The notes under the pieces are model-generated. The model made no database searches. It saw only the letters and a list, made by a program, of their open reading frames with translations, and was not told the origin of the DNA. A stretch of DNA of 60,701 bases from Macrostomum lignano (taxonomy: Eukaryota), in assembly GCA_002269645.1 (NCBI GenBank), contig NIVC01002037.1, forward strand, positions 211,518-272,218, in the 5' to 3' direction. The translations under genes were made by a program, and so were the position numbers. This document shows, one piece after another, positions 1 through 60,701 of the stretch. How positions within the stretch are numbered: the first letter of the stretch is position 1; the number at the start of each line of letters is the position of its first letter.

Positions 1-2064
1 AGGTCAACAGGTGCTCATCAAATGATTCCATTCCTGGGCAAATCAGCTGCCGCATGCTGCATGCCTGGGTGATCTCGAACTTGCGTCTGTCAGCGGACAT
101 GCATGCCTGGTAGCGATGAGTTCAGGCAAGCGCAGAAAAAGCAGGAAAGAAGCTGAAAAGCAGCAATGCTTTTGTTTCATCAGACCATCTTCGTTGCTGA
201 TGAGAATCTGCTGTCTTTGCTGCTCCAGCCCTGACTTGCTTTTTGGCTGAACTTCTAAATTCACGACTGGGGAGACTTGTTGCTGAGAGTTGTGGGGAAC
301 ACTGTGCTTCCCAGTGACTGAAGCGAGCGATTCCCTGCGGCGTTAGGAACTCTCCGCGGCTTCTCTCAGTCAGTCCTTAGGAGTCTTAGCTGTAGTCAGG
401 AAAAAGAAAAACCATTTTTTTATAACTGACGCCAGTGCATCAACTTTATTCTTCTTCTACAATAAAGAATACATTTAACAAACTTAGCAGCTACTTTCAG
501 TAGCAAAATAAGCGTCAGACGGGTAGAAACTTTTATTGTTGCATATATTTGTACTTACAGCATATTTCGCATGAGCAGAAGTCTCTTGCATGACACCGAA
601 GTGTAACAAACTGCTGTACAGGGGAGATTCTGCTGCACAGTTTTGGGGTCATCGTGTGGTTGATGCACACAACTTCTGTGCAGAGTGCAATTGTGTCTGA
701 ATCTGTTTGAATCAAACTTGCCTTATGTGATCAGTGTTAATTCAGTTCAGTTACAGTAGTCAACTAAGAACAGGCGAAGAACCCGTTTACAAACTACTTT
801 CAGTAACCAATTAAGCGCTTTCTTAACAGATTTCACAACTAAGTAGCAAATGTAAAAATTCTGCCTTTGAACTCTTTGTTATAGTTAGAGGCAAGAGTGC
901 TGTGTGCACCCTGGCGCAATTTAAGCGGCATTATCACACAATCGGCGAGAGGCATTGCTGCCCGCGGATACGTACGCAGCCATACGCACAGGTACACACT
1001 CTAGCAGGAGTGTACAGCGGCCCTAACTTTATTAATCGTTAGGCATGTACACTTCACTGTGCCTTGGGGTTGGCCCTCAGGGGTATCAATTGCACGAGCA
1101 GAGCCAAGTCGAGATTCCAACTTAGCCCAAGATGAATGTGGCTGCACTTGGAATCGAGCCTGGGCCGCTGGCACGCGAGAGCGCCGTGATGACCAATTAG
1201 GCTACGCTCGTACGGTCCCCCGCTTTTTGAACTCACTTTAGATTTGATGCGAACGTAATTTCATGTTTTTGTTTCTCTGAAAGAATTCCCACACCCTTAT
1301 TGACTCAAGACCGTGACGGATTTGAGCTGTGTGGTGCTTCTTCCATCAGGCATCCAGCAAAAACTCCGATCAATGATGCACGCCATTCGCTTTCTCTGAA
1401 GAAAAAACGCTCCACTCCCTACCCAGCCTAAAAGAACAATTGCTGGTCACGTGTTTACTTTGCACGGAGACGAATTGTTTTCCAGCTCTGCGAATCTTCT
1501 AAGCAGCTCACGCTCATCCACGCTCCGCAGCTCATCCGCTGAGAGGCCGTGAGAGATGTTTTCACGCTATGCGGAGCAGGTTGGATCTGGAAAACAGTGG
1601 GAAACTTTCTTTAGTAAATAGGAGCGAAAACAGTTGATGGGAACTCGTTGCTAGGAGGCGGAGGGGATCTGCCACGTGACGAAATAGGAAACTGCCAAAC
1701 TGGATAGGAGAGAGGCGCATCGAGGATGTGACTGCGCAGATGGTAAGTCACGTTCGATTTCTACGCTCGTATAACCAGTAAAGAATAGAAATTTTAATGA
1801 ATGTTTTCACCTTGTATGGAACGACACTATAAAGTAACTTGCAATTATACTTCAAGCATTCTCTACCGAAAGCTCTACTACTCTCAGGCAGGTTCGCTGA
1901 CAGGCTTAATTGGTGCTCTGCTTACAGGATAGAAGCCCGAGGGACTGGAGCTCTCTCGACAGGGTTTCTTGCCCCAAAAGTTAGTGTAAACTCAGCATCA
2001 ATCATTGCCTTTCCTCTTCTTTTTTCTGATCCAACTTTTTTGAAGCCGCGTTTTGTTGACACAC

Positions 2065-2078
2065 GTTGCCATGGCAAC
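2065..2078. promoter_or_regulatory. RFX X-box, perfect palindrome GTTGCCATGGCAAC, upstream of WSC-PAN gene 1
   Basis: Exact match to the established RFX palindromic consensus, ~290 bp before ATG 2367. CCAAT at 2118-2122. Function is inferred. Confidence 0.65.
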
Positions 2079-2217
2079 AGAGTGGGACTGGGCTCACGAT
2101 TTAACAAATTTTGAGGGCCAATGAGATTCGAGTCTTCAAAAGTTGCAAGGGATTATATGGGGGGGGGACTTCGCGATCACGGACTGAAGGCTTGAATTCA
2201 TTAGCTATTGCCCTCGA

Positions 2218-2369
2218 TTGGTGCCTAAGCTGCAGGCTATTGCACTCCATTAGTGCCTAAGCTGCAGGCTATTGCACTCCATTGGTGCCTAAGCTGCAGG
2301 CTATTGCACTCCATTGGTGCCTAAGCTGCAGGCTATTGCACTCCATTGGTGCCTAAGCTGCAGGCTATG
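2218..2369 (+). repeat. 32-bp tandem repeat (4 full units + 1 partial) ending at the start codon of gene 1
   Basis: Unit TTGGTGCCTAAGCTGCAGGCTATTGCACTCCA starts at 2218, 2250, 2282, 2314 and 2346. The last unit reads GCTATG and supplies ATG 2367. Confidence 0.95.
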
Positions 2370-4927
2370 CAGCTGGCGTTCCAAAAACTGCTGGCAGCTC
2401 TGCTGTCACTTGGCAGCGTGCTGGTGTCGGCACAGCTGGCAGTCAAGTCCGTCAGCTACATCGGCTGCTTCGTTGACCGCAACGACAGCTCCAGGGACTT
2501 GACGGGCCTGTCGGGCATCACCCGCATTGGCCCATTTAGCCAGATCAAGCCCGCCGGGAGCCATCTGTTCCGCTTTGACATGACCATCGGCAGGTGCGTC
2601 AGGCTGTGCTGGCTCGGCCGGTTCAGGTACCTCGGCCTGCAGGCCACCGGCTTCTGCAGCTGCAGTCAGAGCCACGGCTCCCACGGGCCGGCCTCCGAGA
2701 CCGAATGCAACCGGAACTGCACAGGCGATGCCAAACAAATCTGCGGCGGTCTGCTCAGGAATTCGATTTACGAACTGGTTTATGAAAACGGTGAGCGAGT
2801 GATGGACTCAGGATTGTTGAGCACATTGGAAAGCGAATCTTCAACAGCTCATTTCTCCCACCAAGGATTAAATTGGTTGCTCCCAGGTCAGTTGGTTCGG
2901 AAGACTCTACAGTCATGGGCAGCTGTTTAGATTGAAGCCCCATTGAAACGCACTAACTTGCCTACACTTCAAATTTGCGCTCAGCGAACAATTCTAAGAA
3001 CTCCCATTGTGAAACAAACACTGCGACTTTATATATCAATGGTAAATCAAGTGTAAGCTTCAAACTGTAAACTATACAATAAATAGAGTTCAGTATTTAT
3101 CAGTGAGAGCCAAAATAAACAATCAATGTGGATACAATTGTTTTTGACAATCTAAATGATAATTTGGACATTCACAATGAGAAACGCATACAGCGAGCCA
3201 TATAGTCCGTGGACAATCTAATCGATGAAAAGCCGTTCTAAATGAGAACTCGGACATTCAAAATAATAAAATGCCATTTTAAGTGATAATTTTCGCTGCC
3301 AAATGTTTTCAACAGATTGCTTGAATTTTTAACTGATTAACGGAACAAGAACTCAACAAAAAGTCAATCTAGAGTGATTAAAAGGCAGAAGAACTAAAGA
3401 CAAAGGATGGCAGCATTGGCAGCTGCAGTACCCTTGCTGCCACTTTGATGGAGTGCCCAGCCTTGATGGCATCGATCAGGCGACGGCGATCTGCTTCACT
3501 TGTTTGAGGCGGCATTCTGCTGCTGCTGGTGCGCGCGATGAAAGAAATTCTCATTTAGAATGGCAATTTTTATCGATTAGATTGGCCACAGACTCTGTCC
3601 ACGGAGCGAGCTGCCGCAGCCATAGAGCAGCCATTGGCCATAGAGTGTTTCTCGTTTTGAATGTCCAAATTATCATCTAGATTGTCAAAAACGATTGTGC
3701 ACCACCCAGGAACTCCTCATATGGGCATCGAATAGAGCAACACTCGTGCCATGCGCGTGTTAAGAAACTTTCAATTGACCTGGACCCAGGTGCCTTCCAC
3801 ATCTGGTGACTTTGGTTCAGACCAGACTAATGTCACATCAAAGCCACGTCAGCCATATCTTCTCTTGGGCTCAGATCATAGACTAGACTCAAAAAGAACT
3901 CTTAGAATTGTTTGCTGAGCCAAGGATCCGCCCTCGGCCTGATAAAAACGCATCCTCGGACTTTCTTTTCCATAGAACGATTAATTATCACGTGTGATCT
4001 ATACTTCTAAACCGACAATATCTACCTCTAGTTGAAACATGGTTGATTCAAATCATGGGTTTCAACCATAGACAGTCTCCGCGGACCGCGAAATTACCAC
4101 AAAAAGACTGCTGAAATAACAGTCATTGTCTTTTCATTCTGCCAGCGGGCCCCAATTTTGCAGTCGGGCATCTGTGGCGTTTTCAGCTCACATTTTTAGT
4201 AGCCGTCTTTCCCCAATATAACTGTCGGTTGCTTCCTTTCACTCAAAGTAGATTGTTCTAGTCTGCCGTTCTCCAAGTTGGGTGTAGAAATCCAAGCCAT
4301 GATAGACTCGAAGCAGCTGCGATTTGCATTTGTTGATCTGTCTCACAATGCATTCCATCGGAGCTTAAATTTTTAACTCTTCTTCTTCTTCTTCTCTTCT
4401 CTTGTTTCTCTTATTTACTGTCTCGAAAATTTGTCTATGGTCTGAATGTACACCCCGACAGACGCTCTGCCCCACAGCCCAGCTAGCAGCGGTACAAATC
4501 TATGGTAAATATATGGAACCTCCTATTTCCGTCCGCACAGAGGGGTAACACGGGCATGAACAATAAGTTCTTCAAGTAAACTACTGTATTTCTTAGGATG
4601 CATATTGCTGGGAATTACTTGCAGTTTTAGGGTATCCTGGATTGTCGTCAACAATAAAACAAAGCCTCTGGTATTTCAGCAACTGGCGGCTTCAAGACGC
4701 TGCCAGCAGCATCGCAGCCTCTGGTGTCTGACCCAGGATTCAGTGTCAGCACTCACTGGAGTCTGCCCGCCGCCGTGTCGCTCGAGTGCCTCGCCGCCTG
4801 CCACCGCAGCCCCAACTGCCTCGCCTGCGCTTTCGTGCAGTCCAGCCGGATGTGCCGGCTCCTGAGATTCGCCGCTGTTCCCAGCGAGGTCGCCAGCGAG
4901 GCCCAGTGGGTCTGGATGAAGCTGTGA
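2367..4927 (+). CDS. Secreted WSC + PAN/apple-like protein 1 (exons 2367-2790, 4680-4927; 223 aa)
   Basis: Hydrophobic signal peptide MQLAFQKLLAALLSLGSVLVSA. 8-Cys WSC pattern YIGCFVD...C-x3-C...YLGLQ...CxC...C-x3-C-x-G...CGG...NSIY. Phase-1 intron GTGAGC 2791 to TTTCAG 4679 joins in frame to a C-x3-C-x5-C...F-x6-C-x-L module. Confidence 0.85.
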
Positions 4928-5264
4928 TCCTTGACTGAGCCGTCACTTAACAAAAATTCCCAAATTACATCATGCTCTGCGACAAAAATAAACCTGGGCC
5001 AGTGCCCTGCTGGGAAAAATTGTCACGGTTAGCGCATGTACGTGTGGCTACTACGAGTAGCAGAGAAGCGTAAAACTTCGATTTTTTGCACCAAACGAGT
5101 TATAAAATTGGAATCGGTTCGAAAATCTTTTATCGAAACAAAAAACTACAGTAAATCCACTCAAGCACGGGAGCTCAGTGTCTCAGTTTTTATGTTCCCA
5201 TAAAATTAAAGCTCTCATCGGATTAGCTACGGAGGAAGGCACAATGCGTCTCTTCTATTTTACA

Positions 5265-5279
5265 GTTGCTATTAGCAAC
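5265..5279. promoter_or_regulatory. RFX X-box-like palindrome GTTGCT-ATT-AGCAAC upstream of gene 2
   Basis: Perfect inverted half-sites with a 3-bp spacer, which the RFX consensus allows. ~410 bp before ATG 5691. TATATAAG at 5621. Confidence 0.5.
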
Positions 5280-5690
5280 TGAAAATCTGCATAAAAAAAC
5301 AAAAAATGCAGGCGCTCCTGCCAGTCTCGTACGATGGTAACAATGGCAAGCCATGCATCCGTGGCTCTTTTTATTGAGTAGCAGTGAAACATTGATCGTG
5401 CAGTCTTCAATGCGGGAAAAATCTGCTGTCGAAAAAGCTGCAGAAACATTCAATCGGAGTGCGAATCGATATCCGGTGCGCTAAACGGCTTAAGTCATTA
5501 TTGCTGAGCACGTCTGACACAATGAGGCCGCCATCAATGGTGGAACCGGAGACCGGAAAGGCTGCAGTTTCAGCCTATTGCGGTTGTGGATTCCCTCAGA
5601 CTCTCAGGGGTTCGGTTGACTATATAAGTAACTCAAGACAGCCCTCAGCTCGAAGCAGCTCGCCCACTGGCCCCGGGCCCAGGCTCCAGG

Positions 5691-6783
5691 ATGTTGCATC
5701 CCTTGCTGCTCCTAGTACTAGCAGCCCTGAGCACAATGGCGAATGCTCAAGCAACAATTAGCCACTCAAACTACATCGGTTGCTATGTGGACGGGGACGA
5801 CACCAGCCGAGACTTGACCGGCATGGCGCCGTTTTCCACCTTCGCGTCCACGAGCGTCGGGTCCGGCATTCTGTACAGGCCGGACATGACGGTGTCCATG
5901 TGCGGCAGGATCTGCGCTCTTGGCAGATTTCGCTACTTTGCTCTACAGGCCACCGCCTTTTGCAGCTGCGATTCAACCTACGGCAGCCACGGATCCGCAG
6001 CCGAAGCCGACTGCTACCAGGACTGCGCTGGCAACGCGTCGGAGAAGTGCGGCGGACCCTACAGGAATTCCATCTACGAAAATGTCTACCAGCCTGGTAC
6101 GAGCCCGCGTCTAGGAGGCTTTAAAGCCTTCTTTAAAGAAAACTAAAGCCTTAGCTGTTCTTTGTTGCGTAGCCACCTGAGTAGCTGAAGTCCCTCTGGG
6201 AAATCTTGAGAGGTCTAACTATGGCTGAAGAACTAAGTTCCCTGAATATATTCATAACAGAGTCGTGAACAAGGACTACATGTACTAAAGTAGAAGGACG
6301 CAACACTCAAAGTTCAGAAGCTCAGTGTCGTCATGACGTCAGCCGAAGCTTAGGGACGACTGGTCATGTACTCTGGAGGCAGTGCAAGACTGCGAAATAC
6401 CGGTACGAGTACAGAAGAGACTCTAGATGGCACGCGCACGTATCGTATTTGTAGAAAGAGCCTTTTTTATTTAAGACCAGAACGGCATGGTCCTCACTCC
6501 CCTACGCCGCATTTCTTCACTTACAGTCGGTTCAAAGTTCACCAAGGCCGCCTCGAGCTCCAACAGCATCGTGAAAAACGCAGGCCAGTCAATCCTGACC
6601 CACTGGAACGACACCTCGCCATCAGCCAACGGCCAAATTAAATGCGCGGCCACTTGCCAGCGCAACCCAACCTGCCTCGGATACGCCTTCGGGCAGTCCA
6701 GCCGCACCTGCTGGCTGACGACCTTCGCCTTGGCGCCCCCGATCGTCGCTGGCGAGTCGGCCTGGATCTGGATGAGGAACTGA
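5691..6783 (+). CDS. Secreted WSC + PAN/apple-like protein 2 (exons 5691-6096, 6527-6783; 220 aa)
   Basis: Signal peptide MLHPLLLLVLAALSTMANA and 8-Cys WSC domain. Phase-1 intron GTACGA 6097 to TTACAG 6526. Exon 2 contains CAATCQRNPTCLGYAFGQSSRTCWL, a PAN-type core. Confidence 0.88.
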
Positions 6784-9700
6784 AGCTGGAAACCAGCAAG
6801 TTCGAGCGAAGCGATCACTCGGCTGCGACACAGACAGATTTTTGAGTAGCAACGCAATGAGCAAAATATAAACAAAAGAATTTCTTGCAACCCAATTTTT
6901 ATGCATTCTGGAGTTCTCTTTTCTTAGAATGACTTTCCTAAATTTAAAATCCTGCTACAGCTACCAGAACTATAAGCAGCTTTCTTAAAACTTTGACTCA
7001 TCGATCCACAACTTGACGTTTCGAACATTACAACAACAAAACAAAAAATACGCAACTCAGAAAAGTAAAGTCATGCTGTCAGCGTGTGTCAAATAGAGCG
7101 CCGCAACGCGGTGTCGGGCGCTCCGGCGTTGCACAGCAGGAAGTCCACATGTATCGAAAGGTTCGCCTGGCCCTCCTAAATGGGCCCCGTGAAGTATATA
7201 AGCAGCAGGATGGGCAGCAGCTCTCGGTCCGGATCTCGTGGCCCGCCGGCGCAGGATGGTGGACGGGCGTTGTAGCTGGGCCCTCAGGCGCAGGTCTTGG
7301 TCCCGACTCTCTCGTCAGCTCGAAAGGCCGCACGGAGCAACTCCGAGCGCGCCGAGTCCATCTGCCGCTCCAGAGTGGCCATCGGCGTTCAAGTCTCGGC
7401 GTTGTACAGCTGGACGATTTTTATCACCGTTTGTCACAGCCGTCGAGCCCTCTGGCAGTCGGGCAGAGCATCGGACTGAAGGACAGCCCGGATGGATGGG
7501 TAGCCTGTCAGGGGCGAGCCCTTAAGTCTAGAACGTACGAAAAGGTTTGTAGTGCATGCGCCCTTGTCAGTTGGCAGGGCGCGTTGCACTTTGGGGCTGG
7601 TTGGGGGGGGGGTTGGCGGGCGTGGCAGGGTCTGGCCGCCGGCCGGGCTTTGCGCGTGCCCCTCCCCAGCCGTGCCCCTGCCCCGTGCTCAGGGCTGGAT
7701 GGCTGCGGCCGGGCCAGCTTTGGCGTGGGTGCGGCCCCTCCCCCCCTAGGCGGGGTTTTGATTGGCTGGCCGGCGTGGCCAGTCTCTATTTTGTTGGGGT
7801 AGCTTGTTTGGGTGGGCTTAGCCGGTCTGCCCCAGGGTTTGATTATTATTTAATGCGGCTCTGGGCCTTGCTCGCGCCATTTGCTCTGTTTGCTCTGTTT
7901 GTTCTGTTTGTTCTGTTTGTTCTTTTTGTGTTTTTGTGGGCTCCGAGATAGTAAGCGCGAGACTTGACTTGAGTAAGAAACAGCGACATTAGCTACCTAC
8001 GATAACAGAAACCCGAGAGCTCAATTGAGAAGTCAGTCTTTGAAAAGAGTCTGAGAATTAAGAAGAAATTAGAAGCCGGCTTGAGACCTCAGAGCCAATC
8101 AACAAACGTGCGAACCTGCGCTTGAGACCTACGAGCAATAAACGTACGAACGGCGATTTGGCCACTGGTAAGCCGCTGCTGCTTGAGTTCGTTCTTTTCT
8201 GGGAGCTTGTTAGGCTGAGTTCTTGCCAGAGCGTCATAACGCCGGGAGATCATATAGCTTTTTGTAGTATTGTACCGTCTACTCTATATAGTGTGTACAA
8301 CCTACAGTATTGAGACTAGAAGCACTCGAGAGTGTCACCACACCTCAAGTCGCAGCGTGAACTCTGAGTGTCACAACACCAGAGGGATCGAAATATTATT
8401 GCAGAGCGTCGTCACGCCTTCTCGTATCCATAAAAGTACAGACAGAGCGTCACTACGCCTGTATATTACGTATAATATATATTGTACTCGGGACTGGGCA
8501 CCCAAACCGACCCGGGTTACGACAGGTTGTTACGAAGTCGTTACGTCGTTACCACGTTACGAAAAAGTCGTGTATCGAAACTTTTAGACGTTTCCTACGG
8601 CTGTTTGTTCCATTTAGTGTCAGCTTTCCAGCGCTGTGGAAAACAGTCTCGACTCCACCGAAAAAAATCATTGTATTTCAGTCACTTAGGGTCACACGGA
8701 CTTTCACGCACAATGGCCCCGTGCGCAGCCGTAGATCCCCGTAAACATCGTAGACCATGCAGCTAGACCAGCGAGGCACATGAACCGCTGGCATCGCAGA
8801 AGTTCAGTTACGATGGTTTCCTGGATGCTGGCAATTAGGCCAACGCATATACAGCAGCAGACTTAACCCAACGGAAGTCGTTTTAGAAAGTTTTTTTTTA
8901 AATCCTTAGAAATGACCCAAAACAGTAAATTTGAGCTCCGATAAGCATCTAATTTACGGAGACCCAAGCGCATAGACTTCTAAAAGTTTAAAACGACCTT
9001 CTATTGAAATCCATGGAAGAACCTTGAAGCTTCTTTCGAAAAAGCATTCGCTGCGGTTGATTGTTGCTTTTGTTCTGTAACTCTATTTTTCAAGCAGAAA
9101 TTTGCTATAAAAATAGTCAATAGGCTCAGTAAACGGTGCAACCAACAACGGAAGTAGGGAGCCGGTACATTATTGTCATTTTTTCTTCTAATAACAACCT
9201 CTGTCTGCACCCAACTATGGGCATGATGTTGGCTCGTATCGGCCTATTGGGGGGCGCAGAGCTGGGGAACTCGGCAGCCTGGCCCTTCAGTTGCCGTAGG
9301 GCGCTGTTGAGGCGCTGCCAGATTACGAGCACGAGCGTATTACTCAATCAGCAGAGATCTAGAAATCAGTAAATCACCTCTTAACAAAGGACTTGAAAAA
9401 TGCCTATGCTCGTAGGTCCTGGCTTAGCCTTTATTATTATTAAGATGCAGAGGGAAGACCCCACGCGCTCACGCGCTCGCATGCAGAACAGGCGGGAAAG
9501 GCTGACAGCAGCGGCTCCTGAGGGGTCCAGCAAGTCAGCGATGAGGCAGTCAGTCAGAGCGACAGTGCGGGCGTGCACGGACGTGGCGCAGTTGCTCGGT
9601 CGGCCGGTGTAGCAATGCGAGGGCCAGAGGGACGGGCGCACCGCGGCCAAGGGTCCGGAGGCAGTGGCCCAGAAGCATCTGACGGCGCCGGCGCAGGGTA

Positions 9701-10436
9701 TGCCTCCTAATATTTAGTACTCAACACACGCGCTACATGTACCCTTAGTATGTGAATTGTGCATTGTGCATTGACATGTACTTTATGATGGCAAACACTC
9801 CGCACTGCAGTTAGTATGGGCGTTAAATGAAGCACGTCTATTGAAGAGGTTATTGTTGGTGTTAAAATACAAAAAATCAGGAAGACCGAATATAATGCTA
9901 ATTAATGCTCTCACAAACTACTGAAAGTAAGATTTAAGAACGGACCACGCCTAGGAGGGCTTTGGGTCTCCCTCGCTCGTTTTTCTAAGCAGAAGCCACG
10001 GCACGGAAACCATGGGTAGAGCCGTAATGTCCTTTGTCCACAGCCGGTGCAGAAGGTGCTGCTTCTGACTCTGCGGGCCGACTCCGCAACCGGTTGTCAC
10101 CAAATTTCTCAATATTACTCGTATATTTTTCAATGATTTTCAATGCAAGAATATTGAATAATATTTGCTGGGAATCCATCTTGGCGTTGATGATGCAACA
10201 GAAAATAACTCTGATCAGAGAAAGTCACAGCAGAGCAAGCAAAGTTAATCAAAGCTCAAAACTAATCATTTCCAGCATCAAACTCCAGTTTAGAAGTGAC
10301 TTTATTAACTTTAACAGAGAATTAAGAGAAGTAGGCTAAGAAATACAAAGATTTTAATCAAGGAGGGGCTCTCGATTTGTCAGTAATAATGGCTCCGCTG
10401 TTACGGACTGCTCAAGTTCAACTCATCGCTCACTGA

Positions 10437-11189
10437 TCACAGCTTCACCCAGACCCACTGGGCCTCGCTGGCGACCTCGCTGGGCACAGCGGCGAATCTC
10501 ATGAGGCGGCACATCCTGCTGGACCGCACGAAGGCGCAGGCGAGACAGTCCGGGCTGCGGTGGCAGGCGGCCAGGCATTCAAAAGCCACGGTGGCCTCCT
10601 GGCTCCAGTAAACCCTCCTGACCAGCATTTCGAGCACGGTGATCAGGGCGATTTCGGTTGAAGCCATCGACTTGTAGGACCCATTGGCTGGAAGTTAACG
10701 GAGAAATAAAACTTATTTTAAACAAAAACATTGTCAACAGCCACATCTTAACTCACCTGATGTGTAGATGTTTTCATGCAGACTGATTTTTTTGGTCCCA
10801 CCGCAGGACTGCGAGTTGTTTCCGGCGCACTTCTTAACATCGCAGCCTCCACCGTTGCACGGCGGAATACGCTGCACAGTCGACCCGCAGACGCACTCGC
10901 TCCCATCGCGCAGACCGAAGTAACGAAATCTGCCCATGGCGCAGGCGCCACTGCAGAACTCGATGGTCATGTCGTCTCTGTCAAGGACGCCTCTTGCAAG
11001 GTCAACATCATAGGCTCCAAGCATTGCCACACCCGTCAGCCCGTTCAAGTCTCCATGCGAGCTGTTACCGAAAGTGTCCAGGCAGCAGTCCACGTGGTTA
11101 ATGAATTGCACAATGGGCTGACCGAACACCGAGGCAGCTGTCAAGAGTCCAACAGTCGAAGTGAGCGAGATGAAGACCCATGGCAACAT
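10437..11189 (-). CDS. Secreted WSC + PAN/apple-like protein 3 (exons 11189-10757, 10687-10437; 227 aa)
   Basis: Signal peptide and a WSC domain with 10 Cys. 69-bp phase-1 intron GTGAGT...TTCCAG. C-terminal module nearly identical to those of genes 1 and 4. Confidence 0.88.
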
Positions 11190-11316
11190 TGCTGTTGCAG
11201 TTTAGCAGCAACAGGGAAATTTCACGGAGAAGATCTGGCCTGGCCGCTTAAATGCAGTTGATGCTGACTTTGCAGCTCTTTTACTTTATTGGTTGCCAGG
11301 CCCTGATGCTGAAATG

Positions 11317-11330
11317 GTTGCTATGGAAAC
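11317..11330. promoter_or_regulatory. RFX X-box GTTGCTATGGAAAC upstream of gene 3
   Basis: Fits the GTHNYY-AT-RRNAAC X-box consensus. ~130 bp before ATG 11189. CCAAT on the minus strand at 11292-11288. Confidence 0.6.
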
Positions 11331-12223
11331 GATGCAGCTGTGCGTACAAGCCAGGCCCGTATGAGATATTTGCATCATCGAAGGCCAGTCCCAAGTTTCG
11401 GCCTTAATGAAATATGGGAGACTTTTAAGTGGTGACAGCACCGGTGTGTGAATGCTTTATGAGCTGTCACTCATTTTCTTGCGAGCGTCATCAATATTTG
11501 ACTTCAATCTCTCACTCTCACACAGTCACTGACGTAAAAAATCGTGTGAACGTGCGTGATTTCGGACATTTTATACCGTACTTACAAGTCAGTAAGGTGG
11601 TGATTAACGTGCCTCAGTAATTCTTTTATTACGAGTACTTTTCAACTTCAGCAAAATAATTTCGTCGCTTCTCTGCTCCAGTTTACATGCAGTTCCCAAC
11701 GTATCATATTCAACCATCGCTATGAGCACACAAGCAACTTTGCGAGCAGCGGCTCTTGCAAACTTTTCTTTCTTCTTAACTTTTCTCCTAGAAGCTAGCT
11801 TTGATAATTCACTTTGCGAAGAAAAAGTGAATAAAATTGTCATACCTTGTTGGGGTTACAGCGGGAATTTTCGCAAACTGCCTTCTCACACGGCCATGCT
11901 CTCCACGAAGTGATAGTCGTTGTTCCGACAGAAGTCACGAGATGCTCAGCTTCCTACCAAAAAGCATCATTCACATGCGGAAGCAGAGCGGCGCTGCAAC
12001 AGGAATTGAAGACTGCCTTCAGTTTGGATCGATCACAGTTTCTCACGTCTCCACAGCTTTTGTTAAAGCATCAGCTGCAGTGTTCCATTCTCAGTGAGCA
12101 CTTCGCACCGGGCATGATCCGGTCTTGGAGCCGCTGCTCCGGAAGACAAGAGTTTGCAGCGGCAGGACGCGCGGCTTCCTCTTGGCTTGGTTTAGCTTAG
12201 TACCTGGCATATCAGCAGGCAGG

Positions 12224-12758
12224 TGCAATATTAGCAATCATGAATGCAATATCAGCAATCATGAATGCAATATCAGCAATCATGGGTGCAATATCAGCAA
12301 TCATGAATGCAATATTAGCAATCATGAATGCAATATCAGCAATCATGAATGCAATATCAGCAATCATGAATGCAATATCAGCAATCATGAATGCAATATC
12401 AGCAATCATGGGTGCAATATCAGCAATCATGAATGCAATATTAGCAATCATGAATGCAATATCAGCAATCATGAATGCAATATCAGCAATCATGAATGCA
12501 ATATCAGCAATCATGAATGCAATATCAGCAATCATGAATGCAATATCAGCAATCATGAGTGCAATATCAGCAATCATGAATGCAATATCAGCAATCATGA
12601 ATGCAATATCAGCAATCATGAATGCAATATCAGCAATCATGAATGCAGCAATCATGAATGCAATATCAGCAATCATGAGTGCAATATCAGCAATCATGAA
12701 TGCAATATCAGCAATCATGAATGCAATATCAGCAATCATGAATTCAATGTCAGCAATC
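12224..12758. repeat. 21-bp minisatellite (GCAATATCAGCAATCATGAAT), ~25 copies
   Basis: Directly visible. Single-base variants and one internally deleted unit. Confidence 0.97.
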
Positions 12759-13417
12759 GTAAAAACTCTTTGTTTCGTAATTCTACTTTTTAGTGCTTCT
12801 GTGCTCAAAGCTTCCTAATGGGGTCTCGCTCAAGCAGAAGCTGTGAAACAATTTAGGAAAGAAGCACCACATATCTGCTTTCACATGTATAGCTTGTATT
12901 AAAATATTGAGGCACTTTCGGTTTGATCTTACGATATGGAGAAGTATCTGATATATGCCTGGGTAATTCTCGCATAAAATAAAACGAAATTGCTCTGATT
13001 ACATCTACTACTGTTTCAGTAGCATAAGTCAGTTTTAGATGCTAAAAATAGGCGGCGAGTTTGATTTTCATTTTTCACCAATTCTAACTATAAGCTACCT
13101 TTTACGAGCTACTAAAATGTTAAGCAGCACAGCATCAGAGTCAGCCAATGCATTTTTTGCCAAAAGGTCAAACTCGTACTAATCTTGAAATCTCGATCTA
13201 CATGCATTGTATTTGTTATATAGCTCGCACAGGCATTGAAGCAATGTAATCTATTAACTGGCTCATACCAAAGCAGAGAGGCAATAAATATAGTCTAGAA
13301 AATATATTAAATATTGTCAATATTCCATCGGATGTTGCGCCAAAGAGCAGCTACAGGTGTGCAGAGACTTCATGCCTAGAGAATCTACCAAAATGATCAG
13401 CGACAGACCATCGCAGG

Positions 13418-14180
13418 TTACTCAGTGTACAGCTTCACCCAGACCCACTGGGCCTCGCTGGCGACCTCGCTGGGCACAGCGGCGAATCTCATGAGGCGGC
13501 ACATCCGGCTGGACTGCACGAAGGCGCAGGCGAGGCAGTCCGGGCTTCGGTGGCAGGCGGCGAGACACTCGAAGGCCACCGTGGCCTCCTGGCTCCAGTA
13601 GGTGCTGTTCTCCGGCTGTCCGGGCGCGGTGGTGAGCATCGACTTGGTTGAGGCCACGCGCTTGAAGAGGCCGGTCTCTGAGCAGCAGCACAAATGCAGA
13701 AAAATGTAGATGCAGGAATTGTTAGCCAAAAGACCCGAAAATGTTCTTACCGGGCGCATAGATGTTCTCATAAATGGAGTTTCTACTTTGACCGCCGCAC
13801 TTCTGGCTGCTGTTTCCAGTGCAGTCTTCGTTACACTCAGAATCTGATGGAGCGGCTCCGTGCAGTCCGTAGCTGTTGCCGCAGAAGCAGAAGGCTCGTG
13901 CCTGCAGACCGAAGTAGCGAAATCTGCCCAGGGCGCAGAGGCTGCTGCAGCTCTCGATGGTGACGGTGGCCATATTGAAAAAGTAGGCGAACTCTATCTT
14001 ATCGGTGAAAGGCCCGATGGTCTTCAGCCCAGTCAGGCCTTTCAAATCTCTATTGCTGTTGCTGTCAACAAAGCAGCCGATGTATCCGTGATGCAGCACA
14101 CTTGGCTGACTCATCGCCACCAGGAACAGCAGGGCCAGAGGCACGGATAGGAGGACAATCAGGTGCACGGAGCGCTGCAT
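13418..14180 (-). CDS. Secreted WSC + PAN/apple-like protein 4 (exons 14180-13751, 13677-13418; 229 aa)
   Basis: Signal peptide MQRSVHLIVLLSVPLALLFLVAMS and 8-Cys WSC domain. 73-bp phase-1 intron GTAAGA...GCTCAG. Same C-terminal module as genes 1 and 3. Confidence 0.88.
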
Positions 14181-14433
14181 GCTGGCGCACTGGCGGTTAC
14201 AGTAAGCTGGATGAAGACTGAAGGCTGCTGGACACCCTTTGACTAGATTTGCAGGCAAGCCAAGAGACCAAGCCAAGACGTCTTAGGCGGATGCGTATTA
14301 TATACAAAATTCGCCACAAGAAACAATGGCATGAATGAATGAAATTCATGCAGATGCAATTTCATTGGTTGCTGCGACTCGCGGGCCTAGTGGCAAAAGT
14401 TCTCTTGGGCAGACTGGCGAGCAGTTCAGACAG

Positions 14434-14447
14434 GTTGCCATGGTAAC
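14434..14447. promoter_or_regulatory. RFX X-box GTTGCCATGGTAAC upstream of gene 4
   Basis: One base from the perfect palindrome, ~250 bp before ATG 14180. Minus-strand CCAAT at 14368-14364 and TATATAAT at 14304-14297. Confidence 0.62.
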
Positions 14448-15621
14448 CAGCAAAACACAAGCAGCTCAGCTCCCCCTTTGTCCATCTTGACCATGCAGCA
14501 GAGAGACAAGAAACAAAGCTCGCTTTGTCTCGCTTGATTGACACGGCTGACAGTTTTTCTCAGCCTCCCTAGGTAAGGTGGTTTAATCTCCATACAGTCA
14601 TGCGGCTTGCCCACAGACCTGCATCTGCACTCCCACAGGGCAGGATGAATGACACGGCTATGGCAATTTCCTGAATCTGCACGGATCGCCTTCAGGAAGT
14701 GGATCCGAAGCGCGCGCGAAGAACTGCTGCGGAGTTCTCTGCATGACTGCTTCTCCTAGTAGCAGCTTTCTTCTGCTTCGCACAGCAACGCGGGTGGTCG
14801 CGCGTTTTCTCCAGCGCTGGAGGAAGCACTGCCGCTCCGAGCAACCCCAGGGAGGTCATTGTTAAGCTACACGAAACCAAGTGAAGCTACGGATGGCAGC
14901 TAATACAAAAAAATTGAAACAAAAGACAGCAGCGAGAATGCTTTGCATGGCATGCCTTGTCAGAGAACTTCTAAAAAGATTAACTGAGCAGCTGTCAGCA
15001 AAGATTCAGAGCTTCAATCTTGGGCAGTGTTGAATGAAGAAAGCACTACATAAGGAAGAGTGCGAGTTGAGCATGATCGAGCATTGTACTAATGCACTGA
15101 TGGTCATCCGAAACATTCAAACTGATGGACACCTGAAGCATCTCATTCACCCGATGAAAACAGTAACCTTGGCCAAGAAGCGTCCCGGAGTCATTTGCGC
15201 CGCCCGGGAATCGTTGCAGGGACACAGGTAAAATAGAAAAGTTACCTAAGACGACTCTAAAACGATGAGATGTCACAGTATAAGTCGCCATAAAAAATTA
15301 CCTTAGAGTCAATTTGAGGCATTGTCTCTGAATTCTGAAACGATTATGGGGCGCTTCTACATGTATAATGACTCTGGGGCCGTGGAGTCGTACCTGATAC
15401 GTACTAGAGTCCGCAGAAAGTTAAGCGCTCTCGGACGATTTTTTCGCGACTGTTACGATTCTAAAACTCGCGTGATTCGCCCATGACTCAACAGTCGCCT
15501 CTCCGTTGCATTTACAGTCGGTTGAGTCGAGAGTCGTCCCAGAGCCACTAGTGAACTGTTGGCAAGGATTCTTTTAGCGATTCTTGTCACGATAACGTTT
15601 TCAACGGGTTGACCCGACAGA

Positions 15622-16843
15622 CACCCGAGACATCCCACTCGTATTCAACCCCAAGGACACCTGAGACATCCCTGTTCAACCAAATTGACACCTGAGACAT
15701 CCCGTTCAACCAAATTGACACCTGAGACATCCCGTTCAACCAAATTGACACCTGAGACATCCCTGTTCAACCAAATTGACACCTGAGACATCCCTGTTCA
15801 ACCAAATTGACACCTGAGACATCCCTGTTCAACCAAATTGACACCTGAGACATCCCTGTTCAACCAAATTGACACCTGAGACATCCCTGTTCAACCAAAT
15901 TGACACCTGAGACATCCCTGTTCAACCAAATTGACACCTGAGACATCCCTGTTCAACCAAATTGACACCTGAGACATCCCTGTTCAACCAAATTGACACC
16001 TGAGACATCCCGTTCAACCAAATTGACACCTGAGACATCCCGTTAAACCAAATTGACATCCGAAACATCCCATGTAACACAATGGACACCTGAAACATCC
16101 CATGCAACCAAATGGACACCTGAAACATTCCATGCAACCCAATGGACACCTGAAACATTCCATACAACCCAATGGACACCTGAAACATTCCATACAACCC
16201 AATGGACACCTTAAACATTCCATACAACCCAATGGACACCTGAAACATTCCATACAAACCAATGGACACCTGAAACATTCCATACAACCCAATGGACACC
16301 TGAAACATTCCATACAACCCAATGGACACCTTAAACATTCCATACAACCCAATGGACACCTGAAACATTCCATACAACCCAATGGACACCTTAAACATTC
16401 CATACAACCCAATGGACACCTGAAACATTCCATGCAAGCTAATGGACACCTGAAACATCCCATGCAAGCTAATGGACACCTGAAACATTCCATACAACCC
16501 AATGGACACCTGAAACATTCCATGCAAGCTAATGGACACCTGAAACATCCCATGCAAGCTAATGGACACCTGAAACATCCCATGCAATCTAATGGACACC
16601 TGAAACATCCCATGCAAGCTAATGGACACCTGAAACATCCCATGCAAGCTAATGGACACCTGAAACATCCCATGCAATCTAATGGACACCTGAAACATCC
16701 CATGCAATCTAATGGACACCTGAAACATCCCATGCAACCCAATGGACACCTTAAACATCCCATGCAACCCAATGGACACATGAAAAAACCCATGCAACCC
16801 AATGGACACCTTAAACATCCCATGCAACCCAATGGACACTTTA
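15622..16843. repeat. Compound minisatellite: 31/30-bp unit GACACCTGAGACATCCCTGTTCAACCAAATT switching near 16050 to 30-bp unit AATGGACACCTGAAACAT(T/C)CCAT(A/G)CAACCC
   Basis: Directly visible; about 13 + 26 units sharing the GACACCTGA-ACAT-CC core. Confidence 0.95.
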
Positions 16844-17799
16844 AACAGAAACTAAAGCAACAATATCAATAAATATTAATGATTGAATAGCGAAAACAAT
16901 TCGAAAATACGTATTTTTCCAGTTGGTTAAAAGATAGCCAAGTATATTGTGTTAGTTCGATATAACAAAATTTAACCAAAAATCTTGCTGATTGGGCAAC
17001 AATCCTCATAATGGAACGTTGAAAAAGAAATGGACAAGCAGAGCAGCAGACAGGTCAATAAATTTATTAACATCAAATTCTCGAGGGCATTGCCATGCAG
17101 CTATTCTTTCATATTTGATTTATAAAACCAAAAAACTCATAATTTGGCCAAAAAGCAGCTCTAAGGACTAATGGGAGACCAGTTTCTGTAACAGAATTTT
17201 AATATAAAAACTACAACAATAAGGCAAGATGCGTACACGGTACTATAAGTAGGCTACTCAATAAACATGCAGAAAGTTTATAAATTGACAGAAAAAACAA
17301 ACAAGTGAATGTTGATTGCTAGCTAAGTAAAACAAAGCCTATCACGCGGTGCATTCGTGACGAATTATAATAATAAAGTCTACTATGCATAATAATTATG
17401 GCAAAATGGGAGAAAATTCCTATTAAATAAAAATTTCTAGCGCTCATTAAAAAAACTGCAAGCGTCATTGATAATCAGAACAGACACTGCGCGAGTTCAA
17501 CCGGTGCATGATCACGGAGCCTAATGAACAGTTCATACGGACTAAAAAATAACAGAAAAACGCGGATGTAGAAAACTAAAGGAAACGCAGGAATCTGGCT
17601 GTGGGACTCGAGTTGCTGATAAATATCTGCTGACAGGCACTGGCGGCGAGTTGAGGAGTGGCTGCGGTTGCACTGGCCGAGTTTGTTACAAACTGAATTC
17701 TGATGCACGAATATAACAAATGAGGATAGTCTGAGAGCGGGAGGCAAGGGGACTGACGGGATCTTGAGTGTATTAAGAAAAGAGAGGGGAGAAGAGGAG

Positions 17800-18215
17800 A
17801 GGAAGACAGAGAGAGAGAGAGTGGAAGAGGGAGAAGGAGAGGGTGGAGAGGAAGGAGAGGGTGGAGAGGGTAAAGAGGAAGGAGAGGAAGGAGAGGGTGG
17901 AGAGGGTAAAGAGGAAAGAGAGGGTGGAGAGGAAGGAGAGGGTGGAGAGGAAGGAGAGGGTGGAGAGGAAGGAAAGGGTGGAGAGGAAGGAGAGGGTGGA
18001 GAGGAAGGAGAGGGTGGAGAGGAAGGAGAGGGTGGAGAGGAAGGAGAGGGTGGAGAGGAAGGAGAGGGTGGAGAGGAAGGAGAGGGTGGAGAGGAAGGAG
18101 AGGGTGGAGAGAGTAGAGAGGGTAAAGAGGAAGGAGAGGGTGGAGAGGGTGGAGAGGAGTGGAAAGGAAGGAGAGGATGGAGAGGGTGGAGGAGAGACTG
18201 GAAGGAGGGAGTAGG
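17800..18215. repeat. Purine-rich 18-bp repeat (GAGGGTGGAGAGGAAGGA), probably in the PC 3' UTR
   Basis: About 22 units just downstream of the PC stop. Candidate minus-strand AATAAA at 17068-17063. Confidence 0.9.
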
Positions 18216-18380
18216 AGAGAGCTGAAGACAGAGAGCTGATGCATGCAGAGAGGAGGCCAAGGCCAATGAAACTCGGCATAGCGGCACCCACTAGACAAGC
18301 CAGAACCAGTCGTTGCTACCAGAATCAAATGGGCTCCCACACCGCCAGCAACAGTGAGTCCGGCAGCTGCGCAACCGCCA

Positions 18381-21300
18381 TCACTCCATATCGATGAGCA
18401 GATCGTTGCCCTCCACTTTGTCCCCGGCGCCAACGTGGATGGTTTTGATTCGGCCGGCGATTGGCGCGGTGACCACCAGCTCCATCTTCATGGCGGACAC
18501 CACCATGAGCGGCTGGCCCTTCTCAACCACATCGTCCGACTGCACCTTGACGTCGAGGATCTCGCCAGGCATCGGGGCACCGATGGAGCCCTTGACGGTG
18601 GCCTTGGCCTTGGGACGGATGGTCACGTTCTTTGAAGCCTCCTAAAAAAGTGAAAAAAACGCGTTTTTCTACTAAATAGTAGACCGATGCGGTTTTGCTA
18701 AGTAATAATAGCAAGTTACTAAAAGTTTACGAATATAAGCAAGCATTTTGAGCTTCAACTTTTATGCGATTTGAGGACATTTTTTCCATGGTTCAGGGCG
18801 ATTCTTCTGCAGGATCAGGGGCGATTCTGATGGATCGGGGGCGATTCTGATGGATCGGGGGCCGGCGATTCTGATGGATCGGGGGCGATTCTGATAGATC
18901 GGGGGCCGGCGATTCTTCTGCAGGATCAGGGGCGATTCTGATGGATCGGGGGCGATTCTGATGGATCGGGAGCCGGCGATTCTGATGGATCGGGGGCCGG
19001 CGATTCTGATGGATCGGGGGCCGGCGATTCTGATGGATCAGGGGCGATTCTGATGGATCGGGGGCGATTCTGATGGATCGGGGGCGATTCTGATGGATCG
19101 GTGGCCGGCGATTCTTTTGGATCGGGGGCGATTCTGATGGATCGGGGGCGATTCTGATGGATCAGGGGCGATTCTGATGGATCAGGGGCGGTTCTGAAGG
19201 ATCAGGGGCGATTCTGATGGATAGGGGGGCGATGATCCTGGTGGATTTAAAGGCGGTTCTTTAACTGCTTCTAGTGAAGTTCCAGCGATTCCCATTGTTC
19301 TTTTATGACTGTAAGAAGTTTTACTAAGATCTTTAGCTAAGCCAGCTGCTAGCATTACCTTGTCAGTGATGTAGACCACTCTCTGCTGGCCGTTCAGCTC
19401 GAAGAAGCACTCGCTCTTGCCCGTCTTGTCCGGCTCGGCCACGGCCAGCGGCTTGATGTAGATGGTCTTGCCGCGCTCCAGGTGGAGCTCCAGCTCCTCG
19501 GCAATCTTCGGGCCCTGGAAGAACACGCGGGTCTGCAGCTTGCTGACCGGCCCGTACTTCTGGCGGATCGCCGCGAAGTCGTCGAACACGCGCGGATAAA
19601 GAGCGGCGCTAATCACGTCTTTGTCGCTGATCTCCTGGTCGCCGAATTTCTCCTGCAGGCTGGCCCGCAGAGCGTCGAAGTCCAACGGCGGCAACTCGGC
19701 GCCCGGCCGGCCGGAGAAGCGCGGCTGCCGGCCCTGCAGGACGCCGCGGGACAGCTGCTCGGGGAAGCCGCCAACCGGCTGGCCGATCAGGCCGTCGAAG
19801 AATTCCACCACCGAGGTGGGGAAGGACAGCTCGGAGGCCTTGTCGATGACGTCCTGCTTGGACAGGTTGTTGGCCACCATGAACTGGGCCAGGTCGCCCA
19901 CGATCTTCGAGCTGGGAGTCACCTGGAGGGTTCGAGAAGCATAGTTATTGAGTAGTGTAGTTGAGTAGTATAATTGAGTAGTATAATTGAGAAGTATAAT
20001 TGAGTAGTATATTTAAGTAGTATAATTGAGTAGGATAATTGAGTAGGATAATTGACTAGTATAATTGAGTAGCACAACGAGTAGTATAATTGAGTAGGAT
20101 AACTGAGTAGTATAATTGAGTAGTACAACTGAGTAGTACACTGTGTAGTATAATGGAGTAGGATAACTGAGTAGTATAATTGAGTAGTACAACTGAGTAG
20201 TACAACTGAGTAGTATAATTGAGTAGGATATCTGAGTAGTATAATTGAGTAGTACAACTGAGTAGTACACTGAGTAGTATAATTGAGTAGGATAACTGAG
20301 TAGTATAATTGAGTAGTACAACTGAGTAGTACAACTGAGTAGTACAACTGAGTAGTATAATTGAATAGGATAACTGAGTAGTATAATTGAGTAGTACAAC
20401 TGAGTAGTACACTAAGTAGTATAATTGAGTAGGATAACTGAGTAGTATAATTGAGTAGTACAACTGAGTAGTACAACTGAGTAGGATAACTGAGTAGTAT
20501 AATTGAGTAGTACAACTGAGTAGTACAACTGAGTAGGATAACTGAGTAGTATAATTGAGTAGTACAACTGAGTAGTATAATTGAGTAGGATAATTGACTA
20601 GGATAACTGAGTAGTATAGACCGGAATTCCGGGGAGCAGTCCAGACTGGGGTAGGGAATTAAAACCAGTGGATAAGAATGTGATAAGAGAAATTATTGCG
20701 TATACGATATTATGGGAGTTATAGAAAGAAGGAAACGGCGAAGCCAAACCTTAATAATATCGCCCATAAGCTCGTTGGCTTCGGCAAATTTCTTCTTGAC
20801 CAGCTCAAACTGGTTGGACAGGCCCAGGCTGATAGACTGGAACTGCAGGTTGGTGTACTGGCCACCTGGGATCTCGTTTTCGTACACGTCCGCGTTGCCG
20901 CTGCGCATGGTGCTGGTGCACTCAAAGTTGGCGTACAGCCGCCTGCGGGAGCGGGGGTGATGCTGGGTTTCCGCGCATGCCACCAGGGAAATCCGTGACT
21001 TAGTACCTAGAAAACGGGTGACTTAGTACCGGGGAACCGGTGACTTAAAGCCGGGAAACCGGTGAGTGGTGACTTAGTAATAATCAATAAGAAAAAAAAA
21101 TGGAACAGGACAAACCAGTTCACCTGGGAACAGGACAAACCAGTTCACCTGGGAACAGGACAAACCAGTTTACTTGGGAACAGGACAAACCAATTCACCT
21201 GGGAACAGGACAAACCAGTTCACCTGGGAACAGGACAAACCAGTTTACCTGGGAACAGGACAAACCAGTTCACCTGGGAACAGGACAAACCAGTTCACCT

Positions 21301-24300
21301 GGGAACAGGACAAACCAGTTCACCTGTTGACAGTTCACACATTCACCCGAGAAGCAGGCGCATACCTGGCCACCTCCCAATACGCGCTATACGGAGTGAC
21401 ATCGCTGAGTTTGACTCCGCAGTCCTGCTGCAGGCAGGACACCAAAGCGCCCATAGACGGCTGCGAGGTGATGCCGCTCATGGAGTCGACGGCGCAGTCG
21501 ATGATGTCGGCGCCGGCATCGGCGCAGGCTAGCAGTGTGGCAACTCCAGCGCCGGCGGTGTCGTGGGTGTGCACGTGCAGCGGGTGGTCCGGGAAGGCCT
21601 TCTTCAAGGCGCCGATGAGGGCGCGGGCGCCGGCCGGTTTCAATAGGCCGGCCATGTCCTTGACGGCCAGGATGTGCGTGCCCGACTCCACCAGCTGGTC
21701 GGCGGTCTTCAGGTAATAGTCCATGTTGTACTTTTTCGAGCTGGGTGTTATTAAAGGATTAGGCGTGATGACTTTCCGCAATTTTGAAAGCTAAGCTCCA
21801 CATCTTGTACTTTTAGTCCAGTACTCATTTTTTTGGCGCCACCCCCCAGTGCCCCGATTGAGACCCCAAATTTTAATGGCATCAGTTTTGAAGCTTGATG
21901 ATGCCTTATGAGATCAAAACTATATTGGTGCCAGATGCGACCCGTTTTGGCGCCATTTAAGACACGCTTTTTGCGCCATTTGAGGCACCCATTTTGGCGC
22001 CATTTTGTTAAAATGTTTGATGGAATTTCAGACACCTATTTTGGCGCCATTTCAGTAATTTTTGGCGCCATTTCAGTAAATTTTGGCGCAATTTGAGTAA
22101 ATTTTGGCGCCATTTCAGACACCTTTTTGGCGCCATTTCAGTAATTTTTGGCGCCATTTCAGTAAATTATGGCGCCATTTCAGACACCTTTTTGGCGCCA
22201 TCTACGACATATTTACGCGAAATATGAGATCTATCGGCGCCACTTGGGACTGATTTCAGCTTACTTGAGCACATCTCCAGTGTAGCACACGGCAGCCTCG
22301 ACAACTCCGCCAGCCTTCCTCACGGCGTCCATGCCGACTTCCATATTAGGAACATAGTTAAGCGAGTCGAACACGCGGAAAATGTCCATGCCGGATTTCA
22401 CGGCCTGGTCGCAGAACTTGTACACCACATTGTCCGGATAGTTGGTGTAGCCAACAGCACTGGCGCCGCGCAGCAGCATCTGGAAGGGGATGTTGGGCAC
22501 CTGCTGGCGCAGCTCCTCCAGCCGCTCCCAGGGGCACTCGTGCAGGAACCGCATGGCCACGTCGAAGGTTGCGCCGCCCCAGCACTCCAGCGACAGCAGG
22601 CCGGACAAATTTCTGGCCGCGTAGGGCGCGATTTTCAGTAGGTCGTAGGTTCGAACCCGGGTTGCTAGGAGCGACTGATGGGCGTCGCGCATTGTGGTGT
22701 CGGTGAGCAGCACGCTCGGGTGCTCCTTGATGGCGCGGGCGAAGGCTTCGGGACCCTGGTCCACTAGGATTTGGCGCCAGCCCTTCGGCGGCTCAGCGGC
22801 TGCAATTGTTTTGGGCAGTGGAGTTGCGGTTATTTATTAATACTTTCGATACATATCGGCAAAACTATTATACAGTATTCACAATAGAGCTACTGAATAT
22901 CTTGACATCTCCGTACTCCGCACATACTCCGTGCCTTACTTGGGGTCAGCCCTAGATTAAAGTGGCGGCCCGGGTTTACTGCTGCGCTGCTTCAGTCCCT
23001 TATGGAAATCAGACAGTTCTATCGTGAGCACAATTGAGAACAGGACTCACTGTAGTCCACCTGCGGCACCGTTGGCTGTACGTCGGGTATGCGAATCTCG
23101 GGTATGCCCAGCGGAGTCATGGACTTGTTGACCAGGATTTCGCCTGAAAGGGGGATGATTGATGTTTAGAAAAATTTAGAGGCTAAAATTGATAAGGCAT
23201 TACTTTCAAGGTAGACTTAGACTATTGAATAAGCTCATTGGTTGGTCAAAACTAGGATAAAAGTGGTGCTTAGTATGACGACTGAAAGCTGGCATTCAAA
23301 ATGGCATCAAATCTGAGGACTGGCATCAGAAATGGCATCAAATCTGAGGACTGGCATCAGAAATGGCATCAAATCTGAGGACTGGCATCAGAAATGGCAT
23401 CAAATCTGAGGACTGGCATCAGAAATGGCATCAAATCTGAGGACTGGCATCAGAAATGGCATCAAATCTAAGGGCTATCATCAGAAATGGCATCAAATCT
23501 GAGGACTGGCATCAGAAATGGCATCAAATCTAAGGACTGGCATTCAAAATGGCATCAAATCTGAGGGCTGGCATTCAAAATGGCATCAAATCTGAGGGCT
23601 GGCATTCAAAATGGCATCAAATCTGAGGGCTGGCATCAGAAATGGCATCAAATCTGAGGACTGGCATCAGAAATGGCATCAAATCTGAGGGCTGGCATTC
23701 AAAATGGCATCAAATCTTAGGGCTGGCATCAGAAACGGCATTAAATCTGAGGACTGGCAACAAATCTGAGGGCTGGCATCAGAAATGGCATCAAATCTGA
23801 GGACTGGCATCAGAAATGGCATCAAATCTAAGGACTGGCATTCAAAATGGCATCAAATCTGAGGACTGGCATTCAAAATGGCATCAAATCTGAGGGCTGG
23901 CATTCAAAATGGCATCAAATCTGAGGACTGGCATCAGAGATGGCACCAAATCTGAGGGCTGGCATCAGAAATGGCATCAAATCTGAGGACTGGCATCAGA
24001 AATGGCATCAAATCTGAGGACTGGCATCCGAGATGGCATCAAATCTGAGGACTGGCATCAGAGATGGCACCAAATCTGAGGGCTGGCATCAGAGATTGAT
24101 GCCAGCAGCAGTGAATGAAAATCACCAATGAAGTGGATCAGCCGCTGAGCGCGGTTCTTGTGAGCCTGCAGCTTGAACAGCTCCGGGTGCTGGTCAATAA
24201 ACGAAGTGTCCGTGGTGCCGGACAGAAACTTCTCGCTGCGCAGCACGTTCAGCAGGAACGGAATGTTGGTCTTGACGCCGCGGACGCGGAATTCTCGCAG

Positions 24301-27300
24301 CGCCCGTTCCATCTTGGCGGCGCAGTCGCGGAAGTCCTTGGTGTGAGCGATCACCTTGCACAGCAGGCTGTCGTAATACGGCGAGATGATGGCGCCGGCG
24401 TAGGCGCTGGCCGAGTCCAACCGGATGCCGATGCCCTGTCCGGGGCGGAACACCTCCAGCCGGCCGGAGTCGGGCTGGAAGCCCTTGGACACGTCCTCGG
24501 TGGTGACGCGGCACTGCATGGCGTAGCCGTTCACCTCGATGCGCTCCTGCTTCAGCCCGATGTCGCGCAGAGAGAAGCCCTCAGCCAGGCGGATCTGACC
24601 GGACAAGCGAACAGGGGGTGGGGAAGCTGAGCATTGCGTCAGGTTGAGTTGAGTAGGCTGCGTAGTACTTCTGACTGGAGATGATCAAGATGCAGAGTGA
24701 GAAAGATATTCTGAATCTGAGGACTGGCTCATAGAAATGGCATGATTAACCTGGGGACTGGCTCATAGAAATGGCATAATTAACCAGGGGACTGGCTCAT
24801 AGAAATGGCATAATTAACCAGGGGACTGGCTCATAGAAATGGCATAATTAACCTGGGGACTGGCTCATAGAAATGGCATAATTAACCAGGGGACTGGCTC
24901 ATAGAAATGGCATAATTAACCTGGGGACTGACTCATAGAAATGGAATAATTAACCTGGGGACTGGCTCATAGAAATGGCAGGATTAACCAGGGGACTGGC
25001 TCATAGAAATGGCATAATTAACCAGGGGACTGGCTCAATGAAAAGGGATAATTAACCAGGGGACTGGCTCATAGAAATGGCATAATTAACCTGGGGACTG
25101 ACTCATAGAAATGGCATAATTAACCTGGGGACTGGCTCATAGAAATGGCAGGATTAACCAGGGGACTGGCTCATAGAAATGGCATAATTAACCAGGGGAC
25201 TGGCTCATAGAAATGGCATAATTAACCTGGGGACTGGCTCATAGAAATGGCATAATTAACCTGAGGACTGGCTCTTAGAAATGGCAGGATTAACCAGGGG
25301 ACTGGCTCATAGAAATGGCATAATTAACCTGAGGACTGGCTCATAGAAATGGCATAATTAACCTGGGGACTGGCTCATAGAAATGGCATAATTAACCTGG
25401 GGACTGGCTCATAGAAATGGCATAATTAACCAGGGGACTGGCTAATAGAAATGGCATAATTAACCAGGGGACTGGCTCATAGAAATGGCATGATTAACCT
25501 GGGGACTGGCTCATAGAAATGGCGTAATTAACCTGAGGACTGGCTCTTAGAAATGGCAGGATTAACCAGGGGACTGGCTCATAGAAATGGCATAATTAAC
25601 CTGAGGACTGGCTCATAGAAATGGCAGGATTAACCAGGGGACTGGCTCATAGAAATGGCGTAATTAACCTGAGGACTGGCTCTTAGAAATGGCAGGATTA
25701 ACCAGGGGACTGGCTCATAGAAATGGCATGATTAACCTGGGGACTGGCTCATAGAAATGGCGTAATTAACCTGAGGACTGGCTCTTAGAAATGGCATAAT
25801 TAACCAGGGGACTGGCTCATAGAAATGGCATAATTAACCAGGGGACTGGCTCATAGAAATGGCATAATTAACCAGGGGACTGGCTAATAGAAATGGCATA
25901 ATTAACCTGGGGACTGGCTCATAGAAATGGCATAATTAACCAGGGGACTGGCTCATAGAAATGGCATAATTAACCAGGGGACTGGCTAATAGAAATGGCA
26001 TAATTAACCTGGGGACTGGCTCATAGAAATGGCATAATTAACCAGGGGACTGGCTCATAGAAATGGCATAATTAACCAGGGGACTGGCTCATAGAAATGG
26101 CATGATTAACCTGGGGACTGACTCATAGAAATGGAATAATTAACCTGGGGACTGGCTCATAGAAATGGCAGGATTAACCAGGGGACTGGCTCATAGAAAT
26201 GGCATAATTAACCAGGGGACTGGCTCAATGAAAAGGGATAATTAACCAGGGGACTGGCTCATAGAAATGGCATAATTAACCTGGGGACTGACTCATAGAA
26301 ATGGCATAATTAACCTGGGGACTGGCTCATAGAAATGGCAGGATTAACCAGGGGACTGGCTCATAGAAATGGCATAATTAACCAGGGGACTGGCTCATAG
26401 AAATGGCATAATTAACCTGGGGACTGGCTCATAGAAATGGCATAATTAACCTGAGGACTGGCTCTTAGAAATGGCAGGATTAACCAGGGGACTGGCTCAT
26501 AGAAATGGCATAATTAACCTGAGGACTGGCTCATAGAAATGGCATAATTAACCTGGGGACTGGCTCATAGAAATGGCATAATTAACCTGGGGACTGGCTC
26601 ATAGAAATGGCATAATTAACCAGGGGACTGGCTAATAGAAATGGCATAATTAACCAGGGGACTGGCTAATAGAAATGGCATAATTAACCTGGGGACTGGC
26701 TCATAGAAATGGCGTAATTAACCTGAGGACTGGCTCTTAGAAATGGCAGGATTAACCAGGGGACTGGCTCATAGAAATGGCATAATTAACCTGAGGACTG
26801 GCTCATAGAAATGGCAGGATTAACCAGGGGACTGGCTCATAGAAATGGCGTAATTAACCTGAGGACTGGCTCTTAGAAATGGCAGGATTAACCAGGGGAC
26901 TGGCTCATAGAAATGGCATGATTAACCTGGGGACTGGCTCATAGAAATGGCGTAATTAACCTGAGGACTGGCTCTTAGAAATGGCATAATTAACCAGGGG
27001 ACTGGCTCATAGAAATGGCATAATTAACCAGGGGACTGGCTCATAGAAATGGCATAATTAACCAGGGGACTGGCTAATAGAAATGGCATAATTAACCTGG
27101 GGACTGGCTCATAGAAATGGCATAATTAACCAGGGGACTGGCTCATAGAAATGGCATAATTAACCAGGGGACTGGCTCATAGAAATGGCATGATTAACCT
27201 GGGGACTGGCTCATAGAAATGGCGTAATTAACCTGAGGACTGGCTCATAGAAATGGCATAATTAACCAGGGGACTGGCTCATAGAAATGGCATAATTAAC

Positions 27301-30300
27301 CAGGGGACTGGCTCATAGAAATGGCATAATTAACCAGGGGACTGGCTCATAGAAATGGCATAATTAACCAGGGGACTGGCTCATAGAAATGGCATAATTA
27401 ACCAGGGGACTGGCTCATAGAAATGGCATAATTAACCAGGGGACTGGCTCATAGAAATGGCATAATTAACCAGGGGACTGGCTCATAGAAATGGCATAAT
27501 TAACCAGGGGACTGGCTCATAGAAATGGCATAATTAACCAGGGGACTGGCTCATAGAAATGGCATAATTAACCAGGGGACTGGCTCATAGAAATGGCATA
27601 ATTAACCAGGGGACTGGCTCATAGAAATGGCATAATTAACCAGGGGACTGGCTCATAGAAATGGCATAATTAACCAGGGGACTGGCTCATAGAAATGGCA
27701 TAATTAACCAGGGGACTGGCTCATAGAAATGGCATAATTAACCAGGGGACTGGCTCATAGAAATGGCATAATTAACCAGGGGACTGGCTCATAGAAATGG
27801 CATAATTAACCAGGGGACTGGCTCATAGAAATGGCATAATTAACCTGGGGACTGGCTCATAGAAATGGCATAATTAACCAGGGGACTGGCTCATAGAAAT
27901 GGCATAATTAACCTGAGGACTGGCTCATAGAAATGGCATAATTAACCAGGGGACTGGCTCATAGAAATGGCATAATTAACCAGGGGACTGGCTCATAGAA
28001 ATGGCATAATTAACCAGGGGACTGGCTCATAGAAATGGCATAATTAACCAGGGGACTGGCTCATAGAAATGGCATAATTAACCAGGGGACTGGCTCATAG
28101 AAATGGCATAATTAACCAGGGGACTGGCTCATAGAAATGGCATAATTAACCAGGGGACTGGCTCATAGAAATTACAGACCTGACATACTGACAGACAGTG
28201 AATAGTAGAGAGAATGCTGTACTAGAAAAATTAACTGACAAATTCACGTGAAAGGGAAGACTGAATGGACAGAGAGCAGTGAAGAGAAAACTCAACAGAC
28301 AGGGGGACAAGCATGCATACCTAGACTGTCCTTCTACACAATAGCGGAAAGCAAAAACCATAAAGCAGAAAGCAAACCCGGCGGTAAACAGGCTTGAGCT
28401 CATGACCAGAGCGCACAATTTCAGTGAGCAGTGAGCTGGACACTAGGGGGGAGAGACAGGGACACAGCTAATTAAAGCATCGATCCAACAGTAGAGGCAG
28501 TGAGCACTGCTCCCAAGCACTTGAGACAACTTGCTACTTTCTCAATTGAATTATGAGCGCAACAATGGTCTCGCACTGAAAAGACCCTGCTGTGAAGCCT
28601 ATGAGCACCCATTGTGCCATTCATACATTTGCACAATACGGGGGGTGCACTGCAAGGACGACTCAAGAGAGAAACCTGCAGGTCTGGCAACATTCGAAAG
28701 TTTCAGCCAAACAGACTAACAAAAAAGAATAATTTTATACATGTTTTTGTTATAAAGTATAGTTTGTTTGTTAAAGCGGACCGCAAAACTCGCTAAACAA
28801 AAGTACATACTACAAGGGGTGCCCCAAAAGTTCCCGGAATGCTTGCGCTGGAGAGACTATGGACAGAACTTATTTTTAAGTCTTTAGCCAAAAGCAAGAA
28901 CTGGCTCATAGAAGTGGCACCCATGAGGACTGGCTCATAGAAGTGGCACCCATGAGGACTGGCTCATAGAAGTGGCACCCATGAGGACTGGCTCATAGAA
29001 GTGGCACCCATGAGGACTGGCTCATAGAAGTGGCACCCATGAGGACTGGCTCATAGAAGTGGCACCCATGAGGACTGGCTCATAGAAGTGGCACCCATGA
29101 GGACTGGCTCATAGAAGTGGCACCCATGAGGACTGGCTCATAGAAGTGGCACCCATGAGGACTGGCTCATAGAAATGAGGACTGGCTCATAGAAGTGGCA
29201 CCTATGAGGACTGGCTCATAGAAATGAGGACTGGCTCATAGAAGTAGTACCCATGAGGACTGGCTCATAGAAATGAGGACTGGCTCATAGAAGTGGCACC
29301 CATGAGGACTGGCTCATAGAAATGAGGACTGGCTCATAGAAATGAGGACTGGCTCATAGAAGTGGCACCTATGAGGAATGGCTCATAGAAGTGGCCTCCA
29401 TGAGGACTGGCTCAAAGAAATGAGGACTGGCTCATAGAAATGAGGACTGGCTCATAGAAATGAGGACTGGCTCATAGAAATGAGGACTGGCTCATAGAAA
29501 TGAGGACTGGCTCATAGAAGTGGCACCCATGAGGACTGGCTCATAGAAGTGGCACCCATGAGGACTGGCTCAAAGAAATGAGGACTGGCTCATAGAAGTG
29601 GCACCCATGAGGACTGGCTCATAGAAATGAGGACTGGCTCGTAGAAGTAACACCCATGAGGACTGGCTCTCCTGCTGTCACAAATCAGATACACAGCCGT
29701 ATTGAACAAGTTAGCTAAGCTGGTTGCACTATTTCTGCCATGCACCCAGTGTGCCTTGGCCTATAAGATAAATTCTCTCCCTACATACGGTGCACCCTCA
29801 GCATTACCGTAGCGCTAAGGTTCAAACTAATGTCGCTGCTAAAGGAGGCATTATAAGCAAAAATAGCTTGAGAGTCCAGGCCCCGGGGGTAAGGAAAGTT
29901 TGCATAAGAAATGGCGGGGCGGGACACTGCAAGGTTAGGAGGGTCGCGCGGTGGAAGGAACCCCCAAACTACAAGCTGTGCAGTGCAGCAAGCTAGCTGG
30001 ACACAGCGGCAGCTTATCTAAAGTGGAATTAGCAGATCGAAGATCGAAGTACAGTGGAACTGGAGCAGGCCGCTAGCCCGATAAGCGGCTAAACTGGAGC
30101 ATATTCGAACTGGAACCGGACTTCGCTCTGGCTGAATTTTTACCCAGATTCGAAGCAACAAAATGCAGTTTCTGCTTTTGCATAAACTGAAATTCGAACA
30201 GAAAGTGATCAGGATCTCAGGAGAGAGAGCTCTCTTAACTCAACTAAACAACTGCTTAACTGTGCACGTGATCATTGAAACTTCGATAACGACTCCACTG

Positions 30301-30715
30301 CTCAGAATAGCGAGGTAGTTCAAAGAGCTCAAAATTAATTGTGGCTTTTATTTCTTAGTAATGAAAAGCAATGAACTATGTGGCATTCAGTTTCAGTTCA
30401 GCTAATACTTGCAATTAAATTCGCTGACTTTATTTTGCTTGTCATTATTTATTTGTCTTCTGTCTGTCTGTCTGTCTTAGTGTCTGTCTGTGTGTGTCTG
30501 TCTGTCTTTCTGTCTGTCCGTCTTAGTGCCTGTCTGTCTGTGTCTGTCTGTCTGTCCGTCTTAGTGTCTGTCTGTCTGTCTGTCTTAGTGTCTGTGTCTG
30601 TCTGTCTTAGTGTCTGTCTGTGTGTGTCTGTCTGTCCGTCTTAGTGCCTGTCTGTCTGTCTTAGTGTCTCTGTGTGTGACGTGTGTGTGTGTGTGTGTCT
30701 GTCTGTCCGTCTTAG

Positions 30716-30756
<41 letters not shown>

Positions 30757-30825
30757 TAGTGTCTGTCTGTCTGTCTGTCTGTCCGTCTTAGTTTCTGTCT
30801 GTCTGTCTGTCTGTCCGTCTTAGTT

Positions 30826-30863
<38 letters not shown>

Positions 30864-33066
30864 AGTCAGGCAGCCAGCCGGGCTTACCTGAGACCGCACG
30901 ATGTCGATGCCGGTGATCTCCTCAGTAACGGTGTGCTCCACCTGCAGCCTGGCGTTGACCTCAATGAAGTAGTACTGCCCCGACTTTACGTCGTACAGGA
31001 ACTCCACCGTGCCCGCGTTCTCGTAGCCGACGTGTCGCATCAGCTTGACGGCGTCAAGGCACATGCTGCGGCACACGTCAGGGTTGATGTTGGGCGCCGG
31101 GGCGATCTCCACCACCTGGTAAGAGACGCGATTGGGATGCAGATGTAGCTAGGCCCAGCCACCCCAGCATGCAGCAATCAAGAGCCCCCTGGCTAGGGAA
31201 TACAATCCCGGGATTACGCTTAAATCACAATTGTCCGGGATCGACCATCGGGATCCCGATCCCGCTTTGCAATAATTCAATCAATTCATTCTCGAGTAGT
31301 ACTATCTGCAGCTGAGATACAATTGTCAGGTGAAAATCATAACCCATTTATCACGCTTCGATTTACTAATCGTCTAAGCATGCAGGCTAGTGAGTAGAAG
31401 GATACAAAACAGAAGCGGTCAGCAGATCGTAATGAGATCTCAGGTGTAATATTAGTAATGTACAACTACTTTTATTAAGCAGTCCCTACCTTCAAAACTC
31501 TTTGGTCGTAGTTGGGATCAGAACAGTGGGACATTGCTATCGGACCACAACCAAAGCTACCGCTGCTCCATCTAAGGGCGCGTGCCCCTACGAGGGTGAG
31601 GTCTAATCCCCTTTCTAACCTGGCATCAGTACCTCGGGCCATAGCTCTGTACGAGCGTAAAGCTATCATTCCCCAGGTTAAATCACAATCAAGTGTGATT
31701 TTCCTGAGCTGATACTGGCATGCAAAGAATCCCGGGATTGTCAAAACTACTCGGGATTTTGTATTCCCTACCCCTAGCACTGCAAACCAACCTTCTGATG
31801 GCGCCGCTGCACGGAGCAATCCCTCTCGTACAGGTGCAAAATGTTTCCGTACCGATCGCCAAGGATTTGCACCTCGATGTGGCGCGGATTTTCTACGTAG
31901 CGCTCGATAAACAGAGCCCCGTTGCCGAATGCGGCCTTGGCCTCCGAGGTGGCCCGGTTGAAGGCCTCGGCCAGCTCCGACTCCTTGCGCACGATCCGCA
32001 TGCCGCGACCGCCGCCGCCGTAGGCTGCCTTGAGCATCACGGGGAAACTGTTAGCTGAGCAGAAGGCGGCCGCCTCCTCGTGGGTGGTCACCGGGCCGGG
32101 GCTGCCGGGCACCACCGCCACGCCGGCCGCGATGGCCGCCTCCCTGGCCAGCACTTTGTCGCCCATCTGCTTCACCGTCTCCGGCCGGGGGCCGACAAAC
32201 GAAATGCCGGCGTCAGCGCAAGCCTGAGCGAATTCAGACCGCTCGGATAGGAAGCCGTAGCCAGGGTGGATGGCGTCCGAGCCCGTCTCCTTGGCAACCT
32301 GGGTTGGGGGGTAAGTGAGAAAGTGACTGACAGAGTAAGAGTGACATTAAGTGACTGACAGAGTGACAGCGTACGGGTGAGAATAAAAGTGGTAGAGCAA
32401 GAAAGTGACAGACTAAGAGTGACAGTAAAATGACAGTGAGAATGACAGTAGAAGTGACACTGAGAGTGACAGAGTAAGAGTGACAGTAAAAGTGACGGTA
32501 AGAGTGACAGACAAAGAGAGTGACAGAGTAAGACAGTGACAGACTAAGACAGTGAAAGACTAATAGTGACAGACTAAGAGTGACAGACTAAGAGAGTGAC
32601 AGAGTAAGTGTCCAATTGGCGACTTGGATAGCTAAAATTTATTTATCGGACAGTAAATAAACAGATGAATGAGTAAAAAGGAGAAGCAAGATTTCGAGTC
32701 CCTTACCTGGATAATAGCAGGTATATTAAGGTAGGCCTGGACCGGCTGCATGCCCTTGCCAATTAGGTAGGACTCATCAGCCATGGTCCTGTGCAGGTGC
32801 ATGGTGTCGGCCTCGCTGTAAATGCCGACAGTCCGAACGCCCATCTCGGTGCAGGCGCGGTAAATTCTGATGGCAATTTCTCCCCTGTTGGCAACCAGTA
32901 GCTTGTTGATGCGCCGGTAGACATCACCACTATTGGCCGCATGCTGAGCCTGCTGCTGAGTCTGGTGGCCCTGGCTGCCGCTGGTTGATGCTGCTGTGAG
33001 GCTGCGATAAATTGGCTGCAAAGGGCTCATAAGCAGCGATCGGCTTGGCAACAGCAGGCGCTGCAT
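18381..33066 (-). CDS. PC: Pyruvate carboxylase, mitochondrial (10 coding exons: 33066-32707, 32298-31792, 31115-30888, 24594-24126, 23143-23051, 22799-22265, 21740-21366, 20942-20750, 19922-19359, 18641-18381; 1194 aa)
   Basis: All introns are GT-AG and phases join into one 3585-nt frame. Biotin carboxylase motifs [34 protein letters not shown]. Carboxyltransferase motifs [25 protein letters not shown]. Biotinyl motif AMKM. Arg/Ser/Leu-rich, acid-free transit-peptide-like N-terminus. Confidence 0.97.
18794..19235. repeat. 20/24-bp minisatellite (GGGGCGATTCTGATGGATC) in PC intron 9
   Basis: About 20 units, some with a 4-bp insertion (GGGGGCCGGCGATTC variant). Confidence 0.95.
19945..20618. 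repeat. 13-bp minisatellite (TGAGTAGTATAAT / TGAGTAGTACAAC / TGAGTAGGATAAC) in PC intron 8
   Basis: About 50 units of three interleaved variants. Confidence 0.95.
21102..21326. repeat. 25-bp minisatellite (GGGAACAGGACAAACCAGTTCACCT), 9 copies, in PC intron 7
   Basis: Directly visible. Confidence 0.95.
21815..22200. repeat. Degenerate TTTTGGCGCCATTT repeat in PC intron 6
   Basis: Motif recurs more than 10 times with variable spacers. Confidence 0.85.
23290..24090. repeat. 31-bp minisatellite (TGGCATCAGAAATGGCATCAAATCTGAGGAC), ~26 copies, in PC intron 4
   Basis: Directly visible. Confidence 0.96.
24720..28172. repeat. 34-bp satellite (GGGGACTGGCTCATAGAAATGGCATAATTAACCA), ~100 copies, in PC intron 3
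   Basis: Period confirmed by a 1020-bp offset equal to 30 units (24781 vs 25801). Confidence 0.98.
28811..28840 (+). mobile_element. Isolated mariner-like terminal inverted repeat
   Basis: TACAAGGGGTGCCCCAAAAGTTCCCGGAAT matches 24/30 positions of the right TIR of the mariner at 49355-50911. No partner end found. Confidence 0.4.
28900..29668. repeat. 29-bp/20-bp mixed minisatellite (GAGGACTGGCTCATAGAA[GTGGCACCC]AT) in PC intron 3
   Basis: About 9 pure 29-mers followed by interleaved 29- and 20-mers. Confidence 0.95.
30450..30865. repeat. (TCTG)n microsatellite interrupted by CTTAGT, in PC intron 3
   Basis: Directly visible; ends ~20 bp from the exon 3 donor. Confidence 0.95.
31194..31770. 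mobile_element. hAT-type MITE (577 bp) in PC intron 2
   Basis: 12-bp perfect TIR TAGGGAATACAA. 8-bp TSD CCCCTGGC/CCCCTAGC (7/8). Repeated subterminal ATCCCG(GGAT) motifs. An 8-bp TSD is the established hAT signature. Confidence 0.8.
32320..32610. repeat. Degenerate GTGACAGA(G/C)TAAGA repeat in PC intron 1
   Basis: Directly visible low-complexity array. Confidence 0.85.
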
Positions 33067-33899
33067 GTTGGAGGATCTGCTTTTGCTCTGGCTGGAACTG
33101 CTACTAGTAGATTTGCTGTTTGGAGCAGCTTAGCTGTGGATAGCTGAAGAGAGTGATCAACATTGGAGCATCAATCCACTATTCTACATTTTTCATAGTG
33201 GCCAAAATGAAAATCATCTCAATCAAATTGAAAGCAATGAAAATATATAAATCCTAAAATAAGTTCAGTGGTTATGATTAAATAGTTAATAGTACGTAAT
33301 TTAATCTATAAAATATTCTACAAATGATCATCTAGTCTTAGATTAGCTTGAGAAAGAGTTGAACTTTTTCTTCTAATTTTGACTCTAAAATGCTTGGCTG
33401 TCTTATATTGTTTATTTTTAGATTAGATTATAACTTAGATGCATAAAGTTCAAAATGAATGTCATTAGACCTAATATTATAGTTAGAATTTATTATGATA
33501 TATAATAGTGAGATCATATTCATATGTTGATAGTTTATGGTCAGTTATGTGATTATTAATAATACTATTGATTGATAGTTGATGCTTAGTGATTGATTGA
33601 TTGATTCAATAAAATGGAATATACTATTTTCTAGACCCTAGGCCTATAGGCCTATAAATATAGAATAAAAAGGAAAAAATCTAGTTTAATTATAGACCTT
33701 TAAGGCCAAGTCTAGAAAAAGTTAATAATTATATATTTCTTACTACAATTTCAAACCTTCTAAATACTACTAAATCAATTTAATGTGTACTTTGATAGCA
33801 AATAGGGTAACATAAGTAGTTACAAGTTTAAATAAGTATTAAGATTTAGAATTATTAAATTAGAGTTTATACAATTTATTTTTCTCCCTATTTTTATTA

Positions 33900-34020
33900 T
33901 AGTTTCCAGTCAATCTGGCAATAGGCAATCTGGTAATAGACAATCTGGTAATAGACAATCTGGTAATAGACAATCTAGTAATAATCAAAATGGTAATAGT
34001 CAATCTGGTAATAAGGTGTA
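33900..34020. repeat. 15-bp repeat (AATCTGGTAATAGAC), several copies, with an inverted counterpart at ~34845-34880
   Basis: CAGTCAATCTGGCAA at ~33908 versus TTGCCAGATTGACT at ~34862. Confidence 0.6.
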
Positions 34021-34315
34021 GTAAAATGCTATTAAATAGACTATTTGGCATTTAAACAGATTAGAAAGCTTTTATTATTATTTTTATTATAATTGTTTTT
34101 ATTATTATTGCTATCAATATTAATATTAATATTATTATTATTACTATTGATATTATTATTAGTATATAGGATTGCTATTTATTTTTAATTGGATGTGTTC
34201 TATTATGCATTCCTTAATTTCACTAAGGGCCACATACTACAAGTAGTTTTATCCTCTTCTCAGATATACTATTATATTAAAATGTTTGACAATATACTAT
34301 AAATTATTTTAGAAA

Positions 34316-34711
34316 CGAAGAGCTTGCGTGCACGGCAGCCATTCACGTAAGCTCAGAATTGCGTGCACGGCGGCTATCTACCTAGTGCTTTATTTGCATG
34401 TATGCAGCCGTCCACCTAGTGTTGTAATTGCGTGCATGGCAGCCGGCAATTGTCCGGGACTGGGGCCCTTAAACCCATGCATTGGCATTGGCAAACCTAT
34501 TTAAAAAATATTTTTACTATATTGTTTTATAATGTTTTATCCCCTGTACACCATGGACTGCAAATGTAATCTTAATTCATTGTTTTTTTGTTAACTTAAA
34601 TATTAATTCGAATAGTATATGACTTACTATATATAAGCCTATAAGATATAGCTCTGCCGTGCATGCAATTCTGAGCTTACGTGAACGGTGGCCGTGCACG
34701 TAAGCTCTTCG
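34316..34711. mobile_element. Non-autonomous foldback/MITE, 396 bp, ~60-bp TIRs and perfect 9-bp TSD (Mutator-like)
   Basis: TIRs begin CGAAGAGCTT(G/A)CGTGCACGGC...TTCACGTAAGCTCAGAATTGC. TTTTAGAAA flanks both ends (34307-34315 and 34712-34720). Confidence 0.8.
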
Positions 34712-35049
34712 TTTTAGAAATGCATTAGTGCAGCCATAATGTACAATTTTTATTAGAAAAGATACAATCCTAAAGTTAATTCTCTACATGTAAAATTAAA
34801 AACTATATGTAAAGTTGCGTTTGTATCTAAAATCCAAAAAATCTGTTGCCAGATTGTCTTGTTGCCAGATTGACTAGAAGCCTTTATTACCCTAACCTAA
34901 GGCCTAAGGCCTAAGACGAAAAACGAAATATATTGCCTTATATTTTTAGTTTTAGACATTTTGTTTTGTCTTGGGCCTTAGGGTAATAAAGGCGGCAATC
35001 TTCTAGTTTACTGCATTAAATTATTTTCATATTTACACAAACTTTTCAG

Positions 35050-35320
35050 CCTATCAGGCAGACCTACCGGCTACAATGGCTTGCAGAATCACTTGGCTGT
35101 CAATCATTGACTCCATTTCGTGGACCCCCACGACCCGACCGTCCATACGAACACCATTGAGGGGTCATGGCCCTCATGGGAAGGCGTCAAGGCCAAATTC
35201 AGGGCGATGCACGGCACTATCGACGCCCTGTTTGACACCCACCTCAATGAGTACCTGTGGCGCCGCCTCTTCCCGCCGCCAAAAGTGTTTGGGAACTTCC
35301 TGTATTGGGTTAGGCACTAA
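35050..35320 (+). pseudogene. Merlin / IS1595(ISXO2)-like DDE transposase C-terminal fragment
   Basis: Frame reads HLAVNH*LHFVDPHDPTVHTNTIEGSW...HLNEYLWRR, matching the family motifs H-x-x-VNHS-x-x-FV, HTNTIEG-x-W and YL-x-E-x-x-WR. In-frame TGA at 35108. Confidence 0.72.
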
Positions 35321-36069
35321 TATTGACACTCTGAGGACTAATGACTTCGTATTTTACACTATTTTTCACGGGAAAATAATTTAAAGTAGAAGATTGCCAA
35401 ATATTAAGGCATGCATAATTAAATTAAATTTGTCACTGAAAATTATTACCGATCGAATTCACCGGTTGTAGGCTTAAGTTTAAGCCTAGTGTAGTGCTTA
35501 TTTTGTAGCTGCTGGCCGTAACACAATCAAATTTAACTTAAAGCAGAAAAGCTAATAAAATAAAATCTTCGGGGCTCCAGTGGGCTCACTGGCGCGCGGA
35601 TCGACGCGCCGGCGGCTGTGAAAAAGGTAACATTTAAAAACTCCAAATAACGCTAAATCCCATGACTAGCTTTTAAAATTAAAATATTAAAATAAACTAC
35701 ATTTGTTGTTATACTTTTACAAATGCTTCTTTGCTTCGCTTTTTAGCTTTTTATGTTAACGATATTATAGGTTTTGTTTTATTAAACTAAAGTTTTAACG
35801 CGCTTGCAGCAGTCAATCAATTTAATTTAAACACGGTCTCAATTCGCGTTATTTGATAGGCCTATGTCAAAAAGGTAATCGGAAAATTAACTAAAACATG
35901 CGATTAGGAAACGAACAGATCAAAAGAGTGAATGTGAATTTACTAGTTACAGCCAAGAAGAGACAAAAATTTCATCTCTTCAGAGACAACTATGAGTCTG
36001 AGATGAGTCTATGTCCCCCTAGTCTATGAGTTGAGTAGAGCCTGGGTATGGGAATGGCGAATGGATATG

Positions 36070-38733
36070 GGGTCCTAGTCATTTCGTCAACTGGCGTTTC
36101 GTCAACTGGCCATTTCGTCAACTCAGTTTTTGCATTGGTCGTTTCGTCAACTAGCCAATGAAGCGATCTCAAACCTCGGTCACTTCGTCAACTGACCAAC
36201 GGGGAGTTCCCCAACATTGGTCACTTCGTCAACTGCCAATAAACTACCCCCGCGGCCGCAAAAAAACAAAAACTGAACCTTGAAATGACTAAGTCGACAT
36301 GCTAATTAATATATAGATACCCTTCTGCCGCGACATCTGCCGGCTTCAATCGATGCGTCTCTGACTATACATTAACAAACAATGTGTTTGAAACGTGTGC
36401 AGTATGACGCGGTTGATATCCCATGTTACACATTTGCATGACAAATTTTTGGATGTACATGTAGAAATTCATTAAGGAGTAGTTGATGGGTACTGGACCA
36501 AAGATAACGCTTCAAATGGTCCACTCTACATGGTGTATTTTAAAAATATATATAAAGCATTCCAAATTAACCATTACATTTATGGTCATGTCGATGTCAA
36601 TCACGCATTAAAATTTATATAATAATATATATTATATGCACACACTATACTTAAAACCTATAATAGTACATGTAGTTCTGTACGGTAAGCGGTAATCCAA
36701 ATATACTAAATCTCTAAAGTTTGTATGCTTGAATGTCCATAACGCTCTAGTACGGTACTACTCGTAAATGCAGACAAAAGAAAAATATATTATTTTAAGA
36801 AAATTGCAATATTAGGACTTCTTGGAAACTGTACATTACATTGCAACAGCATATGGTTCATGTACGAAGCGCAGACATAAAATATATAATATAATATATA
36901 GTGAATGCTACATATATAATCAGGTAAAAACCATGGTTGTAAAACACAGTCCAATTAACGAATTAAAAAGTCTTATACTTAGCTGCACTTTTATTGTTGC
37001 TGCTGCTGCTGTTGTGCCCTGCCGTGTGCGAAATGCGGAATGTGGCCAAGTCTTGTGCAGCTGAGCAGAAATGCACGAATAGAAAGCGCGCGCCGCTGCG
37101 GTACTGCGCCCAATATCGCTCCACTTGCACTTGCAGCCGCTCGTACCGCGCCCGATGCTGCCGCTCTTGTACTCCTTGTTGCACCAGCGCGGCGTGCACG
37201 GGTACCAGCAGCGCCTCCGTGTGGAGCAGTTGAATTAGAGGGTACAGGGTGAGTTGCACTCTCTCAGCCCGCTGCTTCAGTCGCCGATGCCAGCCTTCCA
37301 CCTCGTTGTTTGTCCGAATGGACTGGCCGTAAACGTACGCTTATTTCAGCAGCGCTATGCACTAGGTTGGTCAGCCACGTACTGTTGACATACTCAGCCA
37401 GGTCCAGTAAAAGCGGCGCTTGCACTCCGGTGACGACTTGTGCTAGGCCGTCGTTCATGTGCTGGTACGGTAGGTAGGGCAGGCCCATCAGCATCCTGGT
37501 GAAATTCTTCGTACCTGGGTCCATCAGGTAGGCCTGTTGTAGTCCTAGATATTGAACGCGACGAAATATTGCCTGTGCGTAGTGAAAAAGGCAGCCTTGA
37601 AGCCTGACCATAGGGAAGACGGCTCGCAAGGCCTGCCATACAGCAGCCTCAAAGTCCATTATGCAGACTTCGGGTGTTGTGTTGCCGATTGCCTCCCGCA
37701 GCGATTGAAATACAGCATATAGTCGTTGACAGCCTTGCCTGACATTATAGCGAATGCCAGGGGCACTTGTTTGACTGTCGTTCCTTGCCGGATGTAGCAG
37801 TGCACAGAGTAGAGTTGCTTGAATGGTGCATGGACGACATCAAAAGTGCCATCTAGAAACCATAGCCGACGGGATGCCAGCAGCTGCATGATCGGTAAAG
37901 TATATATGTAATATTGAGGAAACAAACTGATTTAATTGTGACTTTGACGGGACTTCCATTTATATAGCAGTTCGGATCGTTAGGGTGGGGTGACTTTGGA
38001 ACTGGTGGGGTGTAAGGGACTTAACACTGGCTTAGCACTTTAGTGTTAAGCATGACAGGGAGTAAAATGGCTTACAATATGGCATGATGTGCGTGAATCG
38101 TGCATGATATGCTTCGAGAGCATTACCGGATATCAAGATTCGCTGCGGGGGATCAGCTTCGGTTGACTGCGCACAGCGGGGTGGAGGGGTGGGAAGGCGC
38201 ACGCTGCAGTCCACCAATTTTCACGACTCCACAGGGGACTATTAGCAGTCCTCTCGATGCGTTTTGACTTTTGATAGTATAAATGCGCACCATGTACGTG
38301 GACACATGTATTGTATGCAGATTGCATAAAACACAAATGCTTAAGATTCATTGACGCCCGGATGCATATGGGTATGAGATAGTGTGCATAGGTGACGCAT
38401 TTGCATCTAGAATATTCGCATCGGAACATTTAACCTATCGAATACATGTATAATGGGCATGCAGTTAACATATATACTGTGCTGTAACGAAATTGCAAAG
38501 TTTGATCGTTTCAAATAGAATTAGGTAATTACTAAAACAAACTCATCGATATAACAACTATATTGTAAGCTACGCTGCTGTATGAACTACATATCATTCA
38601 TGCAATAACAATTTTGGTCACTTCGTCAACAAGCAAATGGGGAGGACCTAGGCATTGGTCACTTCGTCAACCACCAGTAAAGTCGCTTTCAACCGAGTTG
38701 ACGAAACGCCAGTTGACGAAATGACCATCACCC
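36070..38733 (-). mobile_element. MULE (Mutator-like) DNA transposon, 2664 bp, transposase disrupted
   Basis: TIR GGGT-x4-GTCATTTCGTCAACTGGCGTTTCGTCAACT and 8-bp TSD TGGATATG on both sides. Transposase motifs DGTF...PFKQLY, MDFEAA...VFP...CLFH, RTNNEVEGWH across ~37925-36963, with frameshifts near 37715 and 37340. Confidence 0.9.
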
Positions 38734-39540
38734 TGGATATGAACCATTTTCGTAGAAAACACACTAGCAGGATAAGATTCAGGTAGCGCATGTATAGTAA
38801 TAATCTAGCAAACCCCTAGCTTAAAGCTCTTACGTAGTTGATAACTAGGCTAAGGTTAGGCCTAGGGCTAGGCGCTACTAGGCAGACTGAGACTAGGGAT
38901 ACCAAAAATACAGGAGGAACACAACTCAAATACAATAAATAGGCCTAGTTATACAAAAACCATAAGATTAGAATAGCAAAATGTAGTGAAAACTCAACTA
39001 GTCTAGCTACACTTAAATAGGAAACTTGAGTTAGTTATGTAATGTAACCTAAACTTTGTCCTATTAAACTTACCTTAATATTCTAGCTAGGCATATACCT
39101 ACCATTGATCTTTGTATCTATCTATTAGAATAAGAAAGTTTTTTAGTAGACATTTTAATCATATTAGATATATTAAAAATATATTAAAAAATCAATGTTG
39201 TTGTTTGATATTAACTTAGCCAATAGGTGATTTTTTTAATGAAGCCTTGGGCTACCTTGTAATTATTAATAAAAATAACCTATATTTTTATATAAAAGAC
39301 TTAGTAGGCCTAATATTATTTTTTGTAAAAACTGAATAAGGCTAGGTCTAATAAAGGCTATCAATTGAACTAGTAAATAAGAAATAAGAATTAGAATTAA
39401 GGGCCTATTTACTAAGACATTTGTAATGCAATAATATATTTAATTCAGTCTCTTTCTCTAATGCAACCACAACCCTACCATGCACACTAAAGGGCTGGGA
39501 AAGCCTAGGGGAATGCCAAGTATATATTTGATAGTGCTAT

Positions 39541-39788
39541 ATGAAGTATTTGGTACTTTGTTTGGTGGGTACTTTTGTTCAATGCTGTCTAGAGATGGCC
39601 TGATAGGTCTTGAATCCCACCATTGCTACCAATGAAGTATTTGGTACTTTTGCTTGATGCTGTCTAGAGATGGCCTGGCAGGTCTTGAATCCCACCGCTG
39701 CTACCAGTGAAGTATTTGGTACTTTTACTTGATGCTGTCTAGAGATGGCCTGGCAGGTCTTGAATCCTACCGCTGCCACCAGTGAAGT
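39541..39788. repeat. 75-bp tandem repeat, ~3.3 copies
   Basis: TGCTGTCTAGAGATGGCC at 39583, 39658 and 39733. Confidence 0.9.
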
Positions 39789-42700
39789 ATAGACTATTGA
39801 TTGCTTCCCAATCAGTCACTTAAGCTGTTGGCCAATTCTCCTAGGAAGCCTCCTAGTTGCTCTTAGTAGCATTGGTAGATGTTGCCACTAGCTCGCTTGG
39901 ATCTTGTCCTTTGATGAAGGAGGCTCGGGGCTGAGTAAACTAAACAAGACTCAAGAACTCAGCATGCAAAATTGGCAGTTCACACCAGTGTACACCTCTT
40001 TAGCGGTCCTGCTTGGCTCAAGTGCAGGGATTAAGAATTGTGCTAGTTTTTCGTTAGCTTGATTGAGATTATCTGTGCAAGCTTAGTCACACAGTCAAAG
40101 ATAGATCCAAAGTTAGAATGGAGTTTGCAAAGACCAGTGTGAGATGTGTGAGTCTTATAAGTTAGAGCAATGCTTAGCCCAGACTTATAAATGAAGGGGG
40201 GTTAAGCAAGAGGTTGCCAAATAGAGGCACAAAAGGCCCATACTTATAGAATAGCAGATCAATTTCACCATACCATGCAACTCCCCATTGCGCCAGAGTG
40301 TGCAAGGCTGCTTTCATTGTGCCCCCTTAACCTGGTGTGATTTTACAGTTCTATTTTTAGAAACAAATGCGGACCCCTGCCAGATAGGCAAGGACACTGT
40401 TCCTTATTTAGAGACTGACACACAAGATTGCGCAAGGCAGTGCAAGAAAAGGACAGAGTGCCTGGGGCATGTGATCCACTACCGTACAAGCCAGACCAAG
40501 AGTACAGCCTAAGTGCTGAACTCAGAATAAACAAATGCAGCCACACAAGAAAAAAGGAGAGAGACCAGACAGACAATGAACCAAGAGCAGGCTGAGCAGA
40601 GAAGCTTAGATATTGGGAATGCAAACAAACCGGAAAGGAAAGACAAAAAAGGGGGAGCACAGGCAGCCAAAAGGATAGCGGGATGAGGGAGAGGGAGAGA
40701 GGGAAGGAGAAAGAGAGGGGGAAAAAGAGGGAGAGCTATGGCCAGTGGCAGCCAATGGCTCAGAGAGGCGCAAGGCACAGCTGACAAAGGGGACACCTAA
40801 CACTAAACTAGTGCTCACTTCACTCTTCCCGTTCAAATGATGAGGCATAGTGAAAGCATAGCCGCTTTATTTAAAAGAGAACACAATAAATTTCCTGATA
40901 AAAGAATTACATTTCCCAAGTTAGACATGTTGTAAAAGCCTGAGTCCTGAAAGTTGATGAGCAGAGCCCTGATTAAGTTTCTAAGTATTGCTGGGGGTGC
41001 CTGCCCAATGAATCAAATAGGCACCTAAATATGGGGATGCCAGGAGTCAATTGGCAGAGCTTACGGAAATGCATAGTTGCAAGGGAGAGTACAAAAAAGG
41101 GGCAAATGCAACAAAATAGCACAAGAAGGGCGCTAAGTTTGCACTCTGAAAGAGCGGGCCTATCCTCGCAAGAGTTTCAAAGAGATGAAGCAGGACAAAA
41201 TTTGAATTTCAGATTGGAAAAAAGTAGAATTAAAGAAAGGACCAAAGCAACATTGTGGGTGATTGAAAACTAAATTAAAAAAATGCTTGTTCTACAATAT
41301 TTGGGACAATGAAGACTCAATTGGAATATAATAGCATGGCTTTAAAGGAAAACCATCAGCTGATAAGTCTAATAAAATTAGATTAGCAATATGATACTTG
41401 GAGCTTAAAATTGCCTTAGTACTTTTGCTAAGTACAACAGATGGAAAAGATAGTTGAAAAAATTGTCACATGAAAAAAACTGCATCAAATTCCATTATAA
41501 CATATTCTGAATTTTGAGGAAAAGAAATTGTATAATTGACAAAAATTCACTTCTTGATAGATTGTTTGCATTGACAATAGTAGGTAAATCAATATTATTT
41601 GTCAGACACTGATTAATAATAGGCCTAACAGAATCATTAATATTTATAGAACTATTACTTTGACTTAAAATACTACATTCCACTTTTATTTGATGCTCAT
41701 TACTAGCAGATGGCAGATGCAGAGGCATTACAATTGGATGACATAGACTTATCCTTTGTACATCCTAAAATGTAAAATAGATAATTCATATTGTAGATTC
41801 TACAAATAATAAATATAAAATAGGTAACCCCATTATATTAATGTTATTACCTGAGTCTCCTTTTAGTCCTTCAAATGTTTTTCAATGTTTTCTATATGCA
41901 TGTGTTTTCAAACTGATGAGTGTTGGGAAAACAGACACAATGTTGGACTGGACAGATGAACCTAAATTATAAGAATGATAAATTACAATTAGGGGCCTAG
42001 TCAATTATAAGCTTAAAACCAACTTATTCAAAATACAATACAATTTTAACTTGCCTTGATCTATATGCATGACGTGCAGTATGGCTAATTAATTGGGTAA
42101 ATAGTTTACATGAATATGAGCAGAACTTGCAGCAGTTCCAGCCCTCCATTGCATGTTTTAAGCAGTCAACAATTGCCACCTTTTTATTTACTAAAAAAGA
42201 GGAAATTCTACTTTGTAGAATACAGCTTTGTTAATAAACTTTCTTTAAGTATAAGTATTGGGCATACTAAAAAATAATAATTGTTAAATTTACCAAATAT
42301 AAAATTAAATTTATTATATATAAATAAAATCAAAGTTTCTAGGATATTAGATAGGCTAAAGTATAAGTATCAATAAGTAAATTAGTAAAGCATGTTTCAA
42401 CTACTTCACAATAAACCTATAAACCTATTTGGCATATAACAGCTAGTAAGTTTGTGGCATTTTCACTATATCCAATCCATGCCAAAAGGACAAACCACTG
42501 AATCTTCCACATAAAGCAAATTAAGCAGCACTGGATCCACAAGACTTATTGTTTATCAGGTGGCAGGGCCAATTGATAATTGAGCCAAAATTTACTTTTA
42601 AATATGAAGCTTCAACAGTATTTGACCATTGTGAACTCAATTTAAAAATATTGTGCAAACAGAAAAAAGAACAGCGAATTTTGTTGGAACTTTTTTAAAT

Positions 42701-43245
42701 ACTCTTTAAAGTTACTAAAGTTAAAAAAAGTTTTTTTGAAAAAAACCTTGTTCTATATTATTTACAGCACATTTTGTTTAAATTAATGATATAGTATGGC
42801 ACTACCTGGCACTAGGGCTTCCTTCATGTGCACTGGCACTATATTTGGCACTAGTTGGCGCTTAAAAATTTAGAGTGCAGGCTCAAAATCATTTTAAGAT
42901 GCAAAAACTGAAGCAGTAAGCTCTTTGTATATGATATTGTCTATGGTAAAGCCTACACTTTGACATTTGTCATTGTCAGCTTGCTTTCAAACTGAGCCAC
43001 AGAATATAACCAAGCTGCCTCAACACAGAACACAGAAGCCACAGAATTAAAAAATCATTAAACAATAACTGATGATATTTCAAATGGTCACTCAATGGTA
43101 TCAACATTTTTCTACTTTATCACATGAAATAAAACCATTGTCACTTGCTCTCACTTTATTTTAATAGTTTCAGTTGAACCCTGAGATTTTCGGTTGGGCC
43201 AGAGCAGGCAGCAGCACAGGACAGAGAACACAGCTACAGTGCGGC

Positions 43246-45896
43246 ATGCAGTGCAAACTAGCGGTGCAGCTGCACAGCAGCGATTCTCTGCTCATGTTGA
43301 AACGCCAGCTGCATCAGCGGGCTCCAGCCTCCGCCCAGGCCTCGCTGATGTCGCTGCCCTGTCTGCTGTACGGCCAGATCCCCCTGTCTGACGAGGTCCG
43401 CCTGGCCAGCCTGATGATCCGCCAGAGCCACGCCGCTGTGGTCACCGCCGAGATCGGCGATCGCTGCATCAGCATCACCCGCATCAGCGGAGTCCGCTAC
43501 CTGCACAACCCGCCCTGGCAGCCGGACGCCCAGTTCCACGCCCTCATGCGCCTGCACGGCATGTCCGCCGACCCCTGCAGCTGGACCCGGCCGCAGCTCC
43601 GCCTGTGGCTCCACTGGGCGGCCAGAAAATTCCGCCGGCCGGAGCTTCGCCAGCCGGCCTGGGAGTCGCTGACTGGCCAAGAATTGGCCGCGCTAACGCC
43701 GGTCGAGTTCAGCCAGTTGTGTCCGAGCGACGCTGTCGGTGGCGAACTGTGGACACATTTGAAGCTGCTTCGCCGATTGCACATGGTGGCCGTGCCGCAG
43801 CAGCCGGGCCGGCAGCGGCAGCAACAGAATGAGGCCAAGCTGCACCGCCATCCCCTGCCTGTAGCAGCCACCGCCACCGCTGTTGTGGTCAGCGCCTCCG
43901 GCAGTCAGCCGATTTCGCCCACGACGCCGGTGCAGCTGCAGCAGATGCCTCTGGCGGTCCCGGCTGAGAAGCCGCTGGCCAACCCGCCACAGCCGATTTC
44001 GCTGCTGGGCAAAATGCGAATCAGTCGCAGCATTAAGGGCCAGCCTCAGGTAATCTATTTGACTGCAAATTCCGATTTGCGACATTTTATGGACTGTTCT
44101 GGTTTCTTAGGGTTGAGATTCCGGGTTCTGATGTCTTACGGGGTGAAATTTCTGGTTCTGGTGTCTAACGCGGTGAGATTTCTGGTGTCAATTACGGGGT
44201 GAGATTTCTGGTTCTGATGTCTTTTGGGGTGAGATTTCTGGTTCTGATGTCTTTTGGGGTGAGATTTCTGGTTCTGATGTCTTGGGGTGAGATTTCTGGT
44301 TCTAGTGTCTTACGGGGTGAGATTTCTGGTTCTGATGTCTTGGGGTGAGATTTCTGGTTCTAGTGTCTTACGGGGTGAGATTTCTGGTTCTGATGTCTTA
44401 CGGGGTGAGATTTCTGGTTCTGATGTCTTACGGGGTGAGATTTCTGGTTCTGATGTCTTACGGGGTGAGATTTCTGGTTCTGGTGTCTTACGGGGTGAGA
44501 TTTCTGGTTCTGGTTTCTTACGGGGTGAGATTTCTGTCTTGGGGTGAGATTTCTGGTTCTGGTTTCTTACGGGGTGAGATTTCTGGTTCTGGTTTCTTAC
44601 GGGGTGAGATTTCTGGTTCTGATGTCTTACGGGGTGAGATTTCTGGTTCTGGTGTCTTACGGGGTGAGATTTCTGGTTCTGGTTTCTTACGGGGTGAGAT
44701 TTCTGGTTCTGGTGTCTTACGGGGTGAGATTTCTGGTTCTGGTGTCTTACGGGGTGAGATTTCTGGTTTTTGCGGCACTGGGTGAGATTCCGGGTTCTGG
44801 TTCACTGGGTGAGATTCTGGTTCTGGTGCGTCACTGGGTGAGATTCTGGGTTCTGGTGCGTCACTGGGTGAGATTCCGGGTTCTGGTGCGTCACTGGGTG
44901 AGATTCCGGGTTCTGGTGCGTCACTGGGTGAGATTCCGGGTTCTTGTGCGTCACTGGGTGAGATTCCGGGTTCTGGTGCGTCACTGGGTGAGATTCCGGG
45001 TTCTGGTGCGTCACTGCGTGAGATTCCGGGTTCTGGTGCGTCACTGGGTGAGATTCCGGGTTCTTGTGCATCACTGGGTGAGATTCCGGGTTCTGGTGCG
45101 TCACTGGGTGAGATTCCGGGTTCTGGTGCGTCACTGGGTGAGATTCCGGGTTCTTGTGCGTCACTGGGTGAGATTCCGGGTTCTGGTGCGTCACTGGGTG
45201 AGATTCCGGGTTCTTGTGCGTCACTGGGTGAGATTCCGGGTTCTGGTGCGTCACTGGGTGAGATTCCGGGTTCTGGTGCGTCACTGCGTGAGATTCCGGG
45301 TTCTGGTGCGTCACTGGGTGAGATTCCGGGTTCTGGTGCGTCACTGGGTGAGATCGCTGTAGTGAAATTTTAGTTTGTTTCACTGAGCTTTGCTGTCTAT
45401 GGGTTGAGAATCTCTGTGAGACTCAGCCTCAATCCGCTCTGTCAATCCGCAGTCTGTGTCAGCAACGCTGTCAGCCGCTGTGACCGGCAGCGGCGGAGCC
45501 TGCGAGCTGTGGAAATTCCTGCTGGACCTGCTCACCGACTGCCGCTACCGTCGCGTAGTTCGCTGGAGCTCCGCGGACGACGGCACCTTCTCGGTGCTGA
45601 ACCCGTCGGCCCTGGCCTCCGTGTGGGGCCGCAGGCGCGGCAATCCGCGCATGACTTTCGCCAAGATTTCGCGGGCCCTTCGGCACTACCAGCGGGGCGG
45701 CATGCTGCATAAAGAGCCGGCTAGCGAGAACGGGCAGCGCTATGTCTACCGGTTCCTGTGCGACATGCCGCGCCTCCTGGGCTACTCGGTTGCGGAGCTG
45801 CGTCGCCTGGTTGATGCCCAGGCGGCCGAAACTGCGCCTGCAGAATTTGATGGAGCTGACGGTATTGGCGATCTGCAGGAGCAGCAGGTCTTGTAG
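43246..45896 (+). CDS. GABPA: GABPA-like ETS transcription factor (N-terminal ubiquitin-like/OST-type region, PNT, ETS); exons 43246-44049 and 45453-45896; 415 aa from the first in-frame ATG
   Basis: PNT: DPCSWTRPQLRLWLHWAARKF...LTGQEL...ELWTHLKLL. ETS: LWKFLLDLL...W...KISRALRHY...YRF. Post-ETS tail LCDMPRLLGYSVAELRRLV resembles the GABPA-specific CDLKTLIGYSAAELNRLV. Phase-0 intron GTAATC to CCGCAG. An upstream exon is possible (acceptor at 43173). Confidence 0.8.
44100..45355. repeat. Two abutting related 30-bp minisatellites in the ETS-gene intron (GGGGTGAGATTTCTGGTTCTGATGTCTTAC, then GGGTGAGATTCCGGGTTCTGGTGCGTCACT)
   Basis: About 22 and ~19 units, switching near 44775. Confidence 0.96.
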
Positions 45897-46084
45897 CGAT
45901 GGACGCTTTCACTGTCCGTTCTCCCACTGTTGTATTGCTGCTATCCGGTCTTTTGTTGGAGGCCAGTTCTCTCCAGCACGGGTCATATAGTCCGCAGCGG
46001 TCCTGTTTCTATTGGTTGGCACTGCAGTATGTGCGATTGCTGTGGCTTGTGTGCATACATGGTTACTGAATGAAGTTTGTTCGT

Positions 46085-46295
46085 GTGGAGTGAGGCACTG
46101 ATAGAGTGGAGTGAGGCATTGACAGTTAGTGAGGCACTGATAAAGTGGAGTGAGGAACTGATAGAGTAGAGTGAGGCACTGGTAGAGTGGAGTGAGGAAC
46201 TGGCAAAGTGGAGTGAGGCACTGGTAGAGTGGAGTGAGGCACTGGTAGAGTGGAGTGAGGCACTGGTAGAGTGGATGGAGTGAGGCACTGACAGT
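46085..46295. repeat. 21-bp repeat (TAGAGTGGAGTGAGGCACTGG), ~9 copies, downstream of the ETS stop
   Basis: Directly visible. Confidence 0.9.
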
Positions 46296-47474
46296 GAGGC
46301 AGTATAGACAGTCAGATTGATATTGAGTGAAGAGCACTAAGTTAGCTACAGCTAGAATATTGGCATTAATGATTGCTGTGGACTATATGAAATTTCTAGC
46401 CTGTTTAGCGTGTCCGAACTCTGCCAGAGCCGGCCGGTTCAATCCTCGTTTGTCTTTCAAAACTCGAATTTGAATTACTGAAACATTTTGCCACCTGTTA
46501 GTGAATCGATGTAGTTCTTTATCGCAATTTCTTTTATCTGTTAGCAAAATTTCTAATTTTATTTTTTTAATATCAAATGCTAGGCTTTTTTTCAAGTTTG
46601 TCAACCTATGCACAATGGTCAGAGTCCATGCCTATAGTTAGAAACTTGATTCCTGTTCTGATTAGTGTTTCTAGCTTAACGTAATTAAATTTGTGTTTTT
46701 TCATACTGACTCTGACCGTAACTAAAAGGCACTCTTAAATCAAAACGAAAGTAAGCATTGCGCATCCTGTGTTTAGTAAGTGCCGCTTGTTCAATTGTAA
46801 TACAAGGCTTACACAAATTCCGCGGTTTTTCCTGATATTTATTAGGCACACGCACTTCTGCAGTGCCTTGTTGTACTTTTATATTCTAATAAAGCGATTA
46901 CTCAACCATTGCTCGCGATTAAGAAAGACCACATAGATAATAGTTTGAATAGAAATACAATATAAAAATTATTTTCAGTCATGAATGCTAATGCTTCGCG
47001 TGGAATTTCTGGCTAGCATACGAATGACAGGTTATGATTCAAATTTAGAGAGTTCTGTATCCTTTCGTATCGTTAAAAGTTTAATTAAAAAAAGTATACT
47101 TATAGTTACAATGTTCATTTATCTCTTTGTGATAATTACAAGACTCAATGGCTTCTGCAAGGACATGAAATGCGTACTATATTAAACAGATTTTAATTAT
47201 ACTTTCGAGTATTGTTCATGTTACAGATCTCTTCCTCGTGGAAAGTGTTTAACTGACATAATACTATGAGGTCTGCTATGCTGCACAGAAACTACTAAAG
47301 GTGGCTTGAACTTCCAGAAGCATATTACAAGAAGACAGCAGGAACAAAATGCGCCGTCGGCTGTGTCTTATAAACAATAGAAGCATTACAGGGCAGGTTA
47401 GGGGCGCGAACACCGCCGACAGAATCTAGGAAGATGAACAATGTCTGAAAATTCCTGAAAATTCTGGTCGTGAT

Positions 47475-48165
47475 TAGGGAAGCACAAAGTCCCCGAGTTT
47501 TTGGAATTGCCAATCCGGGGATTCTCAGGATCGGAATATCCCGGACTTTGCCAATCCTGGGAATCTTTGTTGGTGCAATTTTTGTTTACGAAGCCATCTA
47601 ATCTGATTCTTAAGGGCTTTCAATAATAAAAGTAGAACAATAAAATATTTTGCAAACAAGAAGCTGACAGTGAGCTCTGAATTTGAGTGTGATGGGCTGA
47701 CGGAATAGATGTGCTTTCTTACATGCCGCAGTATCAGCTCAGTAAAATCACACTTGATTGTAATGTAACCTGGGGAATGATAGCTTTACGCTCGTACAGA
47801 GCTATGGCCCGAGTACTGATACCAAGTTTAGAAAGGGGATTAGACTTCACCCTCCTAGGGGCACGCGCCCTTAGATAGAGCAGTGGTAGCTTTGGTTGTG
47901 GTCCGATAGCAATGTCCCACTGTTCTGATCCCAACTACGACCAAAAGAGTTTTGAAGGTAGGGAATGCTTAATAAAAGTAGTTGTACATTATTACACCTG
48001 AGATCTCATTACGATGTGCTGACAGCTTCTGTTTTGTATCCGTCTACTCACTAGCCTGCATGCTTAGACGATTAGTAAATCGAAGCGTGATAACTGGGTT
48101 ATGATTTTCACCTGACAATTGTATCTCAGCTGCAGGTTTACTACTCGAGAATGAATTGATTGAAT
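47475..48165 (-). mobile_element. Second, truncated relative of the hAT-type MITE
   Basis: 47722-48165 is the reverse complement of ~31277-31721 (visually >90% identical). TAGGGAAGCACAAAGTCCCCGAG at 47475 resembles the right TIR. The other end is missing. Confidence 0.75.
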
Positions 48166-49153
48166 CCCACAAGCAGGATCTAACAAGAAGGAAAAGCGAT
48201 CGATTTTTATCACAAATTCTCGTTTTTCATTGAGTAGCTCCGCAAATAAACGACGCTCGCTACATGATATACATGTAAATATTCATTCGTACATGTAACG
48301 TGTACTAGATCGTTTGCTCTCAGCAGATGTGGCCCCTCAGGCCGTGACAAGTCATTTGTTGTCATTAATGCTAACATTAATCTTCCCCAGCTACCGACCA
48401 TATACGTACGTGGCCTGTGGGCGTAGATGTACACCAGAATTACAACATCGCTAACATTCATCTTTCCTAGCATCTGTTAAATTGTGGGCATGCACGTATA
48501 CATAAGCCAATTGAGTATATATTAGATTTTGATCACAAACTCTTCCTTATCCTTCCTAGTTATTTATCGATTCGAAAAAAAAGAAAGAATTTTTTTATAT
48601 TTAAAAAAGTCCTACGCAGCGCTTAAGTCTACAAACATTTGTTTTATTTTACAAATCATTTCCGCTCTGGGCTCTCTTAAAAAGACAGTTCTCAGTTGAT
48701 TTTTAAACTATACACGTACTTCAAATTCAAATTAAAAAAGCCAACCAGTTCTAGTATTGCTCATGTCAGATTGTTATAAGCGTGGACAGTTTTTCTTTTC
48801 TTAACTTTCATCATAGTTCTTCAGTAACTAACACAAACAGGAACAGCCTTTAATTGGCAAAGTTTTTAATTCTCATTCTCAAATCTTAAAAAAAGTTAAA
48901 ACTCATACTCATAGTCATACACAAACATTATCAATAATAAAAAAGCTGAATAGCTTGACCTGTAACTAATGTATCTTGACTTGGACTAATTGCCTTAACA
49001 CATCGTACATACTACATAGTATAGGCCTACCTCTAGATATTGTGAGATTTGTGACTGTTAGTTGTAGCTGCTAGGCTATTACAAAGATTGATTTTTTCTG
49101 CATTTTTTCTTAACTCTATCTTTGTTTCAAGGTCTAGGAATCTGCTTAACAAC

Positions 49154-52100
49154 ATGTCTAGCGGTTTGAAAGCTTTAAAAGAAGAAATTGACCAACTGAA
49201 GAATGCTTTTCCTAAGACCCATAGTGTATTTAGAGTTTCATCAGCCAACCTCGATGAAATGACTTGCAAGTTTATTTTGAAATCACAATCATTTGAATTG
49301 ATTGCAACTATAATGGTAAGTTAATTGTGCTGCATATAAGATTATATTATTATACGAAGGGTGTTGCAAAAGTTTCCGGACTAATGCTCTTCATGGTGAT
49401 AATTTTTGTTTGATTCAGCAAAAAACTTAAACAGACAAACAGGCAACTTGTATTTTATAATATTATAAAGTTTCAGAAAGTTTGGAGTTGATGGTTAATA
49501 GTATAAGCGATTGTACACTAGATTATTTATAGTCATGAAATACGATTTCCGAGTTACAGCTACCAATCACTGTCACTGTCGCTTCTATCGCCGGATGTGT
49601 CCACAGATTGATTGCTGGCTCGCTCCACGTATTCGCCATTTATGGAGATGCATTTTTGGTAGTGCTCAATCAGCTTGTCGAAGCCAGACTCCCAGAAGCT
49701 GGCATCGAACCGATGCAGAGACTTGTTGGCTGCTTCGATGACCTCCTCGCGCGTTGTGAAGATCTCGCCACGCATTGGCATCTTCATTAGGCCAAAGAGG
49801 TGAAAATCGGCGATGGCGAGATCGGGACTATAGGCTGGGTGGTTCAGCAGTCAGAAGCCTAGCTCTTCCGCCTTGGCTTGCGTGCAAGCGGCAGCATGAG
49901 GACGCGCATTGTCCCAGAGAATGAAGGGCTTCTGGCGCATATTGCGACGCTTACTCAGAACGGCATCACGCAGGCGGTGGAGCTGATCGATGACATAGTC
50001 AGCATTGATGGTCTGACCTTGGGGCAGGTGGTCAACCATCAGCACACCACGAGCATCAAACCACATAGTGCACATGACACTCTGCATCCATGCCGACTTC
50101 ATGGCCTTCTGGTTCGGGTGGCTTCCTTTTGGGCCCCAATGCATAGTCTGCTGTTTTGTCTGCGGTTGAAACATGGGCAGCGGTGTTTCATCCATTGTGA
50201 TGAGCAGCTCTTTGAACTTGCTGTCACCCAGTTCATTCCACAACGCCCAGTTCTCTAGCGAGTAACGCACACGTGCTTTCTTGTGCTCTTCCGTCAGTTC
50301 ACGTGGCACCCACTTTGCACAAATCTTGGAGTAGCCTTGGCGTTGCAGAATGCGGCACACAGATGAGTAGTGGATAACAGCAGCAGTCTCCATTTCACGC
50401 ATGCATGCAGACGGATTTTCTTTCAAATAGTCAAGAATAGCAGTTGTTTTGTCATGACCTGTGCTCGAGCGAGGACGCCCAGATCGAGAGGCATCAGCGA
50501 CGTTGGTGACACCGTCAGCAGCGAGTCAGTGATGCTCAAACACTTGAGTGCGACCCAGGGCGTGAACACCGAAAGCAAGACGCACCTCATCAAAGGTCTG
50601 TGTCGCTGTTTTGCCCTGTTGTTGGCATGCCATGATAAAGTGGCGCTGGCTTTCCTTAGACCCGAACTCCAATGGATTCTTTGGTCGACTCATTTTTGCT
50701 CCCTTTTGGTTTGTGAAAAATCGTGTCAACAGCTTCAAAGGGTTGCAACTTATTTTGGCCGTGATGTATGCTGTGATTGACTAAGCTGCAAAAACTTTTA
50801 GGAAAAGTTTTTTTCTATGGCTGAATACCATAGACATCAATTTTCAGCCAAATCAAACACGAATTATCACTATGAAGAGCATTAGTCCGGAAACTTTTGC
50901 AACACCCCTCGTATATATTAGGCCCTAGCAGTAGCATTTTTATAATTTGAATAGGCCTAGCCCTATGCTTAGTTTTTTTATATAGGCCTAATGGCCGAAT
51001 CTATCTAGGACCAAGGCTTATGGTTATGTATAAAGTATAAATGATACTTAAATTTAGATCATGCTTGGGTATAACTGGGTCATTTTTTTATTGTTGGTTC
51101 ATTGGCTAGAGCCTAGAGGCCCATGCTAGGATAAGTATCTAGATAGTTTATCTGTTGTTATGTCTAATGAAAGCAATATATAGCAAATGAAGAAATGAAA
51201 AATATATTGATGCAAAGAGTATTTTTTTTACAAATAAGCCATCTTTTTTATCCTTTAGTGCTACTTTTGTTAAGATAAATATAGATTTATCCCAAGTTTT
51301 GAATGTATATTTTGGTAGAAATTTCATATAAAATAAAGAGGTTCATATAGTTTCTTTGTGCATTTTTTATAATTATAGCACTATATAATGCAATGAATTG
51401 AAATCAAAGCATTGCCAAAGGTTATGTTGCAAAATATTTTTTAAACTAAGTGAATATAAAAAAGACAACAATAAAATTAGTTAATGTGTAAACAAACTAT
51501 GACAGTTTTTACTTTTTTTGCTTTGAATATTGGTGACTAAATTATGCAAAAATCAATTAATTAATCATGTAATATATAGTTTATTATATAATAATATTAA
51601 AATAAACAATTAACGCACCTACTATCGAATACTCATTTTGTCTGCTAGTAGACAAACTAATAGTAGATAAAATGACCACATCCCAATGTAACCTAGGGAT
51701 TTACCTAGCTGTTTCTATTGGCAATACATATATGTAAGTAACTAATAGATGGAATAGTAATCACATGACTACTCTTAGTTAATAGGAACTTATATATATA
51801 TATGCATTGCCAATAGAAATGGCTAGGTGATTCTCAAAGTTGTGCATATAAAGATTACTATTAGATATAATTAAACTAAAGATAAAAAAGATTGAATACA
51901 TATAAGTATTAACCATTTATAATAACTATTAATAAGCAATATGTATTAATATTATAATTAATTATAGTGTAGTAGCATATAAAAATCATAATTTCTTATT
52001 AAAGTTTTGCCATAACAAAATTAGGATTCTAATATAAATTTAATATCATCATTCTAGATTTTTAGGCACAAGACATGTACAATTGTATGTAGGATATAAT

Positions 52101-55100
52101 CTGAATATCAATAGAGCTATAGGAAAGGCTAGAGATATCAAAAGATAAACATTGGATCTTTGGATTGTAGTCTATCCAAAGTAGACTTTGGGTAGAACAT
52201 GATCCTTATCCCACCCAATATCGAATAATTCCATCCTATCTGACATCGAATTCGAACACAATTAATCCCAAAAAAGCAGAAATCTATGTTTTATCGAACT
52301 CAGTTTGCATACTTTTGCTGACCCGAATCTGTCCCATTTGATCAGGAAAACTATCCCCGAGTGGCGCCGCTCTGGTTCTCAGACTCGGACAATCAGCAGG
52401 TCACCTCGGCTCTGTCCGACCTGCAGGACTGCCCGGCCACTCCCGCCGGCTCCCGCGGCCTCCTCCTGCTGCAGGCCTGCCAGCTGCTTGAGACTCTCTG
52501 CCGCACCTTCGGTCTCCCCATCCCCGCTGAAGTCCCCGTCCTGCGGGCCGCCGCCTCCGCCGCCGCGGCTGCCGCTGCTGGAGCCGCCGCCGCTGCCGCC
52601 GCAGTGGCCATGTCCGATGAGGAGGACACCGGGTTCGAGGACTTCGATGATGACCAGCAGGTGCGGCTTGGCTGAATGTGTTGCTGGCCTCAGCTGGGGC
52701 TCCAGCCTCCCAGATTTTCAGTTGCTGGGCCAGCCTCCCAGATCCTCAGTTGCTGGGCCAGCCTCCCAGATTCTCAGTTTCATTTCCACTTTCCCACCCG
52801 CGCCCCCGCAGGTTGCCCCGTCCGGCTCCGACTCTGGCCACGGCTCGTCGGCAGCCTCGGCCGCCACCGCAGGCGGCGCCGCTGCAGCCGGCGACGCCAA
52901 CGCGGCCGACGAGGACCTGTCCGTGCCCGCCGAGTTCGCTGGCATCGAGTCGCGCGCCCACATCGATCAGCTCAGGCGGCTCCGCTCTGCCCAGCGGGAT
53001 ATGTACCTGCGCCGCTCCGTGTCCTCGCCCGGCACCCAGAGCCCCGCCGCCTCCCCGGCTGCCGGCAACGCCGCCGCTTCGGCGAATCCGTCGCCAACTC
53101 CGGGCGCCTCGGTGCAGGCTACGGACCGGTTGATGAAGGAGCTGAAGGAGCTGTACAAGTGAGCACCGCTTGAAGCACCCGGCTTGATACATTCTTGCAG
53201 CTGTTTGGAGTAAGGCTCTGGACCCCGTGTTTCCTTTCCGCTGTTTGTGGCTGGGGGCACTTGATTCCCCTCTCATTTCCTTGCCTGAGCTTGGCGGTAT
53301 GAGGCACTTGACCGCCTTAAGCTGTTTTTGAGGGGGGCACGTGACCTCCTTTAGTTGTTTTTGGGGGCACGTGACCTCCTTCAGTGGTTTTTGGGGACAC
53401 TTAACCTCCTTCAGTTGTTTTTAAGGGCATTTAACCTCCTTCAGTTGTTTTTAAGGGCATTTAACCTCCTTCAGTTGTTTTTGGGGGCACTTGACCTTCT
53501 TGAGCTGTTTTTAAGGGCATTTAACCTCCTTCAGTTGTTTTTAAGGGCATTTAACCTCCTTCAGTTGTTTTTAAGGGCATTTAACCTCCTTCAGTTGTTT
53601 TTGGGGGCACTTGACCTTCTTGAGCTGTTTTTAGAGGGCAATTGACCTCCTTCAGCTATTTTTGGGGGCACTTGACCTTCTTGAGCTGTTTTTAGGGGCT
53701 CTTGACCTTCTTGAGATGTTTTGGGGGCACTTGACCTTCTTGAGCTGTTTTTAGAGGGCACTTGACCTCCTTCAGCTATTTTTGGGGGCACTTGACCTTC
53801 TTGAGCTGTTTTTAGAGGGCAATTGACCTCCTTCAGCTATTTTTGGGGGCACTTGACCTTCTTGAGCTGTTTTTAGAGGGCAATTGACCTCCTTCAGCTA
53901 TTTTTGGGGGCACGTGACCTCCTTCAGTGGTTTTTGGGGACACTTAACCTCCTTCAGTTGTTTTTAAGGGCATTTAACCTCCTTCAGTTGTTTTTAAGGG
54001 CATTTAACCTCCTTCAGTTGTTTTTAAGGGCATTTAACCTCCTTCAGTTGTTTTTAAGGGCATTTAACCTCCTTCAGTTGTTTTTAAGGGCATTTAACCT
54101 CCTTCAGTTGTTTTTAAGGGCATTTAACCTCCTTCAGTTGTTTTTGGGGGCACTTGACCTTCTTGAGCTGTTTTTAGAGGGCAATTGACCTCCTTCAGCT
54201 ATTTTTGGGGGCACTTGACCTTCTTGAGCTGTTTTTAGGGGGCTCTTGACCTTCTTGAGATGTTTTGGGGGGCACTTGACCTTCTTGAGCTGTTTTTAGA
54301 GGGCACTTGACCTCCTTCAGCTATTTTTGGGGGCACTTGACCTTCTTGAGCTGTTTTTAGAGGGCAATTGACCTCCTTCAGCTATTTTTGGGGGCACTTG
54401 ACCTTCTTGAGCTGTTTTTAGAGGGCAATTGACCTCCTTCAGCTATTTTTGGGGGCACTTGACCTTCTTGAGCTGTTTTTAGAGGGCAATTGACCTCCTT
54501 CAGCTATTTTTGGGGGCACTTGACCTTCTTGAGCTGTTTTTAGGGGGCTCTTGACCTTCTTGAGATGTTTTGGGGGGCACTTGACCTTCTTGAGCTGTTT
54601 TTAGAGGGCACTTGACCTCCTTCAGCTATTTTTGGGGGCACTTGACCTTCTTGAGCTGTTTTTAGAGGGAAATTGACCTCCTTCAGCTATTTTTGGGGGC
54701 ACTTGACCTCCTTCAGTTGTTTTTGGGGGGCTCTTGACCTTCTTGAGTTGTTTTGGGGGGCACTTGACCTTCTTGAGCTGTTTTTAGTCTTTAGAGGGCA
54801 CTTGACCTCCTTCAGCTATTTTTGGGGGCACTTGACCTACTTCAGTTGTTTTGGGGGGGGGGGGGCTCTTGACCTTCTTGAGTTGTTTTTGGGGGCACTT
54901 GACCTTCTTGAGCTGTTTTTAGAGGGCACTTGACCTCCAGCTATTTTTGGGGGCACTTGACCTCCTTCAGTTGTTTTTGGGGCTCTGGGCCTTCTTGAGC
55001 TGTTTTTAGGGGGCACTTGACCTCCTTGAGCTGTTTTCGGGGGCACTTACGAGCTAACCCCCATTCTACGCGATTGACTGTGGTGTTCAACCCACCGAAC

Positions 55101-55610
55101 GCCCAATCCCAATGCAGATCCCAGCACCTGAAGTCCGGCGTATTCTCAGTGGAGCTGGTGAACGACAGTCTATACGAGTGGCAGGTCCGGCTGCACCGGG
55201 TTGACCCCGACAGCCCGCTGCAGCGGGACATCGAGCAGCTGGCACAGCAGCAGCAGCAGGCAGGCCAGCAGGCTGTAGGCATCACCCTGGGCTTCTACTT
55301 CAAGGACACTTTCCCGTTCGAGCCGCCGTTTGTCCGCGTGATCAGCCCCGTGCTCAATAACGGCTACGTGCTGCAGGGCGGCGCCATCTGCATGGAGGTG
55401 CTCACCAGGCAGGGCTGGTCGTCTGCCTACAGCATTGAGTCGCTGATCATGCAGATCTCGGCCACCCTGGTCAAGGGCAAGGCCAGAATTGAGTTCTCGG
55501 CCAGCAGCCGGTCCACCTACACCATGGCGAGGGCGCAGCACAGCTACCGGGCGCTGGTCAATATTCACGAGAAGAAGGGCTGGTACACACCGCCCAAGGC
55601 TGATGGCTGA
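49154..55610 (+). CDS. UBE2Q: Ubiquitin-conjugating enzyme E2 Q family (exons 49154-49315, 52346-52660, 52812-53158, 55118-55610; 438 aa)
   Basis: N-terminal RWD-like [23 protein letters not shown]...LDEMTCKF...[30 protein letters not shown] domain [13 protein letters not shown]...[10 protein letters not shown] (catalytic Cys). C-terminus [18 protein letters not shown] introns with consistent phases. Confidence 0.95.
49355..50911 (-). mobile_element. Mariner (DD34D) transposon, 1557 bp, antisense in UBE2Q intron 1
   Basis: ~50-bp TIRs CGA(A/G)GGGTGTTGCAAAAGTTTCCGGACTAATGCTCTTCAT with TA TSDs. Transposase 50693-49560 with HTH region, [26 protein letters not shown] (34-residue spacing). Two in-frame TGA at 50528-50526 and 49853-49851. 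Confidence 0.95.
53310..55045. repeat. ~30-bp minisatellite (GGGGCACTTGACC(T/C)TC(T/C)T(G/C)AG(C/T)TGTTTTT) filling UBE2Q intron 3
   Basis: About 57 units in variant blocks. Confidence 0.96.
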
Positions 55611-55794
55611 CGGGTTGAATGTGCGATTAATTTCACCTGTGACCTTTGAGTTCCTGGCGAAGGGTGTCTCAGAATCCGCCTTGTCTTTAGTCATAGTAAT
55701 AACTGTGGCAGCAGTAGGTTCGGTCTTGACCATAGACATAGACGAACAAAGGCAACGAAGTACTGATCGAAATTCTGATCTATGGAAGTCGATG

Positions 55795-55935
55795 TTTGAG
55801 AGGGAGAGAGAGAGGGGGGTGAGGGAGAGAGAGGTTGTTGAGAGGGGGTGAGGGAGAGAGAGGTTGTTGAGGGGGGGTGAGGGAGAGAGGTTGTTAAGGG
55901 GGGAGGGGGTGAGGGAGAGAGATAGTGAGGGAGAG
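55795..55935. repeat. GA-rich repeat downstream of the UBE2Q stop
   Basis: GAGGGAGAGAGAGGTTGTTGAG-type units. Confidence 0.8.
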
Positions 55936-56814
55936 AGATGGGGTGAGGAAGATAGAGATGCTGATGTCTATGGTCCAATTATCAACTTGGTTACCATTTC
56001 TCCTGATTGTCTACTGTCTATGTATAGTGTGATCAAAATTGAACTAAAAATAGCCACTCGCAAGTGTCTATGGCAAAAGCCCTGAACCCGTCAGACCCCA
56101 TATGGCCATCAATCCAATCCATCAATCATCGCATAGGCCTGCTTCTGAGATGCCGTCTTTATCGTCTTGTAGGTCATGCGCGCTGCATGTATCCTTATCT
56201 ACCCGAGCATATGAATTGGAATCAAAATTTTGTTAATAATAAATTTATCCGTGCAATTTTTATTTGAAATATTACTCTTATTATTATCATTATAATCCTA
56301 TTGTAATTCTGCGTTATTAATGTCGCATTTTTGTCTCTGTGCATCAATTTTCCGTTACAATTCCAGCATCGAAATTGCGCCTCATCATCTGGGCTCGGGC
56401 ATCTGAACTGAACTCTGATTGTTTGCCAGAGTTTTGTTAAATTGCTTATACTACTGTTTCACTTTGTTTAGTAAGTAGTATGCGCTGCTTAGAGTTGGCT
56501 GTATAATTAAACAAAAATGATCTCTTTTTTCGAATGGCATCAATAATAACTGCTGTCTTTCTGACCATCGGGAATGATTTATTATTATTATTTTTATTAT
56601 TATTATTATTCGTGACTTTTAGTGACTTTTCAGCAAGTATAATCTTGTAGTTATAGTGTGACTCCCCAGTTGTTTTTTTTACTTCCACCGGCCCTGGTTT
56701 TTTATTGAAGTTTTTTCTCCTTTGTCCATCCTTGCTGACTGTTCACAGCCCAGAGTTATTGCGCTCGTCATTTCTTCTCTTTGTTGTCTGTATAAAATAG
56801 TACTAGAATTTTAC

Positions 56815-56858
56815 CTGTCTGTCAGCATGTCTCATGTCTGTCTACATGTCTGTCCGCA

Positions 56859-56919
<61 letters not shown>

Positions 56920-57000
56920 GCATGTCTGTCTGTCTGTCCGCATGTCTGTCTGTCTTAGTGTCTACATGTCTGTCTGTCTGTCAGCCTGTCTGTCCATCTG
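56815..57000. repeat. (TGTC)n microsatellite
   Basis: Directly visible. Confidence 0.92.
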
Positions 57001-57899
57001 GCTGCCTTAGAGTTTCAGAGCAGGGTCTCCTGTTCCATATGCTGCTAATGCTGGTTCGCTCTCTCAAATAAACTGTACCTGCTTGTACTGGCGCGACTCG
57101 TGTCTGTTTATGTAAATATATTTATGTTTATTATTGGCCAACAAGTAGTCAGCTGATCAGTGTTAAACCGAAAACTCAAGACTCAAGACTCAAGCCCTCT
57201 CATATTCGAGCATATAAGTTTGAGCTCATCATTGCAGAATGTCTATCCAGCCTGTCAATGCGGTTCTTTTATGTTCCCATAATCCTGCACTTGCTGATTT
57301 GTACGCCCTGCACTGTTTGTGTAAAATGTCAAGAATTACCTGCAGCACATAATCAGTGTGTTCTCCGAAGCACAAGCCAGCACAGCATTGCCTAGCTGCA
57401 GTGTGTGGGCCTTGTGTGTTATAGTGCGCTGACGCTCGCTGGTTACTTAATTTACTTCTTATTAGTAAGAATATTATCTCCTGCTTTCTATGATCTCCTG
57501 TAAATATAATCCAATCAAGTTCTTTTGCGGAGAGGTAAGTAGGTCAAATATATTAACAAATAAATGAATCAAATAATAAAAACATGCCGGATCGCTCTTT
57601 TATTTCGTCAACTCTGTGTCGGTCGGACTGGCGCTTATATTCGCAAATTGATTTGCTTCAGTGCTTTTGTGTTGCTTTCACTTTTATTTTGCATCATCTG
57701 CAGTTCCATATGGTTGCTGAGTAGCACTCGCGGCATTAATACTTGGCTGGAACGGTTAGATATACTCGTATGTGAATCAAAAAGCAAATTAACTTGGTAA
57801 CAACATTTCTAGGAATTAAAACTGCAATTGAAGAAGTTTTCCACTCGAATATAGCTTATTTCGTACAGTACGAGTGTAACAGCTTACACTGTAGGGTTT

Positions 57900-58140
57900 G
57901 AGAGGGGCGCCATTTCATCTGGTGAGGGGCGCCATTTCATTTGAGAGGGGCGCATTTCATCTGGTGAGGGGCGCATTTCATCTGGTGAGGGGCGCATTTC
58001 ATCTGGTGAGGGGCGCATTAATTTCATCTGGTGAGGGGCGCCATTTCATCTGAGAGGGAACCCAATTTCATTTGAGAGGGAACCCCATTTCAGTTAAGAG
58101 GGCATTTCATTTCATTTGAGAGGGGGCGCCATTGCATTTG
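57900..58140. repeat. ~21-bp repeat (GAGGGGCGC(C)ATTTCATCTGGT)
   Basis: About 10 degenerate units. Confidence 0.85.
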
Positions 58141-58387
58141 ACGCCATAAACTCCTACTTCTACATGTATTAGGGGCACCCGTGCAAGCGAACTGAAGTGC
58201 TTATATAAACACATTTTAAGTTGACAGAATAAAAATTGTTTGAGAAAACAAATTTACAAATGAAAACAAAACCTCTAAGCTTTTTCATGAGCTCTTGGAC
58301 GGAAATCTTACAACTGAAAATTCGAGCTGAATTTTGCGAGCTGTGCAGGACCTCGGAACTCATTCAAACAAATCGTTATCGTGTCGC

Positions 58388-59339
58388 TCAGGAGTGCCGA
58401 ATTTCCGCCAGTGAGGAGGGTCGCGGCAGCTCAGAAGGCCGCGTCCTGGGCTGCGCTGAGGGCGCTGCTGAGGAACACCGGTTTGCGTTGTGACGTTCCA
58501 TATGACCACATCTAGAACCCGATGACCACATCTAGAACCCGATGACCACATCTAGAACCCGATGACCACATCTAGAACCCGATGACTACATCTAGAACCC
58601 GATGACCACATATAGAACCTAATGATCACATCTAGAACCTGATGACCACATCTAGAACCCGATGACCACATCTAGAACCTGATGACCACATCTAGAACCC
58701 GATGATCACATCTAGAACCTGATGACCACATCTAGAACCCGATGACCACATCTAGAACCGATGATCACATCTAGAACCCGATGACCACATCTAGAACCCG
58801 ATGACCACATCTAGAACCCGATGACCACATCTAGAACCCGATGACCACATCTAGAACCCGATGACCACATCTAGAACCCGATGACCACATCTAGAACCCG
58901 ATGACCACATCTAGAACCCGATGACCACATCTAGAACCCGATGACCACATCTAGAACCCGATGACCACATCTAGAACCCGATGATCACATCTAGAACCTG
59001 ATGATCACATCTAAAATCCCATGGGGCCATGACCATATTTAAAGCCCAATGACCACATCTACCCTATGACGACCACATCTAAAACCCTATGACCACACCT
59101 AAAGCCCTATGACCAGATATCTAAAACCGATGACCAAATCCAAAGCCCGATGAGAGTACATTTACCTTGCGCAGACTTATGTACCCATTCGCTAAGCCTA
59201 AGAGTACACGCGCACTTACCCGGGGCGGCTTCGTCCACTCGTTCAAATTTTGCAGATTCGACAACAACCGGACTGCCAGGATGCGAACCAACGGACGCGT
59301 GGCCGGAATCGCAGGACAGCTGCGACGGACGCTGCTGCA
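58388..59339 (-). CDS. Candidate last two exons (59339-59220, 58467-58388) of an unidentified minus-strand gene
   Basis: 120-bp GC-rich phase-1/phase-1 exon with TTACAG acceptor and GTAAGT donor (VQQRPSQLSCDSGHASVGSHPGSPVVVESAKFERVDEAAPG). A compatible terminal exon follows (AAPSAQPRTRPSELPRPSSLAEIRHS*). No recognisable domain. Confidence 0.4.
58502..59140. repeat. 20-bp minisatellite (GATGACCACATCTAGAACCC), ~25 near-perfect copies, then degenerating
   Basis: Directly visible. Confidence 0.96.
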
Positions 59340-59392
59340 CTGTAAGGTGCAGATTTTTATGTGCGAGAATGATTGAGCACTATTTAGTCCAC

Positions 59393-59875
59393 GGGAAAGG
59401 CAGGGAGAGAGGCAGGGAGAGAGGAAGGGAGAGAGGCAGGGAGAGAGGAACGGAGAAAGGCAGGGAGAGAGGCAGGGAGAGAGGCAGGGAGAGAGGAACG
59501 GAGAGAGGCAGGGAGAGAGGCAGGGAGATAGGCAGGGAGAGAGGAACGGAGAGAGGCAGGGAGAGAGGCAGGGAGATAGGAACGGAGAAAGGCAGGGAGA
59601 GAGGAAGGGAGGGAGGCAGGGAGAGAGGCAGGAGAGAGGAACGAGAGAGAGGCAGGGAGGAGAGGCAGGAGAGAGAGGGAGAGAGCAGGGGAGGGAGGCA
59701 GGGAGAGAGAACGGAGAAAGGCAGGGAGAGAGGCAGGGAGAGAGGAACGGAGAAAGGCAGGGAGAGAGGCAGGGAGAGAGGCAGGGAGGGAGGCAGGGAG
59801 AGAGGAACGGAGAAAGGCAGGGAGAGAGGCAGGGAGAGAGGAACGGAGAAAGGCAGGGAGAGAGGAAGGGAGGAA
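59393..59875. repeat. 12-bp purine-rich repeat (GGCAGGGAGAGA / GGAACGGAGAAA), ~40 copies
   Basis: Directly visible. Confidence 0.95.
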
Positions 59876-60611
59876 AAACAGAGCAGTCAGAAAGGAGACA
59901 CGGAGATTGCCGGGGGCTCCAGGAGAGAAAGCAGTAACATCCGTTATTCAAAAAGTACAACTGGAAATTCAATACTGTTGTAGGCACGATAGGCCCCTAG
60001 CAACAAAACCAGGGTATTCCAACAAAAGGAACTGGAAAAAACATGGCCGATCGGAGTTCCCTTCGCAAACCGACGCAGCCATGTGCATTATTAAGCTTTG
60101 ATCACGCTGTGGCCGCGTGCGCAATAACTCCTAATTCAGTCTCCAGCCTGGCGATCAATAGATGCCTAACGAGGAGAGGAGATTACAATCTTACAGCCCT
60201 CAATAATTAATCAGATTGGGTCGGATTTCCAGTTTGCCTTTGCATAAGTCAAAGCAGTTTGGGTGAGAACAGCAGCTTCGGGACAGAATAGCGAACCTCG
60301 AAAGCAGAAGATTGAAAGGTGGCCTTGAAGCAGAAGACAAAAGGTTTCAGTCACAGATGCCTGCAGCCTGACCTGCGCTCTGAAATTTTCTCATTTACCC
60401 TTTCATCTGCAGATCGGATGGCGCGCAGCTTTGACGCAATTCTTTGAATCTTTCTGTCAATCTTTGCTCATGCAGGTGCAAAAGCTCAACTGTAATTACG
60501 TGATTGGCTGGACAATTTCACTGACTCTGTGAGGCGGCTTAAAAACAAACCATGAAGTTTACTTGAGGCTACGGCTCGCAAGAAAAAGAATAGATTAGAT
60601 GCAGAGATGTT

Positions 60612-60701
60612 GAGTAGTAGTAGAGTGACCAGTAGAGTGACCAGTAGAGTGACCAGTCGAGCGACAGTAGAGTGACCAGTAGAGTGACCAATAAAGTGAC
60701 C
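60612..60701. repeat. 13-bp repeat (TAGAGTGACCAG-type) running off the window end
   Basis: Directly visible. Confidence 0.8.

Follow-up and report, generated by a model that had tools for sequence, protein, structure and literature searches.

Four X-box palindromes upstream of a WSC-PAN gene cluster in Macrostomum lignano: candidate targets of an RFX-type factor

The DNA analysed (60.7 kb from Macrostomum lignano, here called the window) contains a tandem cluster of four paralogous genes, G1> G2> <G3 <G4, each consisting of two exons and encoding a product of ~220 amino acids. A signal peptide and a WSC domain are encoded by exon 1 and a PAN/apple domain by exon 2; the G1 intron is a phase-1 intron of 1.9 kb. 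The G3 and G4 proteins are identical to UniProt entries A0A1I8IH79 and A0A1I8IHK9, respectively. The coordinates of the gene models, X-boxes and promoter elements are given in Table 1.

Table 1. Features of the WSC-PAN cluster, in order of position in the window
Feature	Position	Strand	Basis or score
X-box 1 GTTGCCATGGCAAC, perfect palindrome	2065..2078	.	19.4 bits, rank 1 in window
G1 CCAAT box	2118..2122	+	read from sequence
G1 TATA-like TTATATG	~2154-2160	+	read from sequence
32-bp x 5.2 tandem repeat, filling G1 5' leader to ATG	2204..2368	+	
G1 exon 1, signal peptide + WSC domain (start codon 2367)	2367..2790	+	gene model, Pfam
G1 exon 2, PAN/apple, to stop codon	4680..4927	+	gene model
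X-box 2 GTTGCTATTAGCAAC, both half-sites GTTGCT, 3-nt spacer	5265..5279	.	16.2 bits, rank 3
G2 TATATAA box	5621..5627	+	read from sequence
G2 exon 1, signal peptide + WSC (start codon 5691)	5691..6096	+	gene model, Pfam
G2 exon 2, PAN/apple	6527..6783	+	gene model, Pfam
G3 exon 2, PAN/apple	10437..10687	-	gene model
G3 exon 1, signal peptide + WSC (start codon 11189)	10757..11189	-	gene model, Pfam
G3 TATA-like TTTAAG	11247-11252	-	
G3 CCAAT box fused to extra RFX half-site GGCAACCAAT	11288..11296	-	
X-box 3 GTTGCTATGGAAAC; gene orientation GTTTCCATAGCAAC	11317..11330	.	16.1 bits, rank 4
G4 exon 2, PAN/apple	13418..13677	-	gene model, Pfam
G4 exon 1, signal peptide + WSC (start codon 14180)	13751..14180	-	gene model, Pfam
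G4 promoter TATATAAT box	14297..14304	-	
G4 CCAAT box fused to extra RFX half-site AGCAACCAAT	14364..14373	-	
X-box 4 GTTGCCATGGTAAC; gene orientation GTTACCATGGCAAC	14434..14447	.	18.9 bits, rank 2

The WSC domain (PF01822) was recognized by Pfam in all four genes with scores of 44-60 bits (cut-off 27.8; E values of 1e-11 to 1e-16), and the PAN/apple domain (PF00024, PAN_1) marginally in G2 (21.8 bits) and G4 (24.0 bits; cut-off 21.4). PDB profile matches were obtained to the Kremen1 WSC domain (E 2e-12), Wsc1 and the HGF N domain (E 0.003), and an AlphaFold model (pLDDT 82) matched Kremen1, Wsc1, the FXI apple domain, kallikrein and HGF in Foldseek. Proteins of the G1-G4 type carry a hydrophobic leader at the N-terminus and no membrane-spanning segment further along. 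Their predicted nature as secreted-type WSC+PAN proteins, proposed in an earlier note on this DNA, is supported by the Pfam, PDB profile and AlphaFold/Foldseek results. No orthology to ciliary components was found, WSC and PAN being the only Pfam domains of G1-G4. The relatives recovered were M. lignano paralogues and multi-WSC proteins, the latter accounting for the other strong database matches; among 1.8 billion representative proteins, a signal peptide with one WSC and one PAN domain in ~220 amino acids was found in M. lignano only.

All four palindromes reported in the earlier note were found at the positions given there, and the distances to the start codons that it had estimated as ~290, ~410, ~130 and ~250 bp are 289, 412, 128 and 254 bp in the gene models of G1, G2, G3 and G4, respectively. 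Its reading of them as RFX/DAF-19-type sites agrees with the published X-box definition, GTNRCC N0-3 RGYAAC with the half-site GTTRCY (PMC10530576), which is also quoted in bioRxiv 10.1101/2021.02.03.429678. The exact form GTNRCC NN RGYAAC is present in two of the four sites and the other two are each off at one position (a C to T change within a half-site and an A at the Y position); GTTRCY fits seven of the eight half-sites. When the sites are read in the direction of their genes, the half-site nearer the promoter is RGCAAC in every case. Matches to the C. elegans-type consensus GTHNYYATRRNAAC in the whole window were limited to the three sites with a 2-nt spacer. The G2 site is the weakest of the four, with its 3-nt spacer and its distance from the predicted start. 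By eye, the four sites do not fit the NFI motif (TTGGC N5 GCCAA) and show no consistent fit to Myb.

Transcription start sites were predicted from TATA or TATA-like elements. Relative to these, the X-box lies at about -100 to -165 in G1, G3 and G4 (~115 bp upstream in G1) and at about -380 in G2. The distance to the ATG in G1 is inflated because the 32-bp tandem repeat occupies the leader. The order X-box, CCAAT, TATA is found in three of the four genes (G1, G3 and G4) within ~170 bp of the predicted start, with CCAAT 33-74 bp 3' of the X-box and TATA or a similar element spaced as expected. The G2 promoter contains GGTAACAAT, which is similar to the CCAAT-fused half-sites of G3 and G4. No Fox-type motif was found beside the X-boxes in the promoters.

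The whole window was scanned for X-boxes by half-site log-odds with spacers of 0-3 nt, using a scoring matrix that approximates the published consensus rather than a curated matrix. The four sites take ranks 1-4 of all window positions (scores in Table 1), followed by a match of 14.8 bits inside an intron of PC. Against shuffled sequence, four sites of at least 16 bits were observed in the window where 0.32 were expected; GTTRCYATGGNAAC gave no match in 100 dinucleotide shuffles. The remaining 46 kb of the window holds no site of at least 16 bits. As the note had remarked, no comparable site precedes PC, the ETS/PNT gene or the UBE2Q-like gene: the best matches within 1.5 kb upstream score 8.4, 7.6 and 11.1 bits, respectively. 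Nor are X-boxes equally dense elsewhere in M. lignano, where ten other loci (213 kb around 12 other WSC-family gene starts) contain seven sites of at least 16 bits, or ~1 per 30 kb; two of the seven represent a single homeologous site, and coding ORFs hold three distinct ones. Over 259 kb of M. lignano DNA in all, the frequency is ~1 per 30-40 kb. This empirical background corresponds to ~0.011 sites per 420-bp promoter and to ~1e-8 for four of four.

The paralogues are old. In the WSC exons synonymous divergence is saturated (dS from 1.4 to infinity), and dN/dS is ~0.3 in the WSC domain and ~1 in the linker. Gene conversion acts within the cluster, with G1, G3 and G4 showing 91-95% identity in their PAN cores. 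The promoters were described in the earlier note as without obvious similarity, and this was borne out: the four have no 9-mer in common, and MAFFT leaves even the X-boxes unaligned. The X-box is the sole conserved element in these promoters, whose genes diverged anciently. With dS saturated and the promoters unalignable, it is very unlikely that a 14-15-bp element would have persisted neutrally in all four, which argues for selection, and the flanks are too dissimilar for the sites to be covered by a conversion tract or by a mobile element common to the genes. Conservation of the X-box is the accepted basis for predicting genuine RFX targets (PMC2375033). We consider the X-boxes very probably functional and selected.

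The motif is not a general property of the family. None of 12 other M. lignano WSC-family gene starts has an X-box of at least 16 bits within 1 kb upstream, and the best matches there reach at most 9.1 bits, barring one site of 14.8 bits at -793. In the WSC tree, G1, G2 and G4 are joined by a related WSC-PAN gene of the P0007 type (L001) that has no X-box, so the motif is dispensable for expressing this protein type; a two-WSC gene in L002 also lacks it. The heading of the earlier note, on all four WSC-PAN genes, needs narrowing: the X-box is a mark of G1-G4 and not of WSC-PAN genes at large.

Co-regulation of G1-G4 by an RFX-type factor, as the earlier note proposed, is a well-supported prediction because the sites match the published definition, exceed chance and background, and form the only promoter element retained among the old paralogues. 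RFX is probably the factor that binds them. An RFX-family dimer would occupy every one of the X-boxes and, acting with the general factors that bind CCAAT and TATA, would give G1-G4 a shared expression specific to a cell type; once secreted, the proteins would work extracellularly as carbohydrate- or protein-binding modules. RFX and its motif mark ciliary programmes across animals, including a planarian, and the likeliest expressing cells would therefore be ciliated: the multiciliated epidermis, ciliated sensory cells or protonephridia. This step is the least certain, and by analogy expression of the cluster in a ciliated cell type is a possibility we rate slightly short of even. Searches by gene identifier and by primer tied no expression data to G1-G4. 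The coat or sensory-surface secretion that the earlier note gave as an example is a conjectural role of the products. Against the reading as a whole stand the absence of a known ciliary role for WSC-PAN proteins, the finding of the family in M. lignano only, the distant G2 site with its 3-nt spacer, the L001 gene without an X-box, the lack of an accompanying Fox-type motif, the strong TATA boxes, and the documentation of WSC-domain proteins of this species chiefly as prostate-gland products. On balance, we lean towards the view that RFX, acting through the X-boxes, drives the WSC-PAN cluster, most likely in ciliated cells.

That the sites have no function and are chance matches, duplication remnants or gene-conversion copies is very improbable. 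The paralogy of G1-G4 makes the sites less than fully independent, the similarity of the PAN cores points to conversion in the cluster, and the coding sequence of M. lignano does contain chance strings that resemble X-boxes; the expectation is nevertheless only 0.32 sites per window and, from the empirical background, ~0.011 per promoter, the site flanks are dissimilar and the adjoining WSC exons dS-saturated, and the 12 paralogous starts elsewhere have no such site. It is also improbable, if less so, that the palindromes are functional without being RFX activator sites, whether bound by another GTTGCY/RGCAAC factor or used for RFX1-like repression outside the proper cell type. RFX1-type proteins can repress transcription, and the evidence supports selection on the motif rather than the identity or sign of the bound factor. 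The additional single RGYAAC half-sites joined to the CCAAT boxes of G3 and G4, with GGTAACAAT in G2, hint at a non-textbook composite element. The match to an RFX dimer site is nonetheless very good, with two perfect or near-perfect 14-mers and a single half-site of eight departing from GTTRCY, and we know of no other factor family with this X-box palindrome and spacing.

Cilia-independent outputs of RFX factors include those of RFX6 and RFX3 in pancreatic islets and of RFX5 at MHC class II genes, and the X-boxes might be RFX-bound in a cluster expressed in non-ciliated secretory gland cells such as those of the prostate. We regard this as unlikely, although of the alternatives it carries the most weight. 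It is made concrete by the many M. lignano WSC-domain transcripts that are prostate-gland seminal-fluid candidates: many prostate-limited candidates are WSC-domain proteins (PMC5977470 Table S1, PMC6953679, PMC4490696), and it is as prostate-gland products that such proteins are best documented in this species. RNA815_17071.1 and RNA815_32421 have 'Plasminogen [Crassostrea gigas]' as best match, which would fit WSC+PAN (PMC5977470 Table S1), Mlig-pro46 resembles WSCD2 (PMC6953679) and a prostate staining depends on RNA815_80.4, which has two WSC domains (PMC4490696). A lineage-restricted, tandem and fast-evolving family, with the dN/dS values given above, is typical of reproductive proteins. 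Strong TATA boxes are commoner in high-output secretory genes than in ciliary structural genes, so promoters with TATA and CCAAT would suit gland genes, and the pairing of X-box and CCAAT (Y-box) is reminiscent of the MHC class II module, which is not ciliary. On the other side, the 18 published seminal-fluid RNAi primer pairs (18 of the 76 prostate seminal-fluid candidates) have no match in the window, in L001 or in L002, and none of the Mlig gene identifiers of these 18 equals those of the recovered WSC-PAN paralogues. The two-WSC gene and 11 other WSC-family starts are without an X-box, which is therefore no general WSC-gene feature, and no RFX role is reported for flatworm glands.

In either cell type, RFX may have been co-opted in Macrostomum for a lineage-specific battery of secreted, carbohydrate-binding WSC-PAN proteins, either as a ciliated-cell coat or as a cilia-independent gland output; we put this forward tentatively, as a possibility well below even. 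The coat variant would mean an extracellular coat from ciliated epidermal or sensory cells, made beside the ciliary programme. The gland variant would be the more surprising, as a cilia-independent RFX output in, for example, the seminal-fluid-producing prostate.

Known WSC and PAN/apple proteins include Kremen1, yeast Wsc1 and polycystin-1, and plasminogen, HGF and factor XI. The domain folds of G1-G4 match those of Kremen1, Wsc1, HGF and factor XI; unlike these known proteins, G1-G4 have a minimal architecture found in M. lignano only. In the MHC class II S-X-Y module, the RFX5 complex binds the X box and NF-Y the CCAAT Y box. The proximal promoters of G1, G3 and G4 similarly have an X-box followed by CCAAT, before genes of extracellular function, but the spacing is variable (33-74 bp) where that of the MHC class II module is fixed, and no S or X2 box was seen in the cluster promoters. 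RFX5, RFXAP, RFXANK and CIITA are vertebrate-specific, and the resemblance is one of architecture only. The Mlig-pro genes are, like G1-G4, multi-copy tandem loci for small secreted WSC-domain proteins of the same species (PMC5977470, PMC6953679); no identity to G1-G4 was found among the 18 candidates with published primers. In multiome networks of the planarian Schmidtea mediterranea, an Rfx orthologue is tied to cilia modules, and its motif is enriched in the promoters of these modules (PMC12660999). This comes from a different flatworm order, with no Macrostomum data and no report found of WSC-PAN genes in the modules, and it supports the RFX motif as a ciliated-cell marker in Platyhelminthes. 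The targets of the DAF-19/RFX regulon of ciliated sensory neurons (xbx genes in C. elegans, dRFX targets in Drosophila) are mainly genes for intraflagellar transport, BBS genes and further ciliary genes that are conserved between phyla, whereas G1-G4 encode lineage-specific secreted WSC-PAN proteins without a known link to cilia. The site is conserved here among old paralogues, not orthologues, and G1-G4 are candidate RFX targets. They share with that regulon the cis-element, the imperfect palindrome GTNRCC N1-3 RGYAAC, its proximal-promoter location and the logic by which a conserved X-box predicts a target (PMC2375033; bioRxiv 10.1101/2021.02.03.429678).

Gene models came from a tblastn search of the window with translated WSC and PAN exons and from subsequent reading of the splice sites. 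In each of the four two-exon WSC-PAN genes (G1-G4) a phase-1 intron lies at an identical position. The models are validated by two M. lignano UniProt entries, A0A1I8IH79 and A0A1I8IHK9, which are identical to the G3 and G4 proteins, respectively. The intron of G1 spans 1.9 kb (2791-4679) versus 430, 69 and 73 bp in G2, G3 and G4, and it is likely to contain an insertion. The four candidate RFX palindromes of the earlier note (X-boxes 1-4, preceding G1-G4, respectively) were all located in the window sequence where it had placed them, 289, 412, 128 and 254 bp upstream of the modelled start codons, in agreement with its approximate distances.

Window coordinates of X-boxes, gene models, PAN cores and minisatellites
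Feature	Strand	Coordinates	Sequence or remark
X-box 1		2065-2078	GTTGCCATGGCAAC
X-box 2		5265-5279	GTTGCTATTAGCAAC; 3-nt spacer
X-box 3		11317-11330	GTTGCTATGGAAAC
X-box 4		14434-14447	GTTGCCATGGTAAC
G1	+	2367-2790; 4680-4927	exon 1; exon 2
G2	+	5691-6096; 6527-6783	exon 1; exon 2
G3	-	11189-10757; 10687-10437	exon 1; exon 2
G4	-	14180-13751; 13677-13418	exon 1; exon 2
PAN core, G1		4780-4927	
PAN core, G3		10437-10590	
PAN core, G4		13421-13590	
Minisatellites		12224-12758; 15646-16847; 17782-18221; 19919-20515; 21100-21310; 44345-45383	

Matches to the C. elegans-type consensus GTHNYYATRRNAAC in the 60.7 kb were confined to the three sites with a 2-nt spacer, and GTTRCYATGGNAAC gave no match across 100 dinucleotide-preserving shuffles. 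All window positions were then scored with an approximate half-site log-odds matrix written from the published consensus, using both halves and spacers of 0-3 nt, and the four highest scores (19.4, 18.9, 16.2 and 16.1 bits) went to the promoter sites; the fifth (14.8 bits) lies inside an intron of the pyruvate carboxylase gene (PC). Four sites of at least 16 bits were thus observed in the window versus a mean of 0.32 expected from 60 shuffles, and the remainder of the window outside the cluster holds none.

An empirical background was taken from ten other M. lignano loci around other WSC-family genes (L001-L010; 213 kb, GCA_002269645.1). There, seven sites scored 16 bits or more; two of these are a single site present in both L003 and L004, which are homeologous. 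Of the distinct sites, three fall in coding ORFs (L002:16464, L003:1148 (= L004:447) and L009:4077) and three are non-coding (L001:16386, L006:2075 and L009:11722), with no recognisable gene adjoining. This density, about one site per 30-40 kb, corresponds to ~0.011 per 420-bp promoter, so that the chance of a site in four of four promoters is of the order of 1e-8. The earlier note had considered that equally good hits might occur elsewhere at similar density; this was seen neither in the shuffles nor in the 213 kb of background. Inspection of ORFs in the ten loci revealed no recognisable ciliary gene beside the background X-boxes.

High-scoring X-box-like strings recur in coding ORFs, including L002:16567, and the peptides they encode are of the V-A-[M/I/T] type; coding sequence should be masked in genome-wide X-box scans of M. 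lignano. At L006:2053-2088 a tandem pair of X-boxes 8 bp apart (GTTGCCATAGCGAC ... GTTGCCATGGCAAC) occurs in non-coding DNA with no gene, annotated or recognisable, in the vicinity. Long minisatellites, with units of 18-45 bp in as many as 40 copies, are unusually abundant in intergenic and intronic DNA of the window, and a 25-bp repeat in a PC intron has a weak X-box-like GTTCACCTGGGAAC (~10 bits) in every unit. Between the cellular genes sit a mariner/Tc1-type transposase fragment (49851-50426, minus strand; Pfam Transposase_1 and HTH_Tnp_Tc3_2) and an ORF without a Pfam match (36963-37659, minus strand).

Among the promoters scored, the strong sites are specific to this cluster. L001-L010 include 12 further WSC-family gene starts, mostly of WSC-PAN paralogues of ~210 aa; in the 1 kb upstream of them no X-box scored above 9.1 bits, save one of 14.8 bits at -793 in L010. 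The gene of the P0007 type (a protein from L001) is without an X-box, which implies that the motif was lost when the copy moved or was kept only within the cluster. The identities of the PC, ETS/PNT and UBE2Q-like genes of the window were confirmed, and the best score within 1.5 kb upstream of them was at most 11.1 bits, which bears out the impression from reading that no comparable site precedes them.

The WSC exons of G1-G4 share 44-58% nucleotide identity with dS of 1.4 to infinity (saturated), so the duplications are old. The promoters are otherwise dissimilar, as had been noticed from the sequence: they share no 9-mer, and MAFFT did not align the X-boxes to each other. Unrelated flanks around the X-boxes led to rejection of a shared mobile element, and likewise of a conversion tract, as an explanation of the palindromes. 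The PAN cores of G1, G3 and G4, in contrast to the saturated WSC exons, are 91-95% identical in nucleotides (dS 0.2-0.3), a sign that gene conversion has acted on the 3' exon only; G2 shows no such effect. In a neighbour-joining tree of WSC domains one clade unites G1 and G2, the P0007 group, and G4 together with its homeologues, and G3 is on a long branch.

P0029 (UniProt A0A1I8IFZ0), a chimeric 1656-aa model from another assembly copy, joins one more PAN exon to genes resembling G1 and G2 and to antisense PC sequence, so the cluster has at least one additional member left of G1, outside the window. Near the left end of the window a weak WSC-like fragment (566-655, minus strand; tblastn E 0.04-0.8) could be a decayed member of the family, with no X-box close to it (best 10.0 bits, 750-764).

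Read in gene orientation, the proximal half-site is RGCAAC in all four promoters and the distal halves are GTTGCC, GTTGCT, GTTTCC and GTTACC. In G1, G3 and G4 a CCAAT lies 33-74 bp downstream of the X-box and is followed after 35-65 bp by a TATA or TATA-like element, a spacing that places the X-box ~100-165 bp upstream of the predicted start site. In G3 (GGCAACCAAT, 11288-11296) and G4 (AGCAACCAAT, 14364-14373) an additional RFX half-site is fused directly to the CCAAT; a similar GGTAACAATGGCAAG is present in G2 at 5336-5350. These fusions may represent a composite RFX/CCAAT element. The promoter of G2 contains a strong TATATAA at 5621 and lacks a CCAAT, and its X-box lies ~380 bp upstream; a 5' non-coding exon nearer X-box 2 is possible but speculative. 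The G1 5' leader (2204-2368) is filled by a tandem repeat (32 bp × 5.2, 96% matches) that ends at the ATG and to which ~130 bp of the X-box-to-ATG distance are due. Positions 1680-1745, about 330 bp upstream of X-box 1, resemble an exon end (CACGTGAC then ...GCGCAGATG|GTAAGT); should this belong to an upstream 5' exon of G1, X-box 1 would fall within an intron. No forkhead/Fox-type motif (TRTTTRY) was found beside the X-boxes in the four promoters. NFI and Myb were considered as binding factors and rejected, as spacing or sequence gave no consistent fit.

Each of the four proteins has a hydrophobic N-terminal leader and lacks any membrane-spanning segment after it; they contain 12-15 cysteines and 2-3 N-glycosylation sequons. 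Pfam recognised WSC in all four (44-60 bits) and PAN_1 just above threshold in both exon-2 ORFs scanned (G2 and G4). In the PDB, matches of the family profile were to the WSC domain of Kremen1 (E 2e-12), to yeast Wsc1 and to the N-terminal PAN domain of HGF (E 0.003). AlphaFold reached a pLDDT of 82 with an 18-sequence alignment (39, unusable, with six sequences), and Foldseek matched this model to Kremen1, Wsc1, the apple domains of factor XI/kallikrein and HGF. In libraries of 5.8 billion proteins and 1.8 billion representatives all small WSC-PAN proteins came from M. lignano; the remaining strong matches were multi-WSC proteins.

The palindromes fit the published RFX dimer site, GTNRCC N0-3 RGYAAC, with the monomer GTTRCY (PMC10530576; bioRxiv 10.1101/2021.02.03.429678). 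Schmidtea, a planarian, has an Rfx orthologue that is linked to cilia modules, and the promoters of these modules show enrichment of the motif (PMC12660999), so the cilia link is valid in at least one flatworm. Together with conservation across old paralogues, these points make co-regulation of G1-G4 by an RFX-type factor the best explanation of the promoters and a strong prediction from sequence. To that extent the regulon proposed in the earlier note is supported as a prediction; its ciliated-cell coat is a plausible hypothesis. None of the papers searched links RFX with Macrostomum.

Expression of G1-G4 in gland cells such as the prostate is a serious rival to the ciliated-cell reading. The prostate gland is the documented home of M. 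lignano WSC-domain proteins: many prostate-limited seminal-fluid candidates are WSC proteins, and the best match of two of them is a mollusc 'plasminogen', which would fit WSC plus PAN (PMC5977470 Table S1); Mlig-pro46 is similar to WSCD2 (PMC6953679) and RNA815_80.4 has two WSC domains (PMC4490696). None of the seminal-fluid candidates with published RNAi primer pairs, 18 in number, maps to the window, and no gene-id matches to G1-G4 were found in the M. lignano main texts and supplements searched.

If RFX-type co-regulation holds, young lineage-specific effector genes would be wired into the RFX/X-box module, among the oldest animal transcriptional modules, which would gain an extracellular, lectin-like output; with expression in the prostate, the regulator concerned would instead be one of seminal-fluid genes, in a model species for sexual selection. 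The prediction is directly testable in M. lignano by RNAi, in situ hybridisation, transgenesis (PMC5730564) and a single-nucleus RNA+ATAC atlas (PMC11398382), and four compact promoters with one strong site each suit reporter constructs. In Drosophila a degenerate X-box alone is not predictive whereas a conserved one is (PMC2375033); here the conservation spans old paralogues. G1-G4 are a candidate regulon, and the regulatory arrangement proposed for them is a well known one rather than a new kind of system.
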